The notes below the pieces were generated by a model. That model had not been told where the DNA came from. It did no database searches and was given only the letters and a program-made list of their open reading frames with translations. From Phycisphaerae bacterium (lineage in GTDB: Bacteria; Planctomycetota; Phycisphaerae; SM23-33): a stretch of 64,000 nt of DNA. How positions within the stretch are numbered: the first letter of the stretch is position 1; each line of letters opens with the position of its first letter. The stretch covers positions 25,664 through 89,663 of the forward strand of contig JAWLCQ010000001.1 of NCBI GenBank assembly GCA_041687095.1, given 5' to 3'. This document shows, one piece after another, positions 1-64,000 of this stretch. A program made the position numbers and the translations under genes.

Positions 1-2364
1 CTCCTCGACCGCGGGGGGCGGGTGAAGATCGCGGATTTCGGTTTGGCCAGGCTGATCGGGGCCGACGGCGGCGCATCCGTTCGTGGCACGGGCGTCTCGT
101 CCGCGCGTCCCACGGACGTCCCGCTCGATGCGGGGGAGGCGAGCGGATCGGCGGCGGCATCTGAAGGCCCCGGGCGCAAGGGGGCGCCCGGCGGCCTGGG
201 GGGCGGGGCGACGATCGGGGAGGAGCGCGTCTGTGGGACGCCCCGCTACATGGCCCCCGAGCAGTTCGATCGCCCCCGCGAGGTGGACCACCGCGCGGAC
301 ATCTACTCGCTGGGGGCGGTGTTTTATGAGATGCTCACCGGCAGCCTCCCGCAGGGAGCGCCCGGGCAGGTCTTCGAGCCCCCGTCGCACCGCGTGCTCA
401 TCGATGTCCGCCTCGACGAGGTTGTCCTCCGCGCCCTGCACCGCGAACCCTCCCTCCGCTACCAGCACGCCAGCGAGGTCCGCACGCAGGTGGAGACCAT
501 CGTCTCGTCGCTCCCCGTGCCCGACGCATCCGGCGGGCCTCGCGTCCCGGCCGTCCACTCCCCGCCAAGCCCCGCCGGTGCACAGGGAACTCCCTCTCCC
601 CGCCTGTCGATTCTTGCGCTCATCGGCGCCCTGTGGGCGCCGCTGGCGTTCGCGGTGTTTGTCGGGTTGTATGTGGTGGTGATACCCAGTTCTCCCGCTG
701 GATCGTTCCGCCCGGCCCTGTGGCAAGTGGTGCTGAGGTTCACCCTCCTCCCGCTGGGGCTCACCGCGCCCTTCGGGACCACGCTCTGCGGGGCGATCGC
801 TCTCGCCCGCATCCGCCACTCCGCCGGACGGCTGTACGGGCTGGGGCTCGCCCTGGCCGACGCGCTGCTGTTCCCGCTGCTGCTCCTCGACGCAGGACTC
901 TTCTACGTGACCCTCGACCTCTTCAGTCGTCCCCCCTTCCGCGCACTGGGCGGGGGGTGGGGAGGCGTCGGTCTGCTCGTGGCGGTCGCCCTCTGCGCGA
1001 TCGTCGACATCCTGATCGTCCGGTGGGCCTGGCGGGCGGTGAAGCGGCCGACGACGATCCAGGACCCCCGCGGGAACTCCCTTCCTTCGCAAGGCCGCTT
1101 GCACGGGACCGACGATGGTGAGGGTAGGCGCCCCGGTACGCACGTGGGCTTCGCATGGAACAACTGGCAGCGGAACTGGTACTGGCCCATCGTGGGCGTC
1201 CGCGACGGGCGGAAGGTCATCCACTGGCCGGGTGTGCTCGCCACCGCGGCCATCCTCGCCGTCCTCATCGCCGCCGGGATGCTCCTGTTCGACCTGATCC
1301 TGCACCGACTCACGGGCGTCTCGCTCCTGGGCTACCGCCTGCTGGCGATCGTCGCCCTGGGCACCGCGGCCATCCTGTTCTTCTCGATTCGTCGTGGGCT
1401 TCGCCTGCCGCCCGAGCGCCTCGCTGCGCTCGACCGCCCCCGGCGGCAATGGGGCAAGTACGTCGTGGGGCTGCTGGTCGCGCTCGCGCTCGCGCTGGTC
1501 GTGCGGACGTTCGTGATCGGGGCGTTTATCGCCAAGACCCCCGCCGTCGCCCCCGAGATCCCCGCGGGCAGCCGCGTATACGTCCTCAAGCTCGACCGTA
1601 CGTTCTCCCCGGGCGACATCATCGTCTACTACAACAACCAGGATCAGCCCCTGCTTGGTCGCGTCACCCGCAACGGACCCGACGCGGGCAAGGTGCACAT
1701 CGAGCGCTACGGCCTGCCGGAGGAGGTCCCGGTGTCCGCTGTCGTGGGGCGCGTGTTCTTCCACACCCGCAGCTCGCGCCCCAGCCAACCCGTCGCCCCG
1801 GCGGCGGTGCTGTACGGGCCCATCCAAGTGGCGACGCTCAAGTCACCTCAGGTGGACCGCTCGGCCGCCTACATCGACCTCGACACCCATCGCATCGTCC
1901 CGCTGCCCGAGGACATCGATCCCAGCGACCAGCCGACCCTGTGGCAGTGGGCGAGGGACAACGGCGTCGACGCCGTCGCCGACACCTCCCAGAGCATCCG
2001 CGGGCTGCTGGGATTCGACCTCACCGTCGCCAAGATCGCGGACGAGGACTGGGACAGGGTGTGGAACGACCCCAAGAGCACGCTCGTCCAGCGGGCCATC
2101 GCCGCGGCGACGTTCAGGGACTCCAAGTTGCCTCCTGGCCCATACGCGCAGTCCGTCATCTCCGCCAACGTGGTCTCGGTGGGGCGCGTGAGTTCGACGT
2201 TCGCCTTCGAAACGCGTGAGGGCGGATGGGGCATCCTCCAGCTCACGCAGATCAAAGACGAGCCCAGCGGATTCATCACCTTCCGCTGCCGAATCGCTCC
2301 CGCACCGCAGGCTTCGACGACGTCCGCAACCGAGCCCGATCCCGCAAGCCGCCCGGGCCCATGA
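1..2364 (+). CDS. Serine/threonine protein kinase, 5'-truncated at the window edge; C-terminal polytopic membrane region with a degenerate S26 signal-peptidase-like domain
   Basis: Frame 1 is open from nt 1 and reads LLDRGGRVKIADFGLAR (DFG motif) ... GTPRYMAPEQ (APE motif), which are Hanks kinase subdomains VII-VIII. ORF track 22..2364 is the in-window portion. Downstream there are several hydrophobic helices and a stretch VRTFVIGAF..PGDIIVY..LLGRVTRNG resembling LepB box motifs, but without the Ser/Lys catalytic dyad. Confidence 0.8.
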   Translation, partial: LLDRGGRVKIADFGLARLIGADGGASVRGTGVSSARPTDVPLDAGEASGSAAASEGPGRKGAPGGLGGGATIGEERVCGTPRYMAPEQFDRPREVDHRADIYSLGAVFYEMLTGSLPQGAPGQVFEPPSHRVLIDVRLDEVVLRALHREPSLRYQHASEVRTQVETIVSSLPVPDASGGPRVPAVHSPPSPAGAQGTPSPRLSILALIGALWAPLAFAVFVGLYVVVIPSSPAGSFRPALWQVVLRFTLLPLGLTAPFGTTLCGAIALARIRHSAGRLYGLGLALADALLFPLLLLDAGLFYVTLDLFSRPPFRALGGGWGGVGLLVAVALCAIVDILIVRWAWRAVKRPTTIQDPRGNSLPSQGRLHGTDDGEGRRPGTHVGFAWNNWQRNWYWPIVGVRDGRKVIHWPGVLATAAILAVLIAAGMLLFDLILHRLTGVSLLGYRLLAIVALGTAAILFFSIRRGLRLPPERLAALDRPRRQWGKYVVGLLVALALALVVRTFVIGAFIAKTPAVAPEIPAGSRVYVLKLDRTFSPGDIIVYYNNQDQPLLGRVTRNGPDAGKVHIERYGLPEEVPVSAVVGRVFFHTRSSRPSQPVAPAAVLYGPIQVATLKSPQVDRSAAYIDLDTHRIVPLPEDIDPSDQPTLWQWARDNGVDAVADTSQSIRGLLGFDLTVAKIADEDWDRVWNDPKSTLVQRAIAAATFRDSKLPPGPYAQSVISANVVSVGRVSSTFAFETREGGWGILQLTQIKDEPSGFITFRCRIAPAPQASTTSATEPDPASRPGP

Positions 2365-2471
2365 CGTGGACTTGCGGTGAGGACAGGTTCCTCTCGACTT
2401 GGCCCTTCCTCTCTGGTAGTGTGCTAAGCTCCGGTTAAGAGAGTCGCGCGTCTCCCGCAAGAGGAAGATCC

Positions 2472-3128
2472 ATGTTGCAAGGTAGTGCATCCCCACGACT
2501 GTCGCTACGGCAGCAGTTGACGTGGTGGCCGATGGCGATCCAGCCCGTCGCCCTCGTCGCCTGCATCGTCTACAGCCGCATCGACCCCGCCTTCTTCTAC
2601 AAGCTGCAGAACCTCCTCGAAGTCCCCGCGCCGTTCCTGATCGGGCTGGCGGCCTTGCTGTACCTGGGACGGTCCATCGCGCAGCGCAATCTGCTGTTTG
2701 CGCTGCTGGGGGTGATGGCGGCGGTGATGACGCTGCGGGAGATCCACGACCTGCCCGGGCTGGGGATCATGAAGCGGATCATCTACATCGCCCCCTGCGT
2801 GCTGGCGGGAATCGCCGTCCTCTGCCGCGTCCGCATCAAGCGCGAGCTGGGGGGCGACCCCCGGCACACCTCATGGGTGCTGGCGATGATGGCGGCGTAC
2901 CTGCTGGCGGTGCTGGTGGGGCGGCGGGCGTTCCGGATCGTCCCGGGCGAGCATGAGATCCACCGTTCCCTCGAGGAGTGCGCCGAGACCGTCGCCCACC
3001 TCATGTTCCTGACGGCGAACCTGGTGGCGTCATGGCGCTCGGCCCGGCGGGACGCCTCCGCGCAGGCGGCCGACCGGCCCGCCGCCCACACCCAGCCCGC
3101 TCCCGAGGCCGAGCGCGCGAACGTCTAG
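2472..3128 (+). CDS. Hypothetical integral membrane protein (4-5 predicted TM helices)
   Basis: 218-aa ORF with GC3-rich codons and multiple hydrophobic segments (e.g. LIGLAALLYL, LLFALLGVMAAVM). I recognised no conserved family. Confidence 0.55.
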   Translation: MLQGSASPRLSLRQQLTWWPMAIQPVALVACIVYSRIDPAFFYKLQNLLEVPAPFLIGLAALLYLGRSIAQRNLLFALLGVMAAVMTLREIHDLPGLGIMKRIIYIAPCVLAGIAVLCRVRIKRELGGDPRHTSWVLAMMAAYLLAVLVGRRAFRIVPGEHEIHRSLEECAETVAHLMFLTANLVASWRSARRDASAQAADRPAAHTQPAPEAERANV

Positions 3129-3286
3129 ACGGGGGGACCCGCACACCTTCCCTCGGGTGTTCTCGCGCACATGGGAAGGGTTTCCCACAGTTCCGAAACC
3201 GGAAATCTTGGCGGGTGTCGGGGTAGGGGATTCTCCTTAGTGCTGTTCCCGTATGGAGTAAGGTGAAGTTTTTGTCCGGTTTTTCC

Positions 3287-3315
3287 TTGTCCGGTGGGGG
3301 ATCCCGTGGTAGAGT
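3287..3315 (+). promoter_or_regulatory. Putative sigma70-type promoter for the cold-shock gene (TTGTCC-N17-TAGAGT)
   Basis: TTGTCC at 3287-3292, a 17-nt spacer and TAGAGT at 3310-3315, preceded by a T-rich UP-like tract (tttttgtccggtttttcc) in an AT-enriched island. This would give a roughly 155-nt leader. Confidence 0.3.
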
Positions 3316-3475
3316 ACCGCAGTGAATGGATCGGACCGGGGAGGACGGCATTTCGGTTCACGGGTCTGATCGTGCGGTGTTTCATGTCGCCGGTGACCGG
3401 TCTTGGGTGCATGCCGCGCGGGTACTCTGCGCGGTGCGATCAGGCAAGGCTGCGAGGGCAGTGGAGAGTGGTGGT

Positions 3476-3721
3476 ATGACCAAGGGCACCGTCAAGTGGT
3501 TCAACAATGCCAAGGGGTTCGGGTTCCTGCGCACCGAGGAGACGGCGGACGATATCTTCGTTCACCATACCGCCATCGAGTGCGACGGCTACCGGACCCT
3601 GAAGCAGGGCGAGCCGGTGGAATTCGATCTGGTGACGGGGCCGAAGGGCCTGAAGGCCGAACACGTGATCCGCCAGATGCAGGCGGCGCACGCGGCGGCG
3701 CAGCAGCAGGCTCCGGCGTAG
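3476..3721 (+). CDS. cspA: Cold-shock protein, CspA family (S1-like cold-shock domain)
   Basis: MTKGTVKWFNNAKGFGFLRTE..DIFVHHTAIE..GYRTLKQGEPVEFDL carries the RNP1/RNP2 motifs of CspA. The ATG at 3476 is in frame with ORF 3326..3721; the upstream part of that ORF is leader. Confidence 0.9.
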   Translation: MTKGTVKWFNNAKGFGFLRTEETADDIFVHHTAIECDGYRTLKQGEPVEFDLVTGPKGLKAEHVIRQMQAAHAAAQQQAPA

Positions 3722-3726
3722 GCGCC

Positions 3727-3748
3727 CCGAGCGGCGGCAGCGGCTCGG
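3727..3748 (+). terminator. Possible intrinsic terminator hairpin after the cold-shock gene
   Basis: ccgagc-ggcggcagc-ggctcgg GC-rich stem-loop 6 nt after the stop codon. There is no U-tract, as is typical of high-GC genomes. Confidence 0.3.
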
Positions 3749-3808
3749 AAGGCGTCCGCCCCCGAATGGGAAGGCGGCCGGGCGGGCGGGACGGCCGTGG
3801 CGGTTCCG

Positions 3809-4513
3809 CTACGCGTTCTCCGCGTGCAGTGGCAGGAACTGGGCCCACAGCGCCTCGAAGGACGCGGTGAACGCGCCTGCCAGGTTCGCGTCCTCGCACA
3901 GCAGGATATTCTCCTGGTTGTACTCGGCGGCGCGGCGGGTCCAGTTGTAGCTGCCCGTCAGCACCTTGCCGGCGTCGAACACGGCGAACTTGTGGTGCAT
4001 GTGGTACTCGGCGGAGTCGGTCCGCACGGGGATCCCCGCGCGAATGAACCGATCGATGTCGCTCCCCCGGGCTTGCGCCTTCTGATCGTCGGTGATGATC
4101 CGCACCGCCACCCCCCGCCGGTGCGCCTCCAGAATCGCCGTCGCGATCACATCGTGCGTGATGGAGAACACGCACACGTCGACGGTCCGATGGGCGGCCT
4201 GGAAGAGCCCGACGATGGTGGCGGCGCAGTCGTGCTCGGGGGCGAAGCGGGCCTGGAGCATCGGCCCCGCCGCCGGGGCGGGCAGCGCCGCCCACACCGC
4301 CTTCACCACCCCTTCCAGCCAGTCCGCCACCGCCCGGTCCTCCACGCACAGCCGCTGCCGCGCCACGTCAAACGCCTGCGCCTGCAGCCACAGGGCCTTC
4401 TGGGCGTTGAGTTCCGCCTCGCGCAGCATCTGCCCCAGCACCCGCTTCTCGCCGCGCGACAGGCAGTGGTCGTCCAGCGTGCGATTCAGAATCTCGTCCA
4501 GACCCTCGATCAT
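3809..4513 (-). CDS. Phospholipase D-like (single HKD motif) family protein: PLD/Nuc-like phosphodiesterase or phosphatidyltransferase
   Basis: HMHHKFAVFD...GSYNWT is a canonical HxK(x4)D(x6)GSxN HKD motif. The start at MIEGLDE is preceded by a perfect SD, AAGGAGG-7nt-ATG. The longer ORF-track start (4630) would overlap the upstream gene. Confidence 0.75.
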   Translation of the reverse strand: MIEGLDEILNRTLDDHCLSRGEKRVLGQMLREAELNAQKALWLQAQAFDVARQRLCVEDRAVADWLEGVVKAVWAALPAPAAGPMLQARFAPEHDCAATIVGLFQAAHRTVDVCVFSITHDVIATAILEAHRRGVAVRIITDDQKAQARGSDIDRFIRAGIPVRTDSAEYHMHHKFAVFDAGKVLTGSYNWTRRAAEYNQENILLCEDANLAGAFTASFEALWAQFLPLHAENA

Positions 4514-4589
4514 GCTCGCGCCTCCTTTGCCGTGCGCCCTCAAGACGTCCCTGCGGGAGGCACTCCGCTCCCCCCGGCCCTGTGGGGTT

Positions 4590-5756
4590 CTACCGGTCCG
4601 CCTCCAGCAGGTGAAGGATCTCTTGTACAACGATCTGGCTCGAGGGTCGACGGAGTTCTCGCACCGACCGGGACATGGCGTGCAGACGGGAGGGGTCGGC
4701 GAGGAGGGCGGCGACGGTCGAGGCGGTCTGGCGGACGGAGTGGGTGATGATGGCCGCGTTATGGCTTTCCGCCCAGCGCGCGTTGCCTCGCTCCTGCCCC
4801 GGGATGGGGCGGGGCAGGACCATGGGGGTTCCGCGGGCGAGGCACTCGGAGACGGTCATGCCTCCGGGCTTGGTGATCATGAGGGCGGCGAGTTCGGCGA
4901 GTTCGTGGAGGCGGTCGGTGAAGGGGACGGGCTTGAGGGAACCGGCGGCGGCCTCGGGGAGGCGGGCGAGGCATCCGAGGAGCCGCTTGTTGCGCCCGGC
5001 GAGGACGGCGACGAGGGCGTGGGGGTGCTCGCGCAGGACCCGCCGGGCGGTGGGGACCACCGGGCCGCACGTGAACTCCGTCCCGCCCGACAGCAGGACG
5101 AGCGGGCGGTCGGCGGGCAGGTCCCAGCGGGCGCGAGCCTCGTCACGATCGACCGGGGCGAGCCATTTGCCCGCGATGGGGATCCCGCTGACCGTCACCC
5201 GCTCGGGGGGGATCCCCCACGTCCGCAGGTGCTCGCGGGCCTCTTCGCAGGGAACGCACCAGCGAGCGACGTCCTCGCAGTGCCACCAGCGGTGGACGTC
5301 GAAATCGGTGACCACGACCATCTGCGGACAGCGGAGGCGTCCCTGGCGGATGAGCCGGCGGACCACGGGCGGGGCGAGGAAGTGCGTGTGGACGATCAGG
5401 TCGTAGTCCCGCTGCAGCAGCCACTGCTCGAACGCGCGGAGGCGGCGGGCCTCGAAGGCGAGCCTGACCCGCTCCATCCGCCCCCGCCGCGGCGCGTCGG
5501 GCCGGTTGCTGTACCAGTGGCCCAGCCCGTACAGCCAGGGCACGCGGGTGACGGTGAGTTCGTACCCGCCGCGGTAGACCAGGCGGTACCAGCGGGAGAG
5601 GTGGTCGAGGATATCAATGTGCTCGACCTCGGCGCGGGGGTGCTGGCGGTGCAACTCCTCGACGACGGCCTTGGCGGCATGGGTGTGACCGGCGCCCACG
5701 TGGGCGGAGATCACCAGGACGCGGGGCGGACGCGACGGCGCCTCGGAACCGTTCAT
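4590..5756 (-). CDS. Glycosyltransferase family 28, MGDG-synthase / UgtP-like diacylglycerol glycosyltransferase
   Basis: The N-terminus RVLVISAHVGAGHTHAAKAV matches the MGDG_synth N-domain and the C-terminus is a GT28 C-domain. The true start, MNGSEAP at 5754-5756, overlaps the upstream stop (ATGA). The rest of ORF 4590..6947 is a Pro/Arg-rich read-through. Confidence 0.85.
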   Translation of the reverse strand: MNGSEAPSRPPRVLVISAHVGAGHTHAAKAVVEELHRQHPRAEVEHIDILDHLSRWYRLVYRGGYELTVTRVPWLYGLGHWYSNRPDAPRRGRMERVRLAFEARRLRAFEQWLLQRDYDLIVHTHFLAPPVVRRLIRQGRLRCPQMVVVTDFDVHRWWHCEDVARWCVPCEEAREHLRTWGIPPERVTVSGIPIAGKWLAPVDRDEARARWDLPADRPLVLLSGGTEFTCGPVVPTARRVLREHPHALVAVLAGRNKRLLGCLARLPEAAAGSLKPVPFTDRLHELAELAALMITKPGGMTVSECLARGTPMVLPRPIPGQERGNARWAESHNAAIITHSVRQTASTVAALLADPSRLHAMSRSVRELRRPSSQIVVQEILHLLEADR

Positions 5757-7489
5757 GGGGAGGGGTCCCGGGAGGGCGGGGGCAACTGGAGCAGCCGCCG
5801 GGCCGCCAAGGCGCTGAACGGGTTGGGCGGGGCGGCGTGGACCAGCCCGAAGTGCTCCCCGGGACTGCGTACCTCCTCCACGCCCTCGACGGTCTGCCGC
5901 TGCAGCGCCAGCAGGCCGAGTTCGAAGTTGGCCTGCACGGCCGCGTCGAGGTCGCTCCGCTGTCGGGCGAGGAGGGCGAGCTGGGTGGCGCGGCGGTGGG
6001 GGTCGGGGTCGGCGAGGGCGTAGGCGACCTTGAGGTTGCCGGCGAGGGGGGTATTCTCGTGACGGGCGGCGAGGTCGTCGAGGCGGCGGAGGTAGGCGGG
6101 GCGGTCGAAGGCGAGGGGGTGGGTCTGGAGGAGTTCGGCGAGGGCGGCGGCGGCGGGGGGGCTGTCGTGTACGTCGTTCTCGCGAACGAGCCACAGCAGC
6201 CGCTCCGCCTGGAACAGGGCCTGCTCGTAGTAGGGGCGGGAGGGGATGGCGTCGTGGTCGTCGAAGACTTGCGGGGGGGCGGTGCGGGAGTGTTGCAGCA
6301 GGGCGCGGAGGGTATCGACGGCCGACAGGAGCAACTGCTCCCCGGTCTCGCAGTCGCCCGCCCGCAGGGCCAGTTCCCCCGCTCGCCGGCCCGCCAGGCC
6401 CGCGTGCGGGCCCCCGGGATAGTCCCGCAGCAGCGCCTCCCAGCGTGGGCGGGACTCGGGGGGGGCGAGGGCGGCGGTGCAGCGGACGGTTCCGGCGGCG
6501 TAGGCGGGTTCGTGGAGGCGGAGGGAGGCGCACTGCGCGGACAGCCAGGTGATCTCGGCGGAGCGGCGGGAGCGGGGGTGGCGGTGGAGGAACTGCTCGC
6601 ACTGGTCGACGAGTTCGCGGCGGCGGCGGTCGAGGTCGTCGCGGGCGCGTTCGCGGAGGGCGCTGCCGCTGAGGCCCTCTGCCCCCGCTCGCGTCCGCCA
6701 CTCCTCCAGCGGCAGGGGGGCGAAGATCTCCTCGTCGGCGTGGATTTGGGCGACGATGCGGCGGTACTCGAGTTCGACCGTCCCCACGTGCCCGTAGAAG
6801 ATTGCCCCGGCGGGGATGGGCAGGACGAGCAGCAGCGGCCAGACCGCCGCGTAGTGCCATCGCAGCCACCGCCCCAGGCGGAGCACCATTGCCGCCACGA
6901 TCACCGCGAGGACCACGGCGAGCACCAGCGGGGCCCGCAGGGCCCATCGCTGGATGGGCAGGACGGTTTCGGCCAGCGACCCGGCGAGGACGGACAGGTA
7001 CAGGTATCCGGCGGCGACCAGGAGCCCGAGCAGGACGGCGAGGAACGGGGCGTCATGGCGGAGCGGCGTGCGGGCGGCGAGGACGCAGGCGAAGATCAGC
7101 GAGAGGCTCAGCAGCGGCCAATGCCCCAGCACGCCCACCGTCACCGCCAGCCCCACCCCCCAAGCCAGGCGGTGCATGACGGCAACGAGGATGGGCGTTC
7201 CGATCATGCTCGCCAGGAGGATGGCGTGGGCGACGATCAGCCAGGGGTAGGCCAGGACGCTCAGGGGGGCGAGGAACCCCTCGTCCACGGGGGTCCCGAG
7301 TTCGCCGGCGTAGGTGGACAGGGCGAAGTCGAACCACTGGCCGGTGGCGAGGTAGCGCTCGAAGACGGCGGCGGCGGCGACGGCCAACCACACCGGCAGC
7401 GGGTAGACCCAGGCGCGCCAGCCCCCGACGGCCTGCTGCAGGCGGGCGGGTCGCATGTTTTCACTGCCGTCTCTGGCCATTCGCTCCAT
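5753..7489 (-). CDS. Hypothetical polytopic membrane protein (about 9 TM helices) with a C-terminal soluble helical domain; translationally coupled to the GT28 gene
   Basis: C-terminal 578 aa of ORF 5753..8506, with an N-terminal signal anchor MRPARLQQAVGGWRAWVYPLPVWLAVAAAAV and many hydrophobic helices. The start is uncertain (in-frame ATGs at 7489, 7480 and 7456). The ORF upstream of about 7550 is antisense to thyA. Confidence 0.65.
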   Translation of the reverse strand: MERMARDGSENMRPARLQQAVGGWRAWVYPLPVWLAVAAAAVFERYLATGQWFDFALSTYAGELGTPVDEGFLAPLSVLAYPWLIVAHAILLASMIGTPILVAVMHRLAWGVGLAVTVGVLGHWPLLSLSLIFACVLAARTPLRHDAPFLAVLLGLLVAAGYLYLSVLAGSLAETVLPIQRWALRAPLVLAVVLAVIVAAMVLRLGRWLRWHYAAVWPLLLVLPIPAGAIFYGHVGTVELEYRRIVAQIHADEEIFAPLPLEEWRTRAGAEGLSGSALRERARDDLDRRRRELVDQCEQFLHRHPRSRRSAEITWLSAQCASLRLHEPAYAAGTVRCTAALAPPESRPRWEALLRDYPGGPHAGLAGRRAGELALRAGDCETGEQLLLSAVDTLRALLQHSRTAPPQVFDDHDAIPSRPYYEQALFQAERLLWLVRENDVHDSPPAAAALAELLQTHPLAFDRPAYLRRLDDLAARHENTPLAGNLKVAYALADPDPHRRATQLALLARQRSDLDAAVQANFELGLLALQRQTVEGVEEVRSPGEHFGLVHAAPPNPFSALAARRLLQLPPPSRDPSP

Positions 7490-7705
7490 CCGTATGCCCG
7501 ATGGCGACTCGCACGAGCGGACCCGCACGGGGCGCTGCCGTGCCTCCATCCTACGGGACGGACGGGGGTTGGGGCAATGACAGACGCCAGGGGACCGCGT
7601 GCGAAGGGCGCCCGTCCCGCCCCGCCGCGCCCTGCCGCCTTGACCTGTCGCCGTCCGCCCCGTATGAAGGAGGGAAATCGCCCCCAGGGCAAGGAGGCCG
7701 CGCCA

Positions 7706-8545
7706 GTGAAGTCCATCCACATCGTCGAACCCTCGCTCCCCCTCGCCTGGGAGCGCGCCGTCATCGCCGCCTGGGAGCAGGGCGAGAGCTTCCCCACCGA
7801 GTATGACCGCCCGGGCGACCCCAACAGCCGCGACGTGACGGCCATGATCCACGTGACCTCCCCCTTCGCCGAACCCCGCATCCACCGCTGGTTCCCGGGG
7901 GGCCTGGAGGACCTCGAGAAGTACCGCTCGGAGGTGCTCTACGGCGTGCACGACCACTGGATCGACCCCGCCGCCGGGAAGTGGGAGTACACGTACCACC
8001 AGCGCCTCTTCACCTACGACGTGCCCGGGATCGGGCTCTTCGACCAGGTCGCCGCCGCCGTCGAAAAGCTCCGCCAGGTCCCCTTCACCCGCCGCGCCCA
8101 AGCCGTCACCTGGCAGGTCTGGAACGACACCAACATCGCCGACCCCGCCTGCCTGCAACGGATCTGGTTCCGCATCTCCGACGGGCGGCTGCACATGAAC
8201 GTGCACATGCGCTCCAACGACGCGTACAAGGCGGCGTTCATGAACATGTACGCCTTCACGGAACTGCAGGCCGCCGTCGCCTCGCGGCTGGGCGTGGAGG
8301 CGGGCGAGTACATCCACATCGCCGACAGCTTCCACATCTACGGGAGCGGATTCGAGGAGATCCAAGGGCTGATCCGAATGGCGCAGGATCGCACGGTGGA
8401 GGACAGGACGTATGCCACCGCCTTTGCCCGTGAGATCTTCCTCGACGGGTGCGACCAACTGCTCCGCGAAACGGACATGCCCCCCGAGAAGCGCGCCCTC
8501 GTCCAACGCCGCCGCGAGGAGCTGCAGGCGCAGATCGAGGCGTGA
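7706..8545 (+). CDS. thyA: Thymidylate synthase (ThyA family, divergent)
   Basis: RRAQAVTWQVWN, PACLQRIWF (catalytic Cys), MRSNDAYKAAFMNMYAF and DSFHIYG align with the ThyA RRxxxSAWNP / PCH / QRSxDxxLGxPFNIASY / DxHxY motifs. GTG at 7706 has an AAGGAGG SD 8 nt upstream; an alternative ATG lies at 7664. Confidence 0.75.
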   Translation: MKSIHIVEPSLPLAWERAVIAAWEQGESFPTEYDRPGDPNSRDVTAMIHVTSPFAEPRIHRWFPGGLEDLEKYRSEVLYGVHDHWIDPAAGKWEYTYHQRLFTYDVPGIGLFDQVAAAVEKLRQVPFTRRAQAVTWQVWNDTNIADPACLQRIWFRISDGRLHMNVHMRSNDAYKAAFMNMYAFTELQAAVASRLGVEAGEYIHIADSFHIYGSGFEEIQGLIRMAQDRTVEDRTYATAFAREIFLDGCDQLLRETDMPPEKRALVQRRREELQAQIEA

Positions 8546-8549
8546 CCGC

Positions 8550-9803
8550 CTACGCCCCGCCGACCAGGCGGATGGTGTTCTTGCCGTTCTCCTTGGCCGA
8601 CTTGAGGCCGCGGTCGCAGGTGCGGAGGAGGTCGCGGCAGGTGGCGCCGTCGCGGGGGAAGACGGCCAATCCGCCCGAGATGGTCAGTACCCCCGTCGCC
8701 TCGGGCCCCAGGGAGGGGAAGGCGTGGCAGTTGACGGTGCGGCGGAAGCGGTCGGCGAGGATCTGGGGGGTCTCGGGCGGTCGGCTGCCGGGGCTGCGGG
8801 GGGGATCGGGGTCCCAGAACAGCACGGCGAACTCGTCGCCCCCGATCCGCGCCACGATGTCATGGCGGCGGGTGGTGCGGCGCATGAGTTCGGCGGTTTC
8901 GCGCAGGATCTCGTCCCCGGCCGCGTGCCCGTAGGTGTCGTTGTAGCGTTTGAAGTTGTCGATGTCGTACAGCAGCATCGTGACGCGGAGGTTGGCGGCG
9001 CGGGCGCGGGCGAGGACCTCGTCGGTCCGCTGGTAGAAATGGCGGCGATTGACGGCCCCGGTGAGGTGGTCGGTGGTGGCGAGGCGGAAGAGGCCTTCGG
9101 TCCGCTCGGCCGCCGCGAGCAGCGACGGGAGGACCCGCTGCAGTTGCCCCAGGAAGCCCGCCCCGCCGCAGCCCCCCGCTCGGGCGGCCGCTCCGTCGGC
9201 GGGGGGGTCTTTGGTGACGACGGCGCGGGGGGGGTTGGTGTCGGCGAGGAGGAGGACCTCCTCGTCGGGGGTGAGGGCGGCGGCATCCTTCCAGAGGAAG
9301 GCGGTCCCGAGGCGGCGGGCGAGGAGGGCGGCGATGGCGGATTCGAGGGCGGCGGTGCTGGCGGTCGCATCGAGGAGGGCGGCGAGGTCGTCGGGGAGCA
9401 GGGCGTTCGTCTGGGCGGGTTCGGCCGCCGCTGACCGGGGGGGCGGGGCGGGCGAATCGGTCGGGGCGTTCAGCAGGCGGCGGACGTCCTCGCGGGCGGC
9501 GGGGTAGAGCAGGTAGTCGTCCAGGGCGGCGGGGGCGAGGGCGCGGATGTGCGGTTCGGCGGTGGGGGGGCACAGCGCCAGCAGCCTCGCCGTCCGCTGC
9601 AGCCGCCGCGACGCCCGAAGGAACCCGTCCAGGTCCTCCCGCGGCGCGGACACCACGACGGCCGTCCAGTCACGGTCCCGCATGCGCTCCAGGGCCTCGT
9701 AGGGATCGGCGCAGGTCGTCAGCCGCTGCTCCCCGACGTACTGGGCGAGGTCGCGCGCGACGGGCGGATCGGCGAGGAGGAGGACGTCGGGGGGGGCGGT
9801 CAT
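8550..9803 (-). CDS. Diguanylate cyclase (GGDEF domain) with N-terminal receiver-like domain
   Basis: RIGGDEFAVLF A-site and RxxD-like motifs, and YDIDNFKRYNDTYGHAAGD. The N-terminal roughly 120 aa are CheY-like. The start MTAPPDV overlaps the upstream stop (ATGA). Confidence 0.85.
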   Translation of the reverse strand: MTAPPDVLLLADPPVARDLAQYVGEQRLTTCADPYEALERMRDRDWTAVVVSAPREDLDGFLRASRRLQRTARLLALCPPTAEPHIRALAPAALDDYLLYPAAREDVRRLLNAPTDSPAPPPRSAAAEPAQTNALLPDDLAALLDATASTAALESAIAALLARRLGTAFLWKDAAALTPDEEVLLLADTNPPRAVVTKDPPADGAAARAGGCGGAGFLGQLQRVLPSLLAAAERTEGLFRLATTDHLTGAVNRRHFYQRTDEVLARARAANLRVTMLLYDIDNFKRYNDTYGHAAGDEILRETAELMRRTTRRHDIVARIGGDEFAVLFWDPDPPRSPGSRPPETPQILADRFRRTVNCHAFPSLGPEATGVLTISGGLAVFPRDGATCRDLLRTCDRGLKSAKENGKNTIRLVGGA

Positions 9804-10498
9804 CGGGCGCCCTCCAGCAGGGCCCGCACCTCCTCGGGGGTGAGGACGGCGGCGAGGCTGGTGAGGGGCTTCTTGCCGCCGCTGCTCCGGAGATCGACTC
9901 GCTCCCACTGGCCCTCGGGGATCCGCGGAGCGTCCTCGTCGTTCGCCGATTCGCCCCCCAGCGCCGTGCCCGTGTCGGGCGCGTCGGCGAGTGGGGACCC
10001 GTCCTCAGGGCGGTCCAGGGCATGGGCGGGTGGGGGAGTCGGTGGGGCTGCGGGGGGGCGCGTTCGGGCGAGGGCGCGGCGGATCTCGTCACACAGCACC
10101 GCCCGCCCCACCAGCCGCACACCGCTGAGGGCGTCGGCGTCGAGGTTGGGCAGCAGCCCACCCACCCCCAGGATCTCCACGCCGTGGCGGCGGGCGAGTT
10201 CCAGCAGCCGCCCGTGTCGCCGGTGCAGCAGGCGCAGCTCGATGACGAGAACCGCGACGGGCCCGCGCAGGATCTCCGCGGCCGCCTCGTAGGCGGTGGG
10301 GACGCGGGTGCATGTCAAGCCGGCCGCACGGAGGGCGCGGTCGCTCTCCGCGTGGAACTCGTTGACTGGGGCGAGAATCACCACCCTCGCACCCTGGGCA
10401 GCACCATCATCGGCCGTCACGCCATGCACCTCCTGCACGCCCCCCTTTGTACCACGTCGGGCCGGATTGGACAACGGACATTGGGCGGAGGCTATCAT
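9800..10498 (-). CDS. Receiver-like (pseudo-receiver) single-domain protein, translationally coupled to the GGDEF gene
   Basis: C-terminal roughly 230 aa of ORF 9800..13123: ARVVILAPVNEF..AAGLTCTRVPTAYEAAAEI..VAVLVIELRLL..GVEILGVG follows the CheY fold pattern, but Glu replaces the phospho-Asp. The start is uncertain (MIAS at 10498, MPPLH at 10519). The remainder of the 1107-aa ORF is antisense to the kinase. Confidence 0.45.
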   Translation of the reverse strand: MIASAQCPLSNPARRGTKGGVQEVHGVTADDGAAQGARVVILAPVNEFHAESDRALRAAGLTCTRVPTAYEAAAEILRGPVAVLVIELRLLHRRHGRLLELARRHGVEILGVGGLLPNLDADALSGVRLVGRAVLCDEIRRALARTRPPAAPPTPPPAHALDRPEDGSPLADAPDTGTALGGESANDEDAPRIPEGQWERVDLRSSGGKKPLTSLAAVLTPEEVRALLEGAR

Positions 10499-10561
10499 GT
10501 AAGGGTGCAGGGGTGGCATATCGGAGCGGCCACTCCTGTGCCCGCAGGTTGGGGCACGGGC

Positions 10562-13500
10562 ATGGAAGACGAACGACACAGCACAGGCGACTGCACGCCC
10601 GCCGATGGCCTCGGCGGGGCGGCGGGAGGGGACGGCGGGCGGGATCTGTCGGCGGCCGAGTTCCGCCTGATCGCGGACTCCTCGTACGACTGGGCCTACT
10701 GGCAGCAGGCGAATGGGACCTTCGCCTACCTCTCGCCCTCCTGCCAGCGGATCACGGGGTACAGCCCGGAGGAGTTCATGGCGGATCCGGAGCTGTACGT
10801 GCGGATCGTCCACCCGAGCGACCGGGAAGGGGTGCGCGAGCACTTCCGCAGCCACGAGGACTGTGTCAAGCAGGCCCCCCTGGAGTATCGCATCCTCCGC
10901 CGCGATGGGGAGGAGCGGTGGATCGGGCACGCGTGCCAGGAGATCCATGACGCCCAAGGCCGCCTGCTGGGCCGCCGCGGGGCCAACCGCGACATCACCG
11001 CCGCCAAGCACATGGAGGCCGAGCTGCGCGAGACGCAGTTCCGCTTCGACCTGGCGCTGGCGAACGCGCCCGTCGTGCTCATGGAGCAGGACCGCGACCT
11101 GCGATGCCTCTGGATGCACCACTCGCAGTTGGGGATGCAGGAGGAGGAGGTCGTCGGGCGGACGGAGGAGGACCTGTTCGGCCGAGACGCGGCGGCGGAC
11201 GTGATTCGCCTGAAGCGCCGCGCCATCGAGGAGGGCGGCCCCGCCCGCGGGGAGGTCCGCCTGCAGTACCGGGGAGAGGAGAGCTGGTGGAACCTCCACG
11301 CCGAGCCCCGCCGCGACGCGCAGGGGCGCGTCGTGGGCGTGGTCTCGACGGCCATCAACGTCACCGAGGCCCACCGCGCCGCCGAGGCCGTCCGCGCCAG
11401 TGAGCAGCGCCTCAAGACCATCATCGACGGGGCGGGGGTCGGCATTGCCAGCATCTCGCGTGAGGGCAAGTGGGAGTGGATGAACGATTCGCTCTGCGAG
11501 TTCCTGGGCTTCTCCCGCGAGGAACTGATGGGGCTGCGGTGGCAGGACGTCACGCACCCCGACGACGTCGCCGCCGACGAGGCGCTGGCGGGGCGGTTGC
11601 GGGCGGGCGAGATCTCCTCGTACTCCATCGACAAGCGCTACATCCGCAAGGACTGGCAGGTCGTCTGGGGCCACCTCACCGTCTCCCGTCAGACCGACCC
11701 GCAGGGCAACCCCGCGTTCTACATCGCCGTCATCCGCGACATCACCGCTCGCAAGCGGGCGGAGGAGGCCCTGCGGGAGCAGGAGCACTTCGCCCGCCGG
11801 CTGATCGACTCCACACTGAGCGGCATGTACATCTATGACACCAGGCAGGGTCAGATCACCTACAGCAACCCCCAGTACGAACGCATCACCGGCTGGTCGC
11901 AGGCCGAACTCAACGCCCTGGCCCCCGAGCCGTTCCTGGACCTGTTCCACCCCGAGGACCGCCCGCGGGTCATCGAGCACATCCGGGCGGTCCGCGAGGC
12001 GTTGGGAGAGGAGGTGTGGGAGATCGAGTACCGCTTCCGCCGCCCCGAGGGGACGTGGATCTGGTGCCTCTCCCGCGAGGCGCCCTTCGAACGCGACCGC
12101 GACGGGACCGTGCGAACCTACATCGGCAGCTTCATCGACATCACCGACCGCAAGCTCGCCGAGGACGCCGTGCGGCGGAGCGAGCAGCGGTGGCGGTCGG
12201 TCTTCGCGGGCGCCCCCATCGGCATGGTCATCACCGACCTGCAGGGGCGGTTCGAGCACGTCAACGACGCCTACTGCCGCCTCGCCGGGTACACCCGCGA
12301 GGAGCTGCAGGCGGGGGACCTCTCCTTCCTGGAACTCACGCACCCCGAAGACCGGGAGGAGACGATCCGGCAGGCGCAGCGGCTGATCGCGGGGGAGATC
12401 CCGACGTACTCCATCGAGAAGCGCTACGTTCGCCGGGACGGCGGGGTGACGTGGGTGCGCGCGTCGGCGGTTCTCCGCCAGAGCGAGCACCACCGGGCGA
12501 TGCAGATCATCGGCCTGGTGGAGGACATCACCGACCGCAAGCGCGCCGAGGAGGCCCTGCGCGAGAGCGAAACCCGCTTCCGCGCCGCCTTCGCCGATGC
12601 GCCGATCGGCATGGTGTTGGTGGACCCCGCGGGGCACTACCTCTACGTCAACGCCGCCTACTGCCGCATCGTCGGGTACAGCGAGGCCGAACTGCTCCGC
12701 CCCGGGTTCGACTTCCAGCGGATCACCCACCCCGACGACGTCGCCCGCCAGGTCGCCGCCATCCGCCGCCTCCTTGCCGGGGAGATCCCGTCGTTCTTCC
12801 TGGAGAAACGCAACGTCCGCAAGGACGGGTCCATCGTGTGGCTGCGGGCGAGCGCCAGCCTCCGCCGTAACGCCTCCGGTGAACCCTACCAGATCATAGG
12901 CCTGGTCGAGGACGTCACCGACCGCGTACACGCCGAATCCGCCCTCCGCGAACAGGAGGCCCGCCTCCGTCTCGCCACCGACGCCGCCCACCTCGGGGTG
13001 TTCGTCTGGGACGTGGGGAGCGACACGGTCACGTGGGAGAACGACCGCATGTACGAGATCTTCGGCGTGTCCCGGGAGGACCCGCCCTACAACCTCGCCG
13101 CTCTCATGGCCGACATCGTCCACCCCGACGACCGCGAGAGCTTCGATGCCAATCTGCGCAGCGGCATGACGCCGGGAGGCACCTTACACTCCATCGGCCG
13201 CATCCGGCGCAAGGACGGGGAGTACCGCTGGGTCGAGGTCGCCGGACGCTGCGAGTTCGACGACGACGGGGCGTGCCGCCGCCTCGTGGGCATCCTCGCC
13301 GACATCACCGACCGCGTCCGCGCCGAGCAGCAGCTCCGCGAGGCCCGCGACGAGCTGGAGCAGCGCGTCCGCGAGCGCACCGCCGAACTCCAACGCCGCG
13401 CCGACCAGCTCGCCCGCCTCACCTCCGAACTCACCCTCACCGAGCAGCGAGAGCGCCGCCGCCTCGCCCAGATCCTCCACGACCACCTCCAGCAGATGCT

Positions 13501-14518
13501 CGTGGGGGCGAAGTTCGGCCTGGAGGTCCTCGCCCGCCGCGTCGGGGAGAAGGAGCAGGCCGACCTCTGGCAGGTCCACGGCCTCCTTGACGAGTCCATC
13601 AACGTCTCCCGCTCCCTCACCGTCGAACTCAGCCCGCCCATCCTTCACGAGGGGGGGATCGTCGCGGGGCTCGAGTGGCTCGTCCGCTGGGTGGGCGAGA
13701 AGCACGGGCTCACCGTGGACCTCCACACCGACGACCACGCCACCACCGACCGCGAGGACGTCCGGGTCCTGCTCTTCCAGGCGGTCCGCGAACTGCTGTT
13801 CAACGTCGTCAAGCACGCCCGCGTCACCCGCGCCGCCGTCACCCTCGACCTCCAGGACGCCGACCACCTCCGCCTCACCGTCCACGACGAGGGCGTGGGC
13901 TTTGACCCGCAGGCCATGTGGAATCGCGCCCCCGCCCCGACCGAGGGCGGGTTCGGGCTCTTCAGCCTCCGCGAACGCCTCAACCTTCTCGGGGGACGCC
14001 TCACGATCGACAGCGCTGCGGGGGAGGGGGTGACGGTGACGATCGTGGCCCCGCGGAGGCACCTCGGGGCGGCCATCAAGACCCCCACCGCCCTCCGCCA
14101 CCGGGCCGCACCCGAAACGACCCCCGCGGCCGCTCCGCCGGAGGCCCCCGGAGAGGAGAGGCCCATTCGCGTCCTGCTCGCCGACGACCACGCCGTCGTC
14201 CGCCAGGGGATCCGCCTCCTGCTCCGTGACCAGCCCGACATTGAGGTCGTGGGGGAGGCGGCCGACGGCGACCAGGCGGTGGACAGCGCCCACCGCCTCC
14301 GCCCCGACGTCATCCTCATGGACTACAGCATGCCCCGCATGAGCGGGGTCGACGCCACCCGTGCGATCCACCGCGAGCTGCCCGGCATCCGTATCATCGG
14401 CCTGTCGATGTACGAGCAGCTCGACCGCGCCGCCGCCATGATCGACGCCGGGGCCACCGGGTACATCACCAAGAGCGGCCCCTCCGAGGAACTCCTCGCC
14501 GCCGTGCGGGGGGAATGA
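10562..14518 (+). CDS. Hybrid sensor histidine kinase: about 6-7 PAS/PAC domains, HisKA_3 (NarX-type) dimerisation domain, HATPase_c, C-terminal NarL-type receiver
   Basis: Repeated PAS signatures (TGYS.EE, DITARK/DITDRK linkers), H-box LAQILHDHLQQ, G-box GFGLFSLRERL..GG.L.I.S..G.G, receiver IRVLLADDHAVVRQGIRLLL..DVILMDYSMP. The start, MEDERHS (10562), is in frame with ORF 10022..14518, whose first 180 aa are low-complexity. Confidence 0.85.
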   Translation: MEDERHSTGDCTPADGLGGAAGGDGGRDLSAAEFRLIADSSYDWAYWQQANGTFAYLSPSCQRITGYSPEEFMADPELYVRIVHPSDREGVREHFRSHEDCVKQAPLEYRILRRDGEERWIGHACQEIHDAQGRLLGRRGANRDITAAKHMEAELRETQFRFDLALANAPVVLMEQDRDLRCLWMHHSQLGMQEEEVVGRTEEDLFGRDAAADVIRLKRRAIEEGGPARGEVRLQYRGEESWWNLHAEPRRDAQGRVVGVVSTAINVTEAHRAAEAVRASEQRLKTIIDGAGVGIASISREGKWEWMNDSLCEFLGFSREELMGLRWQDVTHPDDVAADEALAGRLRAGEISSYSIDKRYIRKDWQVVWGHLTVSRQTDPQGNPAFYIAVIRDITARKRAEEALREQEHFARRLIDSTLSGMYIYDTRQGQITYSNPQYERITGWSQAELNALAPEPFLDLFHPEDRPRVIEHIRAVREALGEEVWEIEYRFRRPEGTWIWCLSREAPFERDRDGTVRTYIGSFIDITDRKLAEDAVRRSEQRWRSVFAGAPIGMVITDLQGRFEHVNDAYCRLAGYTREELQAGDLSFLELTHPEDREETIRQAQRLIAGEIPTYSIEKRYVRRDGGVTWVRASAVLRQSEHHRAMQIIGLVEDITDRKRAEEALRESETRFRAAFADAPIGMVLVDPAGHYLYVNAAYCRIVGYSEAELLRPGFDFQRITHPDDVARQVAAIRRLLAGEIPSFFLEKRNVRKDGSIVWLRASASLRRNASGEPYQIIGLVEDVTDRVHAESALREQEARLRLATDAAHLGVFVWDVGSDTVTWENDRMYEIFGVSREDPPYNLAALMADIVHPDDRESFDANLRSGMTPGGTLHSIGRIRRKDGEYRWVEVAGRCEFDDDGACRRLVGILADITDRVRAEQQLREARDELEQRVRERTAELQRRADQLARLTSELTLTEQRERRRLAQILHDHLQQMLVGAKFGLEVLARRVGEKEQADLWQVHGLLDESINVSRSLTVELSPPILHEGGIVAGLEWLVRWVGEKHGLTVDLHTDDHATTDREDVRVLLFQAVRELLFNVVKHARVTRAAVTLDLQDADHLRLTVHDEGVGFDPQAMWNRAPAPTEGGFGLFSLRERLNLLGGRLTIDSAAGEGVTVTIVAPRRHLGAAIKTPTALRHRAAPETTPAAAPPEAPGEERPIRVLLADDHAVVRQGIRLLLRDQPDIEVVGEAADGDQAVDSAHRLRPDVILMDYSMPRMSGVDATRAIHRELPGIRIIGLSMYEQLDRAAAMIDAGATGYITKSGPSEELLAAVRGE

Positions 14519-14626
14519 TACGCGTTCCACTCAATTCTCGGGTGGGTGCCGTGGTTTGCGGAGCGCAGCGGAGCAACCACGTCCAATCGACGCTGCCTGC
14601 GAATTATCTGGGATGCGTATAAGCCA
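14517..14626 (+). repeat. Copy 1 of a roughly 105-110-nt conserved intergenic repeat (second copy at 35586-35692, inverted), starting at the kinase stop codon
   Basis: atacgcgttccactcaattctcgggtgggtgccgtggtttgcggagcgcagcggagcaaccacgtcc...ctgcgaattatctgggatgcgtat is about 90 % identical to the reverse complement of 35586-35692. It has internal inverted symmetry (attctcggg / cccgagaat, atacgc / gcgtat). Confidence 0.6.
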
Positions 14627-14767
14627 CGGCGCAAGGCGGTATGCGTGGGTGATGAAGCGGTAGGGCGCGCACATGGCGAAGCGCAGCGGAGCCATGTGCG
14701 CGCGGGACGGATCCCGGTGATCCTCCCGCGGGCGGACGGCTCCGCTGTGCTCCGCCGCCTTCGCACC

Positions 14768-16996
14768 CTACGGCCGGCGACGGAGCGTGTCGCGGAGGCT
14801 GCGGACGTGGGCGCGGGCGGCGCGGAGGTCGTCATCGGTGGCGGGGGCGAGGCCCCAGCGGAGGCGGTAGTACAGGGCCACCAGGTCCTCCAGGGGCCCA
14901 GGGGGGAGGTGGAGGCGCTGGGCGGCGAGGGCGGCGATGTGGCGGGGCGTGTGCTGCGGCCCCGCCCGCACCCCGTGCCGCTCCAACAGTCTCAGCAGGT
15001 CCACCATGAACCGCAGCTCCCGTCGGTTGGGCACCAGGGCCCACGCGTGCCCCCGCCAGCTTCGCGGGCGGAGGGAGCGGCGGCGGAGAATCGTCAACTC
15101 CATCGCCAGGACCGCCAGCCCCAGCCCCGCGGCCGCCGGGATCAGCACCCCGTGCAGTTCCCCATGCAGCAGCAGGGCGAGCACGGCCTCCCACACCGTG
15201 CCCCCGACCCTCGCCAGCCAGTGGTACGCCCGCAGAACCCCCGAACGGAGCATCCCCCACAGCTTCCGCTGCGTGTCCCAATCGTACTGGAGGACCTGCT
15301 CGGACCACATCTGCTGCAGCCCGGACCAGTAGTCCGTCAGGGGCGACCACCAGGATCGCTGGATGTCGGCGTAGTCGCCGGGGGTGGCGTCGAAGACGAC
15401 CCAGTCGGTGGCGGGCGTGTAGACTTCGGTCCAGGCGTGGGCGTCGCGTTCGCGGATGACGTAGTCGCCCTCGTTGGCTCCGGCGGGGTCGATACGGAAC
15501 CCCGTGGCGAGGCGGGCCCGCACGCCCACGATGTTGCACATCACCGTCATCGCCGACGCGAAGTACTCGCAGTGCCCCCGCTTCATGTGGAACAGGAAGT
15601 CCTCCACGCCGTCCCGCTTCGGATCCGAGCCCTTCAGGTCCAGCGTGTAGGCGTACTCCTCCCGCAGCCGCTCCGCGATCCGCCCCGCGATCCGCAGGTC
15701 CAGTTCGTTGCGCCGGCGGGGCTCCGTCTGCCGCCGCGCCAGCAGATCCGCGCACCACTGCCGCGCCAGGACCTCCACGCGGCGGGTGGTGTGCACGTAG
15801 GGGCGGACCGCCAGCCCCGCCTCCTGCCGCTCCGCCAGGTAGGCAAGCTGCTCCTCCGACAGCGGGCGGGCCCACGAGTGGACCGTGTAGCGCGCGTACG
15901 GCCGGGGCGAGGGCTCGCGCGGCAGCGAGAGCGTGCCATCCCCCCCCACCCGCCCCTCGCCCGTCTCCCCGAAGACGCGAATCGCCGGGGCGATCCCGAA
16001 CATCGCCGGGGCGAGCGACTGCACCTGCGTGACCTCCTGGACAAGGACCTCCCCCGCCGGGGCGTCGGGACGGGGTGGGGGAGGGGAGGACAGGCCGGGC
16101 AACTGCCCGGGCTGAAAGCCGAACCAGCGGGAGTCGGCGTACTGCTCGAGGGTGTTCCCGCGCAGATACCAAGACCCCGGATCGTCCAGGTTCCCGTCCA
16201 CGTGCACGCGCATAACCGTACGGTCGGACAGGTACACCTCCCGCGTCTGCCCCAATTGGACGCTGCCGCTATACCCCGACGTCGCCGCTGACCGAGACCC
16301 CTGCAGCAGCGCCGCCGACCCCGCGGCCAGACGCGGCACGACGAGGAACATCACCCCCCCCAGCACGGACACCACGGCCAGGATCACCCCCAGCCGCCCC
16401 AGCAGCGCCCGCGTGGGCCAGTGGCGCATCATGTTCCACGCCGCCCGCCGGGGCTCGGGGGCGGCGCCCTCCACGCTGAGGCGGGCGGCGACGGTGTCAT
16501 CGAGGCCCCGTTTCAGCGTCAGCCGCATCGCCGTGTGCGACAGCAGCATCAGCTCGCACAGCAGCAGCAGGGCGTACCACAGGTCCTCGCAGAGCATCGC
16601 CCCGGTGACCACCAGGAGCATGCTGATCGCCAGGAGCTGGACGTAGTCGCGGTTGCGGCGGCGGTCGAAGAGCTTGCAGATCTCGATCAGGATGAGGTAG
16701 TGCCCCAGGATGATGATGAGCTGCTGGCGGCCGGCGAAAAGCTCCAGGAACATCACCGCGGTGGCGAGGATGAGCCCGGTGTTCAGGAGCGGGCGGCGGA
16801 CGTAGACCTCGCAGCCGACCTGGGCGGCGAGGAGGCTGACGCCCACGGCGGCGCTGCCGGCGAGGAGGTAGAACATGGCCCCCTCGGTGATGCTGAACCC
16901 CGCCATTGCCAGCCACACCGCCAGCAGCAGCGGGCGCTCCAGGCGCTTGCGCTCGGTGATGCGGATCTCGGTGTCGGTGTAGGGCCTCAGGGGCAT
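14768..16996 (-). CDS. Transglutaminase-like protein, TgpA-like (N-terminal DUF3488 membrane domain plus transglutaminase core)
   Basis: Six N-terminal TM helices, then a transglutaminase Cys-His-Asp core (GHCEYFASAM...DAHAWTEVY). It is the last gene of the MoxR-DUF58-TGase operon, and its start overlaps the DUF58 stop by 10 nt. Confidence 0.85.
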   Translation of the reverse strand: MPLRPYTDTEIRITERKRLERPLLLAVWLAMAGFSITEGAMFYLLAGSAAVGVSLLAAQVGCEVYVRRPLLNTGLILATAVMFLELFAGRQQLIIILGHYLILIEICKLFDRRRNRDYVQLLAISMLLVVTGAMLCEDLWYALLLLCELMLLSHTAMRLTLKRGLDDTVAARLSVEGAAPEPRRAAWNMMRHWPTRALLGRLGVILAVVSVLGGVMFLVVPRLAAGSAALLQGSRSAATSGYSGSVQLGQTREVYLSDRTVMRVHVDGNLDDPGSWYLRGNTLEQYADSRWFGFQPGQLPGLSSPPPPRPDAPAGEVLVQEVTQVQSLAPAMFGIAPAIRVFGETGEGRVGGDGTLSLPREPSPRPYARYTVHSWARPLSEEQLAYLAERQEAGLAVRPYVHTTRRVEVLARQWCADLLARRQTEPRRRNELDLRIAGRIAERLREEYAYTLDLKGSDPKRDGVEDFLFHMKRGHCEYFASAMTVMCNIVGVRARLATGFRIDPAGANEGDYVIRERDAHAWTEVYTPATDWVVFDATPGDYADIQRSWWSPLTDYWSGLQQMWSEQVLQYDWDTQRKLWGMLRSGVLRAYHWLARVGGTVWEAVLALLLHGELHGVLIPAAAGLGLAVLAMELTILRRRSLRPRSWRGHAWALVPNRRELRFMVDLLRLLERHGVRAGPQHTPRHIAALAAQRLHLPPGPLEDLVALYYRLRWGLAPATDDDLRAARAHVRSLRDTLRRRP

Positions 16997-18192
16997 GGCC
17001 GGGCCTCCGGGGGGGTGGGGAGGCGCTCGTCGGCAAAGATCCGGTCACACCGTTGCGGGTCCACCACGTTCACGCTCCGCGAGGCGTTCAGCAGGGGGGG
17101 CGGGGCGGTCCCGGGGGCGATGGTTACCAGCAGGACGGTGGCGTTCTGCAGAGCCGGCGCCCCGACGCGGGCCGCCAGGGCGGCGGGCGGCACGGCCGGT
17201 GCGTCGTCCACGTCGGCGAGGGCGTCGAGCAGGCGGGCCCGCTGCTCCAGACCGGGCGCGGGGGCGTGGACGAGGATCCCCCCCTCGCCCGCCAACGCCA
17301 TCCCCACGCGATACCCGCGCGCGAAGGCCACGTCCACCACCGTCGCCGTGAACCGCAGCAGTTTCTCCCGTGCCTGGACGGCCTCGGGCGCCTCCCCGGG
17401 CGTTGCGGCGTCCAGCAGCACCCACAGCACGTCCGGGCGCGTGCGGGCCATCTCGCGGACCACGGGGCTGGCGCGGCCGGCGGAGCGGCGCCAGTGGATC
17501 CAGCGGGGGTTGTCGTCGGGGCGGTACTCCCGCAGGCCGAAGAACTCGTCCTGCCCCCCCGTCGCGGGGCTGGGGGCGCTGTTGGAGATCTCCACCGCCC
17601 CGCGCGGCAGCAGCCGCCCGAGCACCTTGCCCCGCGCGGGCCAGACCACGAGGCCATGGTCGCACGGGTAGCGGGCGAATGCCCGGATCAACCCGAAGGG
17701 GAACGTGGTGCTCACGCGGATCTCGCGGAGGCGCCTCCGCCCGCGGGTGTGGGCGACGAACCGCCCCCCGCTGCGGAAGACCGAGCGGCGGGGCAGGTGC
17801 AGGCAGTAGGCGGGAACCCACTCCATGCCCTCGGCGGGGAGTTCCTCGACGTAAAGCCCCAGCGACGAGCCCCACCGCCGCTCGTTCCGCAGGAAGTATC
17901 CCACGTGGGCGACCTGGTTCTGCCAGACCCGCCCCGGCGCTTCGCGACGGATCGAGACCCCGGCGACGTTCCGCCTCGCCATCACCGCCGACACGTGCAA
18001 CGCCCCCATCATCGCCCCGAAGAGCACGAACGACAGCGGCGCCTGCGAGTTCACCCCCGCCGCCCCCACCGTCAGCGAGATCGCCAGGAAGATCCACCCG
18101 CTCATCGTCAGCCGAAAGTGCACAGCCACGCGGCGGCGGCGCTTCCGCCGGCGGGCGGGGGGAGGAGGGGATTGTTCCGTTGGCATCTTCAC
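16987..18192 (-). CDS. DUF58 domain protein (MoxR-associated, VWA-like)
   Basis: DEFFGLREYRPDDNPRWIHWRRSAGRASPVVRE matches the DUF58 signature FxGxREYxPGDxxRxIxWK. The N-terminus is a TM hairpin. GTG/ATG starts lie at 18192/18186. Confidence 0.85.
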   Translation of the reverse strand: MKMPTEQSPPPPARRRKRRRRVAVHFRLTMSGWIFLAISLTVGAAGVNSQAPLSFVLFGAMMGALHVSAVMARRNVAGVSIRREAPGRVWQNQVAHVGYFLRNERRWGSSLGLYVEELPAEGMEWVPAYCLHLPRRSVFRSGGRFVAHTRGRRRLREIRVSTTFPFGLIRAFARYPCDHGLVVWPARGKVLGRLLPRGAVEISNSAPSPATGGQDEFFGLREYRPDDNPRWIHWRRSAGRASPVVREMARTRPDVLWVLLDAATPGEAPEAVQAREKLLRFTATVVDVAFARGYRVGMALAGEGGILVHAPAPGLEQRARLLDALADVDDAPAVPPAALAARVGAPALQNATVLLVTIAPGTAPPPLLNASRSVNVVDPQRCDRIFADERLPTPPEARPCP

Positions 18193-18223
18193 TGCTGTCG
18201 CAGGATCCTTTGGGGAACCAAAT

Positions 18224-18258
18224 CCGAAACCCGAAACCCGAAACCCGAAACCCGAAAC
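18224..18258. repeat. Heptanucleotide tandem repeat (CCGAAAC)x5 in an AT-enriched spacer upstream of the DUF58 gene
   Basis: ccgaaacccgaaacccgaaacccgaaacccgaaac, followed by related aaatccaaaacacgaaatccaaatg. Local GC is far below the 70 % background. Confidence 0.7.
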
Positions 18259-18396
18259 AAATCCAAAACACGAAATCCAAATGACAAAAACCAGTCTCCG
18301 ACGCCGCGGGCAACCGGGTGCCCAATGCCACGACTGCGCTGTCTGCCACCGTGCCCCAAGAAACGCTACGGGTTCTGCGAGTCCCTGACGTCTGGG

Positions 18397-18726
18397 TCAA
18401 CGGGGCCAGCGGGTATTAAGGCTTTGCAGCGCAGCGGCGGCCGAGGCGTCGCTGTCGGACTCGGCGGAGGCGCTGACGGCCTGGTCGCGTCGTCGGCGGC
18501 AGAAGGCCTCGTAGTTCATCCCCGCCAGGCGGAGACAGACAGCCGCAATGGTCCCACACAACAGCGACAGTGTGCAGCACAGGGCACCCAATACGAGCCC
18601 AACCGATCCGGCCAGTAGGCCTCCGAGCGAGTAGTCGATTACGTGCGCAGTGCATAGACCTGCCCAGCCGGCGGCGGCGGCCCATGCAATGCAGCAGGAC
18701 CAGAGGATCACGGCCAGCACTTTCAT
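18397..18726 (-). CDS. Small hypothetical membrane protein (109 aa, 2-3 TM, Cys-rich) between MoxR and DUF58
   Basis: MKVLAVILWSCCIAWAAAAGWAGLCTAHVIDYSLGGLLAGSVGLVLGALCCTLSLLCGTIAAVCL.. with SD GAGGTG-6nt-ATG. It is the terminal part of run-through ORF 18397..20469. Confidence 0.45.
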   Translation of the reverse strand: MKVLAVILWSCCIAWAAAAGWAGLCTAHVIDYSLGGLLAGSVGLVLGALCCTLSLLCGTIAAVCLRLAGMNYEAFCRRRRDQAVSASAESDSDASAAAALQSLNTRWPR

Positions 18727-18803
18727 GTTTTGCACCTCTGCCAAGCAGCCAATCAACGAACACCCGCTGCACAACTGGTCTCCAGCCGTCCGGCATTCCG
18801 GTC

Positions 18804-19739
18804 CTACTGCGGGACCGGGACGGTTTCCAGCAGGCGGGCGAAGATCTCGTCCGCCCCGCCCGATGCTCCGTCCTGGGAGAAGCCTCGCGTCACCAGGCGG
18901 TGGGCGCAGACGGCGGGGGCGAGGTCCTTTACGTCGTCGGGGACCACGTACTCGCGCCCCGCCAGCAGCGCCGCCGCCCGCACCGCCTGCCCCAACGCCA
19001 GCGACGCCCGGGGGGACAGCCCGATCGTCAGCTCCTCGCTCCGCCGCGTCGCCTCCGCGATCGACAGGATGTAGTCCTCGATGGCCGGGTCCATCCGCAC
19101 GGCCAGTACCTGCTCCTGCAGCGCCAGCACGTCGGCGGTGTCCATGACGCAGGGCAGATCCGGCAGGCGGGTGCTGGCGGGGCGGAGGCGGAGGATCTGC
19201 CGCTCCACGTCGCGGTCCGGGTATCCGATCCGCACCCGCAGCATGAACCGGTCGAGCTGGTTCTCGGGGAGGAAGTACGTGCCCTCGAACTCGTAGGGGT
19301 TCTGCGTCGCCAGCACCAGAAACGGGGGGCCGAGGGGGTAGGTCTTCCCGTCCTGGGAGACCTGGGATTCGCTCATCGCCTCCAGCAGGGCGCTCTGGGT
19401 GCGGGGGGTGGTGCGGTTGATCTCGTCCACCAGGACGATGTGGGCGAAGACCGGCCCGCGCTTGAAGGCGAACTCCCCCGTCGTCCCGTCGTAGACCGAC
19501 ACGCCCAGGATGTCGCTGGGCAGCAGGTCCGGGGTGAGCTGGATGCGGTGGAACGTGCAGTCGATGCTCCGCGCGACCGCCTGGGCGAGGACGGTCTTGC
19601 CCACGCCCGGGACGTCCTCCAGCAGCACGTGCCCCTTCGCCAGAAGCGCCGTCAGCACCCGGTCCACCGCCTGGGGCTTGCCCAGCAGGACGCGCTGCAC
19701 ATTTTCCCGCAACGCGGTCAGTTTCTGTCGTACGTCCAT
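18804..19739 (-). CDS. MoxR-family AAA+ ATPase
   Basis: Walker A GVPGVGKT, Walker B LVDEINR, and typical MoxR length (311 aa). It is the first gene of the operon with DUF58 and TGase. Confidence 0.9.
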   Translation of the reverse strand: MDVRQKLTALRENVQRVLLGKPQAVDRVLTALLAKGHVLLEDVPGVGKTVLAQAVARSIDCTFHRIQLTPDLLPSDILGVSVYDGTTGEFAFKRGPVFAHIVLVDEINRTTPRTQSALLEAMSESQVSQDGKTYPLGPPFLVLATQNPYEFEGTYFLPENQLDRFMLRVRIGYPDRDVERQILRLRPASTRLPDLPCVMDTADVLALQEQVLAVRMDPAIEDYILSIAEATRRSEELTIGLSPRASLALGQAVRAAALLAGREYVVPDDVKDLAPAVCAHRLVTRGFSQDGASGGADEIFARLLETVPVPQ

Positions 19740-19885
19740 GATCGCCTTTGCTTCTCCGGGGGCTGCCGCAGTGCACGGGGCGTTTGGGCCCCCGTTCGGT
19801 GCTGCGGGGCAACTTCGCGAGGGTCTCGGCTTTTCCTGCCTTTCGCCGACGGCGGCTGCGGGTATTATAAGGGAACGAGTGCCTT

Positions 19886-20530
19886 ATGTTCACAGGGATC
19901 GTACGACACGTAGGACGGGTGGTGCGCCTCGCCCCCACGTCGGCCGGTCGGCGGATCGAGATCGACCTCGGCCCGCTGTGTGCGGGCCTGCGCGCGGGCG
20001 ACAGCGTGGCGGTCAACGGGGCGTGCCTGACGGCGACGACGCTCGCCGCCCCCGTCGTCGCCTTCGACGTCGTCAGCGAGACGCTCGCGCGGACCACGCT
20101 GGGCGCGTTGGCGACGGGGGCCCGCGTGAACCTCGAACGGGCCGTCCTCGCCGCCGACGCCCTCGACGGGCACATCGTGCAGGGGCACGTCGACGGGGTG
20201 GCCGGCGTGCGGCGGATCGATCGCGGCGGGCAGTGGCTCGTCGAGTTCGCCGGACCCCCCGAACTCACCGAGACCATGGTCCCCAAGGGCTCGGTGGCCA
20301 TCGACGGGGTCTCGCTGACGCTCGTGGACGTCGGGAGCGGGACGTTCTCCGTCGCCCTGATCCCCACCACGCTCCGCGACACCACGCTGGAACACCTGGC
20401 CATCGGGTCGAAGGTGAACATCGAAACCGACGTCATCGGCAAGTACGTCCGCAAGATCCTGGAGGGCATGGGAGCGACAACGCGCGGCGGGCTGTCGATG
20501 GATGCGCTGCGCCGAAACGGGTTCGCATGA
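19886..20530 (+). CDS. ribE: Riboflavin synthase alpha subunit
   Basis: MFTGIV... NGACLT ... duplicated lumazine-binding half-domains (VNGVSLT-like DGVSLTLV), 214 aa. Confidence 0.9.
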   Translation: MFTGIVRHVGRVVRLAPTSAGRRIEIDLGPLCAGLRAGDSVAVNGACLTATTLAAPVVAFDVVSETLARTTLGALATGARVNLERAVLAADALDGHIVQGHVDGVAGVRRIDRGGQWLVEFAGPPELTETMVPKGSVAIDGVSLTLVDVGSGTFSVALIPTTLRDTTLEHLAIGSKVNIETDVIGKYVRKILEGMGATTRGGLSMDALRRNGFA

Positions 20531-20591
20531 GAGGAAGCTGTCAGCTCTCAGCTCTCAGCGTTCAGCAGAGGAAGCATCGGCCACGCGGCTG

Positions 20592-20630
20592 TCGCTGAAA
20601 GCTGATCGCTGAAAGCTGAAAGCTGAAAGC
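20592..20630. repeat. Heptamer tandem repeat (GCTGAAA)x4-5
   Basis: gctgaaagctgatcgctgaaagctgaaagctgaaagctg, flanked by (CAGCTCT)x2 at 20551-20564 and (CAGCGAT)x3 at about 20659-20679. Confidence 0.7.
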
Positions 20631-20680
20631 TGCATCTGTTCCCCGATAACCTTCCGATCAGCGATCAGCGATCAACGAAT

Positions 20681-20788
20681 CAACCAGTCAACCAGTCAAC
20701 CAGTCAACCAGTTAACCAGTCAACCAGTTAACCAGTTAACCAGTCAACCAGTTAACCAGTCAACCAGTCAACCAGTTAACCAGTCAAC
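20681..20788. repeat. Octamer tandem array (YAACCAGT) x about 13 immediately upstream of pdxA
   Basis: caaccagtcaaccagtcaaccagtcaaccagttaaccagtcaaccagttaaccagttaaccagtcaaccagttaaccagtcaaccagtcaaccagttaaccagtcaaccaatcaacc: 8-nt unit with C/T alternation at position 1, 108 nt. Confidence 0.8.
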
Positions 20789-20811
20789 CAATCAACCAAC
20801 CACCGATCCTC

Positions 20812-21843
20812 ATGCCAGACGACCGTCCCATCATCGGAGTGACCATGGGCGATCCCCTCGGGATCGGGGCCGAGATCCTCGTCAAGGCCCTGGCCGATCC
20901 CGAGCTTCGCCGGCGGGGGCGGTTCGTTATCTTCGGGGCCAGCGAGCAGCTCGCCTACACCGCCGACCAGCTCGAACTCGACTTCCCCTTCTTCCGCGAC
21001 CACCACGAGAACGTCCGCCGCTACCTGCACGACGTGGTGGTCCTGGACTACGACGAGATCGCCATCCCCCCGGCCATGGAGCGCGGGCCCTCGCGGGTGG
21101 GGGGGGAGGCCAGCTTCCGCTTCGTCGACGATGCCATCGCCGCCGCCCTCGCCGGGGACCTCGACGCCCTCGTCACCGCCCCCATCTCCAAGACCTCCTG
21201 GGCGCTGGCGGGGGTCAAGAAGTACCCCGGGCACACCGAACTCCTCGCCGACCGGACCAAGACCAAACGCGTCGCCATGATGTTCGCCTCCTCCCGCCTG
21301 AAGGTCGCCCTGGCGACGATCCACGAGCCCATCGCCCGCATCCCCAACCTTTTCAACATCGGGTGCGTGCACACCCCCATCGACCTCGCCGACCAGGCCC
21401 TGCGCCAGTGGTGGGGCATCGCCCGCCCGCACATCGCGGTCTGCGCCCTGAACCCCCACGCGGGGGAGGAGGGGCGGTTCGGGGACGAGGAGGAGCGGGT
21501 GATCGGGCCGGCGATCCTCATGGCCCGCGAGTCGGGGATCGACGTCTCCGGCCCCTACCCCGCCGACACGCTCTTCCTGCGGGCGTCGCGCGGGGAGTTC
21601 GACTGCGTCATCGCCATGTACCACGACCAGGGGCTCATCCCCATGAAGCTCCTCGCCTGGGACGAGGTGGTCAACGTCACGCTCGGCCTGCCCATCCTCC
21701 GCACCTCCCCCGGGCACGGGACCGCCTTCGACATCGCCGGCAAAAACCGCGCCGACGCCTCCTCCTTCACCGCCGCCGTCCGCCTGGCGCTGGACCTCGC
21801 GATCCGCCGCCGCGGTCCGCAGCCGCCCCCGACCGCCGCGTAG
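20812..21843 (+). CDS. pdxA: 4-hydroxythreonine-4-phosphate dehydrogenase
   Basis: PdxA signatures across the full length: IGVTMGDPLGIGAEI, ALVTAPISK, GHTE, HIAVCALNPHAGEEG, MYHDQGLIP, SPGHGTAFDIAGK. Confidence 0.9.
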   Translation: MPDDRPIIGVTMGDPLGIGAEILVKALADPELRRRGRFVIFGASEQLAYTADQLELDFPFFRDHHENVRRYLHDVVVLDYDEIAIPPAMERGPSRVGGEASFRFVDDAIAAALAGDLDALVTAPISKTSWALAGVKKYPGHTELLADRTKTKRVAMMFASSRLKVALATIHEPIARIPNLFNIGCVHTPIDLADQALRQWWGIARPHIAVCALNPHAGEEGRFGDEEERVIGPAILMARESGIDVSGPYPADTLFLRASRGEFDCVIAMYHDQGLIPMKLLAWDEVVNVTLGLPILRTSPGHGTAFDIAGKNRADASSFTAAVRLALDLAIRRRGPQPPPTAA

Positions 21844-21867
21844 GTGGCGGACGGGAAACGGAAGGGC

Positions 21868-22097
21868 CTCACGCAAAGGCGCAAAGGCGCAAAGGGAAGA
21901 AGAGGCAGCGGGAAGAAGAAGCCTGCACCGTCCCGCGCACGGCGCGCTTCATGGACGGGATGGACTCGATGGACAGTATGGACGCCATGGACCCGCGGGG
22001 TTCCGCTGTGCGGTCCTCTGCGTAATCTTGAAATCTGTGCAATCCCTCTCTCTCCGAGCTGTTTCTTCCCCTTCGCGCCTTTGCGCCTTTGCGTGAG
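21868..22097. repeat. About 30-bp near-perfect inverted repeat (arms 21868-21899 and 22065-22097, each containing (GCGCAAAG)x3) flanking about 165 bp that include a 23-codon Met-Asp-repeat micro-ORF
   Basis: Arm 1 is ctcacgcaaaggcgcaaaggcgcaaagggaag; arm 2 is cttccccttcgcgcctttgcgcctttgcgtgag (the reverse complement, with one indel). Between them ATGGACGGGATGGACTCGATGGACAGTATGGACGCCATGGAC is an in-frame MDGMDSMDSMDAMD... ending in TAA at 22022. Confidence 0.6.
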
Positions 22098-22250
22098 ACT
22101 TCCCCCGGTTCCCGGTTCCTGGCTCCTGGTTCCTTGGTCCCCCGGTTCCCCGGTTTCGACATTCCCGTACTCCCGCCCTCCCTCCCGCGGTAAATTTGCA
22201 TTTCGCGTCTAAGAACGTCCCTCCTGCGTCGTGATAGGGGATGGAGACCG

Positions 22251-22802
22251 ATGCGGCTCCGGAGACGCTGCATGAAGGGAGACAACCGCGAGGCGGACTG
22301 GGTTCGGTCCGCCATGGCCCGCTACGAGGGCCCCCTGCTCCGCTATGCGTTGCGCATCTGCGGGAGCGAGGAGTGCGCCCGCGACGTCGTGCAGGACACG
22401 TTCCTCCGCATGATCGAGCACAAGGGCCCCGGCGACGACCACCTCGCGGAATGGCTCTTCACCGTCTGCCGCAACCGTGCCATCGACCTCTGCCGAAAGG
22501 AACGGCGAATGACGCAACTGGACGCACCCATCGACACCGCCGCCTGCCCCGCCCCCCCGCCCCCGGCCCTGGCGGCGGCCGCTGAAACCGCCGCCGCCGT
22601 CGCCTCCGCCCTCGACCACCTGCCCCCCAACCAGCAGGAGGTCCTGCGGCTGAAGTTCCAGGACGGGTTCTCCTACAAGCAGATCTCCTCCATCACGGGG
22701 CACTCCGTCTCCAACGTGGGGTTCCTGATCCATACCGGTATCCAGACGCTCCGCCGCTCGCTGCGATCCAGCAGCCCCTCGGCGATCGGGGAAGGAGTCT
22801 GA
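22251..22802 (+). CDS. ECF-type RNA polymerase sigma-70 factor
   Basis: Region 2 (ARDVVQDTFLRMIE, WLFTVCRNRAIDLCRK) and region 4 HTH (LPPNQQEVLRLKFQDGFSYKQISSITGHSVSNVGFLIHTGIQTLRR). GGAG SD before the ATG at 22251; alternative start at 22272. Confidence 0.85.
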   Translation: MRLRRRCMKGDNREADWVRSAMARYEGPLLRYALRICGSEECARDVVQDTFLRMIEHKGPGDDHLAEWLFTVCRNRAIDLCRKERRMTQLDAPIDTAACPAPPPPALAAAAETAAAVASALDHLPPNQQEVLRLKFQDGFSYKQISSITGHSVSNVGFLIHTGIQTLRRSLRSSSPSAIGEGV

Positions 22803-22804
22803 TC

Positions 22805-25800
22805 ATGACGCACGACGACTCACACGACACGATCGCCCCCGCTTTGCTCACCGCGTACGCCCTGGGCGAGTGCGACGAGACGGAGCGGTCCACCGTCGAA
22901 GCCTACCTCAACGCCCACCCCGCCGTACGCGAGGAACTGGAGGACACGCTCCGGATCGGCGGCCTGCTCTCCGAGAGCTTCGCGTCCGAACTCGAAGCGC
23001 CCCCGGTGCTGTCGCTCACCGATGAGCAGCGAAACGCGATTGCCTCCGTAGCGGAGAATCGTCCTGCTCCTCAACTGCCCTGCGCAGTGGCGCAGTGTGG
23101 CGAACCGTCCCGTTCCGCTCGTTCCGCCCCTCCGCCGCTGCGCCGCTCCCTCCGCCTGTGGGTTCCGCTGTCGATGGCGGCGGGACTGGTGCTGGGACTG
23201 GCGGTTATGCACGTTATCCTGGGTTCCGGGGCAAGGGGGACCCCGGAGCCCCACGCTGAAATCATCGTGGCCGGTGCGACCAACGCCGCCACCTCCCCGC
23301 CTCCCGCGCCTGCCCCCGCGGCGGGCGAGGCCCTCGCCGCAGACGAGCCCTCCCTCGCCGCCGGCGAAACCCCGCTGCGCCCGTCCGTCGTACTGGACCC
23401 CGCCCGGGAGACCTCCCCGGACGCCGTCACGCTGGCGGGGAACATCGAAAACGCCCCCGCGATTCCCGGTGAGCCCCCGCGCATCCTCGCCGTTCCGCCC
23501 CCGCCCGTGGCTGCGGACCAGATCGTCTCGCAGATGCGCTTCTCCGAGTCCGACCCCAACGGAGGAAAACCGCTCCTGGACCTGGAGGCCGACTACGCCT
23601 TCCGCTCCGGCAGCGAGCGCTTCCTCCGCCGCCCCGCACCGAAGCGCCCGCAGGTGGCGAGCAACACCATCCAGTACATTCAGGAGCAGCACGAGGGGCT
23701 GCTGGCCCCCAACGCGGGAACGCCCGTGCTCGACCTCACCGTCGACTACGCCCGCGACGGGCTGGACGCCTACCTCCGCCACGCCCTGCCCGATCGGCCG
23801 ACTGTCGCGTACCAGAACGCGGACTACGTCCTGCAGCGGCACGGGGGGCTGATGGCGGCGACTGGCGTCAACAACTGCACGTACGTTGCGGATCAGCATG
23901 GGGGACTGCTCGCGCCCAACGTGGTCACCAATGGGTGTTTGGTCATGGACCGCCACGGTGGGTTGCTGGCGATTGACGGGACAGGGACCGCGGTGATTCC
24001 CTCTCCCGCGGAGTCCACGGGGACACGGGTAACGGGTCTGCTGGTCACGCCCCCCGACTATGTCGGGGGGGTGAACTGGAGCTTGGAGGACACCCTTCGG
24101 ACGCAGTCCGGGGGCGTTGGGTCGCTCACCGTCGGCGGCGAGGGTCGGGACATACACGGTACGTTAACCCGTGGTGCGAGTACTGCCTGCCTCTCCGACC
24201 TCGCCGCCGGCGGTGGGCTTTCGCCCGGCCTTTCCAGCGAACCACAGTACTTCTTCGGTCTGGCGGGCGAGCTGCACATCGGTGGGGAGTACACCCTGGG
24301 GACTCTCGTCCCGACGGCGGGGATCGGCGACTGGGACGCCGACGGCAAGGGGACGTACGAGGCCCCCGGCATCGTCTACAAGAGCGGTGCCGACAGCATA
24401 CTGGACCTCACAGGCGTGACGAGCACCTACACCAGTGGGACGAACATCATCGGCGGCAAGGTGAAGATCGCCTCCAGCGACGCCGTGGAGCCCTTGGCGG
24501 CCGTCGATGTCGAAGCCCTCAAGGAGCAGGCCCGCTCACGCATTTTGGAAAGTCGCTTCGAGGAAGCTCTCCAGGACGTCAACCAGATCCTCCGTCACGA
24601 TCCCCAGAACGCCTTCGCCGCCCAGCAGCAGGTCCTGCTGGCCAACCTCGTCAACGTCCGCCGCGAACGTCGACACCGCCTGGCACTGGGGGCAGGCGAT
24701 GTCTACGGCTGTCGCGAGATCCGCGGGAAGATCAGCGACAACGGACCCGATATGGGCAACCTGATCCTCAACAGCGGCGGAACGTTGAACGGGACCCGCG
24801 AGGTGACGCTGCTGAACCGCGAGAACGACTTCAGCGGCGATGTCACGATGGGCGGGGGCACGCTGCAGATCATCGCCGGAGCCATCCCCTCCGCGACGGA
24901 CCTGATTCTCAACGGCGGCCATGCCACGGTTGCGCCGCCTGCCACAGGCAGCGGCCGCCGGCGCGACCCGCTTCCGTGGTACGACCTGCTCCGCTATCCG
25001 TCCAACTGGGGCAGCACCGGCTGGGCGGGCGAAGCGGGGGGGGCGCCGGTCGCCTCGGACAACGACGCGGATCAGCGTGCGTGGGAGCGACTGAACACGC
25101 GCGTCCCGGAACTGGACCTCCACGGGGTGTCCCTTCGCGACGCGATGGATTCCCTGCGGGACATTACCCAAGCCAACCTGCACGTGAAGTGGCTCGCCCT
25201 GCAGGATGCGGGCATCGATGAGAACATCGAGGTGGAGAACCTGAAGCTCACCGACGTGACCGCCCGGGACGCCCTGCGGGCGCTGCTCGATGCGATCTCC
25301 ACCCAATCCGGGGCGACGGAGGGAGATGCGCTGGCGTACGTCGTCGAGGACGGCGTGGTGACGATCTCCACGGCCAAAGACATCGCCAGGCCCACCATCA
25401 CCCGCGTCTATGACGTGCGCGGTGTGATGTGGCAGGTTCCCGACTTTGATGAACTGATCCGCGATCTCGGGGCGGAGGCGGGCCCCGGTGTGACGGTCGA
25501 TAGCGGGCTGCTATTCGCAGCCGGGCATGGGAGCGCGGATGTGCTCTCTCGCAGCGAAACCGGCCCTTTCATCGATACCACGATCGCCACGTTCTCCGAC
25601 GGAGCACGCCTGCCGTCCGCGCAGATCACCCAAATCACGCTGTTCGGGGACGACGACGACGGCTGCACCCGCTCGGAACGGATGGACAAGATCCGCAGGA
25701 TCATCGCCCAGAACGTCGCCCCGGAGACCTGGGTGCCTCACGGAGACATCGGGGCCTTTAGTGAGTTGAGCGGGCAACTGGTGGTGACCCAAACCCCCCG

Positions 25801-27586
25801 GAACCACGCCGCCGTCGCCAGCCTCCTCGAACGCGTCCGCCAGACCCGATCCCTTCGGCAGATGCGCCAACAGGAACGCCCCGGTGCGTTCGTCCTCTGC
25901 CTCGCTACCCCCGCCGCCGAACTCCGCATGCTCCTCAACACCGCCGTCGTGCACAACGACGACGTCGATGCGATGCGCTGGCAGCCCGCCGAGGCGGTGC
26001 GTGTCCCCGACCCCGCGGCCCGCAAGCGGGGCGAGTGGATCGCGGGGCGATTGGGCGAACTGGGCGCCGCCGCCCGCGTCGACCCCGCCGGGCGCGTCAT
26101 CGTCGAACGCGTCCCGCGCCCGGACAGCGAGGGCCACCAGCGCGAGGCGTACGCTCACATCGACGAGAACCCCTTCCGCCCCGTCACCACCGAGCCCGTC
26201 TCCACGTTCTCCATCGACGTGGACACCGCCTCGTACTCCAACGTGCGGCGGATCCTCGGGGAGAACCGCCTCCCGCCCCCCGGCGCCGTCCGCGTCGAAG
26301 AGATCGTCAACGCCTTCCCGTACCGCTACACCCCGCCCCCCGAAAACGCCGACCACCCCTTCGCCGTCCACACCGCCGTCGCCCGCTGCCCGTGGAACGG
26401 GGGCAACCGCCTCGTCCGCGTCGCCCTCAAGGGCAGGGAGGTCTCCGAGGACAAACGCCCGCCCGCCAACCTCGTGTTCCTGCTCGACACGTCGGGGTCG
26501 ATGTCCAGCCCGGATAAGCTCCCGCTGGTGAAGGAGGCGATGCGGCGGCTGGTGCAGCGGCTGGGCGAGAAGGACCGCGTCGCCATCGTCACCTACGCCG
26601 GGAACGCCCGCGTCGCCCTCGAGTCCAGCCCCTGCCACCTCCGCACCCCCATCCTCACCGCCATCGACGCCCTCCAGTCGGGCGGGTCCACCAACGGGGC
26701 GGGCGGAATCCGCGAAGCCTACCGCCTCGCCGCCGAGGGCTTCCTCAAGGACGGGATCAACCGCGTGATCCTCTGCACCGACGGGGACTTCAACGTGGGC
26801 GTCACCAGCGAGAGCGAACTCGTCCGCCTCATCCAGGAGCAGGCGAAGGGCGGGGTCTTCCTCACCCTCCTGGGGTTCGGGACCGGAAACCTCCAGGACG
26901 ACCGCCTCGAAGCCATCGCCGACAAGGGCAACGGGCACTACCACTACATCGACTCCCTCGACCACGCGGACCGCATCCTCGGGACCGGTCTCACCGGGAC
27001 GCTCCTGACCATCGCCAAGGACGTGAAGATCCAGGTGGAGTTCAACCCCGCCCGCGTGTCCAGCTACCGGCTGATCGGGTACGAGAACCGCGCCCTCGCC
27101 CGCGAGGACTTCAACAACGACCGCAAGGACGCGGGCGAGATCGGGGCGGGGCACACCGTCACCGCCCTCTACGAGGTCGTCCCCGCCGATGCCCCGCCCC
27201 CGCCCGACGCGCCCCCCGCCCCCGACGCCCTCCGCTACCAGCGCCCCGCGGGTCTGAGCGACGCAGCCCGCAGCGATGAACTGCTCACGCTCAAGCTCCG
27301 CTACAAGCAGCCCGACGGGGACACGAGCATCCTCATGGAGCAGCCCGTGAAGGATGGGGCCGGGGAGCTGACGGACTGCGAGTTCCGCATGGCGGCGGCG
27401 GCGGCGTCGTTCGCGATGATCCTCCGCGACTCGCGGCACGCGGGGACGTTCACGCTCGATGCGGTGGACGAGATGGCGCTGTCGGCCCGCACGGACGCCG
27501 ACGCCCGCCCCGCCGACTGGAACGCCGCCGTCGCCGATTTCCGGACGCTGGTGCAGAAGGCCAAGGAACTGCTCCCCGGGCGGTAG
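22805..27586 (+). CDS. Anti-sigma factor fused to a large extracytoplasmic region: N-terminal anti-sigma domain, one TM helix, repeat region, STN-like domain, C-terminal YfbK-like VWA (DUF3520)
   Basis: The start is 2 nt after the sigma stop. Anti-sigma N-domain (LLTAYALGECDETERSTVEAYLNAHPAVREELEDT), TM LWVPLSMAAGLVLGLAVMHVIL, four copies of Q(Q/R/D)HGGLLA(P/I)N spaced 20-50 aa, STN-like LDLHGVSLRDAMDSLRDITQANLHV, VWA MIDAS LVFLLDTSGSMSS...GGSTNGAGG...LCTDGDFNVG. Confidence 0.8.
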   Translation: MTHDDSHDTIAPALLTAYALGECDETERSTVEAYLNAHPAVREELEDTLRIGGLLSESFASELEAPPVLSLTDEQRNAIASVAENRPAPQLPCAVAQCGEPSRSARSAPPPLRRSLRLWVPLSMAAGLVLGLAVMHVILGSGARGTPEPHAEIIVAGATNAATSPPPAPAPAAGEALAADEPSLAAGETPLRPSVVLDPARETSPDAVTLAGNIENAPAIPGEPPRILAVPPPPVAADQIVSQMRFSESDPNGGKPLLDLEADYAFRSGSERFLRRPAPKRPQVASNTIQYIQEQHEGLLAPNAGTPVLDLTVDYARDGLDAYLRHALPDRPTVAYQNADYVLQRHGGLMAATGVNNCTYVADQHGGLLAPNVVTNGCLVMDRHGGLLAIDGTGTAVIPSPAESTGTRVTGLLVTPPDYVGGVNWSLEDTLRTQSGGVGSLTVGGEGRDIHGTLTRGASTACLSDLAAGGGLSPGLSSEPQYFFGLAGELHIGGEYTLGTLVPTAGIGDWDADGKGTYEAPGIVYKSGADSILDLTGVTSTYTSGTNIIGGKVKIASSDAVEPLAAVDVEALKEQARSRILESRFEEALQDVNQILRHDPQNAFAAQQQVLLANLVNVRRERRHRLALGAGDVYGCREIRGKISDNGPDMGNLILNSGGTLNGTREVTLLNRENDFSGDVTMGGGTLQIIAGAIPSATDLILNGGHATVAPPATGSGRRRDPLPWYDLLRYPSNWGSTGWAGEAGGAPVASDNDADQRAWERLNTRVPELDLHGVSLRDAMDSLRDITQANLHVKWLALQDAGIDENIEVENLKLTDVTARDALRALLDAISTQSGATEGDALAYVVEDGVVTISTAKDIARPTITRVYDVRGVMWQVPDFDELIRDLGAEAGPGVTVDSGLLFAAGHGSADVLSRSETGPFIDTTIATFSDGARLPSAQITQITLFGDDDDGCTRSERMDKIRRIIAQNVAPETWVPHGDIGAFSELSGQLVVTQTPRNHAAVASLLERVRQTRSLRQMRQQERPGAFVLCLATPAAELRMLLNTAVVHNDDVDAMRWQPAEAVRVPDPAARKRGEWIAGRLGELGAAARVDPAGRVIVERVPRPDSEGHQREAYAHIDENPFRPVTTEPVSTFSIDVDTASYSNVRRILGENRLPPPGAVRVEEIVNAFPYRYTPPPENADHPFAVHTAVARCPWNGGNRLVRVALKGREVSEDKRPPANLVFLLDTSGSMSSPDKLPLVKEAMRRLVQRLGEKDRVAIVTYAGNARVALESSPCHLRTPILTAIDALQSGGSTNGAGGIREAYRLAAEGFLKDGINRVILCTDGDFNVGVTSESELVRLIQEQAKGGVFLTLLGFGTGNLQDDRLEAIADKGNGHYHYIDSLDHADRILGTGLTGTLLTIAKDVKIQVEFNPARVSSYRLIGYENRALAREDFNNDRKDAGEIGAGHTVTALYEVVPADAPPPPDAPPAPDALRYQRPAGLSDAARSDELLTLKLRYKQPDGDTSILMEQPVKDGAGELTDCEFRMAAAAASFAMILRDSRHAGTFTLDAVDEMALSARTDADARPADWNAAVADFRTLVQKAKELLPGR

Positions 27587-27594
27587 GAGGTCAG

Positions 27595-27633
27595 GCGTGC
27601 AGGCGGCTGCGATTCGTTCCGCCGCCTGCACGC
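27595..27633. terminator. Bidirectional GC-rich hairpin between the convergent anti-sigma and glycosidase genes
   Basis: gcgtgcaggcggc-tgcgattcgtt-ccgccgcctgcacgc: a 13-15 bp stem in a 72-nt convergent spacer. Confidence 0.4.
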
Positions 27634-27658
27634 CCTGCCCCAGGGCCGCCTGGGCGCC

Positions 27659-29713
27659 TTACGCCTTCGGAATCTCGTACAGGCGGGCGGAGTGCGGGGG
27701 CAGCCAGGTGGCCACGCCCTCGGACCCGATCGTCACATCCTCGCCCGTCCAGAAGTCCTTCGCCGTCACCGCACCCGTGAGGCCCATCTGCTCCAGGGTG
27801 TACCCGGTGCACTGCGGGCGGTCCGTCCAGTTGAACAGGGCGACGTGCTTGGCGATGCCCCGCTGCGCGGTGCGGCTGCCTTGGGGGTAGTCCACGTACA
27901 GGCACTTGGGCAGGGGCGTTCCGGTGAAGGCCTCCTCGTCGGGGCAGTGCACCGCGTGCCCGCGGTCCATGTTCGCCATGACCTGGTTGAGCATCGCGAC
28001 CTTGTCCGCTGGCAGTTCCTCCAGCCGCCCGTCCACCTCCAGGCTGCCCATGGTGATGAAGGCGTAGGTGAGGCGGTGGAGGTTCTCGGCGTCGTTCATC
28101 TTGGCGCTCCAGCCGATCCCGTCGACGTTGGGGAGAATGGTGCGGCGGGAGGGCAGGGCGTGCAGGGGCAGGTTCCAGATGCTTGCTGTCACGTGCTCCC
28201 GCCAGTTGCATGCCCCGACGTCGATGGAGCAGCGGTGCGTCTGGGCGTACTTGCCCAGGAAGGGGTTGCCCATGGCGACGGCGACGCAGGTCATGAGGAA
28301 CCCGTCAGTGGGCAGGTAGGAGCGGATGGTCGACAGCAGCCAGTCCCGCCACTGCACGCCCGTGCCCGTGGCGTAGCGGATCGTCTCGGACTCCACGCCC
28401 TGCGCCCAGAAGTCCATCTTCATCGCCTCGTAGCCCCACTCCTTGAACAGGATGGTGAAGACCTTGTGCAGGTACTCCTGCACGGGGGCGAGCGAGAAGT
28501 CCAGATACCCGCTGTTGCCGATGCGGTACACGTTTCCGCTGGCGTCCTTGGCGAGCCACTCGGGGTGCTCCTTGGCGAGCGTGGTGTGCAGGCCCACCGA
28601 GGGCGTCCACCAGATCGCGGGGGTGAGCCCGGTCTCGCGGATCCGGTCGGCCATCGCCTTCATGCCGTTGGGGAACAGTTTCGCGTCGTGCCACTGGCCC
28701 TCGGGGAGGTAGAAGTTGGCGCAGGAGGGGCACATGACGGCCTCGCGGGACTGCCAGCCCCCGTCGATGAGGAAGTGCTTCACGTCGGGCATGTGGGCGG
28801 CGATGAAGCGGGCGGTCTTGAGGAGCTTGTCCTCGCTGATGTCGTGGAAGACCCCGTAGTTCCACGAGCAGTAGAACGCCTTGGTGAGCAGGATGTTGTC
28901 CTCGCCCTGAAGCGCGTTCTCGGTGGTGACGGCGTCGATGTATCCCGCCCAGGCGTCCTGGGGGTGCGTGCGCTCCAGGATCTCGTAGTACATGGGCTCC
29001 AGGGCCAGGCTCTCCCCGGGCTGGATCTCGAACCCGCCGTTGTGCATCGACCAGTGCATCTCGTAGGTGCGGATGGGCGCCCCCGCCCCGGCCGACAGGG
29101 TCCACTGCGCCCGCGTGCGGTCCTGGCGGAGCTGACCCTCCAGCAGCAACTGGCTGAAGCTGTCGTTGGTGAGCATCATCGCCGGGACCGCCTGGTTCTC
29201 CTGGTTTCCGAAGACGGTGTCCGTCTTGGGCAGGGAGCGGACGTAGGGGGATTCGGGGCGGCACCAGGGGAACTTCTCGGTGCGGACGTTGTCCATGTGG
29301 CAGTAGCGGGCCCGCCAGATGTGGTTGTCGCTGAACACGGGCTTCCCGCCCGCCGTCCCCCCCGCCGCCGCCCCGCGGATCACGTGCGAGACCGCCGCGG
29401 TGTTGCGGACCAGGCGGTCCACCCGCAGCGCCCCGTTGGGCAGCAGGCGAAGCGTGACCGTCTCCTCCAGGCCCGGGGCGCTGTAGGCGCCCCGCATCTC
29501 CAGCCCGTCGGGGATCTCGCGGACCTCCGTGCAGGCGAACGGCTCGCTGCCGGAGTGGGTGTAGTACTCGAACCCCGCCTTGCCCGTCCCGTGGTACGTC
29601 CCCAGGGACAGGCCGATCCCCTCCCATCCCAGGTTCCTGCCGCTCGCCTTGTAGCTGAAGCGCCCGTCGAGGACGCTGAGGGTTCGCTGGTGCTTCTCAA
29701 CCGTGGTGGTCAT
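27659..29713 (-). CDS. Alpha-galactosidase-like glycoside hydrolase (clan GH-D, GH36/GH27-like)
   Basis: 684 aa with KHFLIDGGWQ (GH27/36 DDGW-type substrate box) and YEAMKMDFW (KxD nucleophile region). TIM-barrel-like hydrophobic pattern. Confidence 0.65.
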   Translation of the reverse strand: MTTTVEKHQRTLSVLDGRFSYKASGRNLGWEGIGLSLGTYHGTGKAGFEYYTHSGSEPFACTEVREIPDGLEMRGAYSAPGLEETVTLRLLPNGALRVDRLVRNTAAVSHVIRGAAAGGTAGGKPVFSDNHIWRARYCHMDNVRTEKFPWCRPESPYVRSLPKTDTVFGNQENQAVPAMMLTNDSFSQLLLEGQLRQDRTRAQWTLSAGAGAPIRTYEMHWSMHNGGFEIQPGESLALEPMYYEILERTHPQDAWAGYIDAVTTENALQGEDNILLTKAFYCSWNYGVFHDISEDKLLKTARFIAAHMPDVKHFLIDGGWQSREAVMCPSCANFYLPEGQWHDAKLFPNGMKAMADRIRETGLTPAIWWTPSVGLHTTLAKEHPEWLAKDASGNVYRIGNSGYLDFSLAPVQEYLHKVFTILFKEWGYEAMKMDFWAQGVESETIRYATGTGVQWRDWLLSTIRSYLPTDGFLMTCVAVAMGNPFLGKYAQTHRCSIDVGACNWREHVTASIWNLPLHALPSRRTILPNVDGIGWSAKMNDAENLHRLTYAFITMGSLEVDGRLEELPADKVAMLNQVMANMDRGHAVHCPDEEAFTGTPLPKCLYVDYPQGSRTAQRGIAKHVALFNWTDRPQCTGYTLEQMGLTGAVTAKDFWTGEDVTIGSEGVATWLPPHSARLYEIPKA

Positions 29714-29746
29714 TGCATCGAGTCCTTTGCTGTATGCTTTCGAGGG

Positions 29747-30715
29747 TTACGAATTCGTGGAGACGGCCAGGGCGACGATTTGCGACTCCGGACCGTCCGC
29801 CCGCGGCTTGATGCCGCAGAGGAACACCTCCGCCGCGCCGTCCGGGCCGTACAGGAACGGGCGCTCGAGGCGGTGGATCGCCTCCCGACGCCCGTCCTCG
29901 TGGAGCACCTGCCGCTCCTGGACGACGGCCGGGGCGCTCAGGCGCCAGTCCAGCCCGTCGGGCGATTCGAACTGCACGATGGCGCGCTCGGAGGGGGAGT
30001 AGAACGTGCCCTGGTCCTTGAGGAGGACGCGGTAGCGGCCGTCCTGGTGCCAGACGAACGGGTCCTCGCCGGGGAAGTCGGCCCCGGCGGCGGCGAATAG
30101 CGGCGTGGGGTGCTTGACGAAGGGGCCCGTGGGGGAATCGGCAAAGGCGACCCCGTGCAGCACGGGCCCGTACTGGGGGCCCGGGTTGCGGTCCCCGACG
30201 CCCTTGTAGACCAGGAGGAACCGCCCGTCGGGCGTGGCGGTGCAGGAGGGGTTGGTCGTGACCTTGGCGTCCCAGGCGCCGGGCGTGACGTCCAGCAGGG
30301 GCGCGTCGAATCGCTCCCACGGGCCCTGCGGGCAGTCCGCGACGGCCAGGCCGATGCGCTGGTGGTTGCGGTGGTCCCACCACTCCCCATTGCCGCGATT
30401 GCCGTTGTAGTACAGGTAGTAGCGGTCCCCGAACCGCCTGACGGAGGGGTTGTGGGTCACGTCCCCGTCCCAGTGGCCCGGGCGGGGGGGCAGGACCACC
30501 TCCTCGAAGCGGAAGGGGCCCAGCGGCGTCTCCGCCGACGCGCGACAGACCTCCGAGTGGGTCACCCACGCCTCGAAGCCCTTCGCGACCGGCCAGCGCG
30601 AGAAGAACAGGTGGTGGGCGCCCGTGGCGTCCGTCACCAGCGACGGATCCCACACGCAGTACCCTTCCATCCCAAAGATCGACGAGGCCTTGGCGGGCTT
30701 GGTCACGATCGTCAT
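29747..30715 (-). CDS. Five-bladed beta-propeller glycoside hydrolase-like protein (GH43/GH117/GH130-like)
   Basis: WDPS, HLFFS, YYLYYNG, IGLAVADCPQGPWER and GVAFADSPTGPF blade motifs are typical of furanosidase-type propellers; 322 aa. The exact family cannot be assigned by eye. Confidence 0.6.
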   Translation of the reverse strand: MTIVTKPAKASSIFGMEGYCVWDPSLVTDATGAHHLFFSRWPVAKGFEAWVTHSEVCRASAETPLGPFRFEEVVLPPRPGHWDGDVTHNPSVRRFGDRYYLYYNGNRGNGEWWDHRNHQRIGLAVADCPQGPWERFDAPLLDVTPGAWDAKVTTNPSCTATPDGRFLLVYKGVGDRNPGPQYGPVLHGVAFADSPTGPFVKHPTPLFAAAGADFPGEDPFVWHQDGRYRVLLKDQGTFYSPSERAIVQFESPDGLDWRLSAPAVVQERQVLHEDGRREAIHRLERPFLYGPDGAAEVFLCGIKPRADGPESQIVALAVSTNS

Positions 30716-30951
30716 CGGCAGTGGTCCTTGGCCTCGTGGGTCCGGCGCCGCGGCCCAGCCGCGATGTTCTGCTCTGCAGTCATGAACGTCTCCATCCTTC
30801 TCCTCCGCCCGCGGGATGCCCCGGGCGGGCTTCCGCCCCGCCCCGAACTCTCGTCACCCCGCCGGGCGCCGGTCGGACAGTCCCCGAAGCTTACGACACG
30901 CGCACCGCTGGGGTCCAGTGCCCGGACACAATGCCCAGGGCCATCGCATCT

Positions 30952-31096
30952 CCGTGGCACGGGCGTCTCGCCCCTGCGGAGAGGCGAGAACGGCCTCGCG
31001 GCGAGCCCAAGCGCCCCCAATCCACGGGGGTTTCTCCGCCGAAGGCCACGGGCTTTCCTGCCCGTGGGACCCATGGGCGAGACGCCCGTGCCACGG
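30952..31096. repeat. Perfect 22-bp inverted repeat (CCGTGGCACGGGCGTCTCGCCC / GGGCGAGACGCCCGTGCCACGG) separated by about 100 bp, within a 476-bp intergenic region
   Basis: Arm 1 at 30952-30973, arm 2 at 31075-31096. The loop contains a further short hairpin, ccacgggctttcctgcccgtgg. No credible ORF. Confidence 0.7.
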
Positions 31097-31191
31097 AAAT
31101 TCTGTTCACCGCCGTGCTCGCACGAGCGCGGCGGAACAGGGGTCGCAGAACCCCCGGTGCCCTGCGGGTGCGCCCGCGAGAGCGCGGCGGC

Positions 31192-32700
31192 CTACCCTTC
31201 GGCGCGGCCGGGGCGGAACTGCAGATCGTACACGCAGTCGTTCAGCTCGAAGTACTCCTCGGCGTTGACGTCGGTGACGGGGACTCCGTCGATGGTCAGG
31301 TTCTCGAAGACGATGTCGCGGTGGCCGTTCTCTGCGTCCTTGCCGATGATCCGGCTCTTGCGGCAGTCGAGGTTCTGGCGGCCTTCCACGGTGATGTTGC
31401 GGAAGCGCAGGTTGCGGGTATTACCGTTGCAGAGGTTCCGCTTGCCTTCGGGCCACGGGTAGGGGCGGTTCTCGATCCAGACCAGGCGGCAGTTGGCGTT
31501 CAGGTCGCCCTCGATGCGGATGTCCTCGTAGCGGTGGTTCTTCACGCCGGTGTCGCTCGCGGTCCCGTCGATGACGCACTGGAACACCGCGTGCTCCGGG
31601 CAGACCTTGATGTCGATGTTCTCCGCCACGGCCGTGAAGTCGTGGTCGAGGGAATTGGCCCAGTAGCTCATGCAGAAGATGTTGTTGTTGGACGAGCTGA
31701 CGAAGGAGTTGCGAATGGCCATGTTCCCCCGGAAGTTGTCCCGGGTAAAGAACACGTCATCGCCGACGAAGGCGAAGCACTGGTCCACGAAGGCCGTCTG
31801 CTGGGGGTTGGGGGAGAGGTAGAACCCATCGGTGGACCCGTACCAGGGGGAGATCAGCTTGACCCCGTAGATCTCCTGGAGTCCGTAGAACGTGCAGTAC
31901 CACGGGGTGTTGACGATGGTGACGCCCTCGAGGCGGTTGCCCGTCGGGCCCGCCCCCCCGGGCCCCCCGGCCACCATGAGGTAGGGGCGCTTCTCCTGGG
32001 ACGACAGGCCCTCCAGCGACTCCCCGGGCCACAGTTCTCCGGACAGGACGCCCGGGCCCAGAATCCGCACGTCGCGCTGCCCGGCGAGGTCGAAGGTGCC
32101 CCGCACCCACGCCCCCCCGTCGAGGTAGATTGCCCGTCCGCTCTGCGCCCGGTGCCCCAGCCCGAGGGTATGCACCCCGGGGCCGAAGTACTCGGCCCCC
32201 TCGGGCACCGGCGGTTTGGGCGCGTCGGCGAAGAGGAACACGGGGTTCGCGTCGTCCCCGTCCACCGTCACCCACGCCTTGTCGAGGGGGGTGAGGGTGA
32301 AGACGGCCCGGCCGTCTTCGATCGCGGCGGCGATGGCCTTGGACCTGGGGCTGATCTCGACGCGCCCGATCCCCCCGGAGAGCTTGGTGACGCGCACGCG
32401 GACCGCCCCCGAGGTCCCAAACGTCGCGAAGCTCACGCTCGGGTGCTCCCCGCGGCGCCACCCGTAGCAGATGCACAGCCGGGCGACCTTGTAGAGGTAC
32501 ACCGCCTGCCACCCCGCCCCGTCGTGCACCTCGACGGTGTAGAGATCGGAGCGGTAGGTCTCCACGCCCGGGCCCGGGTAGATCTCCAGCACGGCGGAAC
32601 CCGGTGCGGGCGCCGCCGCTCCCTCGGGACAGGCGGGCGATGGGGCGGGCGACGGTCTCTGTGGATCGGTCGTTGCCATGGGGCTTCCCTTCTTGCTCAA
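31192..32700 (-). CDS. Right-handed beta-helix glycoside hydrolase-like protein (GH28/GH49-like pectin-lyase fold)
   Basis: 502 aa, N-terminal Pro/Ala-rich leader, then repeated beta-helix rungs (NIDIKVC, IRIEGDLNANCRLVWIEN, LRFRNITVEGRQNLDC, IVFENLTIDG). Alternative start MATT at 32679. Confidence 0.55.
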   Translation of the reverse strand: MSKKGSPMATTDPQRPSPAPSPACPEGAAAPAPGSAVLEIYPGPGVETYRSDLYTVEVHDGAGWQAVYLYKVARLCICYGWRRGEHPSVSFATFGTSGAVRVRVTKLSGGIGRVEISPRSKAIAAAIEDGRAVFTLTPLDKAWVTVDGDDANPVFLFADAPKPPVPEGAEYFGPGVHTLGLGHRAQSGRAIYLDGGAWVRGTFDLAGQRDVRILGPGVLSGELWPGESLEGLSSQEKRPYLMVAGGPGGAGPTGNRLEGVTIVNTPWYCTFYGLQEIYGVKLISPWYGSTDGFYLSPNPQQTAFVDQCFAFVGDDVFFTRDNFRGNMAIRNSFVSSSNNNIFCMSYWANSLDHDFTAVAENIDIKVCPEHAVFQCVIDGTASDTGVKNHRYEDIRIEGDLNANCRLVWIENRPYPWPEGKRNLCNGNTRNLRFRNITVEGRQNLDCRKSRIIGKDAENGHRDIVFENLTIDGVPVTDVNAEEYFELNDCVYDLQFRPGRAEG

Positions 32701-32773
32701 GGCCGCTGCCGTACTATCGCTCCGTCCCGCGGGCCGGTGACGGTGCGGGATTCGCAGAGCAGCGGCGGGGGGT

Positions 32774-34078
32774 TCATTCGTTGGCTCGGGGGGGGAGGTC
32801 CGGCACGATCGCGCCGTGCTCCCGGAGCAACTCGTGCAGTTCGGTCAGGGGCACCGCCTCGGGATCGACCCGGCGGCGGGCGGCGAGTGCGGCCAGCGCT
32901 CCGGCGGCCTGTCCGACGGCCATGCAGGTCGCCTGCACGCGGAGGGCGGAGTTGGCGAGGCGGTCGCTGGAGATGCAGCGGCCGGCGACGAGGAAGTTGC
33001 GGCTATTCTGGGGCAGCAGCGCCCCGCGGGGGACGGTGGGCACGACGCCCTCGGAGAGCGGTTCACACTGCAGCCCTCCGCCCGAGGACGTGTGCAGGTC
33101 GATCGGGTAGAACGAGTAGCAGACCGCGTCGTCCCACACGCGCCCGGAGCAGTAGTCCTGGACCGTGACCGTCCGCTTGCCCCGGATGGTGACCGTCTCG
33201 CGCACACCGCACTCGGGCGACAGGTGCTCGATCACCAGGGCCTCCAGGCCCTTCTGGCGGCGGAGGAAGCGGTACAGGCGGAGCAGCCCCCTCCGGGCCT
33301 CCAGTTCCAGCCGCGTCCTGCCCTCGCTGTCGCGGGCGTTGATGTGGTGGACGTGGCTGGCGTTCTCGCCGCGCTTTCGGAGCCACGTTCCGGCATCGGC
33401 GGCGGCGGGGTTCCAGGAGGCGTCGGTGTACTGCATGCGTCCGGCCCGCACTTCGGCGTCGAAGGCGCGGTTGATGGCGTCGAGGTCCAGGCTCGCCGGA
33501 TCATAGCCGCCGGCGCGGCAACTGAGGGTGGCGGGCTGGGTCTCGGGGGGGACGTGGAGGGCAAAGCCCGCCAGGGCGGCGGCGTTGGCGTCGGCGGTGG
33601 CGTCGATGACCACGGCTCCCGTCCGGGTGGTCAGCCCGCTCTTGGTGCAGAGCGTCACGCTCCAGCCCCCGTCCTGGGGCAGGGGGGTGACGTCGGCGAC
33701 CATGGTGTGCAGGAGGATCTCCACCCCGGCGGCGGCGACGCTCTCGTCGCACAGGGCGGCGTAGAGGAAGGGGGTCACGCGGACGTGGTGCTTCCAGTGC
33801 GGCTGGCGGAAGTCGCGGAAGTCCGGCACCTGCCCGCCGGCCTCGCGAACGCAGCGGGCCACGATCTCCCAGCCGATGCCGGCGATGACGGGGCGGCCCC
33901 AGGCGTGGAAGAGCCCGGGATACGCCACCCCGCCGCTCGTCGTGGTCCCTCCGAGCATGCCGTTCTTCTCGACCAGGAGCGTGCGGGCCCCGGCGCGTCC
34001 GGCCTGGATGGCCGCGACCACCCCGGCCGACCCGCCCCCGAGGACGATGACGTCGTACTGTGGCATGGAGGAGGTCAT
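32774..34078 (-). CDS. FAD-dependent oxidoreductase (FAD_oxidored family common in polysaccharide-utilisation loci)
   Basis: YDVIVLGGGSAGVVAAIQAGRAGARTLLVEK is a Rossmann dinucleotide-binding motif. The start MTSSMPQYD (aa 67 of ORF 32774..34276) avoids a non-protein-like leader. Confidence 0.75.
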   Translation of the reverse strand: MTSSMPQYDVIVLGGGSAGVVAAIQAGRAGARTLLVEKNGMLGGTTTSGGVAYPGLFHAWGRPVIAGIGWEIVARCVREAGGQVPDFRDFRQPHWKHHVRVTPFLYAALCDESVAAAGVEILLHTMVADVTPLPQDGGWSVTLCTKSGLTTRTGAVVIDATADANAAALAGFALHVPPETQPATLSCRAGGYDPASLDLDAINRAFDAEVRAGRMQYTDASWNPAAADAGTWLRKRGENASHVHHINARDSEGRTRLELEARRGLLRLYRFLRRQKGLEALVIEHLSPECGVRETVTIRGKRTVTVQDYCSGRVWDDAVCYSFYPIDLHTSSGGGLQCEPLSEGVVPTVPRGALLPQNSRNFLVAGRCISSDRLANSALRVQATCMAVGQAAGALAALAARRRVDPEAVPLTELHELLREHGAIVPDLPPRANE

Positions 34079-34448
34079 GGTCTGGGTCCGCTTGGCTCTC
34101 GACGCGTTGTCACACTCATCGTACGCAGCTCCTGTCGGCGGGCCGGTGGCGTTTCGGCGCCCGCAGGACGATCGGAAGGCTACCACAGGGGGATCGAGTA
34201 TGCTACGGCCGGAAACGAGAAGCCTCCAGGGCCCTCGCAACCTCGCCGTCGCGGGTGCCACGGCTGCGCTGTTCACAGCCGTGCTTGTGCGGGCTCGCGG
34301 CGGACCACGGGTTCTGCAACCCCGTGGGACCCGGCGGGATCTTTCCCCGGCCGGTCCAATGCGGTACGCTGATCCGTGCCGGGCGCTCCCGCTTGGTGCA
34401 GCGTCACCGGCCTGGCCGTGGAGCGCCGGTCCCCTGGGGGCCGGTGCG

Positions 34449-35501
34449 ATGAGGAGTTACAGCACAATGTCACAGCATCCCCCCGAGTACTCGCCGTCCA
34501 CCTACCACCAGGAGCTTCTGCGGTCCGTGTCCCCGTCGCTTCGCTACGGGGGCGGGGATGCGGCGGAGTGGCAGCGCGAGGCGCGGGCGCGGCTGTCCGA
34601 CCTGCTGGGGTACCCCGTGCTGCAGCGGACGCACCGCCCGCCGCTCAACGTGCGCTCCCTCTGGAAACGCGAAGGGGAGTTGGGCGTCATCGAGAAGATC
34701 GTCTTCACCTCGCAACCCGGAGCGGACGTGCCCGCCTACGTGTGCCTGCCCGCCAACGCCGCCCCGCCCTACACGTTCTTCCTCTGCCTGCAGGGCCACA
34801 CCACCGGCATGCACCACTCCATCGCCGTCAGTCCCGATGAGGCCCTCCCGCTGGAGCCCGACGGCGATCGCGACTTCGCCCTGGGCTGCCTCCGCCGGGG
34901 CCTCGCCGCCGTGTGCATCGAGCAGCGGTCGTTCGGGGAACGGCAGGAAGGGCGGATCCCCCAGTCGATCGACTACCTCTGCCACCAGGCGGCCATGCAC
35001 GCGCTGCTGCTGGGCACGACGCTGCAGGCCGAGCGCATCTTCGACCTCGACCGCGCGATCGACTACCTCCAGCAGCGCGGCGACGCGGACATGGGCCGGA
35101 TCGGGTGCATGGGCAACTCCGGGGGGGGCACCACGTCGCTGCTGGCGGGGGCGATCCTGGACCGCATCCGGTACGTCATGCCCTCGTGCTGCTTCTCGTC
35201 GCTGGCGGCGTCGCTGCTGGGGACGTTCCACTGCGTGTGCAACTACATTCCGGGGCTGCAGCAGGTGCTCGACATGGGCGATCTTGCGGGCCTGCTGGCC
35301 CCGCGGGCGCTGGTGATCGTTAACGGCGTGAAGGACGGGATCTTCCCCATCGCACCCGCCCGCGAGGAGTTCCGCCGCACCCAAACCGTCTACGCCGCCC
35401 TCAACGCCGCCGACCGCTGCCACTTCGTGGAGGGCCCGGGGGGGCATCGGTTCTACGCGGACCTCGCCTGGCCGGTCATGCAGGACGAACTGGGCCGGTA
35501 G
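34449..35501 (+). CDS. Alpha/beta-hydrolase fold esterase (acetyl-xylan-esterase / dienelactone-hydrolase-like)
   Basis: Nucleophile elbow GCMGNSGGG (GxSxG). The start MRSYSTMSQ is aa 192 of ORF 33876..35501; the upstream part is non-protein-like. Confidence 0.75.
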   Translation: MRSYSTMSQHPPEYSPSTYHQELLRSVSPSLRYGGGDAAEWQREARARLSDLLGYPVLQRTHRPPLNVRSLWKREGELGVIEKIVFTSQPGADVPAYVCLPANAAPPYTFFLCLQGHTTGMHHSIAVSPDEALPLEPDGDRDFALGCLRRGLAAVCIEQRSFGERQEGRIPQSIDYLCHQAAMHALLLGTTLQAERIFDLDRAIDYLQQRGDADMGRIGCMGNSGGGTTSLLAGAILDRIRYVMPSCCFSSLAASLLGTFHCVCNYIPGLQQVLDMGDLAGLLAPRALVIVNGVKDGIFPIAPAREEFRRTQTVYAALNAADRCHFVEGPGGHRFYADLAWPVMQDELGR

Positions 35502-35585
35502 CCACCTGGTCGGGGTACATGCAGGTGTCGAGGCGTCCCGCCTCCAGGGCGTCGGCATCGGGTTTCCCCGCCGCCCGAAGGGCAC

Positions 35586-35692
35586 TCATACGCATCCCAG
35601 TTAATTCTCGGGCAGCGTCGGTCTGACGTGGTTGCTCCGCTGCGCTCCGCAAACCACGGCACCCACCCGAGAATCAAGTGGAACGCGTATCA
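35586..35692 (-). repeat. Copy 2 (inverted) of the roughly 105-nt intergenic repeat seen at 14517-14626
   Basis: Its reverse complement, atacgcgttccacttgattctcgggtgggtgccgtggtttgcggagcgcagcggagcaaccacgtcagaccgacgctgcccgagaattaactgggatgcgtatg, aligns with copy 1 at about 90 % identity. It lies between the convergent esterase and nucleoside hydrolase genes. Confidence 0.6.
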
Positions 35693-35749
35693 TGCCCTGC
35701 CGGATCAGGGCCTGGTGATCGTGCGTGTTCATTTGCGGGCTCCTGGGGT

Positions 35750-36694
35750 TCAGCGCGTGCGGGCGGAGCGGAAGACGTCCAGCAGGTGCCGGTGGGTGGC
35801 AGCCTTGTCGGCGGTGTCGACGATCTCGTGCGGGCCCTGGGGGTCGGGCGCGAACGTCGTGTAGCCCGTGAGGTCATCCCCCGCCATCGGCGAACCGTTT
35901 GCCAGGAACTGGTGCGACAGGCGAACGCCCACCCGCCCGCGCCTGTACGTGGCCACGTCGCGCTCGAACGCCATCGCCACCGTGAAGGGGTCCGCGAGCC
36001 CCACGGCGGTTGTGCCCCGGGCCTGGGCCCATCGTTCGCCGGTCGCCCGGACGGCCGCCAGGCGGTCGCCCGCGAGCATCTCGCCCAGCATGTCTCGGTC
36101 AAGGTCCATCCCGTGGATGCGGTCGACCGTCAGCAGGGCGAAGGGCGTCTGTACGCGCTGCACACAGACGGCCGTGGCGACGGGGTCGAGCATGACGTTG
36201 CACTCCGTCTCGGGATGCTCCCGTGGATAGTTCAGCCGCCCGCCCATGCTCACCACGCGGGCGAGCATGGCGGCGGAGTCGGGGTCGCACAGCAGCAGCG
36301 TCGCGAGGTTCGTGAACTGCCCGATGGTGATCAGCGTGATCTCCCCGGGGTGTCGGCGGATGGTCTCGATGAGCCAGGGCACGGCGCGGCCGGGCGGGTA
36401 GGTTCGCTGCGGGCGGGGCTGGGCGTCGGTTGGCCAGGGCTGCACGGGGTTGGTCCGCCAGTAGGGGGTGGCGCACATCGGGTGGTGCGCCCCGGCGTGG
36501 ATGGGCAGATCGCCGCGGCCGAGCTGGGTGCAGATCACCTCGGCGAGTTCGGCGCGCTGGGGCGAGAGCTTGCCCACGGTGGTCACGCCCAGCAGGTCGC
36601 AGTCGTCGCGCAGCAGGAGGTACGCCAGGGCGATGGCGTCGTCGGGATCGGTGCAGTAGCCGATGTCGGTATCCAGGATCACCTTGGTGGGCAC
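35750..36694 (-). CDS. Inosine-uridine-preferring nucleoside hydrolase family protein
   Basis: KVILDTDIGYCTDPDDAIALAYLL is the IUNH aspartate-cluster signature DTDxGxDDxxAL. GTG start (codon 12 of ORF 35750..36727) with an AAGGAG SD 6 nt upstream; the longer ORF start falls inside the palindrome. Confidence 0.8.
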   Translation of the reverse strand: MPTKVILDTDIGYCTDPDDAIALAYLLLRDDCDLLGVTTVGKLSPQRAELAEVICTQLGRGDLPIHAGAHHPMCATPYWRTNPVQPWPTDAQPRPQRTYPPGRAVPWLIETIRRHPGEITLITIGQFTNLATLLLCDPDSAAMLARVVSMGGRLNYPREHPETECNVMLDPVATAVCVQRVQTPFALLTVDRIHGMDLDRDMLGEMLAGDRLAAVRATGERWAQARGTTAVGLADPFTVAMAFERDVATYRRGRVGVRLSHQFLANGSPMAGDDLTGYTTFAPDPQGPHEIVDTADKAATHRHLLDVFRSARTR

Positions 36695-36713
36695 GCGGGG
36701 CTCCTTTGGAAAA

Positions 36714-36859
36714 TGGTAACCGTTCACGGGGTGCCACCCTCAAGCGGCGCCGTTCAGCCGCTTGGGGGTGCTGCGGCGTGGGGAGCCCCACACCCCCAAG
36801 CCGCGAACAGCATGCGGCTTGAGGGTGGCACCCGGTTTGAACGGTCCCGTGAACGGTTA
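36714..36859. repeat. 146-nt nested triple palindrome (three concentric stems) between the rhamnosidase stop and the nucleoside hydrolase start
   Basis: Outer arms ggtaaccgttcacggg / cccgtgaacggttacc, middle arms gtgccaccctcaagc / gcttgagggtggcac, inner arms ccgcttgggggtg / cacccccaagccgcg. Coordinates are approximate to within 1-2 nt. Confidence 0.75.
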
Positions 36860-36970
36860 CGGAAAACGAAAGTCTTCGCAGCGCGATCCCGCCCGGAGGG
36901 GAAGGCCCCTCCCTCTGCCTCGACCCCCGAGCATTCTGCTGGCATCGAGGACGAGCGGGCCTGTCTGCTG

Positions 36971-39337
36971 CTACGGCGAGAGCGTGGTGGAACGGCGCCA
37001 CTCGGCCGGGCCGGAGACCTCCTCCGATACGTCACCCAGTCGGACCTCAACGGTCATCTCCACCGGGGCGACGAGGGTCAGGTGGACGGTGTTCCCGTCC
37101 CTTCTCCACGAGGCCTTCAGGATCCCATGGGGGGTGTTGAACTCGCCCGCCGCTCGCGTAACGCCGATCGGCCGGGGGCGGAAGGACGCGCGTCCCCAGC
37201 CGCCGCTCGTGGGCGAAACGCCCAGCACGTACGCCGGCAGCAGCGCCCCCGGTCCCCCCGCCCAGCCGTGACAGAGTCCGGTGTTGCCGCCCTGGATGCG
37301 CGTCTCGGGGAACGTCGGCAGGTCGGGGTAGGCGCCCCAGAACCATCGCATCTGCGCAACCGCCTGCTCGTCCATCCCCGCCTCGAACAGCGCGCGGATG
37401 AGCCAGTGCGCGAACCAGAGCGTCCCCACGGGAACCACGGGTCCGCGGACGCGGGCGGGGGGTTTCAGCGAGGCCTCGCCCACCGGCACCGGGCCCAGTG
37501 CGGCGGGATCGATGATCCGCCGCAGCACCTCCGCGCGGAGCGGTTCGGGCGGGACGCCGGCCAGGCAGGCCATGGCGTGGGCGGCCTGGCTGACGACGGG
37601 GCTGAGCGTCCCGTCCGGGAGCACCGCGTCGCTGTAGAGCCCGCGATCGGGCAGCCAGAACCGCTCGTGCGCGGCGAGGCGGAGGCGGGCGGCGCGGGCG
37701 GTGAGGTCCTCGCGCCCCAGGGCATCCCGCAGCTCCGGCTGTTCGCCCAGGCGCCCGAGCACCCAGGCGCAGGCGGCGTTGGTCAGCAGCAGGCAGCCCG
37801 ACTGCTCGATGGGCGACCACTCCCAGAACTGCCCCGCCGGCCAGGAGGCGATCAGCCCGCTTTCGTCGGTCAACGACTCCAGCAGGCCCAGCAGGCGGCG
37901 GGCCGTGGGGGCGACGGCGTCGAGGGTTGCGCGGTCTCCGCTGTGCAGCCAGTAGTCCGTCAGCGTCGCCAGCCACATGAGGCTGCTCGCGGCGAATGCG
38001 CAGTTGGTGCGCTCGGACGGGAAGAACCCGTTGATCCGCCCGTCCGGCAGGGCGGACTGCGCCCCCTGCAGCAGCGCCCGCCGCGTCATGGCCGTGTCGG
38101 CGAACGCGTAGGCCGACACCAGGCTGTGGACGTAGAGGTCCTCCATCCACTGCACGCGCTCGCGGGTGCAGCAGTCGGTGAAGGCGTCGGCGGTGCAGAT
38201 GCGGACGGTGAGGGCGGAGCGGGCGAAGAAGTCGTCCAGATCGCCCTGGTCCGAGGCGAAGGCGGGCTGGGCCGTGAAGGGGTACAGCTCCTCATGGGCC
38301 TCGACGCCTTCGATCCGTCCGGGCCCGGGCGACAGGTCGATCGTCACGTACCGCCAGCCCCGCGGGTGGGTCGTGGTGAACTCCCCGTCGCCCTCGGGCA
38401 GCAGGAAGCGGTCGGTCAGGTGGGCGTAGGTCCGCTCGGGGTTGGCGGTTCCGGCGTCGGTGAGCAGTTCGTCGTAGCTGACGTCCACCTGCTGGCCGGC
38501 ATCGGCGCCGGCGAAGCGCAGGGTCAGGTAGCCCGAGACGGTCCGCCCGAAGTCGAGCGTCACGTACCGGCCCTGCCGGGGCTCACCGCTCAACGGCAGA
38601 TCACGGGCTTGGGGGTGGCGGCGGCGGGCGCGAACGGCCGCCTGGCGCGAAGGCGTGAGGCTGTCGGCCTCCGCGGCGGTCCATGCGCCCGAGGCGACGA
38701 CGGTCGGGCGGGGGAGCGGATCCCACGTGAGCATCGGGATGTCGCGCGGGATCAGGGCTCCCCAGGGCTCGCAGCCCGCGCGCCCGATGACGGTTGCCTC
38801 GTCCCAGTCGGTGTCATCGAATGGCGGGAGCGTCCACCCGGCGGGCGCCTTCGCCAGGTCGCACACCTCCGGGAACCCGAAGTGCGACATCATCTCCGGC
38901 AGGTCCGCCTGCCAGGCGTCGCTCGCCCGGGCGCGCCATTGGGGCCCGGTCGACAGGTCCTGCCCCTGCACCTGGGCCTCGGCCAGCAGGGCCGGGCGGC
39001 CGAGCATCATGGTGGCGTTCACCTCGCCCACGTGGTGCACCAGCACGGCGAGGCAGTGGGGGCCGGGGGGCAGGTCCAGGTCCAGCGTGTCGAAGGACTG
39101 GTACTGTCGGTGGGCGCGCGCGGGTCCGCGTGCGCACCGTCGGCCGTCGAGGTAGAGCGTATAGAAGCTGTCGGCGACGAGGTGGATGCGGAGCGTGTCG
39201 TGGGCGGTGGTGCGGAACGTCCGGCGGAACAAGGCGTAGGCGTTCCTCGCCTCGGTCTGCGGGCTGTGCCAGATCCATTGCCCGGACCAGTCCGTCCGGA
39301 CTTCGCCGCCCGCCAAGGGGGTATGATGGTCGCTCAT
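36971..39337 (-). CDS. Alpha-L-rhamnosidase (GH78)
   Basis: The N-terminal WIWHSP..YALFRRTF..ADSFYTLYLDGRRCARGP matches the bacterial rhamnosidase N-domain; 788 aa with a six-hairpin glycosidase-like C-terminal half (WLATLTDYWLHSGD). Confidence 0.8.
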   Translation of the reverse strand: MSDHHTPLAGGEVRTDWSGQWIWHSPQTEARNAYALFRRTFRTTAHDTLRIHLVADSFYTLYLDGRRCARGPARAHRQYQSFDTLDLDLPPGPHCLAVLVHHVGEVNATMMLGRPALLAEAQVQGQDLSTGPQWRARASDAWQADLPEMMSHFGFPEVCDLAKAPAGWTLPPFDDTDWDEATVIGRAGCEPWGALIPRDIPMLTWDPLPRPTVVASGAWTAAEADSLTPSRQAAVRARRRHPQARDLPLSGEPRQGRYVTLDFGRTVSGYLTLRFAGADAGQQVDVSYDELLTDAGTANPERTYAHLTDRFLLPEGDGEFTTTHPRGWRYVTIDLSPGPGRIEGVEAHEELYPFTAQPAFASDQGDLDDFFARSALTVRICTADAFTDCCTRERVQWMEDLYVHSLVSAYAFADTAMTRRALLQGAQSALPDGRINGFFPSERTNCAFAASSLMWLATLTDYWLHSGDRATLDAVAPTARRLLGLLESLTDESGLIASWPAGQFWEWSPIEQSGCLLLTNAACAWVLGRLGEQPELRDALGREDLTARAARLRLAAHERFWLPDRGLYSDAVLPDGTLSPVVSQAAHAMACLAGVPPEPLRAEVLRRIIDPAALGPVPVGEASLKPPARVRGPVVPVGTLWFAHWLIRALFEAGMDEQAVAQMRWFWGAYPDLPTFPETRIQGGNTGLCHGWAGGPGALLPAYVLGVSPTSGGWGRASFRPRPIGVTRAAGEFNTPHGILKASWRRDGNTVHLTLVAPVEMTVEVRLGDVSEEVSGPAEWRRSTTLSP

Positions 39338-39367
39338 GATTGCCGTCCTGGCCCGCCCGGGTCGGGT

Positions 39368-40372
39368 TCACCTGCCGGGAAAGGGAATGTCGCTCTTGTG
39401 GAATGTGGAGAGGAGAATCTCGCCGGCCCCGCCGCGGTCGCGGTCGTGGACCGCGTAGAGGGTTCCGTCCGGGGCGAGGGCCGCGTCGGGGTAGCTGACG
39501 TGGTCCCGCTCGTCGAGGGCCAGTGGGTCGCCCCAGGTCTCGCCCTCATCGTGCGACAGGCAGGCGACGATCCCGGTGCGCTTCTTCGGGTCCGGGCTGT
39601 TCAGGAGCAGCCAGTCCCCGTCCGCCAGTCGCCGCACGTGGAAGCGCGACCCGGGGTTGGGGATGCGCGTCGGTTCTCCGGGGGACCAGGACCGCCCGCG
39701 GTCCTGCGAGACGCTCTGCCAGATCACGCCCGCTCCGCAGCGGATGTACATGACGAGCGATCCGTCGGTGCGCTCGACGATCATATTCTCCAGCGCCCAC
39801 GGGGGCGCCTCGACCGCCCCGTGCAGCGTCCAGGATTGGCCGCCGTCGGTGGAGATGCCCACTCCGTGCAGGTGCGCCCCGCCGAAGTCCCACTTCCGTT
39901 CCGTCCGGGGCGCGTGGGTCACGGGCATCAGCCATTCGCCCGTCGTAAGCACGGTGGGCTTGTTCATGCGGAAGCTGTGGGCCCCGGCGTACCCAACGCG
40001 GAACTCCTCGCTCCACTGCGGGTCCGGCGCGTCGGGTGTTCGGCAGAGGCGGGCGTGGACGTCATTGATGTCGGACCGGGGGTTGCCGCGGTTGAAGATC
40101 AGCCACAGCACCCCGTCGGGGGCCAGCCACAGCGTCGGGTCGAACGCCCGGGCCCCGTCGCGCGGCAGGGCCGGCTGCCACGCCGGGGCGAAACTCGCGC
40201 CCCCGTCGTCGCTGACCGTCATGTACACCGCGTTCTCCGGCGCCGGTTCCTTCGGCCCGCCGGAGAACCACACCACGAACAGCCGCCCCCCCGGCGTCCG
40301 CTCGATCCCCGGAATCCCCGCCCATCGTTCGCCGATGTCGGCCGCCGTCGTCACGATCTGTCGCAGCTTCAT
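39368..40372 (-). CDS. BNR/Asp-box repeat exo-alpha-sialidase-like glycoside hydrolase (GH33-like beta-propeller)
   Basis: Four Asp-box motifs SxDxGxTW: SDDGGASF, STDGGQSW, SQDRGRSW, SHDEGETW. The start MKLRQIV is aa 53 of ORF 39368..40528. Confidence 0.75.
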   Translation of the reverse strand: MKLRQIVTTAADIGERWAGIPGIERTPGGRLFVVWFSGGPKEPAPENAVYMTVSDDGGASFAPAWQPALPRDGARAFDPTLWLAPDGVLWLIFNRGNPRSDINDVHARLCRTPDAPDPQWSEEFRVGYAGAHSFRMNKPTVLTTGEWLMPVTHAPRTERKWDFGGAHLHGVGISTDGGQSWTLHGAVEAPPWALENMIVERTDGSLVMYIRCGAGVIWQSVSQDRGRSWSPGEPTRIPNPGSRFHVRRLADGDWLLLNSPDPKKRTGIVACLSHDEGETWGDPLALDERDHVSYPDAALAPDGTLYAVHDRDRGGAGEILLSTFHKSDIPFPGR

Positions 40373-40578
40373 GCTTCGCCTTTCCCAGCCAGAACAACGC
40401 CGGGTCGTTCCGTGTGTCGCGGACGCACCCGCCGCCACAGTGGTCGCCCACGCACGACGGGAACACTCCCGCGACCCAGAGATAGCAGGAATCGGCCTGC
40501 TCGTACAGCCCCAGACTGGGCGGCCCACACCAGGCGCGGCGGGGTCGAACGTGGCGGGCGGTTACCAGGGGATCGGCC

Positions 40579-41613
40579 TCATTCGGACTTGCGCCGTTTC
40601 CGGGGTCGCGGGGCTTTCGTCGAGGCCGCGTTGGTACGGCGGGGGGTCCCGTCGGGCGGCGCCTTGTCCCCGCCGGGGTGTTCGGGCGGGGCTTCCTCGG
40701 CCGGGTTCCCCCGTTTCGTCGAGGCGGAACGGTTCGCGGCCTTCTTGGCGCGCTTCGCGGCCTTTGTGGTGGGTGTCGTGGCCTTCCTGGCTCGCTTGGA
40801 GGTGGCGGGCTTGGCGCCCGAGGCCTTGGCCGTCTTCCCCGGCTTGGTCTTGGGGGTGGGGGGCTCGGGGGCGGGCGCGGGGGCGGGTGCGGAGGGCTCG
40901 GAGGTGTCCATTTCGATACCGAACACGTCGGCGAGGTCGTTTTCGGCGATGGCCTTTCTGCCCGAGCCAGCCTCGGGGGCGAGCCCGGTCCCGGCGGCGG
41001 CTCTTTCGATGAGTTCCGCAGGGTCGACCTGCCGCAGCACGAACAGCAGTTCGGGGGCATGGTCCAGGCGGGCCCCCACCCCGTACAGCGCCGCCGCCAC
41101 GTGCTTGCACATGTCCGCCCAATCCGGGCAGGAGCAATCGAGGGAGATCTCCGAGGGCTTGGGGAACAGGCCCTGTTCGCGGTCGGTGATGATCTCCATG
41201 ACCCCCTGGGACAGCCGGCCCTGGAGGAGTTCCAGGACGGACGCGATCTTCCCCGCACACTGCGAGAGGATGGCCTGCCAGTGGGACTTGCTCAGGGGTT
41301 TGATCTTGATGCGGATCTTGTAGAGTTCCGATCCGCTCACCCACGCCGTCACCTCCCCCGGGGTGATCTGCAGGTCCACGACGGACCCGTTCCGCACGTA
41401 GGTCCGCCCGCGCGGCAGGCGGTTCTCGAAGTCGCTGTAGGACTCCAGGTTCTCGCACCAGGCCTGGCCCCAGAACGTGGTGGCGATCTTGCGGCCCTCG
41501 ACGTGCACGGGGGACACGGGGTGGCCCTTCTTGGCGAGCTTGGCCATCTCCCGGGCGGCGTTGGCGCGACGCTTGGCGACGGGAACATACTCGGGATATT
41601 CATGCCAGCCCAT
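40579..41613 (-). CDS. SWIM zinc-finger protein (SNF2-helicase-associated, YwqB-like) with a Lys/Ala/Pro-rich C-terminal tail
   Basis: CSCPDWADMCKHVAAALY is a SWIM CxCxnCxH finger. It lies directly downstream of the SNF2 gene on the same strand. Confidence 0.85.
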   Translation of the reverse strand: MGWHEYPEYVPVAKRRANAAREMAKLAKKGHPVSPVHVEGRKIATTFWGQAWCENLESYSDFENRLPRGRTYVRNGSVVDLQITPGEVTAWVSGSELYKIRIKIKPLSKSHWQAILSQCAGKIASVLELLQGRLSQGVMEIITDREQGLFPKPSEISLDCSCPDWADMCKHVAAALYGVGARLDHAPELLFVLRQVDPAELIERAAAGTGLAPEAGSGRKAIAENDLADVFGIEMDTSEPSAPAPAPAPEPPTPKTKPGKTAKASGAKPATSKRARKATTPTTKAAKRAKKAANRSASTKRGNPAEEAPPEHPGGDKAPPDGTPRRTNAASTKAPRPRKRRKSE

Positions 41614-41689
41614 GATCAGCTCCTTGCGATGGTCGGTCCATTATACCGGTCGGGCCCCGGTGCAGCAGCCCACGCTGCGCGGGGCGGCG

Positions 41690-44461
41690 TTACGCTTCGG
41701 CCGCCTTCGTGATATCCAGCGACACGAACCGCAGCAGCTCGTCGTTGGTCATCTCGGTGAGCAGCTTCTCGCCCCCCCCGTCGCCCAGCAGGTCGTTCGC
41801 CAGCCCGACCTTCTCCTCGATGAGGCGGTCGATCTTCTCCTCGACCGTCCCCTGGCAGATGAACTTGTGGACCAGGACGTTTCGCTTCTGGCCGATCCGG
41901 AACGCGCGGTCGGTCGCCTGGTTCTCGACGGCGGGGTTCCACCAGCGGTCGAAGTGGATAACGTGCGTGGCGGCCGTCAGGTTCAATCCCACGCCCCCCG
42001 CCTTGAGCGAAAGCACGAAGAACGGCGGCCCGTCCTCCTCGGCGAAGGCGTCAACCATCTCGCGGCGCTTGGCGACGGGGGTCTGCCCGTGCAGGACCAG
42101 CCCGCTTCGCCCGAACACGCCGCGCAGGTGGTCCGCCAGCGGATCGGCGATCTCGCGGAACTGCGTGAACACCAACGCCTTCTCCTGCCGCTGGGCCAAC
42201 TCCTGGCAGATGTCCGCCAGCCGCTGGAACTTCCCGCTCTCGCCCGGGGCGTACCCGTTGTCCCCCAGCCACTGCGAGGGGTGGTTGCAGATCTGCTTGA
42301 GCCGCATCAGGAACGCCAAAACCAGCCCCTTGCGCTGGATGCCCTCGCTGATCTCCAACTGCCGGGCCAACTCCTCGACCGACTGCGCATAGATGGCCGC
42401 CTGGCGGGGGCTCAGGCCGCAGTAGGTCTTCACCTCCGTCTTGTCGGGCAGATCGGCGATGATGCTCTTGTCCGTCTTGAGCCGCCGGAGGATGTAAGGC
42501 CGCACGAGCGTGCGGAGCGGGCCGTACGGGTTGTGCTCGCGCTTCTCCAACGCCTTGGCGTACCGGGCGAACTCCGCCGCCGAGCCCAGCAGCCCGGGGT
42601 TGAGGAAGTCGAACAGCGACCACAGGTCGCTCAGCCGGTTCTCCACCGGGGTGCCCGTCATCGCGAGGCGGCAGTGCGCCTTGAGCTGCTTGATGGCGCG
42701 CGTCTGGCGGGTGCCGGAATTCTTGATCGCCTGGGCCTCGTCCAGGATGACCAGGTTCCACTCCCGCTCCCGCAGCCACCCCAAGCGGTGGGCCATCCCG
42801 TAGGTGGTGATGACCAGGTCCCGCCCGTCCAGGGACCTCTCCGGGTCCGTGTCGCACGCGTCCTGCTCCGAAGGATGGGCGACCCAGACGGACAGCACCG
42901 GGGCGAAGCGATCGATCTCCGACTTCCAGTTGGCGATCAGCGAGGCGGGCACCACCAGCAGGCTCGGCACGGCGGGAGGCGCTGAGGGGTCGGCCGGACC
43001 CGCCGCCGCCTCGCCCCGCCGGGCCCGCAGGTCCAGCAGCAGCGCGAGGACCTGGATGGTCTTGCCCAGCCCCATGTCGTCCGCGAGGCATCCGCCCAGG
43101 CGAAGCTGCGCCAGGAACCGCAGCCAGTGCATCCCCACCTCCTGGTACGGGCGCAGCGTCGCGCGGAGTTCCTTCGGAACCCCATCGCCGATCCGCCCCG
43201 GGTCGCGCAGTTGGCTGATCGCGTCCTCCAGCCACTCCCCCGCCGATACGCGCGTCCACTCCCGCTGGGCTTCGGCGTCCGCCTCCTTCGCCGCCCCTCC
43301 CAGGTCCGCCCCCGACAGCAGCCGCATGCCCTCGAAGAACGTCAGGCCCCCGGAGCGGACGTCGGACTCCACCTGCTTCCAGTGCGTCAGGGCGGCCGAG
43401 AGCTTCTCGCGGTCCACCTCCACCCACTGCCCCTTGAGCCTCACCAGCCCTTCGCCCGACGCCAGCAGGGCCTGCACGTCCTCCTCGCTCAGCGCCTCGT
43501 CGCCCACGCAGACCCCGACCGAGCAGTCCAGCAGGGCGTCGGCGTTGAGGAGCGAACCCTTGCGCTTCCCGATGGTCGCGTTGACGACGGGGCGGGGCGG
43601 GCGCTTGGCCTTCCACCAGTCCGGGACGCGGACGATCAGCCCCGCCTCCTCCATGGGGGGGATGTCCTGGAGGAAGGCGTAGGCCTCCCGCGGGGTCCAC
43701 GCCAGCGGGCGGTAGATGTCCCCGGACTCGACGAGCTGCTTCACGAGTTCGCTCTTCTCGCTGGCCGCCTGGATGGGCGACAGCAGCGCGATCAGCCCCT
43801 GGCGGTTCTTCGCCCCGGCGTACTCCTGGAGGGCCTTTCCCAGCGGCCGATGCTGCAACCGGCCCTGTTCCGACAGTCGGCTGGAGTAGCTCGCCATGAA
43901 CGCGAAGGGGTACTGCTCGTCTCGCTTGTTCTCCGCCAGGTGGAAGGTGACCCGCCCGACCCCCCGCCACAGCGGGTTCCTCTCGCGGAGGTACGCCTGT
44001 ACCCCGCCGGCAGACGCGCGGATCTCCGCCCGCACGAACTCGTCCAGCTCCCGCCACCAGCCCTGCAGGACCTCGGCCGAGAGGTACTCCAGCCCCTTCA
44101 TGGGCGGGGCCTGGAGCACGCGGAAGGCGAGTTCTTCGCTGGACGGGGGGGGCACGACCGCGGGCTCGGCGTCCCCGTCGCCCCCGGCCACGTGGCACAG
44201 GGCCGTCAGGTAGTCCCTCGCCACGTCGCGGGCGTACGCGAGGTCCGCGGGCAGGGGCGTCTGGAGTTCGACGGTTGCCAGGTGCAGCAGCCCCCTCGCC
44301 ATGCCCGTCGTGAACGCCTCCAGCACCCGCCGTCCCACCCCCTGCGGCAGTCCGGGCGCACCGGGACCGGGTGCATCGGTCGCCTCGACATGCAAGTGCC
44401 CCTGGGGCGTCACGTAGGGCGCGACCCCGGCGATCGGTGTGTCCGTATCCTGTCTGATCAT
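41690..44461 (-). CDS. SNF2-family DEAD/H helicase (YwqA-like) with roughly 430-aa N-terminal domain of unknown function
   Basis: Motif I DDMGLGKT, motif II LDEAQAIKN, motif III MTGTPVENRLSDLWSLFDF, helicase-C (FTQF..GQTPVAKRREMVDAF..LSLKAGGVGLNLTAATHVIHFDRWWNP..QATDRAFRIGQK). Confidence 0.9.
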   Translation of the reverse strand: MIRQDTDTPIAGVAPYVTPQGHLHVEATDAPGPGAPGLPQGVGRRVLEAFTTGMARGLLHLATVELQTPLPADLAYARDVARDYLTALCHVAGGDGDAEPAVVPPPSSEELAFRVLQAPPMKGLEYLSAEVLQGWWRELDEFVRAEIRASAGGVQAYLRERNPLWRGVGRVTFHLAENKRDEQYPFAFMASYSSRLSEQGRLQHRPLGKALQEYAGAKNRQGLIALLSPIQAASEKSELVKQLVESGDIYRPLAWTPREAYAFLQDIPPMEEAGLIVRVPDWWKAKRPPRPVVNATIGKRKGSLLNADALLDCSVGVCVGDEALSEEDVQALLASGEGLVRLKGQWVEVDREKLSAALTHWKQVESDVRSGGLTFFEGMRLLSGADLGGAAKEADAEAQREWTRVSAGEWLEDAISQLRDPGRIGDGVPKELRATLRPYQEVGMHWLRFLAQLRLGGCLADDMGLGKTIQVLALLLDLRARRGEAAAGPADPSAPPAVPSLLVVPASLIANWKSEIDRFAPVLSVWVAHPSEQDACDTDPERSLDGRDLVITTYGMAHRLGWLREREWNLVILDEAQAIKNSGTRQTRAIKQLKAHCRLAMTGTPVENRLSDLWSLFDFLNPGLLGSAAEFARYAKALEKREHNPYGPLRTLVRPYILRRLKTDKSIIADLPDKTEVKTYCGLSPRQAAIYAQSVEELARQLEISEGIQRKGLVLAFLMRLKQICNHPSQWLGDNGYAPGESGKFQRLADICQELAQRQEKALVFTQFREIADPLADHLRGVFGRSGLVLHGQTPVAKRREMVDAFAEEDGPPFFVLSLKAGGVGLNLTAATHVIHFDRWWNPAVENQATDRAFRIGQKRNVLVHKFICQGTVEEKIDRLIEEKVGLANDLLGDGGGEKLLTEMTNDELLRFVSLDITKAAEA

Positions 44462-45155
44462 GCCTCTGCCTCAGATTCGGGAGTCTGCCCCGCCAATGCG
44501 CGGCCTCCGCGGCAACCGTCATCGTCAGCCGCCCGTCGCCAACCGTCAGCCAGACAGTACCACCAACCTCCCAACGACGAACAGAGGCAAGCAGTTCCGG
44601 TCCTTCCCGGCCGCATCCGGAAACGTGGGTATCTCGATCCTTCGTGCGGGTTCGGGAAGGGGTGTTTGGGTGGAACGGGCCCGCAAGGCAGGGCGATGGG
44701 GGCGAGCGCCAACAGTCCTTGGCGGAGCGGAGCTAACGCGTGGTCCTCGGGAGGTGCGGAGGGACGCCGCAGGCGGATGCTGTCTTGGATCGCCGGTCAA
44801 GACCGGCAGGGAACTGTGAACGCAAGAGCCGCACAGGAAGAATCGAGCCAGTCCTACTGCCCCAAGTCCTGCGGGGGCCGGCGCGAGGCTTTCGCCCCAA
44901 GCGGTCATTTCACCTGGAAAGATTTGACTTGCCGTAAAGTCATTCTCGTGAGAGACTGGGCGGAAAGGATGACGCAGGCCGGACTTCTTCTCGGCAATCG
45001 TGATCGCGTGAGTGAGGGCTTCCTCAGACGGTGCCGTTGGGCCATCTGGGGGGGCGCCCGCCCTTCCGTCCCCTTGGCCGCATGCGGCTTGAGGACTGCG
45101 CCCGCAAGGGAGGTTCCCGGACAATGCGGGCAGGCCGGCAGCATCGAATCGAAAG

Positions 45156-45827
45156 GTGAGGGAGCAGGAAATGGTCGCTCGTTTCGCTGCAATGGTTTGT
45201 CTCGTGGTGTGTGGTTCCGCGGTCCCGGTGCACGCCGCGATGGTTCTGGGCCTGGAGTGCGACACGTATTTCGCCAGGCCCGGGGACGTGCTGGAGCTGC
45301 GGATTCTGCTGGATGTGGATGACGCGGCGGCGGGGTGGCAGGCGCCGGCGGCGGGGCTGTTCTCGGCCGGGGCGGCGGTGAGGTTCGCCCCCGCCCTGGG
45401 GGCCGTGGCGGACGTGTCGGACATCCTTCTTCCGGGGGCGCTGTCGGAGAACGGAGCGGGCGCCCCCGCCCGCCGGGAGGTCGCCCCGGGATTCGCGGGG
45501 TTCTTCGGGGGGCTGCTGATGACCCTGGACCCGTTTACGCAGGGCTACGGCGAGCCGCTTCTGGCAACGGTGCGGCTGCAGGTGGCCCTGGGGGCGACGG
45601 GGAGCTTTCCGATCCAGTTGGACACGTATTTCCCGGCCCCGATGTCGAACCTCGTGACGTGCGACGCGCAGTCGTTGGACGACGAGGTGGAGTACCGGCC
45701 GTCGACGGTGGTCCTCATCCCCGAGCCGCTCGCCCTGTGCCTTGTGGGCGTGGGGTCCGTGGCGATGCTGTCCCGTCGGCGGGCGCGTCTGGGCCGGGGC
45801 CCGGGGCACGCCAAGGCTCGGGGCTGA
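45156..45827 (+). CDS. PEP-CTERM sorting-signal protein (putative exosortase substrate), secreted
   Basis: N-terminal signal peptide MVARFAAMVCLVVCGSAVPVHAAM; C-terminal VVLIPEPLALCLVGVGSVAMLSRRRAR is a PEP motif plus TM helix plus Arg cluster. GAGGGAG SD precedes the start. Confidence 0.75.
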   Translation: MREQEMVARFAAMVCLVVCGSAVPVHAAMVLGLECDTYFARPGDVLELRILLDVDDAAAGWQAPAAGLFSAGAAVRFAPALGAVADVSDILLPGALSENGAGAPARREVAPGFAGFFGGLLMTLDPFTQGYGEPLLATVRLQVALGATGSFPIQLDTYFPAPMSNLVTCDAQSLDDEVEYRPSTVVLIPEPLALCLVGVGSVAMLSRRRARLGRGPGHAKARG

Positions 45828-46005
45828 GTACGCCGGGGCCCGGCAGGCGTTTCGGGGGGAGGCAAGCGCATCTCTTCGTGCCGTGCCGTTTTCAGAATTC
45901 ACGATGGCAGCAAACCCCATCGTCGCTCCGACGATGGGGACCGGACAATGCGATTGAACCGCGGGCGTGCCCACGAGGCGCGCCCGTCACCCAAGGAGAG
46001 GGCCT

Positions 46006-49000
46006 ATGTCCGCGGATGCGGTGCAGCGCGCCAAGGTGCGCGGGAGCCTGACGAACGGGTCGGGGCGGATCGAGCTTCTGGAGCAGCGGATTCTTCTCAG
46101 CGGCACGCCGCTCCCCGACGCCGCCCGCCTGGGCCTGATCGAGGGCCTGACGGAGTTCGCCCAGTGGACCGACCGCCTGGGGCAGACGGAGGCCTTCACC
46201 ACGGGGCTCCCGCTGAGCGACGGGGCCACCCTGGGCACGGTCACCGCCGCCGGGGACGTCGTGCAGACCTATCTCGTGGATCGCGTCTGCCAGGTGCTCC
46301 AGAGTCCCGGAGCGACGCTGGAGGACGTGGTGAGCGCCCTGCGGGATCTGGGCGGCAGCTTCGTCGGGGATCTCGGGGGCCGGCAAGTTCCGCTGGACGT
46401 GCTGGTCGACCCGGCAGCCGTCGTCGGGGCATGGGTGGATTCCGAGATCTCCTTCTCCCTGCCGTTCCAGGCGCTGCTGCGCCCGCCGTCCGGGGTGGAC
46501 CTGGACGACGCGCTGGGGGCCCTGGGGTTCACCTCGGGCGCCGAATTCGCCCTCGATGCCCTCGGGAGCCTCACGCTGGACCTGACGTTCGGGTTCGACC
46601 TTTCCGAAGGCCTCGGTCAGGCCGAACAATTCTTCCTCCGCCCCGTCGAGATGCTGCTGGAGGCGGACCTGTCCGGCGCCGACTTCGATCTGCCCGATCT
46701 GCGCATGGGCTTCATGGATCTGGGAATCACGCACGGATCGATCTCACTGTCCGGATTGGCCGACGTGAGCTTCGTCAACCCCGACGCCGACCTCCTGGGC
46801 AGGATCACCCTCGATGAACTGCGGAACACGGCGATGGACGTGCTGGCCGCCGTGACGCCCGGGGGCACGCTCCAGGCGTCGCTGCCGCTGTCGGGGGTGC
46901 TGGGGGCCATGGGCCTGGGAGCCCCGCAGATCTCGCTGAACTGCCTGGACGTGTTCCAACTGCCGGTGGAGATGGGCTTCAATGCCGACTTCGAGGCGCT
47001 GCTGCCCCTGGGGCGGATCGATCCGGCGATGGTGCTGGAGGCGTTCGACAGCCTCGGGGCGTCGTTGACGTCGCTGCAGCGATCCGACGTGTTCGCGCGG
47101 ATCGAGGGACTGGGCGCCCAGAAGCTCTCCGATCTGCTGCGGCTGGGGGAGAACCTCCGGGGGATCATCGACGAGGTGCTGATGCGCCCGATCGATGGCG
47201 CCCACGGGCTCTACGAGTCGGCCTTCGACTCGGCCCAGAGCCTGCTGGAGCGCCTGGCGGCCTACCCGCAGAGCGTCCTGAGCAGCAGTGCGGACTACCT
47301 GGACGGCGTGCTGACGTACACGCTTCGTTTCGCCGCGAGCGACGCCCTGGAGGGGGACTTCGCCTACGACTACTCCGACGGTCCGCTGTCCCTGAGCGCT
47401 ACGGGCACGGTCAGCGGCGAGGTCGGGACCGAGGTGGCGCTGACGCTGGGGCTGGACCTGTCGGCCCTGTCGGCGGAGGTGATCGCGGCCGGGGCCGCCC
47501 CGGTCGGTGGGCAACTGGATCGCTCGGCCGAGTTCTCCGTGCAGGTGGGATCGGACGCGCCCGTGCGCGTGACGGTTCCCGCCGAGGCGACGGCAGACAA
47601 CGCCGGCCTGGACGATCTGGTGGCCGACATCAACGCCGCGCTGGCCGACGCGGGGCTGGTGGCCTGGACGGGTGCGGGGGCGGTGCTGCTGGTCGAGGCC
47701 CGCCGGGTCACCGTCGAGACCGCCGACGGGGAGCGGCAGCGCATCGCGCTGCGGACGCTGGGCCCGTGGGTGGCGGCTCGCCTGAGCGTCACGCCCGGGG
47801 CGGGGGCGGGGCAGCTTGGCTTCACGAGCGCCATGGAAGACCACTGCCGCCCCGAGGACTTCGCGTTCGTGCAGGACGCGGGGGCGTCGGCGAGCATGCT
47901 TGTGGCGGCCCAGATGCCCGAGGGGCACGGGCGCCTGGGCATGCTGGGTGGGATCACGTTGACAAACGGAGCCGCCTGGGTCGGCGGGACCGGGTACACC
48001 CCCGCGAGCCCCGTCCCAGCCACCGTGTCGTTCCAGATCGGGCAGGCGGGCGTTCGCTACGGTCTGGGCGACCTGGCGGAGACGATCGGGTCCGACGCGG
48101 CCGGTCTGGTCGAGGACTCGCTGACGACGGACGTGCAGGCGGGCTACCAGTTCACGGTGACGATCGAGGGCCAGACCGCCGAGTTGCTGGGCCTGGACCC
48201 GCTGGCGGTGCGGAGCATCGAGGTGCTGTACCCGGACGTGGTGGGCGGCCTGGCGCCGGTCATCAGCACCGTGGGGATGGACGAGCTGCTGGCCGCGGGG
48301 CAGCAGATCACGCGCGGGCAGATCGTCGAGGCGCTGCACGCCCTGGTGGACTTCCTGCAGGGGCTCGAATCGCTCCAAGGCCCGCTGAGCTGGCGCCTGC
48401 CCGGAACGGGCCTGAGCGTCAACGAGATGGTGGACTGCGCCCAGGATCTCGCGAGGCTCATCGAGCGGATCAACGCCGAGGGGCTCACCGCGCTGAACGA
48501 CAGCCTGTCGGGCCTCGCCGCCACCGTCCGCGACGTGCTGGGGCTCGCGGAGGACCAGTTCCTCCTGCGGATCGAGCCCGCGTCGGCCGCCGGGGAGGCC
48601 GCACTGCGGATGACGCTGGACCTCGACTACGCCTTCGACCGCCAGGCGGCGGTGAACCTGGACCTCGAAACGCTCATGGGGGCGAGCCTCTGGCCCCAGA
48701 TGGCGGACTACACGAGCATCCTCGGCGAATCGGGCGGGGGGACCGTTCGCGTGGACGGCAGCGCCCACGTCACGATCGACCTGGGGGTGGGCCTGTCGAG
48801 CCTCGATCCGTTCCTGTACGAGGGCACCGCCATCGGCGGGGCGCTCCGCGTGCAGGGGCGCGACCTGGCGTTCGACCTCACGCTGGGCCCGCTGCCGGGC
48901 ATGGCCGTCGCGGGCGGGCATCTGCTGGTGGGCGACTGCCCCGAGGGCGGACCGGCGGCGTACGGTGCGGGCGAGATCCCGGCCGCTGCGTTCCGCGTGG

Positions 49001-52000
49001 GCCTCACCGACACCGATCCCGCCACCGTCGAGCGCTACTACCTCTCGTCCATCGCCGACAGCGACGTGACGGGGACGCTGGACGCGCAGGTGGACCTGGT
49101 CCTGCCCTTCGAGGGCGACTGGGTGGACCCCGCCGACGCGGACCTGTGGCTGCTGGCGGGCGTGGACGCGCAGGGCGCCCTGGCGGACGTCGACGGTGAC
49201 TTCCCGACGTTCGTCATGCCCGACACGCTGAACCTCGAGGCGATGATCGACGGGCTGCGGACGCTGCTGACCCGCCTCCGCGACGCCTTGGGCACGCAGG
49301 CGTTCAACCTCAGCCTGCCCATCGTGGGCACGCAGCTCAACACCGCCTACCTCGACTCCCTGCTCGCCCGCCTGGGCGGTTGGTCGCCCTACGACGCCCT
49401 CCACGCCGCCACCTGGGCGACGAACAACCTCGCGGCGATGTTCGGGGCCTCCGCCCAGATCCAGGCGGCCGACACCGGGGACATGGACGCCGCCGACGCG
49501 GCGGCCGAGTGGATCATCCAGCTCTCCGACACCTACGCCTTCGGGGCCGCCGACGTGGACTTCGACCTGGGCCTGCCCGGGCTGGGGCTGGACATCGACG
49601 CCCACGCGGACGTGAGCCTCGACTGGGTCTTCAACCTGGGCCTGGGGTTCAGCAAGAACAAGGGCTTCTACCTCATCACCGACGACGGGGGGTTCGCGAC
49701 GGGCCTGGCGTTCGCCGGAGAGTCGCCCACGCTGGGCGTGGCGCTCACCGCGGGCGTCACCGATCTCGACGCGAGCGGGCGACTGGGCTTTCTGAACCTG
49801 ACGGCCGAGGCGATCCCCGGGGCGCCCATCGGGGCGAGCGGGCAGTTTGCCATCGACCTTTCGGGCCTCAACGGGCGGGTGTACTACAACCGCCTGGCGT
49901 CGTCGATCTACGACGTGGACGTCGCCTACGCCCTGTCCGCCGACGTCAATGCGCGGCTGGAGATCGCCTACAGCGCCAACTTCCCGTCGATCCTGTCGGA
50001 CCTGGTCATGCACTGGTCGTTCGACAACGACGACGCCACGGTTGACGCGCCGCTGTCGCTCGCCCTGGAGGACATCCGCATCGACCTGGGCGGGTATCTC
50101 GGTGGGGTCGTTTCGCCCGTGGTGGAACGCATCAACGAGGTCTTCGAGCCCCTGCAGCCGATCCTGAACGTTCTCAACACGACCGTGCCGGTGGTCTCGT
50201 ACGTCCTGGACCGCGACGTGACGATCCTCGATCTCGCCATCATGGCCGGGGGCTCGGGGGGCTACGACGTCGAGTTCCTCTCGGACGTCGCGGCCGTCGT
50301 CGACCTCGCCGGGCGGCTGCCCGCGCTCCAGTCGCACTACATCCACCTGGGGACGTACACGTTCGGTTCGGGCCTCGTGTCCGCCGACTCGCCGCTGGAC
50401 CTGGCGGTCAACGGCGGGGCGTTCGAGGGCAACGAGAACGCCCTGGTCGACGCCCGCAACGCCGGCGGCGGGTTCGGGGCGTTCCTGGACGACCTGCAGG
50501 AGATCGGGATCGAGATCCCGCTGCTGGCGGAGCCCCTCCGCGTCGTCGAGTTGTTCCTCGGCCGCGATGTTGAACTGGTGCAGTACACCACCCCGCGCCT
50601 GGCGCTGGACATCGACTTCCGCCAGCAGACCCCGATCATCTTCCCGTGGCTGGTGTTCACGATCGGGATGGACGCGAGCATCTCCGCGCAGGCGGCCTTC
50701 GGGTACGACACGCGCGGGTTGCGGCAGTACGCCGACGGGGGCGACACGGGCGACCTGCTCAACGGGTTCTACATGCGCACGGGCCCGCAGTACCCGCTGA
50801 TCCGCTTTGCGGGGCACGCCGCGCTGGGCCTGGGCGTGAGCCTCGGGGGCGTCGTCGCCGCCGGGGTCGAGGGCGGGATCGGGCTCGATGGGCACATCTA
50901 CGCCACCGACGCCGACGGCGACGGGCGCCTGCACTGGGACGAGCTGCCCGCGTTTGAACCGGGCGAGATCCTGTCGCTGTTCGATTGCGACGGGAGCATC
51001 TACTTCGACGTCCGCCTGTGGTGGGAAACGCCGATCGACGACGGAACCTACACGCTGGCGAAGGTGACGCTGATGGACTTCGGGGCCGGCACCGGCGGGG
51101 CCATCGAGCACGAGGCGGACATCGAGTTCGACCAGCGCGCCATGGGCAATTCCGTGGACCTCGGCCAGGCCCCGACCGCTCGCGTGTACCACCCCGAGCT
51201 GTGGGATTCGCGCGGAGTGCAGTGGTACCGCTTCTCCACCGACCGCGACAACGAGGTCTTCGATTTCTCGGCCGTCCGCGCCAGCGCGGGCAACGACATG
51301 GCCCTGGCCGTCTTCAACGCCGACGGGGAGCGCCTCGCCATGTCGGCCGGCTGGGGCAGTTCGCAGGCGACGCTCAACGACGTCCGCCTGGGCGAGCGGG
51401 GCGTGTACTACCTCGCCGTCATGTGCAACGACCCCGAGTGGCCGCTGGAGAGCGTCTCCGTCACGCCCAACACCGACGCGCTGACGGGCACGGTGGTGTA
51501 CTACGTCAACGACCTGGACGACTCGCCCGACCCGTACCTGATGGGCAACCCCTACACGTCCGCCCCGGGCGACGACGCCAACAGCGGTTTGGACCCCGCG
51601 CACCCCAAGGCGAGCATCTCCGCGGTGGTCTCATCGTTGACAGGCAACGAGGGGCGCGTCTACATCCTCGTCGACAGCGGGCACTACCGCGTGGACGACG
51701 AGGCCGAGCGCATCCGCCTGGCGCAGGGCAACGTGTGGTTCGTCGGGACCTGGCACACGAACGTGACGTTCGCCGCCGGTCCGCTGTTCGACCTGAACAA
51801 CGCCGGGGACGTCCACCTCTACGGGTTCAATCTCTACGGCGAGGGGACCGCGACGGCGGTCCGTACGCGCGGGGACGGCCTGTGGGACGCAGCCGCGGGG
51901 CATTATGCACCCGTCGATTCGCTCGTCATCGAGGGCAACCGCTTCGACGGCGTGGGCGTGGGCATCGACGCCGGGTGCTTCCAGAGCGTGGTGATCTCCG

Positions 52001-55000
52001 GCAACCGCTTCACGGGCGAAGGGGCCGCGGGCGTGGTGTTGGGCACATCGGCGATGGCGATGGTCTCGGGCAACAGCTACCGCGGGTACGTGGGGCAGTA
52101 CGGGCTGCGCACGGGGGGCCGGTTCAGCGCGTTCGTCGCCGACAACGAGATCGCCGGGACCGTCGCGTCCGTCTGGGCCGACGACGGCGGGTCGGTGTAC
52201 CTGCGCGGCAACACGATCAGCGGGAGCGTCGTGCTTCGCGGCGACCGCGACAACGTGGTCCGCGGGAACACCATTACCGGCGACGTGCGCCTCATCGCAC
52301 CGGCCGATCCGAACTGGGGCCAGATCGTCTGGCCGGGCGAGTGGGTGGAGGCCAACGCCCTGGCGCCCCTCCCCTACGACGAGGCGTTCTCCCAGGCGAT
52401 CGTGGGCAACGTGATCTCCGGGGCAGTCCGCGTCGAGTACGCGACAGCCACCCTCATCGAGGGCAACGTGTCCCTGGGCTCGGTGGTGGTGGCCGCGGGG
52501 AACAAGAACACGCAGATCCCGATCATCGTGCGGCTGAACGAGTCCATCGACGCCGGGGCGGGCGTCGCCGTCGAGGTGACGGGCCTGTCGTGGGCGGACA
52601 TCACCGACAACGCCCTGATCCGCGGGGCCACGGGCGTGCTCATCGACACCAGCGACCTGTGCACCGTCAGCGGGAACCTCATCGACGCGACGCAGTACGG
52701 CCTGCGGATCGTCAACGCCGGCAGCATGCTGGCGATGGAGAACCGCATCGACGCGGGCGTCGAGGGCGTCCGCATCGAGGGCAACTACTTCGTGCGGCTG
52801 GAGGGCAACGAGATCTCGGGCGGAGAGTCTTCGATCCGCGGGATCGGCAGTTGGGTGGTCCCGCGGGTGACGGGCAACCGCCTGACGGGCGGCGTGTGGT
52901 TCGAGGGCGACGGGCTGCTCGTCCCCCCCATGCTCCGCCGCCTGGGGCAGTTCCGCGAGAACGACGTCGACGGGACCGTGACGATCGACACCGGGCACCG
53001 CCTGGAAGTCCTCGGGAACCTCCTGCGGACCGGGCGACTCACCGTGACGACGGGGGGCAATGCGACGGTTTCGGACAACCTCGTGAACCAGGAGATGATT
53101 CTCACGATCGGCGGGTCCGCCGACGTGTCGTGGAACCTCGTGGACCTGGGCGACCTGCGCCTGACCGTCGCTTCGGGGCAGGCGTGGACCGTGTCCGACA
53201 ACACGCTCACCGGCGGATACGTCGGCGGGGGCGACCTCGTCGTCAGCGGCGGGACGCGGGCGCAGGCCCAGGGCAATACGGTTGTCAACGGCGACCTGCG
53301 AGTCACGATCACCGACGCCCCGACGTCTGCGACGCCCGCGAGCGTCCTCACCGACAACACGGTCTCCGGCGTCCTGTCGCTCGTCGGCGGGCCTGGCGCG
53401 GACATCCACGACAACCCGTCGCTCGGCGGTCTGCACGTGGCCATCGGCGGGGCGTGGGGGCAGGCGGATCGGGCCTGGCACACGCGGATCACCAACAACC
53501 CGGTCATCACCGGGGACTCCCACGAGGGGCGCGGGACGATCGACGTGACCGTGCCCGGGACGCTGCTGGTGAGCGGCAGCGTGGTGCAGCGCGGGCACAG
53601 CTACTTCACGGCGGCCGGGGCTGTGCGGATCGAGGGCAACGACTTCGTCGCGGGCGACCTGTTCGTCGCCATCCCCGGCGACAGCGGGACCTTCGGCGAG
53701 GCCCCCAGCGTTCTGGCGGGCAACTGGGTGCGGGCGGGGAGCGTGTGGTACAGCGGGGGGGGCGGGCTGGACCTCTACGACAACCCGATCCTCGACCGCA
53801 CGGTGGACATCGAGATCACCCAGCCGTGGACGGCCATGCCCGCGGGGCGGATGTACCACACCCGCGTCTTCACCACTCCGGGCGGGGCGCAGGCCATCGG
53901 CAACCTGCTCCTCGACATCCCCGGATCCGCCGAGGTGCGGGACACGCACTTCGACGGGTCGTGGGGCCTGCAGATCGGCGGGTCGAGCCTCGTGGGGCAC
54001 CTCGTCGAGAACGTCACGACGACATTCGGTGGGATCACGATCACGTCGGGCCCGGCGGCAACCCTGCGCGGGAACACCGTGTGGGGCGGGGTGACGGTGA
54101 ACGTGGCGGGCAACGAGTTGCCCGCGGGGACGGACTGGGCGACGGTCGTCGAGGACAACACCGTCAGCGACGGGATCTGGCTGAACCTCGACACGCGCGC
54201 GGAGGTCCGCCGCAACACCATCACCGAGAGCGGGCAGGCCTTCAGCGACGGCAGCCTGCGGATCGCGGGCGCGGCCGACAGCGGGCACGTGGTCACGGGC
54301 AACACGATCCACGGCGGCATCGAGATCACCAGCGGGCCGTGCGCGACGATCGAGGGCAACTCGCTGGCGTTCGGGAGCATCGTCCTGAACATCCCGGACG
54401 ACGAGGTCATCGTCGGGCAGGCGAACGTCACGCACATCCGCGGGAACGTGCTGGCGATGGGCGGGGTCTCGGCCCGCCTGGGCGCCGCCGCCGTCATCGA
54501 ACCGCTCGCCCTCAGCGGCGGGGGCGAACAGCCCAACGTGGTGAGCTTCCTCACGCTGACGGGCAGCTCGGCCGCCGCGCACCAGGTCCGCGGGAACCGC
54601 GTGACGGGCGACATCAGCGTCTCCGCCGGCCCGGCGGTCGTCATTGAGGACAACACCGGCCCGCTGGCGAGCGATCCGCTGGGGACGATCCGCGTCCGCC
54701 TCGGGGGGGCGGGGCAGGACGGGAGCATCGTGTCCGGCAACCGCGCGGGGACGATCGACCTTCAACTCGCCTCCGGCGGGACGATCGGCCACAACACCGC
54801 CGGCGCGGGCATGCTCCTGACGCTCGGCAACGCCGGTGGGGTGCTGCACAATACCGTGCTCGGCGGCGGGATGGCCCTCGCCGGCAGCGGCGGGGACGGG
54901 CATCTTGTGCAGGGCAACGTCGTCACGGGTGGGGTGCGAGTTTCCGCCTCGGCGGCCATCGCCCACGACATCACGGGCAACACGATTTCGGGCGCAGCGT

Positions 55001-58000
55001 ACGGCCTGGAAGTCACCGGGGGCGCCCCGGCCACGGTGCACGACAACGTCCGCATCGAGGGCGATTCCATCGGGATCCGCATCGTCGGCAACGCCCGCGT
55101 CACCGTCGAGGACAACCCCGCGATCCTCGGGACCGCCTGGGGCGTCTGGGCGGACGGGGACGGGGCCGTGCTGACGATCCGCGGCAACGACATTGTCGGG
55201 GGCGTCTACGTGGACAGCCTGCTGGGGGCCCTCATCGAGTCCAACGAGATCCACGACGGGACCACGGGCGTGTACCTCACGGGCGGCTCGACGGACGTGG
55301 TGCGCGGGAACGTCGTCCGCGGGTTCTCGACGGGCGTGCAGTTCCTGTCCGCGGCGGCCGAGGCGTACGGTAACGAGATTCACTCCAACGTCACGGGCGT
55401 CCGCACGCCGGCGACGCTGGGCGGTTCGGATTGGATCGCCCCCAACGCCATCCACCACAACACGGTGGGCGTCGAGGCCCTGGCGGGGGCGACGGTCCGC
55501 TTCAATCGCCTCGAGGCCAACGCCATCGGCATCGACGCCGCCGGCAGCGTCTCGGTGCATCACAACGTCCTGGCGGACAACAGCGCCCAGGGCGTGCTGG
55601 TCGACGCGGCCTCCAACGTGCAGGTGGTGAACAATACCATTGTGACCGCCGACGGGTTCGGCGACGGGGTGGTGGTGCAGGGCGGGTCCTCCGGGGCAGC
55701 GGTGCGGAACAACATCCTCTGGTCGCGCGGCGGGTACGGGCTGTACGTCGCGAACGACTCGCAGGTGGGCCTCGCCAGCGACTACAACAACCTGTACGCC
55801 TCGGGCAGCGGGCGCGTCGTGTGGTACCAGAGGGCGTACGACGACCTGCTGGACTGGCAGCTCGATTCGCTATACGACGCGCACTCGATCGGCTACACGC
55901 GGATCGACCCGCTGCGGGACGACCCGCGCTTCGTCGACCCCGCCGGCGGCGACTACCGCGTGCAGATGGGCTCGACGGGCATCGACCGCGGCGACCCGGC
56001 GAGCGATTTCACGCTCGAACCGTCCGTCAGCGGCGGGCGGATCAACCTTGGTGCGTTCGGTGGGACGAGCGAGGCCGCCCAGTCCTCGGCGGCGTATCTG
56101 CGCGTCGAGTACCCCGACTTCCACGCGGACTGGCAGGTGGACCGCGCGCGGAACATCCGCTGGTCGCAGTGGAACGTCGCGGGCGACGTGCGCGTCGAGG
56201 TCTACCGCACCGACGGGACGCCGGCCGCCGCGGTGGGGACGTTCGCGGCGGCGGCGGGCGAGTGCAGTTGGAGCCCCCGGATGGCTGGGCTTTCGGTGGA
56301 CCTCTCGCAGGGCTATCGCGTCCGCGTGACGTCCGTGAGCGACGGGAGCGTCTTCGCCGAGTCCCGCGAGCCGTTCTACGTCGTCCCCGTCGGGGGCACG
56401 TTCTACGTCAACGACGCCCTCACGGGCGACGACCAGTACACGACGGCCGCCGGGGACAACCGCAACCCGGGCCTGTCGCCCGACGCGCCCAAGGCGAGCG
56501 TCCTGGCGACCCTGCGCCTCTACGACCTCGGGGCGGGCGACGTCATCCGCATCGACGACGGGTACTACCCCCTGCCCACCAACCTGCTGCTGGGCGGGCC
56601 GGGGAGCGCGGGCGACGACGAGGGCGTACACCTCGACGGGCCGACGCTCGCGGGCAGCGAGGCCGTCCTCGACCGCGTCGTCACCCGCGCGGGGACGATC
56701 GCCGTGGACGTGAACCGCGCCGACGGGATCGAGCTGCGGAACCTCACGATCCGCAACGGTCAGCGCACGCTGTGGGTCCGCGAGGGGTCCGAGCGGTTCG
56801 TGGGTGAGCACCTGGACATCTCGGGCAGCGCGCTCGACGGGATCCGCATCGAGAGCGGCTGCGAGGACGTGTGGCTCCAGTCGCTGCGGGTGCATGGCAA
56901 CGGTGGGGCGGGCGTGTACGCCGCTCCTGCCCGGGTCACCCTCCTCGACAGCGAGATCGCCAACAACGCAGGAACGGGCGTTTCCTTGCCCGCGGCGGGT
57001 GCGGCGCGCATCGAGGGCAATACCGTCAGTGGGAACGCGGCAGGCATCGTCATCACGCACGCCGTCGCGGGCACGACGGCCATCGTTGGCTCGCTGGGGC
57101 ACGGCAACCTCGTGCGGAGCAATGCGGGCGACGGGATCACCGCGGTGGGCCGCGTGCTGGTCGAGGGCAACACGGTGTCGGGGCACACGGGGGCGGCGGG
57201 CATCCGCATCACCGAGGGCACGTCGGCGTATCCCGAGGCGAACGACAACGTCGTCAGCGGCAACGCGACGGGGATCGAGTCCAACACCCGCGCCTCGGTG
57301 CGCGGGAACCTGGTGTACGACAACGCCGTCCACGGCATCCGCGCGCGCGGGAGCGAGACCCTCGCGAACAACGTCGTTCACGACAGCGGCGTGGGCATCC
57401 AGCTCTGGTCGTACTACACCGGGACAATCGAGCACAACGTACTGTACGCCAACGCGACGGCCGCGGTGCGCGTCACGGGCCCCAGCACCGGGGCGATCTC
57501 GCTGCGCCACAACACCATCCATCAGACCGCCGGGGACGGCGTGCGGCTGGAAACCACCGCCGACGGTGTGACGCTCGATAACAACATCATCGTCGTCGAG
57601 GGCGGGTACGGGATCTACGTCTCCGACAACAGCCAGCCGGGCTTCTCCAGCGACGACAACCTGCTCCGCGCCACGGGCGGGGGGCGCGTGGGGTACTGGC
57701 AGGGCGAAGCGGGCAGCCTGGCGCAGTGGCGGCAGGCGTCGGGGCAGGACTCGCGCAGCCTGTCGGACGACCCGCGGTTCGTCAATGCGGCCGGCGGCGA
57801 CTACCACCTCCAGAGCCTTACCGGCAGCATGCACGGGGGGACGCTGGCGGTGGTGCTCGACGGGGCGACGGGCCTGCCCGTCGCGGCGGCGGGGACCCTG
57901 GAGTTCGACGGGGCCCAGTCGCCCGCCATCGACCGCGGGCGGGCGGGCAGCGCGTACGATCAGGAGCCGGCCCCCCACGGGGCGTTCGCGAACCTCGGGG

Positions 58001-61000
58001 CGTACGGGAACACTCCGCAGGCGTCGCGCAGCCCGGTGAGCTACGTCATGCTCCTGACCCCCGAGGGCGGGAGCGTGGTGATGACCGGGCGGTCTGCCAC
58101 CGTCCGCTGGCGGAGCGAGGGCTTCACCGGTGCGGTGGACATCGAACTGCTCCGCGGGGGGGCGTTCCTGCGGACCGTCGCCACCGGCGTCGCCAACAGC
58201 GGCGAGTACGCCTGGATCGCCCCCGCCGACCTGCCCGCGGGCAGCGACTACTCGCTCCGCATCACCCGCCCCGGCGGGGTGTCGGGCGCCAGTGCCACGT
58301 TCAGCGTCGAGGCCTTCCAGGGCGTGTACTACGTCAATGACGGTTCGGTGAACGGTGACGGGGCCGACTGGACCACGGCGGCGGGGGCGATGGGCAACAC
58401 CGGCCTGAGCCCCGACTCGCCCAAGGCGTCCATCGCGGCCGTCTTCGAGAGCTACGAGCTGGTCCCGGGCGACGTCATCTACGTCGACGCGGGCGTGTAC
58501 ACGCTGTCGAGCAACCTGCTGCTGACGGCCGCCCAGAGCGGGATCCGGATCGTGGGCTACCATGACGACGCCCACCCGGATCGCCAGGCGGTGTTGGACC
58601 GCGCCAACACGCTCGCCGGCAGCTACGCCATACAGCTCTCGGGCGCCTCGGGCGCCTCCCTGGAGCACCTGTCGTTCACCGGGGCGTACTCCGGCATCTA
58701 CGCCGCCGACGCCGTGGTCTCCGACGGGATCCGCATCGAGAACTGCCGCTTCTACGGCAATGAGACGTGGGGCGTGTGGCTGGGGGCGGGATCCGCCAAC
58801 GTCGTCGTCGAGGGAAGCCACTTCAGCGGCATGGCCGTTGCGGGCATCGACCAGAGGGGCGGCGTGTATCTCGGCGGCAGCGGGGCGCAGGTGCGCGGCA
58901 GCACCATGCACGACTTCGCCCTCGACTGGTACTACGGGATCGAGACCACCGGGGCGGACGCGACGGTCGATGGCAACACGATCACGAACGTCTTCAATGG
59001 CCTCCATGTGACGGGCGTCCGCTCGATGGTGAGCGGGAATACCGTGAGCGGGGGACGGACGGGCATGAACCTGTCGGGCTTCTCCAACGTCGCCGACTGG
59101 ATCGAAGCCTCGGGCAATATCGTGCACGGGCAGACGTGGCAGGGCATCTACGCCGGTAGCGGCGTGCGGGTCGTGGGCAACACCGTCTACAACGTGATCC
59201 ACTCGGAGCACACCGGGTCGCCCTCGGGGGCGATCCACGCCACGGGCGACATCCTCGATAACGTCGTGTACGCCAGCACCTGGGGCATCCGCTCGGGCGG
59301 GTACACGGGCATGACGGTCCGCGGGAACCTGGTGTACGGCTGCACCATCGGGATCTTCACCTGCTCGGGCACGCTGGAGGCCAACGAACTCCGCAACAAC
59401 GTGACCGGGATCAAGATCAGCGGGTACTACGAGGGCGTCGTCCGCAACAACCTCATCCGCGACAACACCCAGGCGGGCCTGGTGGTGTACGCCACCACGC
59501 CCTACGGGACGCGCCTGGTTGAGAACAACACCTTCCATCAGCCCACCGGCGACGCCATCCGCCTCCAGGAGACGGCCCTCAACGTCATCCTCCGCAACAA
59601 CATCATCCACGTCGGGGGCGGCTATGGCGTGTACGTGAGCAACGACAGCCAGAGCAGCCTGACCAGCGACTACAACCTGATCCACACCACCGGCAGCGGG
59701 AAGGCGGGCTACTGGCAGAGCGACCGCGCCACGCTCGCCGACTGGCGAAGCGCGACCGGAAAGGACGCCTGGAGCCTCTCGCAGGACCCGCTCTTCGTCG
59801 ACCCCGCGGGCGGGGACTTCCACCTCCAGAGCCCCCACGGCAGTTACCACGGCGGCCGGCTGGCCGTCGCGCTCGACTCCGCCACCGGCCTGCCCGTCTC
59901 CGTCGCGGGCCAGTGGGTCTCCGACGCCGCGCAGTCCCCCGCCATCGACCGCGGAGACGCGGGCGTCAGCTACGCCAACGAGCCCGCCCCCAACGGGGCG
60001 TTCGTCAACCTCGGAGCCTTCGGGGGCACCGCCCAGGCGTCCCGCAGCCCCGACGCGTACCTGACCGTCCTGTCCCCGTCTGCGGGGGAGACGTGGATGA
60101 CTAACCGCACGTCCGTCCTCCGTTGGCGCAGCCAGGACATGGATGGGGCGGTCGCCATCGAACTGCTTCGCGGGGGGACCGTGCAGAGCGTCATCGCCGC
60201 TTCCGCCCCCAACAGCGGCTCGTACGAGTGGCTGCTGCCCCGCGAACTAGCCGAGGCGGGCGACTACTCCATCCGCATCACCCGCTCGGGAGAGGTGGTG
60301 GGGCAGAGCGGGACGTTCAGCATCGTCCCGGCCGCGGCGGCTTACTACGTCAACGACGGTTCGGTCAACGCCGCGGGCGACTGGACGACGGCGGCCGGTA
60401 ACGATGCCGCCGACGGGCTCACGCGCTCGACTCCGCGGTCGTCGATCGCGGCGATTCTCGCGAGCTATCAGCTTTCCGCGGGCGACGTCATCTACGTGGA
60501 CGCGGGCGTCTACACGCTGTCGAGCAACCTGGTGCTGTCGGCGGCGCAGAGCGGGATCCGCATCGTCGGATACCACGACGAGGCCCACGAGGACCGCCGC
60601 GCCGAACTTCGCCGAGGCAACACCTCGAGTTCCAGCTACGCCATCCAACTCGCCGGGGCCGCCGACGTGAGCCTCGAACACCTGCACATCACGGGCGCCT
60701 ACCACGGGGTCTACGCGGCCAACTCGGCCGGGGCGACGGGGCTGACGATCCTCGACTGCACGATCTACGGCAACAGCAGCTACGGCGTGTGGGTGGGGAC
60801 GGGCAACCACGGCGCCGGCGTGGCCGACAGCGAACTGCACGGGCTGCTGTACAACGGCGTGCGGCAGGTGGACGGGGTGTACCTGGGAGGCAACTCGTCG
60901 CGGGTCATCGACAGCTACCTGCACGGCCACTCCAGCGGGAACAGCGACGCCATCGAACTCCCCGGGACCGACGCGGTGGTGAGCGGCAACGTGCTGGTGA

Positions 61001-64000
61001 ACAACCATAACGGGATCCGAACCAGCGGCGTGCGGGCCCGCGTGAGCGACAACCGCGTCGAGGGCGGGCAATCCGGGATGCTGATCTACGGACAGAACAA
61101 CGCCCGCTCGGAGTGGGCCGAGGTCGTCGGTAACACCGTCACCGGCCAGAACCATCAGGGCATCTACGCCGTCTACGCGCTGGTGCAGGGCAACACCGTC
61201 TATGCGGTGAACCACATCGAGGGCTCGGCGTCGGGGGCGATCGTCGGCAGCGGCTCCGAGATCGTCGGCAACACGGTGTACGACAGCAAGTGGGCCATCC
61301 GCAACGGCGGGCAGCAGGGTTTCACCCGCGACAACGTGGTGTACGGGAACGTGGTGGGGCTCTGGGTGGACCGCTCCCCGACGGAGGGCAACGTCGCCTA
61401 CTCCAACGGGATCGGCATCCAGGCGACGGGGCAGTCGCCCCGCGTCGCGAATAACCTCGTCTACGGCAATACCAGCGCGGGCGTGGTGCTGTACTACACC
61501 TACGGCACCCCGGCGGTGGAGAACAACACGGTTTACCAGACGGCGGGGGACGGTGTTCGCCTGGAGGGCAGCTCCCCGGCCCTCAACGTCGCGCTGCGGA
61601 ACAACATCGTCGTGATGGCGGGGGGGAACTACGCCCTGAACATCAGCAACGGCAGCCAGCAGGGCTTCACGAGCGACTACAACCTCTTTCACACCACCGG
61701 CGGGGCGAGGTTGGCGCTTCTGCTCGGGGAGCAGTACGCCGACGTCGCGACGTGGTTCTATCGGACCGGGTACGACCGCCACAGCCTCCAGGCCGATCCG
61801 CTCTTCTCCGACCCCGACGGGGCGGACGGGCGCCTGGGCTACGCGGGCGGGGTCAACGGCGGGGCGGATGACGACTTCTCGCTGTCGCCGGCGTCCCCGG
61901 GTGTCGGGGCGGGCGACCCGGGGACCTACGCCGCAGCGCAGCCGCCGGCGGGCCCGGGACGGATCACCCTCGGCCACCAGGGCAACACCGCCGGGGCCCA
62001 GACCGGCAGCGGTTCGGGCGTGCAGGTCGTCTCGCCCAACGGGTTGGACCGCGTGGCGGTGGGGGAGACGGTCTCCGTCACCTGGCAGTCGTGGGGCCTC
62101 GCCGCGGTTCGCCCCGTCGCGCAGGTCAACGCGGGCGGGACCGGCAGCGGCTACTGGAACACCGACGTCCTGCGCAGCGGCGGGACGACGGGCACGATCG
62201 CCGAGCCCGTCAACACCGCGGGCGTGACCGATCCCGCCCCCGCGTCCGTCTACGCCTCCTACTCCTCCGGGGCGTACTTCAACCCCATGAGCTACGCCAT
62301 GAGCGTCCCCGACGGGACGTACACCATCCGCCTGCACTTCGTGGAGCCCTCGCAGCACAGTTCCGTCGGGTCGCGGCGGTTCGACGTGCGGCTGCAGGGC
62401 GAGACGGTCCTGTCGAACTTTGACATCCACGCGACGGCGGGCGGGCGCTACATCGCCGTCGCCCGCGACTTCGTCGTCACCGCCTCGGGCGGGACGGGCA
62501 TCCAGATGAGCTTCGTCGAGCGAGCGGGCTACGCCATCCTCAGCGCCATCGAGATCCTCTGCGATCAGCCCCAGGGCCAGTCCCCCGTCTCGGCGGACTT
62601 GGACCTCTCCACCGACGGTGGGGCCACCTGGTCCCCGCTGGCCGCCGGCGTGCCCATGGACCGCCTGGGCCGCGGACAGTACGACTGGACCGTCACGCAC
62701 GCCCCCGCCGCTGACGTCCGCCTGCGCGTGACGGCCGGTGGGGTCTCGGACGCCTCCGACCGCTCCTTCCAGATCGTCTCGGCCGGCAACGACTACTACG
62801 TCAACGACGCAAACGTCGCGGCGGGCGACTGGACGACGGCTGTCGGCAACGATGCCAACTCGGGCAAGAGCCCTGACGCCCCGATGGCGAGCCTGGCGGG
62901 GCTGCTGGCGCTGTATCGCCCGGGCGCGGGCGACCGCGTCTTCGTCGATGCGGGCACGTACAACCTGGCCTCCTCGCTGGAGCTGGGGCCGGAGTTCACC
63001 GGCGTGCAGATCCTCGGGTACGCCGACGCGAACCACCCCGATCGCGAAACCGTCCTCGACCGCAACAACGTCTCCATGTCGGCGATCGTCTTCCGGGGGG
63101 CCGACGACGTTCTCCTGTCGGACCTCGCGATCACCGGGGGGTACGCGGGCGTGGCCCTGGCGGGGTCGGCCGACAGCGACCGCGTGACCCTTCGCGGGGG
63201 GCGGATGTTCGGGAACGACTACGCGGGCGTGAGCGTCGCCGCCGGCAACGACTTCGTCCGCATCGAGAACGTCGAGATCGACGGGCTCGCCCACGACGGC
63301 GTGCGGCAGAACGTCGGGATCTACAGCGTGGCCGACAACGCCACGATCATCGGCAACCGCATACACGGGCACACCGACGTCAAGTCGATCGACATCGCCG
63401 GCGGGTTCGCCGAGGTCGCCTTCAACGACATCTCGGGAAGCGCGTACGGCCTGTACCTGTACAGCGGATCGACGCAACGCAGCATGGTCCACGACAACGA
63501 GGTGCAGGCGGGCACGGGGTACGGAATGTACCTCATAGGCAACGTCCTGGCGCAGAACAACCGGATCCACAACATCTACGGGATGAACACCGGGTACGGC
63601 GTCTATGCGACGAGCGCCGTGGAACTGCTCGCCAACGAGGTCTATGACTCCGCCCGCGGGATCTACTCCAGCGGGCCGATCCGCAGCAACGTCGTGCATG
63701 GCTGCCAGTACTACGGGATCCACACGCAGGACCGCGACCAGATCGTCGAGGGCAACCGCGTCTACGACAACGCCGTGGGCATCCAGTACCACGGCGGGGG
63801 GCAGGTCGTGGGCAACTGGGTCTACTCGAACATGGTGGGCATCCAGTCCGGCTCCAGCGCCCGCGGGCGGATCGAGGGCAACGTCGTCTACGCCAACGAC
63901 GACGCGGCCATCGTCCTGAGCGGATCCAGCGTCTACGACATCGACGTGCTGTCCAACACCGTCTACCAGCACGTTGGCGATGCGATCTCGCTGGGAGGCG
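46006..64000 (+). CDS. Giant modular cell-surface protein, 3'-truncated by the window (at least 5998 codons in window): N-terminal non-repetitive region, PPC-like and EF-hand-like segments, then at least 5 tandem modules of Ig-like domain plus right-handed beta-helix (PbH1/NosD-like) repeats, with a malectin-like carbohydrate-binding insert
   Basis: Frame 1 (positions of form 3n+1) is open and protein-like from the ATG at 46006 (AAGGAGAG SD, in-frame TGA at 45955) to nt 64000. I checked this by translating about 15 separate stretches. It is absent from the ORF track, presumably because there is no in-window stop; all listed minus-strand ORFs here are antisense shadows. Motifs: DADGDGRLHWDEL (around 50900), PPC-like VQWYRFSTDRDNEVFDF...LAVFNADGE (around 51200), recurring YYVND..G..P.APKAS...GD.I.VD.G.Y.L module heads at about 51496, 56401, 58321, 60343 and 62791, beta-helix rungs (GN.V.GN..GI), malectin-like RRFDVRLQGETVLSNFDI...LSAIEIL (around 62330-62560). 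Confidence 0.8.
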   Translation, partial: MSADAVQRAKVRGSLTNGSGRIELLEQRILLSGTPLPDAARLGLIEGLTEFAQWTDRLGQTEAFTTGLPLSDGATLGTVTAAGDVVQTYLVDRVCQVLQSPGATLEDVVSALRDLGGSFVGDLGGRQVPLDVLVDPAAVVGAWVDSEISFSLPFQALLRPPSGVDLDDALGALGFTSGAEFALDALGSLTLDLTFGFDLSEGLGQAEQFFLRPVEMLLEADLSGADFDLPDLRMGFMDLGITHGSISLSGLADVSFVNPDADLLGRITLDELRNTAMDVLAAVTPGGTLQASLPLSGVLGAMGLGAPQISLNCLDVFQLPVEMGFNADFEALLPLGRIDPAMVLEAFDSLGASLTSLQRSDVFARIEGLGAQKLSDLLRLGENLRGIIDEVLMRPIDGAHGLYESAFDSAQSLLERLAAYPQSVLSSSADYLDGVLTYTLRFAASDALEGDFAYDYSDGPLSLSATGTVSGEVGTEVALTLGLDLSALSAEVIAAGAAPVGGQLDRSAEFSVQVGSDAPVRVTVPAEATADNAGLDDLVADINAALADAGLVAWTGAGAVLLVEARRVTVETADGERQRIALRTLGPWVAARLSVTPGAGAGQLGFTSAMEDHCRPEDFAFVQDAGASASMLVAAQMPEGHGRLGMLGGITLTNGAAWVGGTGYTPASPVPATVSFQIGQAGVRYGLGDLAETIGSDAAGLVEDSLTTDVQAGYQFTVTIEGQTAELLGLDPLAVRSIEVLYPDVVGGLAPVISTVGMDELLAAGQQITRGQIVEALHALVDFLQGLESLQGPLSWRLPGTGLSVNEMVDCAQDLARLIERINAEGLTALNDSLSGLAATVRDVLGLAEDQFLLRIEPASAAGEAALRMTLDLDYAFDRQAAVNLDLETLMGASLWPQMADYTSILGESGGGTVRVDGSAHVTIDLGVGLSSLDPFLYEGTAIGGALRVQGRDLAFDLTLGPLPGMAVAGGHLLVGDCPEGGPAAYGAGEIPAAAFRVGLTDTDPATVERYYLSSIADSDVTGTLDAQVDLVLPFEGDWVDPADADLWLLAGVDAQGALADVDGDFPTFVMPDTLNLEAMIDGLRTLLTRLRDALGTQAFNLSLPIVGTQLNTAYLDSLLARLGGWSPYDALHAATWATNNLAAMFGASAQIQAADTGDMDAADAAAEWIIQLSDTYAFGAADVDFDLGLPGLGLDIDAHADVSLDWVFNLGLGFSKNKGFYLITDDGGFATGLAFAGESPTLGVALTAGVTDLDASGRLGFLNLTAEAIPGAPIGASGQFAIDLSGLNGRVYYNRLASSIYDVDVAYALSADVNARLEIAYSANFPSILSDLVMHWSFDNDDATVDAPLSLALEDIRIDLGGYLGGVVSPVVERINEVFEPLQPILNVLNTTVPVVSYVLDRDVTILDLAIMAGGSGGYDVEFLSDVAAVVDLAGRLPALQSHYIHLGTYTFGSGLVSADSPLDLAVNGGAFEGNENALVDARNAGGGFGAFLDDLQEIGIEIPLLAEPLRVVELFLGRDVELVQYTTPRLALDIDFRQQTPIIFPWLVFTIGMDASISAQAAFGYDTRGLRQYADGGDTGDLLNGFYMRTGPQYPLIRFAGHAALGLGVSLGGVVAAGVEGGIGLDGHIYATDADGDGRLHWDELPAFEPGEILSLFDCDGSIYFDVRLWWETPIDDGTYTLAKVTLMDFGAGTGGAIEHEADIEFDQRAMGNSVDLGQAPTARVYHPELWDSRGVQWYRFSTDRDNEVFDFSAVRASAGNDMALAVFNADGERLAMSAGWGSSQATLNDVRLGERGVYYLAVMCNDPEWPLESVSVTPNTDALTGTVVYYVNDLDDSPDPYLMGNPYTSAPGDDANSGLDPAHPKASISAVVSSLTGNEGRVYILVDSGHYRVDDEAERIRLAQGNVWFVGTWHTNVTFAAGPLFDLNNAGDVHLYGFNLYGEGTATAVRTRGDGLWDAAAGHYAPVDSLVIEGNRFDGVGVGIDAGCFQSVVISGNRFTGEGAAGVVLGTSAMAMVSGNSYRGYVGQYGLRTGGRFSAFVADNEIAGTVASVWADDGGSVYLRGNTISGSVVLRGDRDNVVRGNTITGDVRLIAPADPNWGQIVWPGEWVEANALAPLPYDEAFSQAIVGNVISGAVRVEYATATLIEGNVSLGSVVVAAGNKNTQIPIIVRLNESIDAGAGVAVEVTGLSWADITDNALIRGATGVLIDTSDLCTVSGNLIDATQYGLRIVNAGSMLAMENRIDAGVEGVRIEGNYFVRLEGNEISGGESSIRGIGSWVVPRVTGNRLTGGVWFEGDGLLVPPMLRRLGQFRENDVDGTVTIDTGHRLEVLGNLLRTGRLTVTTGGNATVSDNLVNQEMILTIGGSADVSWNLVDLGDLRLTVASGQAWTVSDNTLTGGYVGGGDLVVSGGTRAQAQGNTVVNGDLRVTITDAPTSATPASVLTDNTVSGVLSLVGGPGADIHDNPSLGGLHVAIGGAWGQADRAWHTRITNNPVITGDSHEGRGTIDVTVPGTLLVSGSVVQRGHSYFTAAGAVRIEGNDFVAGDLFVAIPGDSGTFGEAPSVLAGNWVRAGSVWYSGGGGLDLYDNPILDRTVDIEITQPWTAMPAGRMYHTRVFTTPGGAQAIGNLLLDIPGSAEVRDTHFDGSWGLQIGGSSLVGHLVENVTTTFGGITITSGPAATLRGNTVWGGVTVNVAGNELPAGTDWATVVEDNTVSDGIWLNLDTRAEVRRNTITESGQAFSDGSLRIAGAADSGHVVTGNTIHGGIEITSGPCATIEGNSLAFGSIVLNIPDDEVIVGQANVTHIRGNVLAMGGVSARLGAAAVIEPLALSGGGEQPNVVSFLTLTGSSAAAHQVRGNRVTGDISVSAGPAVVIEDNTGPLASDPLGTIRVRLGGAGQDGSIVSGNRAGTIDLQLASGGTIGHNTAGAGMLLTLGNAGGVLHNTVLGGGMALAGSGGDGHLVQGNVVTGGVRVSASAAIAHDITGNTISGAAYGLEVTGGAPATVHDNVRIEGDSIGIRIVGNARVTVEDNPAILGTAWGVWADGDGAVLTIRGNDIVGGVYVDSLLGALIESNEIHDGTTGVYLTGGSTDVVRGNVVRGFSTGVQFLSAAAEAYGNEIHSNVTGVRTPATLGGSDWIAPNAIHHNTVGVEALAGATVRFNRLEANAIGIDAAGSVSVHHNVLADNSAQGVLVDAASNVQVVNNTIVTADGFGDGVVVQGGSSGAAVRNNILWSRGGYGLYVANDSQVGLASDYNNLYASGSGRVVWYQRAYDDLLDWQLDSLYDAHSIGYTRIDPLRDDPRFVDPAGGDYRVQMGSTGIDRGDPASDFTLEPSVSGGRINLGAFGGTSEAAQSSAAYLRVEYPDFHADWQVDRARNIRWSQWNVAGDVRVEVYRTDGTPAAAVGTFAAAAGECSWSPRMAGLSVDLSQGYRVRVTSVSDGSVFAESREPFYVVPVGGTFYVNDALTGDDQYTTAAGDNRNPGLSPDAPKASVLATLRLYDLGAGDVIRIDDGYYPLPTNLLLGGPGSAGDDEGVHLDGPTLAGSEAVLDRVVTRAGTIAVDVNRADGIELRNLTIRNGQRTLWVREGSERFVGEHLDISGSALDGIRIESGCEDVWLQSLRVHGNGGAGVYAAPARVTLLDSEIANNAGTGVSLPAAGAARIEGNTVSGNAAGIVITHAVAGTTAIVGSLGHGNLVRSNAGDGITAVGRVLVEGNTVSGHTGAAGIRITEGTSAYPEANDNVVSGNATGIESNTRASVRGNLVYDNAVHGIRARGSETLANNVVHDSGVGIQLWSYYTGTIEHNVLYANATAAVRVTGPSTGAISLRHNTIHQTAGDGVRLETTADGVTLDNNIIVVEGGYGIYVSDNSQPGFSSDDNLLRATGGGRVGYWQGEAGSLAQWRQASGQDSRSLSDDPRFVNAAGGDYHLQSLTGSMHGGTLAVVLDGATGLPVAAAGTLEFDGAQSPAIDRGRAGSAYDQEPAPHGAFANLGAYGNTPQASRSPVSYVMLLTPEGGSVVMTGRSATVRWRSEGFTGAVDIELLRGGAFLRTVATGVANSGEYAWIAPADLPAGSDYSLRITRPGGVSGASATFSVEAFQGVYYVNDGSVNGDGADWTTAAGAMGNTGLSPDSPKASIAAVFESYELVPGDVIYVDAGVYTLSSNLLLTAAQSGIRIVGYHDDAHPDRQAVLDRANTLAGSYAIQLSGASGASLEHLSFTGAYSGIYAADAVVSDGIRIENCRFYGNETWGVWLGAGSANVVVEGSHFSGMAVAGIDQRGGVYLGGSGAQVRGSTMHDFALDWYYGIETTGADATVDGNTITNVFNGLHVTGVRSMVSGNTVSGGRTGMNLSGFSNVADWIEASGNIVHGQTWQGIYAGSGVRVVGNTVYNVIHSEHTGSPSGAIHATGDILDNVVYASTWGIRSGGYTGMTVRGNLVYGCTIGIFTCSGTLEANELRNNVTGIKISGYYEGVVRNNLIRDNTQAGLVVYATTPYGTRLVENNTFHQPTGDAIRLQETALNVILRNNIIHVGGGYGVYVSNDSQSSLTSDYNLIHTTGSGKAGYWQSDRATLADWRSATGKDAWSLSQDPLFVDPAGGDFHLQSPHGSYHGGRLAVALDSATGLPVSVAGQWVSDAAQSPAIDRGDAGVSYANEPAPNGAFVNLGAFGGTAQASRSPDAYLTVLSPSAGETWMTNRTSVLRWRSQDMDGAVAIELLRGGTVQSVIAASAPNSGSYEWLLPRELAEAGDYSIRITRSGEVVGQSGTFSIVPAAAAYYVNDGSVNAAGDWTTAAGNDAADGLTRSTPRSSIAAILASYQLSAGDVIYVDAGVYTLSSNLVLSAAQSGIRIVGYHDEAHEDRRAELRRGNTSSSSYAIQLAGAADVSLEHLHITGAYHGVYAANSAGATGLTILDCTIYGNSSYGVWVGTGNHGAGVADSELHGLLYNGVRQVDGVYLGGNSSRVIDSYLHGHSSGNSDAIELPGTDAVVSGNVLVNNHNGIRTSGVRARVSDNRVEGGQSGMLIYGQNNARSEWAEVVGNTVTGQNHQGIYAVYALVQGNTVYAVNHIEGSASGAIVGSGSEIVGNTVYDSKWAIRNGGQQGFTRDNVVYGNVVGLWVDRSPTEGNVAYSNGIGIQATGQSPRVANNLVYGNTSAGVVLYYTYGTPAVENNTVYQTAGDGVRLEGSSPALNVALRNNIVVMAGGNYALNISNGSQQGFTSDYNLFHTTGGARLALLLGEQYADVATWFYRTGYDRHSLQADPLFSDPDGADGRLGYAGGVNGGADDDFSLSPASPGVGAGDPGTYAAAQPPAGPGRITLGHQGNTAGAQTGSGSGVQVVSPNGLDRVAVGETVSVTWQSWGLAAVRPVAQVNAGGTGSGYWNTDVLRSGGTTGTIAEPVNTAGVTDPAPASVYASYSSGAYFNPMSYAMSVPDGTYTIRLHFVEPSQHSSVGSRRFDVRLQGETVLSNFDIHATAGGRYIAVARDFVVTASGGTGIQMSFVERAGYAILSAIEILCDQPQGQSPVSADLDLSTDGGATWSPLAAGVPMDRLGRGQYDWTVTHAPAADVRLRVTAGGVSDASDRSFQIVSAGNDYYVNDANVAAGDWTTAVGNDANSGKSPDAPMASLAGLLALYRPGAGDRVFVDAGTYNLASSLELGPEFTGVQILGYADANHPDRETVLDRNNVSMSAIVFRGADDVLLSDLAITGGYAGVALAGSADSDRVTLRGGRMFGNDYAGVSVAAGNDFVRIENVEIDGLAHDGVRQNVGIYSVADNATIIGNRIHGHTDVKSIDIAGGFAEVAFNDISGSAYGLYLYSGSTQRSMVHDNEVQAGTGYGMYLIGNVLAQNNRIHNIYGMNTGYGVYATSAVELLANEVYDSARGIYSSGPIRSNVVHGCQYYGIHTQDRDQIVEGNRVYDNAVGIQYHGGGQVVGNWVYSNMVGIQSGSSARGRIEGNVVYANDDAAIVLSGSSVYDIDVLSNTVYQHVGDAISLGG

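Follow-up and report, generated by a model that had tools for sequence, protein, structure and literature searches.

The question raised by this locus is whether an ECF sigma factor gene and the gene for a 1593-aa membrane protein that follows it form a regulatory pair and, if so, why the second protein is so large. The window, by which we mean the whole 64-kb stretch of DNA that was analysed, carries both genes on the + strand (sigma at 22251/22272-22802, large ORF at 22805-27586), as the initial annotation had proposed. The sigma ORF read from 22251 gives 183 aa, and the public gene call, which starts at 22272, gives 176 aa; its TGA stop codon at 22800-22802 is separated by 2 nt from the ATG of the large ORF, and a GGAG lies 8 nt 5′ of that ATG. 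The large ORF runs without a stop over 4.8 kb with a continuous coding-frame signal, and its third-position GC is highest in its own frame over the entire length (0.74-0.92 at aa 1-1000 and 0.94-0.98 at aa 1050-1593), so that it bears no sign of a frameshift. A protein identical to its product (P0001) is present in the public collection on a 123-kb NCBI contig, where it makes up a protein cluster with a single member from a single contig. Downstream, between the convergent anti-sigma and glycosidase genes, a GC-rich inverted repeat probably marks the end of the two-gene operon; since it lacks a T-tract, it was missed by the consensus terminator scan. No protease gene that could serve regulated proteolysis was identified adjoining the pair, and the scan of neighbouring ORFs revealed neither secretion nor pilus genes, nor any tolQ/tolR-like motor family among the ORFs of the window that it covered. 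At 3-8 kb upstream of the pair there is a MoxR-DUF58-transglutaminase cluster.

ECF (group 4) sigma-70 factors consist of regions sigma2 and sigma4 only, in about 170-200 aa, and they typically have a co-transcribed cognate anti-sigma gene directly downstream and regulate their own expression via a bipartite AAC/CGT-type promoter. The sigma factor of this locus has these two regions in 176-183 aa, Sigma70_r2 at aa 23-86 (E 1.5e-12) and Sigma70_r4_2 at aa 116-164 (E 1.6e-11), both above the Pfam cutoffs, while in NCBIfam only the generic superfamily model TIGR02937 scored above its cutoff (85.5 bits, cutoff 42.9). Aligned with the sigma factors encoded upstream of three homologous anti-sigma-YfbK genes, it shows 62, 51 and 42% identity. 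When we compared the upstream regions of five loci (the window, L001, L080, L081 and L082), we found the motif CTAAG-N16-CGT, of the form CTAAG(A)AAC-N-CGT, exactly once in each of them, with identical spacing and 42-112 nt ahead of the sigma gene, against a background of one match in 930 kb. The 64-kb window holds no exact copy besides the one at 22209-22236. This conservation suggests that the sigma factor may autoregulate its operon from the motif.

The amino terminus of the large protein resembles the anti-sigma domains of RskA and RslA of M. tuberculosis. A family profile (A1) built from 34 sequences matched RslA (PDB 3hug_B, E 1.1e-5), RskA (4nqw_B, E 9e-4) and ChrR (E 0.04) in the PDB, and the domain shares with RskA/RslA (4nqw, 3hug) its helical nature, the (T)AYALGxL...ER..xExHL pattern and the single transmembrane (TM) helix that follows, whereas the extracytoplasmic part is here much larger and unrelated. 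Searched as a single sequence, the domain gave anti-sigma matches that were all below threshold, to NF052375 (E 1.6e-7, 31.6 bits, cutoff 100), zf-HC2 (E 0.039) and RskA_N (E 0.069). Among the models that the initial annotation had named, VWA and DUF3520 scored above cutoff in this protein, while STN, RskA and zf-HC2 remained below it. The ZAS subclass of class I anti-sigmas is defined by a zinc-binding H-x3-C-x2-C motif. As the family consensus of the domain contains neither a conserved His or Cys nor a zinc motif, a feature in which the family also differs from RskA/RslA, the protein is not a ZAS protein, and a non-zinc RskA-like subclass is still compatible. From this homology and the gene context, we infer that the domain binds and inhibits the sigma factor encoded upstream.

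The hydrophobic stretch at aa ~117-140 (LSMAAGLVLGLAVMHVILG) is the only strong one in the 1593 residues, and the RRSLR found just before it places the amino terminus inside according to the positive-inside rule. The predicted topology is therefore a cytoplasmic amino terminus followed by about 1450 extracytoplasmic residues, close to the single helix and roughly 1400 residues first suggested. At the distal end of these residues we identified a complete YfbK-type module, in which vWF_A, VWA and YfbK_C follow one another in order, all above the Pfam cutoffs; the VWA domain with its MIDAS and the DUF3520-like carboxy terminus had been recognized before, and vWF_A precedes them. The MIDAS residues lie in DTSGS (1228-1232), GGSTNG (T1296) and CTDGD (D1326), and the PDB sequence matches of the VWA region were VWA domains only (ITIH4, BatB). 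At E≤1e-20 the module has at least 8000 homologues, and it is 47-61% identical to those listed. Escherichia coli YfbK has the same three domains, but according to PMC12204202 it is free in the periplasm, whereas here the module forms the carboxy terminus of a protein that is anchored in the membrane and linked to a sigma factor.

The combination of an anti-sigma domain, a TM helix and a YfbK module defines a large family, mostly from the PVC group. Both ends were present in 71 of the 120 best YfbK-module matches, in proteins of 626-1129 aa (median 761), and an ECF sigma gene stood immediately upstream, often overlapping, in all seven homologous loci examined. The same architecture of the +1 gene is found in ECF289 of Casas-Pastor et al., for which an anti-sigma carrying a fusion of DUF3520 and a von Willebrand domain is described (PMC7826278); there, too, the sigma gene is followed by a single-pass protein with extracytoplasmic vWF_A, VWA and YfbK_C, a likeness of gene architecture. 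The core architecture is thus already known, computationally described and widespread, and what is unusual is the linker. The annotation was right about the unusual length: with 1593 aa the protein is about twice the family median and the longest of the 121 members examined, and its linker measures about 1020 aa against a family median of 183. The doubled size is accounted for by extra extracytoplasmic modules inserted in the linker. At this position, inserts of other kinds occur in other members, namely CarboxypepD_reg (P0188, P0206, P0240, P0251), DUF2950 (P0184) or STN-like modules (P0033, P0161, P0158, P0160, P0255). We found no experimental study of any member of the family in the literature, so that the anti-sigma activity and the signal are predicted from homology and the gene neighbourhood.

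One part of the linker can be traced to other proteins. The region aa 565-1018 is collinear, with 28-40% identity, with the helical, STN/N0-like and Secretin_N-like parts of planctomycete-type TPR-secretins (GspD/PulD-like; P0002, P0008, P0020, P0036), although the Secretin barrel (PF00263) is lacking here and a Gly-rich insert of about 95 aa separates the helical and STN-like parts, which in the secretins are ~15-70 aa apart. The STN-like segment that had been noticed at the outset is real but divergent. Indeed, its own Pfam STN match (PF07660) is below cutoff (E 0.055, 13.7 bits, cutoff 28.4), yet STN is matched at E≤1 in 23 of 28 aligned homologues (best 1.5e-6), and the homologues P0004, P0005 and P0010 pass the Pfam cutoff for STN. 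AF2 gave a pLDDT of 89-96 over aa ~760-860, and most of the module's top Foldseek matches in the PDB, at no better than E 1.3e-2, were N-domains of secretins, with the GspC-GspD complex among them. The N1-like segment aligns with the pre-barrel segment of the same four secretins; its Pfam Secretin_N match reached only E 2 and its pLDDT 58-66. The STN-like module shares common ancestry with the modules that make up the periplasmic amino terminus of planctomycete-type secretins. It is also promiscuous: aa ~717-1020 matched 2980 proteins at E≤1e-3, with up to eight tandem copies per protein. Within the family, the module is absent from 115 of the 120 matches. The five relatives that have it (all metagenomic, 909-1129 aa) combine the anti-sigma domain, the TM helix, one or two STN-like modules and YfbK as here, and an ECF sigma gene was located upstream in the four of them examined (P0033, P0161, P0158, P0160). 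P0033 and P0161 also carry the helical segment, in P0033 in the order anti-sigma domain, helical segment, STN-like module, YfbK seen in the 1593-aa protein. However, the HGGLLA repeat, the Gly-rich segments and the N1-like domain are missing from all five, whose length falls short of that of the 1593-aa protein by 460-680 aa.

The repeat just mentioned lies beyond a Pro/Ala-rich linker that is probably extended or disordered. The motif H[GE]GL[LM]A is found at aa 296, 346, 365 and 384 (nt 23690, 23840, 23897 and 23954), and a six-frame reading of the whole window contains it at no other site. The four decapeptides originally described thus exist, but they are part of a bigger repeat, in which two units of ~50 aa (PNxGxPxLDLxxDYA...RPxVA...Y[IV]xxxH[GE]GL[LM]A) precede two units of 19 aa, each with HGGLLA at its end. 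The ~50-aa units align locally with a score of 113, compared with 20 ± 3.8 in 2000 shuffles, none of which reached 113. The motif had been flagged as unfamiliar, and the repeat matched no model in Pfam or NCBIfam, was absent from the 273 proteins fetched, and was not found by DNA-pattern scans of genomes and metagenomes, nor in plasmids. For aa ~250-560, repeat included, no relative was detectable and no homologues of aa ~400-560 were seen; AF2 run from the single sequence was uninformative over the 250-560 region (pLDDT 31). The Gly/Thr/Ser-rich segment that follows the repeat contains the better of two PATR (PF12951) stretches (aa ~531-552, E 2.6e-4, 21.4 bits, under the cutoff of 27). We suspect that the second Gly-rich segment, which was located by reading the sequence and for which the PATR match is sub-threshold, is PATR-like as well.

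Table 1. Features of the sigma/anti-sigma locus (window coordinates).
Feature	Position	Strand	Basis
Putative ECF-type autoregulatory promoter, CTAAGAAC-N13-CGTGATA (CTAAG-N16-CGT)	22209..22236	+	conserved motif; function predicted
ECF sigma factor gene	22251..22802	+	Sigma70_r2, Sigma70_r4_2, TIGR02937
1593-aa anti-sigma-type protein, whole ORF including stop	22805..27586	+	uninterrupted; third-position GC peaks in its own frame
Cytoplasmic anti-sigma domain, RskA/RslA-like, without zinc motif (predicted), aa ~10-85	22832..23059	+	family profile against PDB
Single transmembrane helix, LSMAAGLVLGLAVMHVILG, aa ~117-140	23153..23224	+	Kyte-Doolittle maximum 2.11
Pro/Ala-rich linker, aa ~141-250	23225..23554	+	read from sequence; no family match
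Orphan internal repeat, aa ~251-392	23555..23980	+	self-alignment, motif scan
Gly/Thr/Ser-rich segment, aa ~400-560	24002..24484	+	sub-threshold PATR match at aa ~531-552
Helical segment, aa ~565-629	24497..24691	+	common to planctomycete-type secretins and P0033/P0161
Second Gly-rich segment, between helical segment and STN-like module, aa ~640-715	24722..24949	+	sequence reading
STN/N0-like domain, aa ~750-885	25052..25459	+	homology, AF2, Foldseek
Secretin_N (N1)-like domain, aa ~948-1018	25646..25858	+	alignment with segment before Secretin barrel
vWF_A (PF12450), N-terminal domain of YfbK module, aa 1112-1205	26138..26419	+	E 1.8e-34, 118 bits
VWA, intact MIDAS, aa 1222-1386	26468..26962	+	E 4.2e-21, 76.4 bits
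YfbK_C / DUF3520, aa 1398-1589	26996..27571	+	E 3.7e-60, 203.7 bits, model 1-184 of 184
GC-rich inverted repeat, GGCGTGCAGGCGGC...GCCGCCTGCACGCC	27594..27634	.	sequence reading; between convergent anti-sigma and glycosidase genes

We consider it likely that the two genes form an ECF sigma/anti-sigma switch for stress signalling, probably self-induced, of the anti-sigma domain, TM and YfbK type, with an accreted linker. The RskA/RslA-like domain would retain the sigma factor at the cytoplasmic membrane, and the TM helix with its Pro/Ala-rich spacer would lead to the extracytoplasmic residues, of which vWF_A, VWA with its MIDAS and YfbK_C would represent the conserved sensory end, presumably binding a ligand or partner via the metal site. 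Between them, the variable linker may have grown to its present length by accretion of the four-copy HGGLLA repeat, the Gly-rich segments with weak PATR similarity and the helical, STN/N0-like and N1-like block. More speculatively, these inserts could act as spacers and docking modules that keep the VWA sensor at a distance from the membrane or fasten it to a partner in the envelope. Altered binding would lead to inactivation of the anti-sigma, which in single-pass class I anti-sigmas usually proceeds by regulated proteolysis, and the freed sigma factor would then drive expression of its own operon through the CTAAG-N16-CGT promoter, and of other targets. The analysis itself establishes the pairing of the genes, the identity of the domains, the family to which the protein belongs, the conserved promoter motif and the internal duplication, whereas sigma binding, topology, signal, proteolysis and the part played by the inserts are predicted.

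The initial annotation had instead seen a surface-signalling receptor in fusion with its anti-sigma domain. In such a protein the STN-like segment would serve as the signalling domain of a receptor of the TonB-dependent transducer type, and a single polypeptide would both take up the outer-membrane signal and retain the sigma factor. The ECF sigma factor, the single-pass anti-sigma-type protein and the STN-like domain on which that proposal drew all stand, and signalling between TonB-dependent transducers and regulators of the FecR type does run through STN domains (PMC7186176). However, in FecR and PupR, single-pass anti-sigmas that signal by regulated intramembrane proteolysis, it is the regulator itself that has a periplasmic STN subdomain, which docks an outer-membrane partner (PMC7186176), so that an STN-like domain does not imply a fused receptor. 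Since neither a TonB-dependent plug or barrel nor a FecR family was detected with Pfam and NCBIfam in the protein and the neighbouring ORFs scanned, since the N-proximal helix is the sole TM segment, and since the closest relatives of aa 565-1018 are secretin N-terminal parts and multi-STN periplasmic proteins rather than transducers, the receptor part of the proposal is largely refuted and we regard it as very unlikely. The likeness to FecR/PupR, a single-pass anti-sigma-type protein with an extracytoplasmic STN-type module, is also limited, as neither a domain of the FecR or DUF4880 type nor a TonB-dependent transducer next to the pair was detected here, and as the module is closer to secretin N0 and is followed by an N1-like domain and the VWA module. 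That closeness invites another reading, in which the helical, N0 and N1 block would mimic a secretin and dock on a planctomycete type II or type IV-pilus-like secretin, or on inner-membrane or periplasmic partners, so that assembly of or damage to the machine would control the sigma factor, with VWA and the HGGLLA repeat adding contacts. N0 domains are partner-docking modules in type II secretion, and the collinearity with TPR-secretins ahead of their barrel (P0008, P0020, P0036 and others, with E values as low as 1e-36 in the STN-like part) and the leading Foldseek matches agree with such a role. Yet the neighbouring ORFs scanned include no secretion or pilus genes, 115 of 120 family members do without the module, and its occurrence in thousands of proteins means that homology to secretins need not imply a common partner; we hold this reading to be unlikely. 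A bolder version, in which the HGGLLA region (aa ~250-400) and the following Gly-rich segment would be an undescribed extracytoplasmic ligand- or partner-binding repeat, its 19-aa period being suited to the coils of a beta-solenoid, and, with the N0/N1 block, a trans-envelope sensor docking on a secretin or outer-membrane complex, appears improbable too. If true, a sensor that reports the state of such a complex to an ECF sigma factor would represent a so far undescribed mode of ECF signalling.

In two further readings, the protein would not be a regulator, or its ORF would not be genuine. Proteins with a TM helix, a linker and a vWA domain have been proposed as TonB/TolA-like force transducers, which adjoin tolQ/tolR-like motor genes and have SHLS or an Asp in the TM helix (PMC12204202). 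The TM helix, Pro-rich linker and carboxy-terminal vWA of the present protein resemble that class, and the MoxR-DUF58-transglutaminase cluster upstream would fit a membrane-tethered vWA force transducer or adhesin that adjoins a sigma gene by coincidence. Nevertheless, no motor family was detected among the neighbours scanned, the TM helix lacks the SHLS or Asp signature, and the amino terminus is an anti-sigma domain with sigma linkage in seven of seven loci; this reading is disfavoured and seems to us extremely unlikely. The single-member cluster from one contig, the lack of relatives for aa 140-560 and the step in third-position GC from ~0.8-0.9 (aa 1-1000) to 0.94-0.98 (aa 1050-1593) could indicate an assembly or fusion artefact, with ~950 aa of foreign DNA joined in frame in the middle of a metagenome-assembled contig. 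We find this exceedingly improbable, as the N- and C-terminal parts are joined in 71 homologues, the insert lies exactly at their variable linker, P0033 and P0161 carry the helical and STN-like modules in identical order, and the reading frame is open and continuous throughout. Moreover, the low third-position GC begins already in the anti-sigma domain, a genuine part of the family.

Both open reading frames (ORFs) proposed in the initial annotation were recovered; the finding is real and its sequence features were correctly described. The ECF sigma gene is followed immediately by the ORF of a 1593-aa anti-sigma-type protein (hereafter the large protein), only 2 nt separating the sigma stop codon (TGA, 22800-22802) from the start codon (ATG) of the large ORF; 8 nt 5′ of this ATG lies a GGAG. 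The public gene call places the sigma start at 22272, giving a 176-aa version that is present in the protein collection, where the 183-aa version is absent. The identical 1593-aa protein (P0001) was found in the public collection as a singleton cluster, originating from one 123-kb contig at NCBI. Since the pair is flanked in 5′ by ribE-like and pdxA genes and in 3′ by convergent glycosidase genes, and a GC-rich hairpin follows the stop codon of the large ORF, we consider it a two-gene unit. No relative was found when representative genomes were searched for related loci, and Rfam and tRNA scans of the window gave no matches.

Coordinates of the gene pair, of segments of the large protein (aa) and of the promoter-like motif in the window and in four compared loci (L001, L080, L081 and L082)
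Feature	Position	Strand	Length	Evidence or sequence
ECF sigma ORF	22251-22802	+	183 aa	
Anti-sigma-type ORF	22805-27586	+	1593 aa	
Helical segment	aa 565-629			collinear with secretins (local HMMER)
STN/N0-like module	aa ~720-890			collinear with secretins (local HMMER)
Secretin_N-like module	aa 948-1018			collinear with secretins (local HMMER)
vWF_A	aa 1112-1205			Pfam E 1.8e-34
VWA	aa 1222-1386			Pfam E 4.2e-21
YfbK_C/DUF3520	aa 1398-1589			Pfam E 3.7e-60
CTAAG-N16-CGT	window 22209			CTAAGAACGTCCCTCCTGCGTCGTGATA
CTAAG-N16-CGT	L001			CTAAGGAACCGACGACTCGTGCGTCATA
CTAAG-N16-CGT	L080			CTAAGAAACTTCCTGCTCGTCCGTTATC
CTAAG-N16-CGT	L081			CTAAGAAAATCGAACCGGCATCGTTATG
CTAAG-N16-CGT	L082			CTAAGAAACTCCTCTCTCGTGCGTCAAA

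The sigma factor exceeded the Pfam cutoffs for Sigma70_r2 and Sigma70_r4_2 and scored 85.5 bits against TIGR02937 (ECF superfamily), with no NCBIfam model narrower than the superfamily above cutoff. Taken alone, the N-terminus of the large protein gave sub-threshold matches to NF052375 (E 1.6e-7, 31.6 bits for a cutoff of 100), zf-HC2 (E 0.039) and RskA_N (E 0.069). When we built a profile from the N-termini of 34 homologues (consensus LTAYALGELD..ER..VEA.LA..P.AR), it matched the solved anti-sigmas RslA (3hug_B, E 1.1e-5), RskA (4nqw_B, E 9e-4) and ChrR (E 0.04), which identifies the domain as a class I anti-sigma domain of the RskA/RslA-like kind. A His/Cys zinc motif is not conserved in the family profile of this domain. 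The sole strongly hydrophobic stretch (aa ~117-140) is preceded by RRSLR, so that, under the positive-inside rule, the N-terminus is predicted to be cytoplasmic and the remaining ~1450 aa to lie outside. At the C-terminus, the vWF_A, VWA and YfbK_C/DUF3520 domains (together, the YfbK module) were all identified by Pfam, and the MIDAS residues are in place (DTSGS at 1228, T1296 and D1326). By sequence, this module matched only generic VWA domains among solved structures (ITIH4, BatB).

A query joining aa 1-150 to aa 1096-1593 retrieved at least 8000 homologues at E≤1e-20. Among the best 120, the YfbK module was 47-61% identical and the N-terminal anti-sigma domain was common to 71, which measure 626-1129 aa (median 761). 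In these 71 homologues the linker between the anti-sigma domain and the YfbK module is at most 522 aa long (median 183 aa), against ~1020 aa in the large protein. Named sources are mostly Planctomycetota, Phycisphaerae and Verrucomicrobiota. In all seven homologue loci looked up, an ECF sigma gene lies immediately upstream, overlapping or a few nt apart, and three of these sigmas, once aligned, were 62, 51 and 42% identical to that of the window. Various inserts occupy the linker, which is a hot spot in this respect: CarboxypepD_reg domains in four family members (P0188, P0206, P0240, P0251), DUF2950 in another (P0184) and STN-like modules in five (P0033, P0161, P0158, P0160, P0255). In P0033 (1025 aa) the parts are arranged as in the large protein, with an anti-sigma domain, a helical segment, an STN-like module (twice) and the YfbK module. 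The ECF classification already lists a group, ECF289, in which the anti-sigma has DUF3520 fused to a von Willebrand domain (PMC7826278), and the sigma of the window may belong to it. The architecture is therefore not new: its core is of a known type, already described computationally, and some of the linker insert is found again in relatives. The novelty lies in the extreme expansion of the linker and in an orphan repeat of four copies, seen in one genome so far. The locus illustrates the extent to which this family's variable linker can expand. Sigma-linked YfbK-type VWA proteins form a very large family, more interesting as a whole than the large protein itself, and are probably a common, unexplored route by which PVC-group bacteria sense their envelope or surroundings; we found no experimental study of any member in the literature.

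The insert includes an STN-like block. An exhaustive HMMER search with aa 1-1100 returned 2980 proteins at E≤1e-3, of which the best 150 all matched aa ~717-1020, some of them carrying up to 8 tandem copies of a ~130-aa module. Many module-bearing proteins are secretins that combine TPRs with a PF00263 barrel (P0008, P0020, P0036); others are multi-module proteins in which Pfam STN scored above cutoff (P0004, 41 bits; P0005, 39.5; P0010, 33.6). STN was matched at E≤1 in 23 of 28 aligned modules (best 1.5e-6); the large protein's own module reached only E 0.055. An AF2 model from a 9-sequence alignment had a pLDDT of 89-96 over aa ~760-860, and its leading Foldseek matches in the PDB, none with an E better than 1.3e-2, were mostly secretin periplasmic N-domains (PilQ, GspD, EscC, InvG, XcpQ and the GspC-GspD complex). 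In a local HMMER comparison, aa 565-1018 were collinear with what precedes the barrel in the TPR-secretins, from which the large protein differs by a ~95-aa Gly-rich segment between the helical segment and the STN/N0-like module. The STN-like assignment made earlier was right in kind; given this collinearity, however, the affinity is with secretin N0/N1 modules and not with TonB-dependent transducers. Such modules entered the family linker on more than one occasion, and this recruitment points to a partner in the envelope, which could be sought.

The orphan repeat lies upstream of this block. The motif H[GE]GL[LM]A is found at aa 296, 346, 365 and 384, its only occurrences in all six frames of the window. 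At the DNA level the copies are 61-83% identical, and their starts are spaced 150, 57 and 57 nt apart. The four copies reported in the initial annotation are present, but the repeat exceeds the decapeptide described: it consists of two ~50-aa units (PNxGxPxLDLxxDYA...RPxVA...Y[IV]xxxH[GE]GL[LM]A; alignment score 113 versus 20 ± 3.8 for shuffled sequences, reached in 0 of 2000), followed by two 19-aa units, both of which show significant similarity to the ends of the ~50-aa units. The repeat was matched by no Pfam or NCBIfam model and was absent from the other 272 proteins fetched, and tblastn of aa 236-560 against plasmids gave no match. A degenerate DNA pattern (two HGGL[LM]A 8-18 codons apart), which demands exact motif conservation, retrieved nothing related from genomes (35 matches) or metagenomes (41 matches); these matches were out-of-frame GC-rich DNA or unrelated repeats, such as a Pirellulales CHGGLLAKHRAKK peptide. 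Four loci picked up by the motif scan (L035, L046, L062 and L069, from a Pirellulales MAG and metagenome contigs) encode a small protein, predicted to be membrane-bound, in which C-HGGLLAKHRAKK units recur and which has only the HGGLLA hexapeptide in common with the repeat and is otherwise unrelated. A word-indexed search with the repeat region alone found nothing and missed the parent protein too, a weak negative; with aa 1-1100 it found the large protein itself and one secretin. None of the best 150 of the 2980 HMMER matches covers aa 140-560. The AF2 model of aa 236-560, made without an alignment, was unusable (pLDDT 31.5). A beta-solenoid would be plausible for this region, given its period of 19 aa, a unit of strand-turn-strand appearance and a weak PATR match downstream (21.4 bits, cutoff 27). 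Until relatives or a structure turn up, the repeat by itself is a single-genome curiosity.

Could so long an ORF be artefactual? Its own frame has the highest third-position GC throughout, in all 100-codon windows (0.74-0.98), which gives no hint of a hidden frameshift. The values step up from 0.74-0.92 (aa 1-1000) to 0.94-0.98 (aa 1050-1593), codon bias being much stronger in the conserved YfbK module than in the anti-sigma domain and inserted linker. Because the low values already cover the N-terminal domain, a genuine part of the family, we read them as the weaker codon bias of the fast-evolving part. An assembly chimera is unlikely, since 71 homologues have both ends of the protein together and the family's variable site is where the insert is located. 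As for function, the initial annotation saw a surface-signalling receptor fused to its own anti-sigma domain, a reading that is not supported: neither plug, barrel nor FecR family was detected, and there is a single transmembrane segment. We also rejected a TonB-like vWA "force transducer", a class that requires adjoining tolQ/tolR-like genes and particular transmembrane motifs (PMC12204202), neither of which was found at the locus. What the analysis shows is an ECF sigma paired with a single-pass protein whose class I anti-sigma domain is predicted to lie inside and whose MIDAS-bearing YfbK module is predicted to lie outside; the pairing is conserved, and so is a promoter-like motif.

Class I anti-sigmas are usually inactivated by regulated proteolysis. 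By analogy with them, the anti-sigma domain would sequester the sigma factor until a change outside inactivated it, usually through such proteolysis, and the freed sigma would induce its own operon and other targets. More speculatively, the VWA/MIDAS module may bind a signal or partner, with the inserted modules serving as a long spacer and docking elements. An anti-sigma with a periplasmic STN subdomain has a direct precedent in the FecR-type regulator PupR, where this subdomain binds the signalling domain of the transducer (PMC7186176). The N0/N1-like block could similarly dock on an N0/STN-bearing envelope protein, for example a secretin.

AAC and CGT elements are characteristic of ECF promoters. 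Five loci each carry exactly one copy of CTAAG-N16-CGT, a sequence of this character, 42-112 nt ahead of the called start of the sigma gene, against one occurrence in 930 kb of unrelated loci; in the window its geometry is compatible with the start codon at 22272. We infer a putative autoregulatory promoter. The motif is missing from L003, the locus with the most distant sigma, and L002 offered only 67 nt of upstream sequence for the search. The window contains no second exact copy, and its 19 one-mismatch matches are at chance level (20.3 expected) and uninformative. The conserved motif offers a concrete starting point for working out the regulon across related genomes.

The pdxA-sigma intergenic region also harbors a 29-nt inverted repeat (21868-22097), 97% complementary, whose arms, each made of three copies of CGCAAAGG, a motif with no further occurrence in the window, enclose 172 nt with ATGGAC-type tandem repeats. 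Folded as RNA, it reached -133.8 kcal/mol (z = -8.6 versus shuffles), and it could be a MITE-like element, an insulator/terminator or a regulatory structure. Seven copies of CCCCGGTT follow (22103-22155), ending ~55 nt upstream of the putative sigma promoter. Downstream of the pair and convergent with the anti-sigma gene, a run of genes of glycoside hydrolase type (melibiase-like, GH43-like, rhamnosidase and BNR/sialidase-like) with an FAD oxidoreductase and a nucleoside hydrolase (27659-40528, minus strand) is without a copy of the promoter motif.

Elsewhere in the window, a cluster of common type located 3-8 kb upstream of the VWA-type anti-sigma gene (14768-19739, minus strand) encodes a MoxR-type AAA ATPase (18804-19739), a DUF58 protein (16987-18192) and a TgpA-like transglutaminase (14768-16996). 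Further upstream are a 1498-aa hybrid histidine kinase (10022-14518, plus strand), in which at least 7 PAS domains accompany HisKA_3, HATPase_c and a receiver domain, and a GGDEF protein (8550-9908, minus strand). Four minus-strand ORFs of 1241-1619 aa (46744-63972), with a first-position GC of 0.95 and no Pfam matches, are antisense shadows of a giant plus-strand ORF (46006-64000; >5990 codons, third-position GC 0.94), which continues past the window end and carries 13 right-handed beta-helix stretches, NosD-like repeats, and Kre9/KNH Ig-like and Big_7 domains.

Follow-up and report, generated by a model that had tools for sequence, protein, structure and literature searches.

We identified, in the window (the whole 64,000-nt stretch of DNA that was analyzed), a 113-nt element present in two inverted copies, which is probably a non-coding, non-autonomous, mobile palindromic repeat of the REP/REPIN class, MITE-like in appearance, that survives where it is harmless. 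Such an object is of an ordinary kind and adds one member to the REP/MITE class. The earlier note on this DNA had spoken of a REP-type element, and this designation is supported by a core corresponding to dispersed intergenic hairpins of Planctomycetota, by the housekeeping genes that neighbour those hairpins, by the GTAG hairpins located beside copy 1 and by published precedent. Against the same reading stand the tag of the core, GGGTGCC and not the canonical GTAG, and the presence of two full copies only. Within 64 kb, the REP copies consist of these two composites and of two more hairpins with the same loop.

Using a repeat search of the window, we observed that the segments 14511-14623 and 35585-35697 form an inverted pair of 113 nt that is 91% complementary, by far the longest inverted pair in the window. 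BLASTN within the window gave 91.15% identity between the two copies over 113 nt (E = 8.8e-35). With nhmmer, two full copies only were found in the window, and each of them weakly matched its own reverse complement, hence the element is palindromic. In a MAFFT alignment including 40-nt flanks, the similarity runs from T[Y]ATACGC to GCGTATCAT and the identity collapses beyond these limits. These results confirm the second, inverted copy of roughly 105 nt that the earlier note had placed at 35586-35692, with coordinates right to a few bases, and the opposite orientation of the two copies follows from the inverted match. The distances given for copy 2 also proved correct: 85 nt from the esterase stop (the TAG of the hydrolase-fold ORF, at 35499-35501) and 58 nt, counted from 35692, to the nucleoside-hydrolase stop (a minus-strand TGA at 35750-35752).

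Table 1. Coordinates of the repeat, of its parts and of the other tagged hairpins in the window.
Feature	Position	Strand	Remark
Copy 1 of the 113-nt element	14511-14623	+ (G-rich strand)	Inverted match to copy 2
Copy 2 of the 113-nt nested-palindrome repeat	35585-35697	- (better-folding, G-rich, tag-bearing strand)	91% identical to inverted 14511-14623
Outer 5' arm ATACGCGTTCCACTTGATTCTCGGG	35666-35690	-	Pairs with 35588-35612
Outer 3' arm CCCGAGAATTAACTGGGATGCGTAT	35588-35612	-	Pairs with 35666-35690
Core REP-like unit: tag GGGTGCC, stem CGTGGTT(T)GC/GCAACCACG, 13-nt loop GGAGCGCAGCGGA	35627-35664	-	Identical in both copies
21-nt apical module TTGC-GGA-GC-GCA-GC-GGA-GCAA	35632-35652	-	Exact 22-mer with the module matches at least 80 loci in many phyla
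GTAG-tagged REP hairpin A, 13-bp stem, loop GAAGCGCAGCGGA	14660-14703	+	In the copy-1 spacer
GTAG-tagged REP hairpin B, loop GGAGCACAGCGGA	14730-14771	-	Inverted relative to A
105-nt palindrome of two inverted GGGTGCC-ACCCTCAAGC-loop-GCTTGGGGGTG units	36729-36833	two units, inverted	Spacer upstream of the nucleoside-hydrolase gene

As presented in Table 1, the element is a nested palindrome, in which imperfect arms of about 25 nt surround a 38-nt unit made of the GGGTGCC tag and a hairpin. Read 5' to 3' on the G-rich strand, the parts follow each other as 5' arm, tag, stem, loop, stem, a 14-nt spacer and 3' arm. The tag is unpaired and lies 5' of the core stem. The core hairpin spans 32 nt, its 9-bp stem being interrupted by one bulge and closed by a purine-rich loop of 13 nt, in keeping with the palindromic stem-loop of 20-40 bp that characterizes REPs, and the 25-nt arms form, in both copies, the terminal inverted repeats that characterize MITEs. 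On the G-rich strand of copy 2, the arms make 21 Watson-Crick pairs, 3 G.T pairs and 1 mismatch (of 25), whereas the opposite strand has the same 21 Watson-Crick pairs but 4 mismatches and no G.T pair. Degradation has gone further in the arms of copy 1, which keep 18 Watson-Crick and 3 G.T pairs beside 4 mismatches. As RNA, copy 2 folds at -65.3 kcal/mol on the minus strand (z = -6.3) compared to -49.5 kcal/mol on the plus strand (z = -3.9), the 3 G.U pairs of one strand being 3 A.C mismatches on the other. Between the two copies we counted 10 differences, all of them outside the tag, the hairpin and the adjacent bases (positions 24-73 of 113); with randomly scattered differences, the chance of such a distribution is about 0.007. 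No compensatory difference was observed between the copies, and copy 1 has lost pairs, passing from 1 to 4 mismatches. Since the differences lie outside the core and none is compensatory, the arms look like sequence decaying neutrally after insertion. The core is either constrained or homogenised.

We then consider the relatives of the core in other genomes. A 22-mer, GTTGCTCCGCTGCGCTCCGCAA, was scanned against one genome per species and matched at least 80 loci (L001-L080). In Planctomycetota MAGs, we observed GGGTGCC-GTGGTTTGC-loop-GCAACCACG, base-for-base identical to the core of the window. Among the matches listed, one Planctomycetaceae MAG gives at least 10 core loci and other MAGs add more, the unit being found also at L051, L054, L073, L061, L062 and other MAG loci. 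These copies occur several per MAG, and a locus can contain them in either orientation, in some cases antisense to the gene upstream; according to crude ORF calls they are always intergenic, usually just 3' of a stop codon, and their neighbours are housekeeping genes (flagellar, LpxK, Lgt, Ddl). In addition, an Armatimonadota MAG carries GTAG-GGGCGCGTTTTGC-loop-GCAACACACGCCC, a canonical GTAG-tagged REP with the same loop as the element. The context of the tag reads GTGG-GTGCC in the window and GTAG-GGTGCC at L051, and the hairpins at 14660 and 14771 carry GTAG. In a Phycisphaerae-like relative (TgpA 49% identical, 70% GC), a hairpin located 3' of the TgpA gene in a convergent spacer (L098:3945-3985) reads GGGTGTC-GTGGTT-GGCGCCGCCGGTCGG-AACCACG, with the tag and stem of the window core and a different apex. 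The Planctomycetaceae MAG also contains GGGTGCC-GTGGTTTGC...GCAACCACG with a longer apex, GAAGTCCC-GAA-GGGACGAA (L024:~1100-1190 and L079:~5150-5200). Apex and stem would appear to behave as exchangeable modules, since tag and stem recur with another apex, including one ended by a GAA triloop (L024, L079).

Other REP-type hairpins are present in the window. Hairpins A and B possess a 13-nt loop as in the element, on unrelated stems; they are inverted and able to pair into a larger hairpin, as a REPIN-like pair, and the GTAG of hairpin B contains the TAG stop of the TgpA-like gene. The doublet at 36729-36833 lies 1 kb from copy 2 and represents a second GGGTGCC-tagged family, of which single units were observed at Planctomycetota MAG loci (L004:799, L024:1183 and L054:3263). 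At another convergent junction of the window (27587-27658), we observed an unrelated GC hairpin whose 14 bp pair perfectly (27594-27634) and which lacks a T run; the stop codon of the VWA-domain gene upstream, TAG, is there overlapped by a GTAG. REP superfamilies tagged by GTAG or CGTC, which include families in Planctomycetes, have been described (Di Nocera et al., 2013; PMC3733652). In the same survey, REP stems contain G.T pairs, loops reach 20 nt with GC termini, units form clusters and inverted dimers, a GTGG variant of the tag exists in O. terrae, and longer palindromes regularly enclose a REP, no empty form of them being found (A. variabilis, H. neapolitanus). By analogy, the composite would be a further example of a REP embedded in a longer palindrome. 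The survey also describes Y1 transposases flanked by long inverted repeats (TIRYT) (PMC3733652).

We searched for the full composite outside the window. In JGI metagenomes, the right-arm probe (one of two probes of 20-22 nt) gave no match, and the probe of the arm/core junction gave 3 chance matches with no further similarity. For the arms alone, an nhmmer comparison with the fetched loci (about 650 kb) yielded no match with E under 0.4; the outer arms of the window are absent from all 80 listed core-matching loci, and BLASTN of the element against a plasmid collection gave no match. Since the loci, the two metagenome probes and the plasmids all gave no copy, the composite is therefore known from this genome alone, with two full copies, both within the 64-kb window. 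Among the genes of the 64-kb window, Pfam annotation revealed no transposase, Y1/HUH protein, RAYT, tyrosine recombinase or integrase, and no RAYT was found among the top 25 families of ORFs neighbouring the MAG core copies. No autonomous IS with the ends of the element was detected in the window, the ~650 kb of loci, the plasmids or with the two metagenome probes.

These searches bear on a first alternative, which we consider unlikely: a classical MITE, that is, a deletion derivative of a DDE-transposase IS, whose terminal inverted repeats would allow cut-and-paste movement and whose insertion would duplicate a 3-bp TNA target. The lack of coding capacity, the length of 113 nt and the imperfect terminal inverted repeats of about 25-27 nt agree with it. 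The bounds of the element, TGA...TGA in copy 2 and TGA...TAA in copy 1, could be such a duplication; however, T-N-A ends are equally readable as an extension of the inverted repeat, and the same TGA stands on one side of both copies. Neither the window nor the loci nor the plasmid collection gave an IS or transposase ending in this way. Moreover, the element has a tagged hairpin of REP type at its centre, and on one strand its arm mismatches are G.T throughout, a sign of single-strand folding.

Concerning placement, both copies lie between convergent genes as the earlier note had it, in spacers of 249 nt (14519-14767, copy 1) and 248 nt (35502-35749, copy 2), the two longest of the five convergent spacers in a window of which only about 7% is intergenic. 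Using an approximate gene map, the element was found at 2 of 5 convergent junctions versus none of 21 others (Fisher one-sided p = 0.03). Copy 2 is flanked by an Abhydrolase_7 hydrolase-fold ("esterase") ORF and a minus-strand IU_nuc_hydro nucleoside-hydrolase ORF, and copy 1 by the plus-strand gene of a PAS hybrid histidine kinase of 1498 aa and, on the minus strand, by a transglutaminase gene of the TgpA type. The first bases of copy 1 form the TGA stop of the histidine kinase (14516-14518). This gene (10022-14518) itself encodes at least five tandem PAS modules with a DNA periodicity of 387-399 nt (families D4, D8 and D17). Placement had been described as independent of orientation, which the present data do not establish: both copies are the same way round relative to the nearest upstream gene, although a sample of two settles the matter in neither direction. 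For both copies and for both GTAG hairpins, the sense strand of that gene is the G-rich one. By crude ORF calls, about 13 MAG core copies are co-oriented with the upstream gene and 5 are anti-oriented; with the four hairpins of the window this makes 17 of 22 co-oriented (p ~0.008, from heuristic ORF calls and non-independent copies). No orthologous empty site was found among the nearest relatives (protein identity of 69% for the nucleoside hydrolase and 49% for TgpA): one of the contigs checked breaks off 61 nt past the stop codon, and in the remaining ones other genes follow downstream.

Pfam annotation of essentially all genes revealed ordinary chromosomal genes throughout the window. The host is a high-GC planctomycete with its best protein matches in Phycisphaerae. 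All the named best matches of the TgpA-like protein come from Phycisphaerae MAGs, so that the window most probably belongs to this class. Several further features were observed. A third short repeat, CCGTGGCACGGGCGTCTCG, occurs at 82-115, 30952-30970 (+) and 31078-31096 (-), the last two forming an inverted pair about 100 nt apart in the 30716-31191 spacer and the further copy lying inside the first ORF. Intergenic simple repeats are present at 20531-20811, 21844-22250 and 18220-18260: about 20 tandem 8-mers (AACCAGTY) just upstream of pdxA, after inverted GCTGAAA/CAGCTCT heptamer arrays; in front of the gene for an ECF sigma factor, inverted GCGCAAAG octamer arrays from which a hairpin of some 250 nt could form; and five tandem CCGAAAC heptamers. 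At 3129-3722, a cold-shock-protein gene (3477-3722) follows a highly structured, untranslated spacer of 348 nt. An ORF of more than 6000 codons (45967-64000) runs off the window end, with internal repeats of about 2 kb (families D3, D7, D11 and D14-D16) that suggest a giant repetitive surface protein.

The convergent placement raises a second alternative, a bidirectional terminator, as the earlier note proposed, or a 3'-UTR stabiliser, selected by the host between convergent genes. The proximity of both copies to stop codons (0-85 nt) and the high stability of the hairpin on both RNA strands would suit such a role, and the hairpin at 27594-27634, also without a T run at a convergent junction, suggests that U-less hairpins may be the local norm. 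Canonical criteria nevertheless give the terminator no support. Behind the hairpin, both strands lack a T/U run, and a promoter/terminator scan of 34500-36800 found no hairpin-plus-T-run terminator. The fold is strand-asymmetric, and the differences between copies break arm pairs without compensation. Moreover, the core is a dispersed repeat in other genomes, where it is sometimes antisense to the upstream gene, and the element is absent from 3 of the 5 convergent junctions. Because there is no U-tract, the arms decay without compensation and the core is a dispersed repeat, a host-selected terminator is disfavoured and appears to us improbable.

A small RNA gene or a cis-regulatory RNA is a much weaker candidate, which we consider very unlikely. 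The structure is stable, and its G.U pairs are concentrated on the strand that is, for both copies, the sense strand of the nearest upstream gene. However, hairpins of single-stranded DNA would be expected to show this G.T asymmetry just as well, attC bottom strands being a described case (PMC5027507), and there is no covariation between the copies. Rfam gave no match at gathering thresholds over the whole window and, in E-value mode on the copy-1 region, only spurious miRNA hairpins far below threshold. The scan of 34500-36800 found no sigma-70-like promoter. A tRNA or tmRNA origin was also rejected, since the window contains no such genes.

Among the matches listed, about 55 loci of the 22-mer scan carry a 70-nt palindrome. 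We identified these palindromes as integron attC sites because they read GCCTAAC...GTTAGGC (RYYYAAC/GTTRRRY), show compensatory changes at 6 of 21 pairs, form co-oriented arrays of 3-7 sites per 8-kb locus when searched with a covariance model (R1) built from 38 attC sites, and are accompanied by TIGR02249 integron integrases in four loci (L012, L044, L057 and L071; E down to 1e-130). This widespread attC family gave no match in the plasmids. Although the 21-22-nt apex of the element is identical to that of this family, the element being itself an attC-type site marking a gene-cassette boundary is effectively refuted and keeps almost no probability: model R1 matches the apex only (positions 30-50 of 78, 25 bits, compared to 30-100 bits over the full length for real attC sites), RYYYAAC/GTTRRRY ends are missing, the copies lie among housekeeping genes in inverted orientation, separated by 21 kb, and not in a co-oriented array, and no integron integrase is encoded in the window. 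Hairpin A likewise matches the model around its apex only.

The apical module is shared more widely than the element. The same 13-nt loop caps attC sites with quite different stems (L047, L052, L058, L072, L019 and L032), and attC sites capped by the module occur in MAGs of Chloroflexota, Planctomycetota, Desulfobacterota, Cyanobacteria, archaea and others, the phyla being those of MAG binning; L072, L052, L032, L011 and L058 are examples in co-oriented arrays. The module also caps GTAG-type REPs (Armatimonadota and a "GVMAG" contig), AT-rich hairpins of viral contigs and the REP-like repeats of Planctomycetota; the loci concerned are L001-L080 and L086-L095. The first scan fixed the middle triplet as GCA, so the triplet-unbiased data are the extra matches and a scan of viral contigs in which this triplet was left free (TTGCGGAGCNNNGCGGAGCAA). 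The viral scan gave 11 matches on unrelated stems, with GAA in 9, GTA in 1 and ACT in 1 (GAA or GTA in 10/11); in non-viral loci the triplet is GCA, GAA or GTA, rarely ACA or GAC. The module can be written TTGC-GGA-GC-GNA-GC-GGA-GCAA on the purine-rich strand, which in attC sites is the bottom strand. This bottom strand is the one that recombines. Work by Hirao and Yoshizawa reportedly established that d(GCGNAGC) forms exceptionally stable DNA mini-hairpins, and we take the G-N-A middle triplet of the module to be the signature of this mini-hairpin. DNA folding of the apex gave -8.8 kcal/mol for the G-strand and the C-strand alike, with a parameter set that contains no GNA-triloop terms. A search of the literature with the loop and motif strings found no relevant paper. 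Purine enrichment, more G.T pairs and a conserved GAA tip have been described for the attC bottom strand (PMC5027507), and a conserved GC-rich apex of attC sites resists SSB (PMC5737091).

It is conceivable, and we put this forward only tentatively, that the 21-nt tip is a portable, strand-specific cap for single-stranded DNA hairpins, carried on unrelated attC, REP-like and viral stems. The attC and REP systems alike rely on a hairpin formed by one of the two DNA strands. If the idea is true, attC and REP/RAYT systems would share or exchange a common folding-nucleation device, the window element would be a REP carrying this device, and the module could resist melting by SSB or help cruciform extrusion. 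The competition of the hairpin with SSB and with duplex DNA would then be directly testable on a defined 21-nt sequence.

Returning to the REP-class reading of the element, we propose that its copying proceeds, or formerly proceeded, through a folded single strand. Good folding would be limited to the G-rich strand with the tag, owing to its 3 G.T pairs and to the G/A-rich apex of GNA triplets. Copying would be performed in trans by an HUH/Y1 tyrosine transposase of the RAYT/TIRYT type, presumably encoded elsewhere in the genome. The copies would persist in convergent spacers because insertion there disrupts neither coding sequence nor promoters. Both convergent transcripts would thereby gain a very stable 3' stem-loop, not necessarily a selected one, which could slow 3' exonucleases or impede read-through; such an effect of a 3'-end RNA hairpin, if any, would be a by-product. 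Overall, the element explains two unusually long convergent spacers and supplies the stop codon of the histidine kinase, and a GGGTGCC-tagged family is added to the catalogue of REP-like repeats. The value is mainly for annotation, as such repeats break assemblies and spawn spurious ORFs in planctomycete genomes.

Compared to known systems, the element shares with Rho-independent terminators a GC-rich hairpin just 3' of stop codons and differs from them by the absence of a U-tract, its length of about 110 nt, its branched structure and a repeat sequence common to other genomes. With attC sites, it has in common an imperfect palindrome, a purine-rich, G.T-rich strand that folds better (PMC5027507) and a GC-rich apex (PMC5737091), which in one attC family is exactly its own over 21-22 nt. 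In contrast, it lacks the R''/R' core sites, the overall architecture, a cassette array and a nearby IntI, and the action as a folded single strand, known for attC sites, is for the element inferred. MITEs resemble it by a length of about 100 nt, the absence of coding sequence, terminal inverted repeats, an intergenic location and possibly a 3-bp flanking repeat; the element departs from them by its REP-type centre, its strand-asymmetric pairing, an ambiguous candidate target duplication and the lack of a detected parent IS. REP/REPIN sequences carry GTAG or CGTC tags and form head-to-head dimers, whereas the core tag of the window is GGGTGCC and the element is a single unit inside arms of about 25 nt, with two composite copies only and no RAYT among the window genes. 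What the element nevertheless shares with REP/REPIN sequences (PMC3733652) is a short hairpin unit with a tag, scattered outside genes in either orientation, G.T pairing within stems, the clustering of units in one spacer as in BIMEs, the presence in Planctomycetes and, for some families, a location inside longer palindromes that are never "empty".

Follow-up and report, generated by a model that had tools for sequence, protein, structure and literature searches.

A nested palindrome between a rhamnosidase and a nucleoside hydrolase gene of a Phycisphaerae bacterium is very probably a MITE with the ends of small IS66-family elements

The stretch of 64,000 nucleotides of Phycisphaerae DNA analyzed here, which we call the window, holds an extensive inverted-repeat structure between two co-directional genes on the minus strand, and the question it raises is whether this structure was built for the control of these genes or was left there by mobile DNA. 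Upstream of it lies a GH78 alpha-L-rhamnosidase gene (36971-39337), whose stop codon is 110 nt away, and downstream an inosine-uridine-preferring nucleoside hydrolase gene (35750-36694; PF01156, E = 8.6e-36), so that the gene context given in the earlier note is confirmed. That note described a triple-nested palindrome at 36714-36859, far more elaborate than a terminator, and offered three candidates for it: an attenuator or processing site, a protein-binding palindrome array and a MITE remnant. Glycoside hydrolases are numerous in the window, and the best named relatives of its pdxA product (about 65-74% identity) were found only in Planctomycetota, Planctomycetes and Phycisphaerae MAGs.

The palindrome is real and near-complete. 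The element proper spans 36716-36860, which makes the place given before nearly exact and the exact bounds not; it is 145 bp long with 59-60 base pairs, has sharp borders (G36716 and C36860) and a symmetry centre at about 36781-36786. The outer arms are terminal inverted repeats, GTAACCGTTCACGGG on the left (36716-36730, with the core CCGTTCA at 36720-36726) and CCCGTGAACGGTTAC on the right (36846-36860), complementary at 15/15 positions. The second 15 bp (36731-36745 with 36817-36831) are also perfect and form with the outer arms a 30-bp stem, the sole interruption of which is a one-sided 14-nt bulge, CCGGTTTGAACGGT (36832-36845). The palindrome has no large asymmetry other than this bulge, which folds into a small side hairpin and contains an extra copy of the core, TGAACGGT (36838-36845). 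The inner arms, 36760-36770 and 36791-36801, match at 11/11 positions, or alternatively over 14 nt at 93%. Between them lies a central region (36771-36790) of helices of 2-3 bp and a 7-nt apical loop at the symmetry centre. The interior of the element includes GGTGCCACCCTCAAGCSGC.

Much of this arrangement is made of a 14-nt unit, CACCCYCAAGCSGC, which occurs four times with alternating orientation. Unit 1 (36735-36748) is a part of the left subterminal arm GTGCCACCCTCAAGCGGC (36731-36748), unit 2 is GCCGCTTGGGGGTG (36757-36770, the left inner arm), unit 3 is CACCCCCAAGCCGC (36791-36804, the right inner arm), and unit 4 (36814-36827) belongs to the right subterminal arm GCGGCTTGAGGGTGGCAC (36814-36831), as delimited by the inverted-repeat and fold analysis. 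Because of this alternation both a single long hairpin and a cloverleaf or cruciform are possible, as had been proposed. In the long hairpin unit 2 pairs with unit 3, while in the cloverleaf units 1 and 2 pair with each other and the stretch 36749-36756, with an internal copy of the core CCGTTCA (36750-36756; partner GAACAGC at 36805-36811), becomes the loop of their local hairpin. Both structures can be folded, and the linear hairpin (-110.9 kcal/mol) is favoured over the cloverleaf (-95.9 kcal/mol) by about 15 kcal/mol.

Folding of the minus (sense) strand from 36700 to 36875, the check suggested for this locus, gave a minimum free energy of -113.1 kcal/mol (z = -11.2), which none of 200 shuffled sequences equalled in stability; the plus strand gave -110.7 kcal/mol (z = -9.0). 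No 160-nt segment of the 64 kb had a lower energy than the palindrome in a sliding scan, although its G+C was the lowest among the top segments. The element is without coding capacity, and the ORFs that overlap it are an extended hydrolase ORF and long spurious ORFs of the high-G+C type. Comparison of the window with Rfam covariance models gave no match at the gathering level, the only one with E < 1 being a spurious miRNA model (23.7 bits against a cut-off of 90).

The extended hydrolase ORF is the reason why the start of this gene had been moved downstream to the GTG at 36692-36694, and the correction is well founded: the Shine-Dalgarno sequence AAGGAG (36701-36706) lies 6 nt upstream of this GTG, the Pfam domain begins directly after it, and P0001, a database protein, begins at the same place and likewise extends over 314 aa. 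On the sense strand 9 nt separate the downstream end of the element from the Shine-Dalgarno sequence, and the start codon is 21 nt away. Homologues of the hydrolase with 55-70% identity were found in other gene contexts, with no similar palindrome upstream and no shared motif, and this includes the closest one, which is 70% identical. Upstream of a homologue with 55% identity (locus L011, 5840-5960) we saw a palindrome of another kind, about 110 nt long (GAGATCCCTCGACTTCGCTCGGGATGACA ... TGTCATTCCGAGCGAAGTCGAGGGATCTC), which suggests that unrelated MITE-like hairpins are situated upstream of members of this hydrolase family in other lineages too.

The first indication of the origin of the element comes from its flanks. 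A direct repeat of 8 bp, GGAAAATG (36708-36715) on the left and GGAAAACG (36861-36868) on the right, starts exactly where the terminal inverted repeats stop. The two copies agree at 7/8 positions, so the repeat is not perfect, and 8-mers at this spacing that agree at 7/8 or better are found at a background of 0.25% of window positions. The element is short and non-coding, with terminal repeats of 15/15 and a flanking duplication of fixed length, as is expected of a MITE. The 64-kb window holds a single copy of it and no second one with the same interior; a supposed degenerate copy near 5674-5759 was rejected, as it is coding sequence and forms no palindrome.

The second indication is that its ends are found in a large number of other elements. 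We scanned JGI metagenome contigs for the 12-nt termini in the arrangement GTAACCGTTCAC-N(100-130)-GTGAACGGTTAC and obtained matches in at least 120 contigs. Among the matches listed there were at least 161 paired elements, mostly 120-160 bp long (about 124-154 bp), and where the flanks could be measured the 8-bp target-site duplication was perfect in 72 of 157, agreed at 7/8 in 23 and at 6/8 in 4. Also among the matches listed, positions 13-15 of the terminus read RGG, conserved though outside the search pattern, and conservation collapses past position 15, from which it follows that the common end is 15 bp long, with the consensus GTAACCGTTCACRGG. The ends of the window copy match this consensus exactly. 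In the same set of listed matches some contigs had several paired elements, some insertions were nested or in tandem, and there were also larger versions of 200-500 bp, non-coding and flanked by perfect duplications; most of the apparently orphan termini in this set are decayed or truncated MITEs, and its host contigs range from 38 to 70% G+C. Many of the MITE-bearing metagenomic contigs look planctomycete-like. Long ORFs spanned 28% of the reconstructed empty sites of the listed matches, compared with 56% of random positions, which indicates an intergenic bias of the insertion sites.

The interiors of these elements are a different matter. The 92 unique elements among the listed matches fall into at least 24 clusters of interior sequence that are unrelated to each other, and therefore only the 15-bp ends are common to the superfamily. 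The window element is a singleton with respect to its interior among the 93 elements compared in the listed matches, and the fourth of the 93 in fold stability per nucleotide; its interior subfamily is so far represented by this single copy. A search of 185,579 species-representative genomes with the interior hairpin pattern found only eight unrelated single terminator-like hairpins and no copy of the element, no copy with the same interior was present among the fetched metagenome loci of the listed matches, and a pattern scan of viral contigs gave 0 matches. The earlier note had held that many identical copies elsewhere, flanked by target-site duplications, would make the palindrome a plain MITE. 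Dispersed copies with such duplications do exist at the level of the superfamily, and only there; as none of those found has the interior of the window element, many identical copies were not borne out. In L010, which is from a Planctomycetaceae MAG, a ferredoxin gene is followed by a terminator-like hairpin (757-805) with 20-21 nt (GGGTGCCACCCTCAAGCGGC) identical with the subterminal arm of the window element; we judge this identity to be coincidental, though it may be a clue to where the interior came from.

These observations bear on the possibility that the palindrome is a product of chance or of assembly. Palindromic chimeras can arise in metagenome assemblies, and one of our loci, L007, a MAG contig of 4551 bp, ends in a long near-perfect palindrome (4340-4551, centred on a ACCCCCAAGCGGC hairpin) that is probably an assembly fold-back artefact. 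The palindrome studied here lies within its contig with an intact gene on either side, a large independent family has matching ends, and with z = -11 and 0/200 shuffles as stable an accidental structure of this kind is extremely improbable.

A MITE should share its terminal repeats with elements that encode a transposase, and the window itself has no DDE_Tnp_IS66 or zf-IS66 transposase gene. All-against-all clustering of the ORFs in MITE-bearing loci likewise showed no recurrent transposase, only sulfatases, Ser/Thr kinases, ABC ATPases and similar host genes. Two short contigs that end inside a transposase gene right behind a terminus provided the connection. In L126 an ORF that reads inward from the terminus matches DDE_Tnp_IS66 (PF03050) at positions 2-97 (E = 4.8e-12), and in L129 an ORF that matches positions 109-281 of the same domain (E = 2.2e-21) has its stop codon 10 nt from a terminus. 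It was also observed that in L126 the terminus is doubled at the transposase-proximal end of the autonomous element (589-742). Here a palindromic mini-element of 109 bp, which has the same ends and is not obviously flanked by a duplication, comes 46 nt inside the outer GTAACCGTTCAC; it must be a nested MITE or else a repeat of the end that is naturally present subterminally.

With the L129 fragment as a protein query 2396 relatives were retrieved, three of which, on longer contigs, were examined. L138, a 1.42-Mb contig of an NCBI assembly, contains a complete element of 1733 bp (3131-4863) with exact GTAACCGTTCACGGG / CCCGTGAACGGTTAC ends, flanked by a perfect 8-bp duplication, CACATCTC, and its only ORFs are DUF6444 plus zf-IS66 and DDE_Tnp_IS66. 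In L139-L143 a 1617-bp element has exact GTAACCGTTCACGGG ends around a DDE_Tnp_IS66 gene, with no matching 8-bp flanks, and the relative in L137 has diverged ends, a duplication TGATCCCC and interrupts an FAD-oxidoreductase gene. As the partner elements were retrieved by protein similarity and not by a DNA pattern, their identical ends are an independent confirmation of the connection. The L138 and L139 elements (1.6-1.7 kb) carry a single IS66-family DDE transposase and neither tnpA nor tnpB, which fits the single-ORF ISBst12-like layout (PMC12898284). When the transposases of the partner elements are compared with annotated IS66-family transposases on plasmids of cultured organisms, the identity reaches about 31% at most.

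L133 contains, at 2094-4552, a canonical IS66 with three genes (tnpA-like, TnpB PF05717 and a split TnpC PF03050). Its 23-nt ends, GTAAGCGATCAAATTCCGGCGTT (terminal inverted repeat GTAAGCGATCAA...), are surrounded by a perfect 8-bp duplication, GCACAGAG, and it has 9/12 terminal bases in common with the window MITE. It was rejected as a partner since its terminal repeat differs (GTAAGCGATC...), and it therefore serves as a family control only. Next to this IS66 is an IS21/Mu-like integrase gene, and MITEs that belong to the GTAACCGTTCAC family are found at a distance of about 1 kb.

Taken together, these findings make it very probable that 36716-36860 is a MITE of a superfamily whose ends are those used by small single-transposase IS66-family (ISBst12-like) elements. 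The IS66 family is characterized by inverted repeats starting with GTAAGCG and by 8-bp direct repeats (PMC11946415), and ISDge4, a member of the ISBst12 group with a single ORF, has the ends GTAACTGCTCAGCA (GTAACTG) and a direct repeat of 8 bp (PMC12898284). Termini of the GTAACCG... type together with an 8-bp duplication are present here in the window, in the family and in the autonomous copies, and the terminal repeats are common to the transposase-encoding elements of L138 and L139-L143 and to the fragments L126 and L129; the cognate DDE_Tnp_IS66 and zf-IS66 domains occur in related loci only. Compared with ISBst12 and ISDge4, the window element is similar in termini that start with GTAAC and in the 8-bp duplication, and its partners in their size of 1.6-1.7 kb and in one DDE_Tnp_IS66 transposase with zf-IS66 and no tnpA/tnpB (PMC12898284). 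It differs in being only 145 bp long, in having no transposase and in its end, GTAACCGTTCACGGG, as opposed to GTAAGCG... in classic IS66 and GTAACTGCTCAGCA in ISDge4. Of the three candidates proposed earlier the MITE is thus the one upheld, by its ends, duplications and IS66 partners, while the attenuator or processing site and the protein-binding array are not supported as its origin.

A plausible course of events would be as follows. We infer that an ISBst12-like IS66-family DDE transposase, supplied in trans, would bind both 15-bp ends and integrate the element by 8-bp staggered cuts at GGAAAAYG in the rhamnosidase-hydrolase intergenic region, duplicating these 8 bp, one copy of which would later have gained a T/C transition. 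The pre-insertion spacer would then read ...CCTTTGGAAAAYGAAAGTC..., without the 145 bp, and the insertion would have lengthened it from about 123 nt to 276 nt. The architecture would be of the foldback type, with the two halves as inverted copies of one arm of about 70 nt, each arm consisting of the terminal repeat, a subterminal segment and its own 14-bp hairpin. A hairpin together with its inverted copy presents the 14-nt unit four times in alternating orientation, and the triple nesting would be a consequence of this foldback architecture. The internal CCGTTCA copies (36750-36756 and 36838-36845) are similar to the core repeats found subterminally in other subfamilies and are plausible candidates for additional transposase-binding sites.

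Similar elements are found in other bacteria. Correia/NEMIS of Neisseria, ERIC, RUP and Nezha are likewise short, non-coding and intergenic, with terminal inverted repeats, a fixed-length duplication and a long RNA hairpin, and could affect neighbouring transcripts (general description in PMC3733652). The window element differs from them in its parent, which is IS66 and not IS630, IS5, an IS200-type element or others, in a duplication of 8 bp and not of TA, and in that its superfamily shares the 15-bp ends only. REP/REPIN-type palindromes, which are mobilised by RAYT tyrosine transposases, can be compared too, because they are intergenic, highly palindromic and repeat-like, are able to act as RNA stabilisers or terminators, and REP superfamilies are present in Planctomycetes (PMC3733652). 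REPs are, however, 20-40 bp long, carry GTAG or CGTC tags and produce no target duplication (PMC3733652), while the much longer element described here has 145 bp, 15-bp terminal repeats starting with GTAA as well as an 8-bp duplication, and its partner is of the DDE IS66 type and not a RAYT; its assignment to this class can be considered about as improbable as an assembly error.

An RNA regulatory element that evolved in situ, as an attenuator or processing site, or an operator array for a transcription factor, in either case with no transposition involved, would agree with the intergenic position between co-directional genes and with the exceptional folding energy, and the repeated CCGTTCA and 14-nt units could in that case be binding sites. 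Ends identical to those of insertion sequences together with an 8-bp duplication are difficult to reconcile with such an origin, as are the lack of an Rfam match and the absence of the structure upstream of all hydrolase homologues examined. The CCGTTCA core is, moreover, part of a transposon end and recurs subterminally in other subfamilies, for example in L023, L055 and L064. We regard an origin of this kind as very improbable. The structure is indeed more elaborate than a terminator, as had been remarked, but the regulatory design which this seemed to imply is not supported, given the foldback architecture, the Rfam result and the homologues lacking the palindrome. As its 15-bp ends and its 8-bp duplication are those of small insertion sequences of the IS66 family, the structure is best understood as mobile-DNA debris and not as a purpose-built regulatory structure.

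Mobile debris can nevertheless affect the genes beside it, and MITEs that form long hairpins beside genes are well known. Folding predicts as a likely by-product of the insertion a very stable hairpin in any read-through transcript, which could cause pausing, partial termination or a barrier to 3' or 5' exonucleases. It can therefore be asked whether the MITE has been exapted, i.e. whether its hairpin was kept as an intercistronic terminator or attenuator, or as an mRNA-stabilising barrier, that sets the ratio of rhamnosidase to hydrolase expression. The sense-strand hairpin (-111 kcal/mol) is followed by the tail CAUUUUCC 9 nt from the Shine-Dalgarno sequence and 21 nt from the start codon, the fold does not stably sequester the Shine-Dalgarno sequence, and the alternative cloverleaf is less stable by only about 15 kcal/mol. 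The tail has four U in 8 nt, after a CA spacer, compared with a criterion of at least 5 U in 8 nt, and a promoter and terminator consensus scan of 35400-37200 found 0 sites. The U-run is a part of the duplicated target and not of the element, and the duplications of the family among the matches listed show no strong sequence preference and no T-richness, so any terminator-like effect looks incidental. The hairpin resembles a Rho-independent terminator or attenuator in being a G+C-rich sense-strand hairpin between two genes with a short U run behind it, and differs from one in a stem of about 60 bp compared with 5-15, in the four U after a CA spacer and in the lack of a leader peptide and of an anti-terminator logic tied to a signal. 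On this evidence exaptation seems quite unlikely.

In a somewhat wider form, two further readings have to be weighed jointly. According to the first, the hairpin was co-opted as a leaky terminator or RNA-stability barrier which uncouples hydrolase from rhamnosidase expression. According to the second, which concerns the whole family, the ISBst12-like clade needs only the 15-bp end and mobilises any short DNA flanked by GTAACCGTTCACRGG, which, if true, would explain the at least 24 unrelated MITE interiors in hosts of 38-70% G+C and would make this a 'minimal-end' MITE superfamily of environmental bacteria. The two together, the second being included in this estimate, we consider unlikely, and the preferred reading is still that of a MITE whose effect on transcripts is a by-product.

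At the rhamnosidase-hydrolase locus this identification removes a false lead, because the structure is the footprint of a transposon and not a riboregulator specific to the operon, and it supports the corrected start of the hydrolase. The element is unsurprising in kind, being a MITE, and its wider importance is that the locus led to a large MITE superfamily, abundant in metagenomic contigs, that is tied to small single-ORF IS66-family elements. The 12-nt terminus was not found in the searched literature, and the searched work on IS66-derived or Planctomycetes MITEs contained no description of a superfamily with GTAACCGTTCACRGG ends; the superfamily, defined by these ends, an 8-bp duplication and ISBst12-like IS66 partners, is thus apparently undescribed in that literature and apparently very widespread. 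Knowledge of such elements is useful for annotation, as they break assemblies and shift predicted gene starts. The mechanism of end recognition in the IS66 family is said to be insufficiently characterised (PMC12898284), and the superfamily should help its study.

Other repeats were observed in the window. What had been called a 105-nt repeat is 113 nt long and occurs in two inversely oriented copies with 91% identity (14511-14623 and 35585-35697); it has, as was stated, no sequence relation to the palindrome. Its ends are imperfect inverted repeats of about 25 nt (ATACGCRTYCCA..TTCTCGGG), no clear target duplication was seen, and it looks like a second, unrelated MITE family. One copy is situated downstream of the hydrolase gene, about 50 nt from its stop codon, so that this gene has mobile-element-like repeats of two different kinds on its two sides. 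The other copy is adjoined by a long G+C-rich hairpin (GCGCGCACATGGCGAAGCGCAGCGGAGCCATGTGCGCGC..., 14661-14820), which is the second most stable fold of the window, while the third most stable 160-nt fold belongs to a 153-bp intergenic element at 30948-31100 with 29-nt inverted ends (CCGTGGCACGGGCGTCTCGCCC...); a related stretch of 34 nt (82-115) is situated inside a kinase-like ORF at the window start.

Around pdxA, two tandem arrays, of 15.9 copies of the 8-nt TCAACCAG (20672-20798, 90% matches) and of 5.6 copies of GCTGAAA (20588-20632), closely precede the start of the gene as judged from the 332-aa database protein P0121, and downstream of the gene a 29-nt inverted repeat (21868-21896 and 22069-22097, 97% complementary), built of (GCGCAAAG)3, flanks 172 nt of non-coding DNA. 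At the other end of the window a single ORF of more than 6000 codons (45958-63999) with internal repeats of about 2 kb runs off the window end, and its product is presumably a giant repeat surface protein.

Follow-up and report, generated by a model that had tools for sequence, protein, structure and literature searches.

SsoRad54 (SSO1653/SSO1655; PDB 1z63/1z6a), an archaeal protein from Sulfolobus solfataricus, hydrolyses ATP in a dsDNA-dependent manner, changes the topology of DNA and stimulates strand exchange by RadA (PMC2677860). The SSO1653 subfamily of Snf2 motors also takes in YwqA and sll1366, of which YwqA is 39% identical to SsoRad54 (PMC2677860). In B. subtilis the deletion of ywqA leads only to mild phenotypes, and the protein has been called "poorly characterized" (PMC7385302). 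A SNF2-SWIM family, in which the motor is linked or fused to a SWIM zinc-finger protein, has been named, and Iyer et al. found it in mobile systems too (PMC5512222). E. coli RapA/HepA is also a bacterial Swi2/Snf2 ATPase; its N-terminal domain serves autoinhibition or targeting, and the protein remodels DNA-bound RNA polymerase (RNAP). On the SWIM side, eukaryotic proteins such as Sws1/ZSWIM7 of the Shu complex carry the motif CxCxnCxH; in recombination, Sws1 uses its SWIM domain to bind RecA-fold Rad51 paralogues. Searchable literature holds no experiment on any bacterial member together with its SWIM partner, in keeping with an earlier sequence-only reading of the present locus, which described the function of the pair in bacteria as undefined.

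The window, a stretch of 64,000 nucleotides from a Phycisphaerae bacterium, contains a typical copy of this very widespread two-gene bacterial operon, the pairing of which was already known (Table 1). Both reading frames are present as the sequence-only reading gave them, with exactly matching coordinates, and the flanking genes agree with its placement of the pair between a glycoside-hydrolase cluster and a giant surface-protein locus. Downstream of the pair and on the same strand are BNR/sialidase-like, rhamnosidase, nucleoside-hydrolase, GH43-like and melibiase genes, while at 45958 on the plus strand a giant ORF begins that exceeds 6014 aa and contains beta-helix, NosD and malectin domains. 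The non-coding stretch of about 700 bp that had been placed after the pair does exist, but is found 5' of the SNF2 gene, which shares this divergent intergenic region with a small PEP-CTERM-like gene. Its sequence gives no Rfam match, contains no high-GC3 ORF and shows no sigma-70 promoter or terminator consensus above chance. The surroundings in the window are those of housekeeping and glycan metabolism, no integrase or tRNA-island signature being seen; the chromosomal setting of the pair is ordinary, here and in relatives.

Table 1. Features of the two-gene locus, with positions in the window.
Feature	Position	Strand	Basis
SNF2-family ATPase gene (923 aa, SSO1653/SsoRad54 subfamily)	41690..44461	-	ORF list, GC3 0.94, Pfam, best PDB match 1z63
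N-terminal module, aa 1-430, family-specific, folded	43172..44461	-	AF2 model, Foldseek, alignment
DUF3670 (PF12419) segment, aa 250-381	43319..43714	-	Pfam, 110.6 bits (cut-off 27.6)
Snf2 motor, aa 435-917	41711..43159	-	Motif scan and end-to-end alignment to SsoRad54 catalytic domain, 412 bits
Spacer from SNF2 stop to SWIM start, 76 nt, operon junction	41614..41689	-	ORF coordinates
SWIM zinc-finger partner gene (344 aa)	40579..41613	-	ORF list, GC3 0.89, Pfam SWIM
Conserved SWIM-protein core, aa 1-236	40906..41613	-	Alignment, AF2
SWIM zinc-binding motif CxCx6CxH (C160, C162, C169, H171)	41101..41136	-	Invariant ligands and Pfam
Polycationic K/R/A/P/T-rich low-complexity tail, aa 237-344	40582..40905	-	Composition
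Divergent intergenic region, 694 bp, 5' of SNF2 gene; presumed promoter region	44462..45155	.	Sequence

The two genes adjoin in the window. Among 80 related genomes, drawn from about 10 phyla, 74 have the SNF2 gene directly upstream of the SWIM gene and in the same orientation, which bears out the claim that the pair is widespread. The unit consists of exactly two genes. Among 81 loci, the two families of the pair occur in 80 and 78 neighbourhoods and the next best family in 6; no third conserved gene was found near the pair, and the orientation of the flanks is random. On the Bradyrhizobium plasmid pBb144S4c the stop of the SNF2 gene abuts the start of the SWIM gene. In a Wolbachia WO record (MN180251, "SNF2/RAD54 family helicase") the SWIM core, DUF3670 and the SNF2 domain form a single polypeptide, 32% identical to the window SWIM protein (3e-26) and 34% identical to the window SNF2 protein (2e-63). 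The profile phrog_29996 likewise combines a SWIM core (positions 6-177) with a motor (720-1184). Unlike the window pair, these fusions put the SWIM core at the N-terminus, have no basic tail there and come from a prophage or phage context, and the WO coding sequence stops within the motor. That both partners also occur naturally as one fused protein speaks for a physical complex. In the SNF2 tree the clades are phylum-coherent, with some horizontal transfer, and the sequence comparisons indicate that the pair is under purifying selection and mostly vertically inherited.

The motor is intact. A degenerate set of helicase motifs had been named by the sequence-only reading as an objection to its own account; since the motif scan recovers all of motifs Q, I, Ia, II, III, IV, V and VI with the expected spacing, the objection does not apply. 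The motif residues include LRPYQ at 436 (Q), GLGKT at 464 (I), DEAQ at 574 (II, of the form DExx), TGTP at 602 (III) and QATDRAFRIGQ at 848 (VI). Pfam assigns SNF2-rel_dom to aa 439-729 (1.7e-61, 208 bits) and Helicase_C to aa 746-857 (73.5 bits). The closest PDB sequence is 1z63 (E=1.4e-121; runner-up 3.5e-71), and the end-to-end match to the SsoRad54 catalytic domain (E~1e-122) far exceeds that to any eukaryotic remodeller or to ZorD. With its complete motifs, and being nearer to SSO1653 than to RapA or the eukaryotic subfamilies, the window motor belongs to the SSO1653 subfamily, the one in which the literature places B. subtilis YwqA (PMC2677860); the sequence-only reading had called the pair YwqA/YwqB-like. 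The SCO1167/SCO6262 family helicase model (NF058637) is related only, its match staying below the equivalog cut-off (564 bits against 1200) and covering aa 298-915.

Since the SNF2-related domain begins at about aa 435, the N-terminal region of some 430 aa that had been noticed is real. It had been called uncharacterised, which overlooks a match to DUF3670 (6e-32), listed in Pfam as "SNF2 Helicase protein". The domain scores above the gathering threshold and lies N-terminal to the SNF2 domain, as in other DUF3670-containing SNF2 helicases; it recurs in the Bradyrhizobium plasmid orthologue and the Wolbachia WO fusion. Presumably YwqA carries it too, and the adjoining ywqB, we assume, encodes a SWIM protein. 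The module is 40-68% identical among orthologues across phyla, with 21 invariant columns in 74 sequences, and its AF2 model is confident (pLDDT 90.8, pTM 0.85). A Foldseek search of the PDB with this model finds no solved structural relative (best E=0.08, TM <0.12).

The SWIM partner has more than 8000 homologues, 53-81% identical. Its zinc finger scores above the Pfam gathering threshold (PF04434, aa 158-177, 21.4 bits against 19.6), and its four ligands, invariant in 63 sequences, are predicted to bind zinc. The core as a whole has 65 invariant columns in these 63 sequences and keeps the same level of identity across phyla. Its AF2 model (pLDDT 79, pTM 0.75) has no match in structure searches of the PDB and BFVD, nor the core in a sequence search of the PDB. 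Since neither this core nor the N-terminal module of the motor protein resembles a solved structure, their roles are ones that we infer.

The basic tail is 108 aa long, with a net charge of +19 and a pI of 11.5. The Lys/Ala/Pro-rich character ascribed to it is real; the description "unusually long" does not hold, as the family median is 74.5 aa (range 27-133) and in some cluster representatives the whole protein reaches 450-650 aa. Its sequence is unalignable, yet a tail is found in every homologue examined (62 of 62), with a median net charge of +17 and a minimum of +7, and some homologues add an XRE-type HTH at the tail end. The family-wide conservation of the tail and the HTH-bearing members make the DNA-binding role that had been suggested for it more plausible. 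In these comparisons the SWIM partner always ends in a putative DNA-binding module, either a polycationic tail or an HTH.

What could such a pair do? We think it fairly probable that the operon encodes a two-subunit, ATP-driven dsDNA translocase or remodeller for host DNA transactions. The large subunit would be an SSO1653/SsoRad54-type Snf2 motor whose N-terminal module, with DUF3670, most likely regulates or targets it. The small subunit would be a dedicated SWIM zinc-finger protein; most likely it docks on the motor protein through its conserved core, and its polycationic tail may keep the complex on DNA in a non-specific manner. If one part stays anchored while the motor pumps duplex DNA, torsion or loops would arise, and these would strip or shift what is bound to the DNA, for example recombinase filaments, stalled RNA polymerase or nucleoid proteins. 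The formation of a complex, the anchoring by the tail and the choice of substrate are all points that we infer. For the motor, the biochemistry of SsoRad54 is the best available guide, by analogy: the size of the protein and its layout are alike, some 430 aa preceding the motor (SsoRad54cd comprises residues 430-906), while SsoRad54 is archaeal and the likeness covers the catalytic domain, the only part in the PDB. Its recombinase is RadA, and the partner of a bacterial member would by analogy be RecA. The binding of Sws1 to Rad51 paralogues offers an attractive analogy, as a lead only, for a motor whose archaeal homologue binds RadA; the likeness of Sws1/ZSWIM7 to the bacterial SWIM partner is presumably confined to the motif of about 20 residues. 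A search upstream of the pair detected no LexA boxes in 19 loci whose phyla have known motifs, so that SOS-regulated repair is unsupported; the mild phenotypes of the ywqA deletion likewise count against the host reading.

Other readings of the pair have to be set against a host remodeller. That the two genes are mere neighbours and the tail a meaningless by-product of high GC is hardly credible: the Pfam SWIM match is indeed weak, the tail sequence is not conserved and high-GC genomes do yield Ala/Pro/Arg-rich low-complexity stretches, but the adjacency holds over phyla of differing GC, both proteins occur fused, every tail examined is positively charged, and the zinc ligands and the core columns are invariant. 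The pairing and the fusions effectively refute it. A RapA/HepA-like factor for RNAP recycling or anti-backtracking, in which the N-terminal module or the SWIM subunit binds RNAP and the motor releases or repositions stalled or post-termination polymerase, is a more substantial alternative that we consider unlikely. YwqA, a member of the SSO1653 subfamily, is listed among translocases reported to interact with RNAP and is discussed as RapA/HepA-like, and loss of ywqA lowers viability about 8-fold upon PcrA depletion (PMC7385302). The chromosomal, housekeeping-like distribution of the pair would also be compatible with an RNAP factor. However, with the NCBIfam RapA equivalog (cut-off 576) the window protein reaches 51 bits, in the Helicase_C region only, and the confident model of the N-terminal module has no similarity in the PDB, RapA structures included, so membership of the RapA/HepA group is rejected. 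RapA has no SWIM partner, and PMC2677860, which cites the Flaus classification, keeps its group apart from the SSO1653 subfamily.

The sequence-only reading had raised an anti-invader role, against phages or plasmids, and the analysis leaves it unsupported. As a defence or other conflict module, the SWIM-guided motor would work on foreign DNA with no nuclease linked to it, for instance removing replication or packaging proteins or bringing in host nucleases; we regard this as improbable. Zorya, DISARM, Dpd, BREX and Hma do include Snf2 motors, and their PADLOC models match the window motor strongly, but all of the matches fall within aa ~413-915, the generic motor that the window protein has in common with ZorD, DrmD, DpdE and BrxH. 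The pair has no nuclease, PLD or Mrr domains and no Brx/Pgl partners, and the NCBIfam defence equivalogs stay far below their cut-offs. Thus type I Zorya is rejected (ZorD, 292 bits against 1500; no nuclease domain, no ZorABC, and glycoside hydrolases and a surface protein as window neighbours), as are DISARM (DrmD, 58 and 78 bits against 610 and 950; no DrmA/B/C or methylase neighbours) and Dpd (DpdE, 47 bits against 500; PADLOC match to the motor only, no dpd cluster). A weak partial match of the SWIM core to the defence candidate PDC-S62 (1.3e-5, 22 bits) points the other way, as does the presence of the pair on 151 plasmids (56 predicted conjugative), among them conjugative Bradyrhizobium plasmids where it lies beside AbiEii and IS21. 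The pair behaves as an autonomous module in varying contexts, with toxin-antitoxin (TA) or mobile genes occasionally beside it or inserted between the two genes, and the transfer seen in the SNF2 tree and the mobile systems of Iyer et al. fit such a role. The neighbourhood comparison in relatives speaks against defence: most of 123 immediate neighbours are metabolic or transport genes and about 10 are TA- or defence-like, and no effector, sensor, methylase/modification or nuclease gene is conserved nearby. Unlike fast-evolving defence genes, the pair is very highly conserved in sequence, largely along phylum lines; phage collections contain almost no close relatives, and a literature search found no paper joining SWIM with anti-phage defence.

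Returning to a host remodeller, could the pair be a minimal two-subunit bacterial "chromatin remodeller"? The histone-H1-like, polycationic subunit would clamp the complex to the nucleoid by way of its tail or, in some lineages, of an HTH, while the SSO1653-type Snf2 motor pumps DNA, evicting or repositioning nucleoid-associated proteins, recombinase filaments or RNA polymerase. We hold this form of the idea to be doubtful. If it were true, a bacterial remodeller would be a prokaryotic prototype of the eukaryotic anchor-plus-motor logic, built with an N-terminal module and a SWIM core whose folds have no solved relatives.

SSO1653-type Snf2 ATPases are the prokaryotic motors nearest to eukaryotic chromatin remodellers and are present in a large share of bacterial genomes; the searchable literature assigns a defined function to none of the bacterial members and contains no study of the obligate SWIM partner. 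The window locus, a typical orthologue in an ordinary chromosomal place, leaves that picture unchanged. The comparative results do sharpen the targets for experiments: a two-gene unit, occasionally fused, with a putative DNA-binding module at the C-terminus and confidently predicted folds that resemble nothing solved.

The SNF2 and SWIM genes lie in the window where the sequence-only reading had placed them, between a glycoside-hydrolase cluster and a giant surface-protein locus, and both open reading frames, their Pfam domains and the flanking genes agree with that placement (table below). Real genes in this stretch (G+C content ~70%) were distinguished by third-position GC (GC3). Downstream of the pair, the same strand carries BNR/sialidase-like, rhamnosidase and nucleoside-hydrolase genes and then more glycoside hydrolases, while the SNF2 gene is preceded by a 694-bp divergent intergenic region in which neither an Rfam match nor a promoter or terminator consensus was found. 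The next genes beyond this region are a small PEP-CTERM-like one and one for a giant beta-helix/NosD/malectin protein. No tandem repeats were found in the region. Elsewhere the window is ordinary chromosomal DNA, with genes for a Ser/Thr kinase, a PAS hybrid kinase, MoxR/DUF58/TgpA, riboflavin synthase, PdxA and a vWA protein.

Features of the SNF2-SWIM locus and of its surroundings in the window
Feature	Position	Strand	Basis or remark
SNF2 gene, 923 aa	41690-44461	-	ORF, GC3 0.94
SWIM gene, 344 aa	40579-41613	-	ORF, GC3 0.89; 76 nt downstream of the SNF2 gene
DUF3670 "SNF2 Helicase protein"	aa 250-381 of the 923-aa protein		Pfam
SNF2-rel_dom	aa 439-729 of the 923-aa protein		Pfam
Helicase_C	aa 746-857 of the 923-aa protein		Pfam
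SWIM zinc finger	aa 158-177 of the 344-aa protein		Pfam
PLD-like (PLDc_2) protein	3809-4855	-	at the left end of the window, close to the C-terminal part of the Ser/Thr kinase gene
ORF, 976 aa	5753-8683	-	high GC3, no Pfam match
MoxR AAA+ ATPase / DUF58 / TgpA transglutaminase-like (with DUF4129)	14768-19883	-	conserved trio
ORF, 550 aa	31192-32844	-	high GC3, no Pfam match
223-aa protein	45156-45827	+	no Pfam match
Giant ORF, >6014 aa	45958-63999	+	GC3 0.94; runs off the window

Several of these neighbours deserve a remark of their own. The first 1500 residues of the giant ORF have no Pfam match, and beyond them follow many right-handed beta-helix/NosD repeats with Kre9_KNH Ig-like, DUF5123 and malectin domains, an architecture that would fit a giant carbohydrate-binding surface protein; tandem repeats at the DNA level were not found in it. 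The 223-aa protein, divergent from the SNF2 gene and just upstream of the giant ORF, has a signal-like N-terminal segment and, identified by eye, a C-terminal "IPEP-hydrophobic-RRR" motif of the kind usual in PEP-CTERM sorting signals. The PLD-like protein lies 37 kb from the SNF2 pair and is unlinked to it.

Relatives were collected by a scan of one genome per species, which yielded at least 594 confirmed cases. The best 80 loci were examined, spanning Planctomycetota, Verrucomicrobiota, Acidobacteriota, Myxococcota, Desulfobacterota, Alpha-, Beta- and Gammaproteobacteria, Lentisphaerae, Binatia and Eremiobacterota. Conservation of the neighbourhood was borne out for the pair itself: an SNF2 orthologue lies upstream on the same strand, ending within ~650 nt of the SWIM gene, in 74 of the 80. 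Inserts of 1.3-8 kb separate the two genes in four others, one contig starts at the SWIM gene, and a single locus has no SNF2 gene within the 3 kb available upstream. When 1051 neighbourhood ORFs were clustered, only these two families were conserved (80 and 78 of 81 loci), the next occurring in six, and no conserved third component was found; the genes flanking the pair are randomly oriented. In locus L024 (1954-10001) the insert holds a group II intron RT and three DDE transposases, in L078 (2990-5799) a HepT-like/NTase-substrate-binding protein and in L006 (8289-9970) an AAA_21/AAA_15 ATPase; the spacer of L049 (8646-10001) is likewise invaded. These are mobile or TA elements, not a recurrent component of the pair, which apparently tolerates splitting by 1-8 kb.

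The partners have also been fused, in two independent cases. In a 946-aa protein from a Wolbachia phage WO record, DUF3670 is joined to a SWIM core (32% identity, 3e-26) and the motor (34% identity, 2e-63). The PHROG family phrog_29996 matches the SWIM core over profile positions 6-177 and the motor over positions 720-1184. Conserved pairing across relatives together with natural fusion argues strongly that the SNF2 and SWIM proteins work as a physical complex. The WO coding sequence (L082, 8983-11823; record MN180251, "UNVERIFIED") stops at residue 946 inside the SNF2-related domain, at profile position 245 of 290, and is without Helicase_C, whereas the 1189 positions of phrog_29996 include the full motor; the WO copy could be a truncated or split gene or a pseudogene.

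What kind of motor does the pair contain? The Snf2 motifs of the window protein were checked for degeneracy and every one is intact (LRPYQ, GLGKT, DEAQ, TGTP, FTQF, GGVGLNL and QATDRAFRIGQ). In a search of all PDB sequences the best match, aligned end to end, is the catalytic domain of the "Rad54-like" SSO1653 of Sulfolobus solfataricus (1z63, E=1.4e-121), which leads the next matches, eukaryotic remodellers and a ZorD-like bacterial helicase (~1e-66 to 1e-71), by about 50 orders of magnitude. SSO1653, or SsoRad54, is a dsDNA-dependent ATPase that changes DNA topology, binds RadA and stimulates strand exchange; its subfamily, as defined by Flaus et al., 2006 (cited in PMC2677860), also includes Synechocystis sll1366 and Bacillus subtilis YwqA and is separate from the RapA/HepA group (PMC2677860). 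YwqA counts among the RNAP interactors listed in PMC7385302, where this Swi2/Snf2 translocase is called "poorly characterized" and its deletion phenotypes are mild. Membership of the RapA family was rejected for the window protein because its score is 51 bits where 576 is required, and its N-terminal module (aa 1-430) has no structural similarity. An SOS-regulated repair role is without support because exact LexA core motifs, a search of limited sensitivity, were absent upstream of the operon in all 19 loci from phyla with a known motif (Alpha 0/6, Gamma/Beta 0/5, Verrucomicrobia 0/8).

The N-terminal module had been taken for an uncharacterised domain. A folded region of 430 residues is indeed present, 40-68% identical to orthologues of other phyla and predicted with very high confidence (pLDDT 90.8, pTM 0.85), but it is not a blank: it consists of DUF3670, an already catalogued domain of unknown function, and flanking helical and beta segments. 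A Foldseek comparison with solved structures, RapA among them, returned nothing similar (best E=0.08, TM <0.12).

The SWIM protein has more than 8000 homologues, 53-81% identical across the 236-aa core; at 50% clustering, an E-value limit of 1e-30 leaves 1179 clusters in the family and one of 1e-10 leaves 3936. Among 63 aligned proteins 65 columns are invariant, including C160, C162, C169 and H171 (CxCx6CxH). The core is modelled with reasonable confidence (pLDDT 79, pTM 0.75) and has no structural match in PDB or BFVD and no sequence match among solved chains. Past residue 236 alignment breaks down in every member, and the sequence becomes low-complexity, with K, R, A, P, S and T abundant. 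The window tail (108 aa, pI 11.5, net charge +19) had been called unusually long, a description that has to be dropped: it falls inside the range of 62 homologues (27-133 aa, median 74.5), and some cluster representatives, 450-650 aa in total, carry far longer tails of K/A/S/T repeats. Homologue tails have a median net charge of +17. Since all 62 homologue tails are basic, their net charge never falling below +7, the tail is, as judged from composition, a conserved property of the SWIM family. The basic tail first noticed as Lys/Ala/Pro-rich is thus real and family-wide; its proposed DNA binding is the simplest reading, namely that of a predicted non-specific DNA-binding module. In two long-tailed representatives (P0384 and P0267) repeats, for example of "AVPESAVSTKKATAETAK" units, precede a C-terminal XRE-type helix-turn-helix above Pfam thresholds. 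Three others (P0367, P0321 and P0380) have long non-basic C-terminal extensions, which may be gene-call chimeras.

Could the pair instead serve in defence or conflict, as in the anti-invader role that the sequence-only reading had cited next to recombination/repair? There are signs of some mobility. The SWIM partner occurs on 151 plasmid records (46 from Streptomyces and 38 from Bradyrhizobium, also Cupriavidus, Nostoc and Aeromonas), 56 of them predicted conjugative, and on the Bradyrhizobium plasmid pBb144S4c the pair lies near AbiEii and IS21. The PADLOC comparison returned ZorD, DpdE, DrmD, BrxH and HmaA hits restricted to the motor (aa ~413-915) and below cut-offs, and the NCBIfam equivalogs for ZorD, DrmD, DpdE and a PLD anti-phage protein scored far under theirs, so membership of these systems was rejected. 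Among the neighbourhood ORFs of relatives, none for a nuclease, methylase or sensor is linked to the pair. The 123 immediate neighbours in relatives are mostly transporters, oxidoreductases and hydrolases, the commonest families appearing at most three times each. About 10 of the 123 (~8%) are TA- or defence-like by PADLOC and Pfam, including AbiEii, PIN, Uma2, DUF4058, SoFic and PDC-S01, with no enrichment beyond this level that would mark a defence island.

Phage sets gave two distant matches in 50,697 records and four short contigs among 2.9 million in IMG/VR; close relatives are thus not typically viral and a phage origin was set aside. The SNF2 tree resolves into phylum-coherent clades with a few clear transfers (in 33 of 53 cases the nearest neighbour belongs to the same phylum), the level of conservation is unlike that of arms-race genes, and in the literature searched no paper joins SWIM proteins to anti-phage systems. 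A defence or conflict system is accordingly an improbable reading of the pair.

Within the same tree, the SNF2 genes of two Acidobacteria (L010 and L016) nest in the Planctomycetota clade adjoining the window gene, and that of an Eremiobacterota member (L014) nests inside Verrucomicrobia; these are clear inter-phylum transfers of the pair. One Verrucomicrobiae MAG (MFD00008.bin.2.151) has two complete pairs on separate contigs (L025 and L063), and their position in the same Verrucomicrobia clade, yet not as sisters, points to paralogy or intra-phylum transfer.

The window pair thus has an intact SSO1653-type dsDNA-translocase motor with a folded, family-specific N-terminal module. Its SWIM partner is obligately linked and sometimes fused; it has invariant putative zinc ligands and, at its C-terminus, a conserved polycationic or HTH module. 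In the most likely mechanism, the SWIM core would dock on the motor protein and the tail would fix the complex on duplex DNA, so that ATP-driven pumping against this anchor could generate torsion or loops and displace DNA-bound proteins. Recombinase filaments, stalled RNA polymerase or nucleoid proteins are candidate substrates because of the analogy with SsoRad54 and the reported association of YwqA with RNAP. Such a two-subunit, DNA-anchored translocase displacing DNA-bound proteins is a general model that we rate as somewhat more probable than not.

The association of SNF2 and SWIM genes has reportedly been recorded in the literature since the SWIM domain's first description, by Makarova, Aravind and Koonin in 2002. 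It is named explicitly in PMC5512222, and literature searches returned YwqB, HelZ, SCO1167 and sll1366 only as annotation-level mentions. Nothing about the chromosomal position of the window locus is remarkable; it is about 55-80% identical to hundreds of orthologues, of which it is typical, and belongs to a known but little characterised type. What is mildly new concerns the family: it is a strict two-gene module with natural partner fusions and a predicted, universal C-terminal DNA-binding module, and neither of its accessory folds, the N-terminal module and the SWIM core, has a solved relative.
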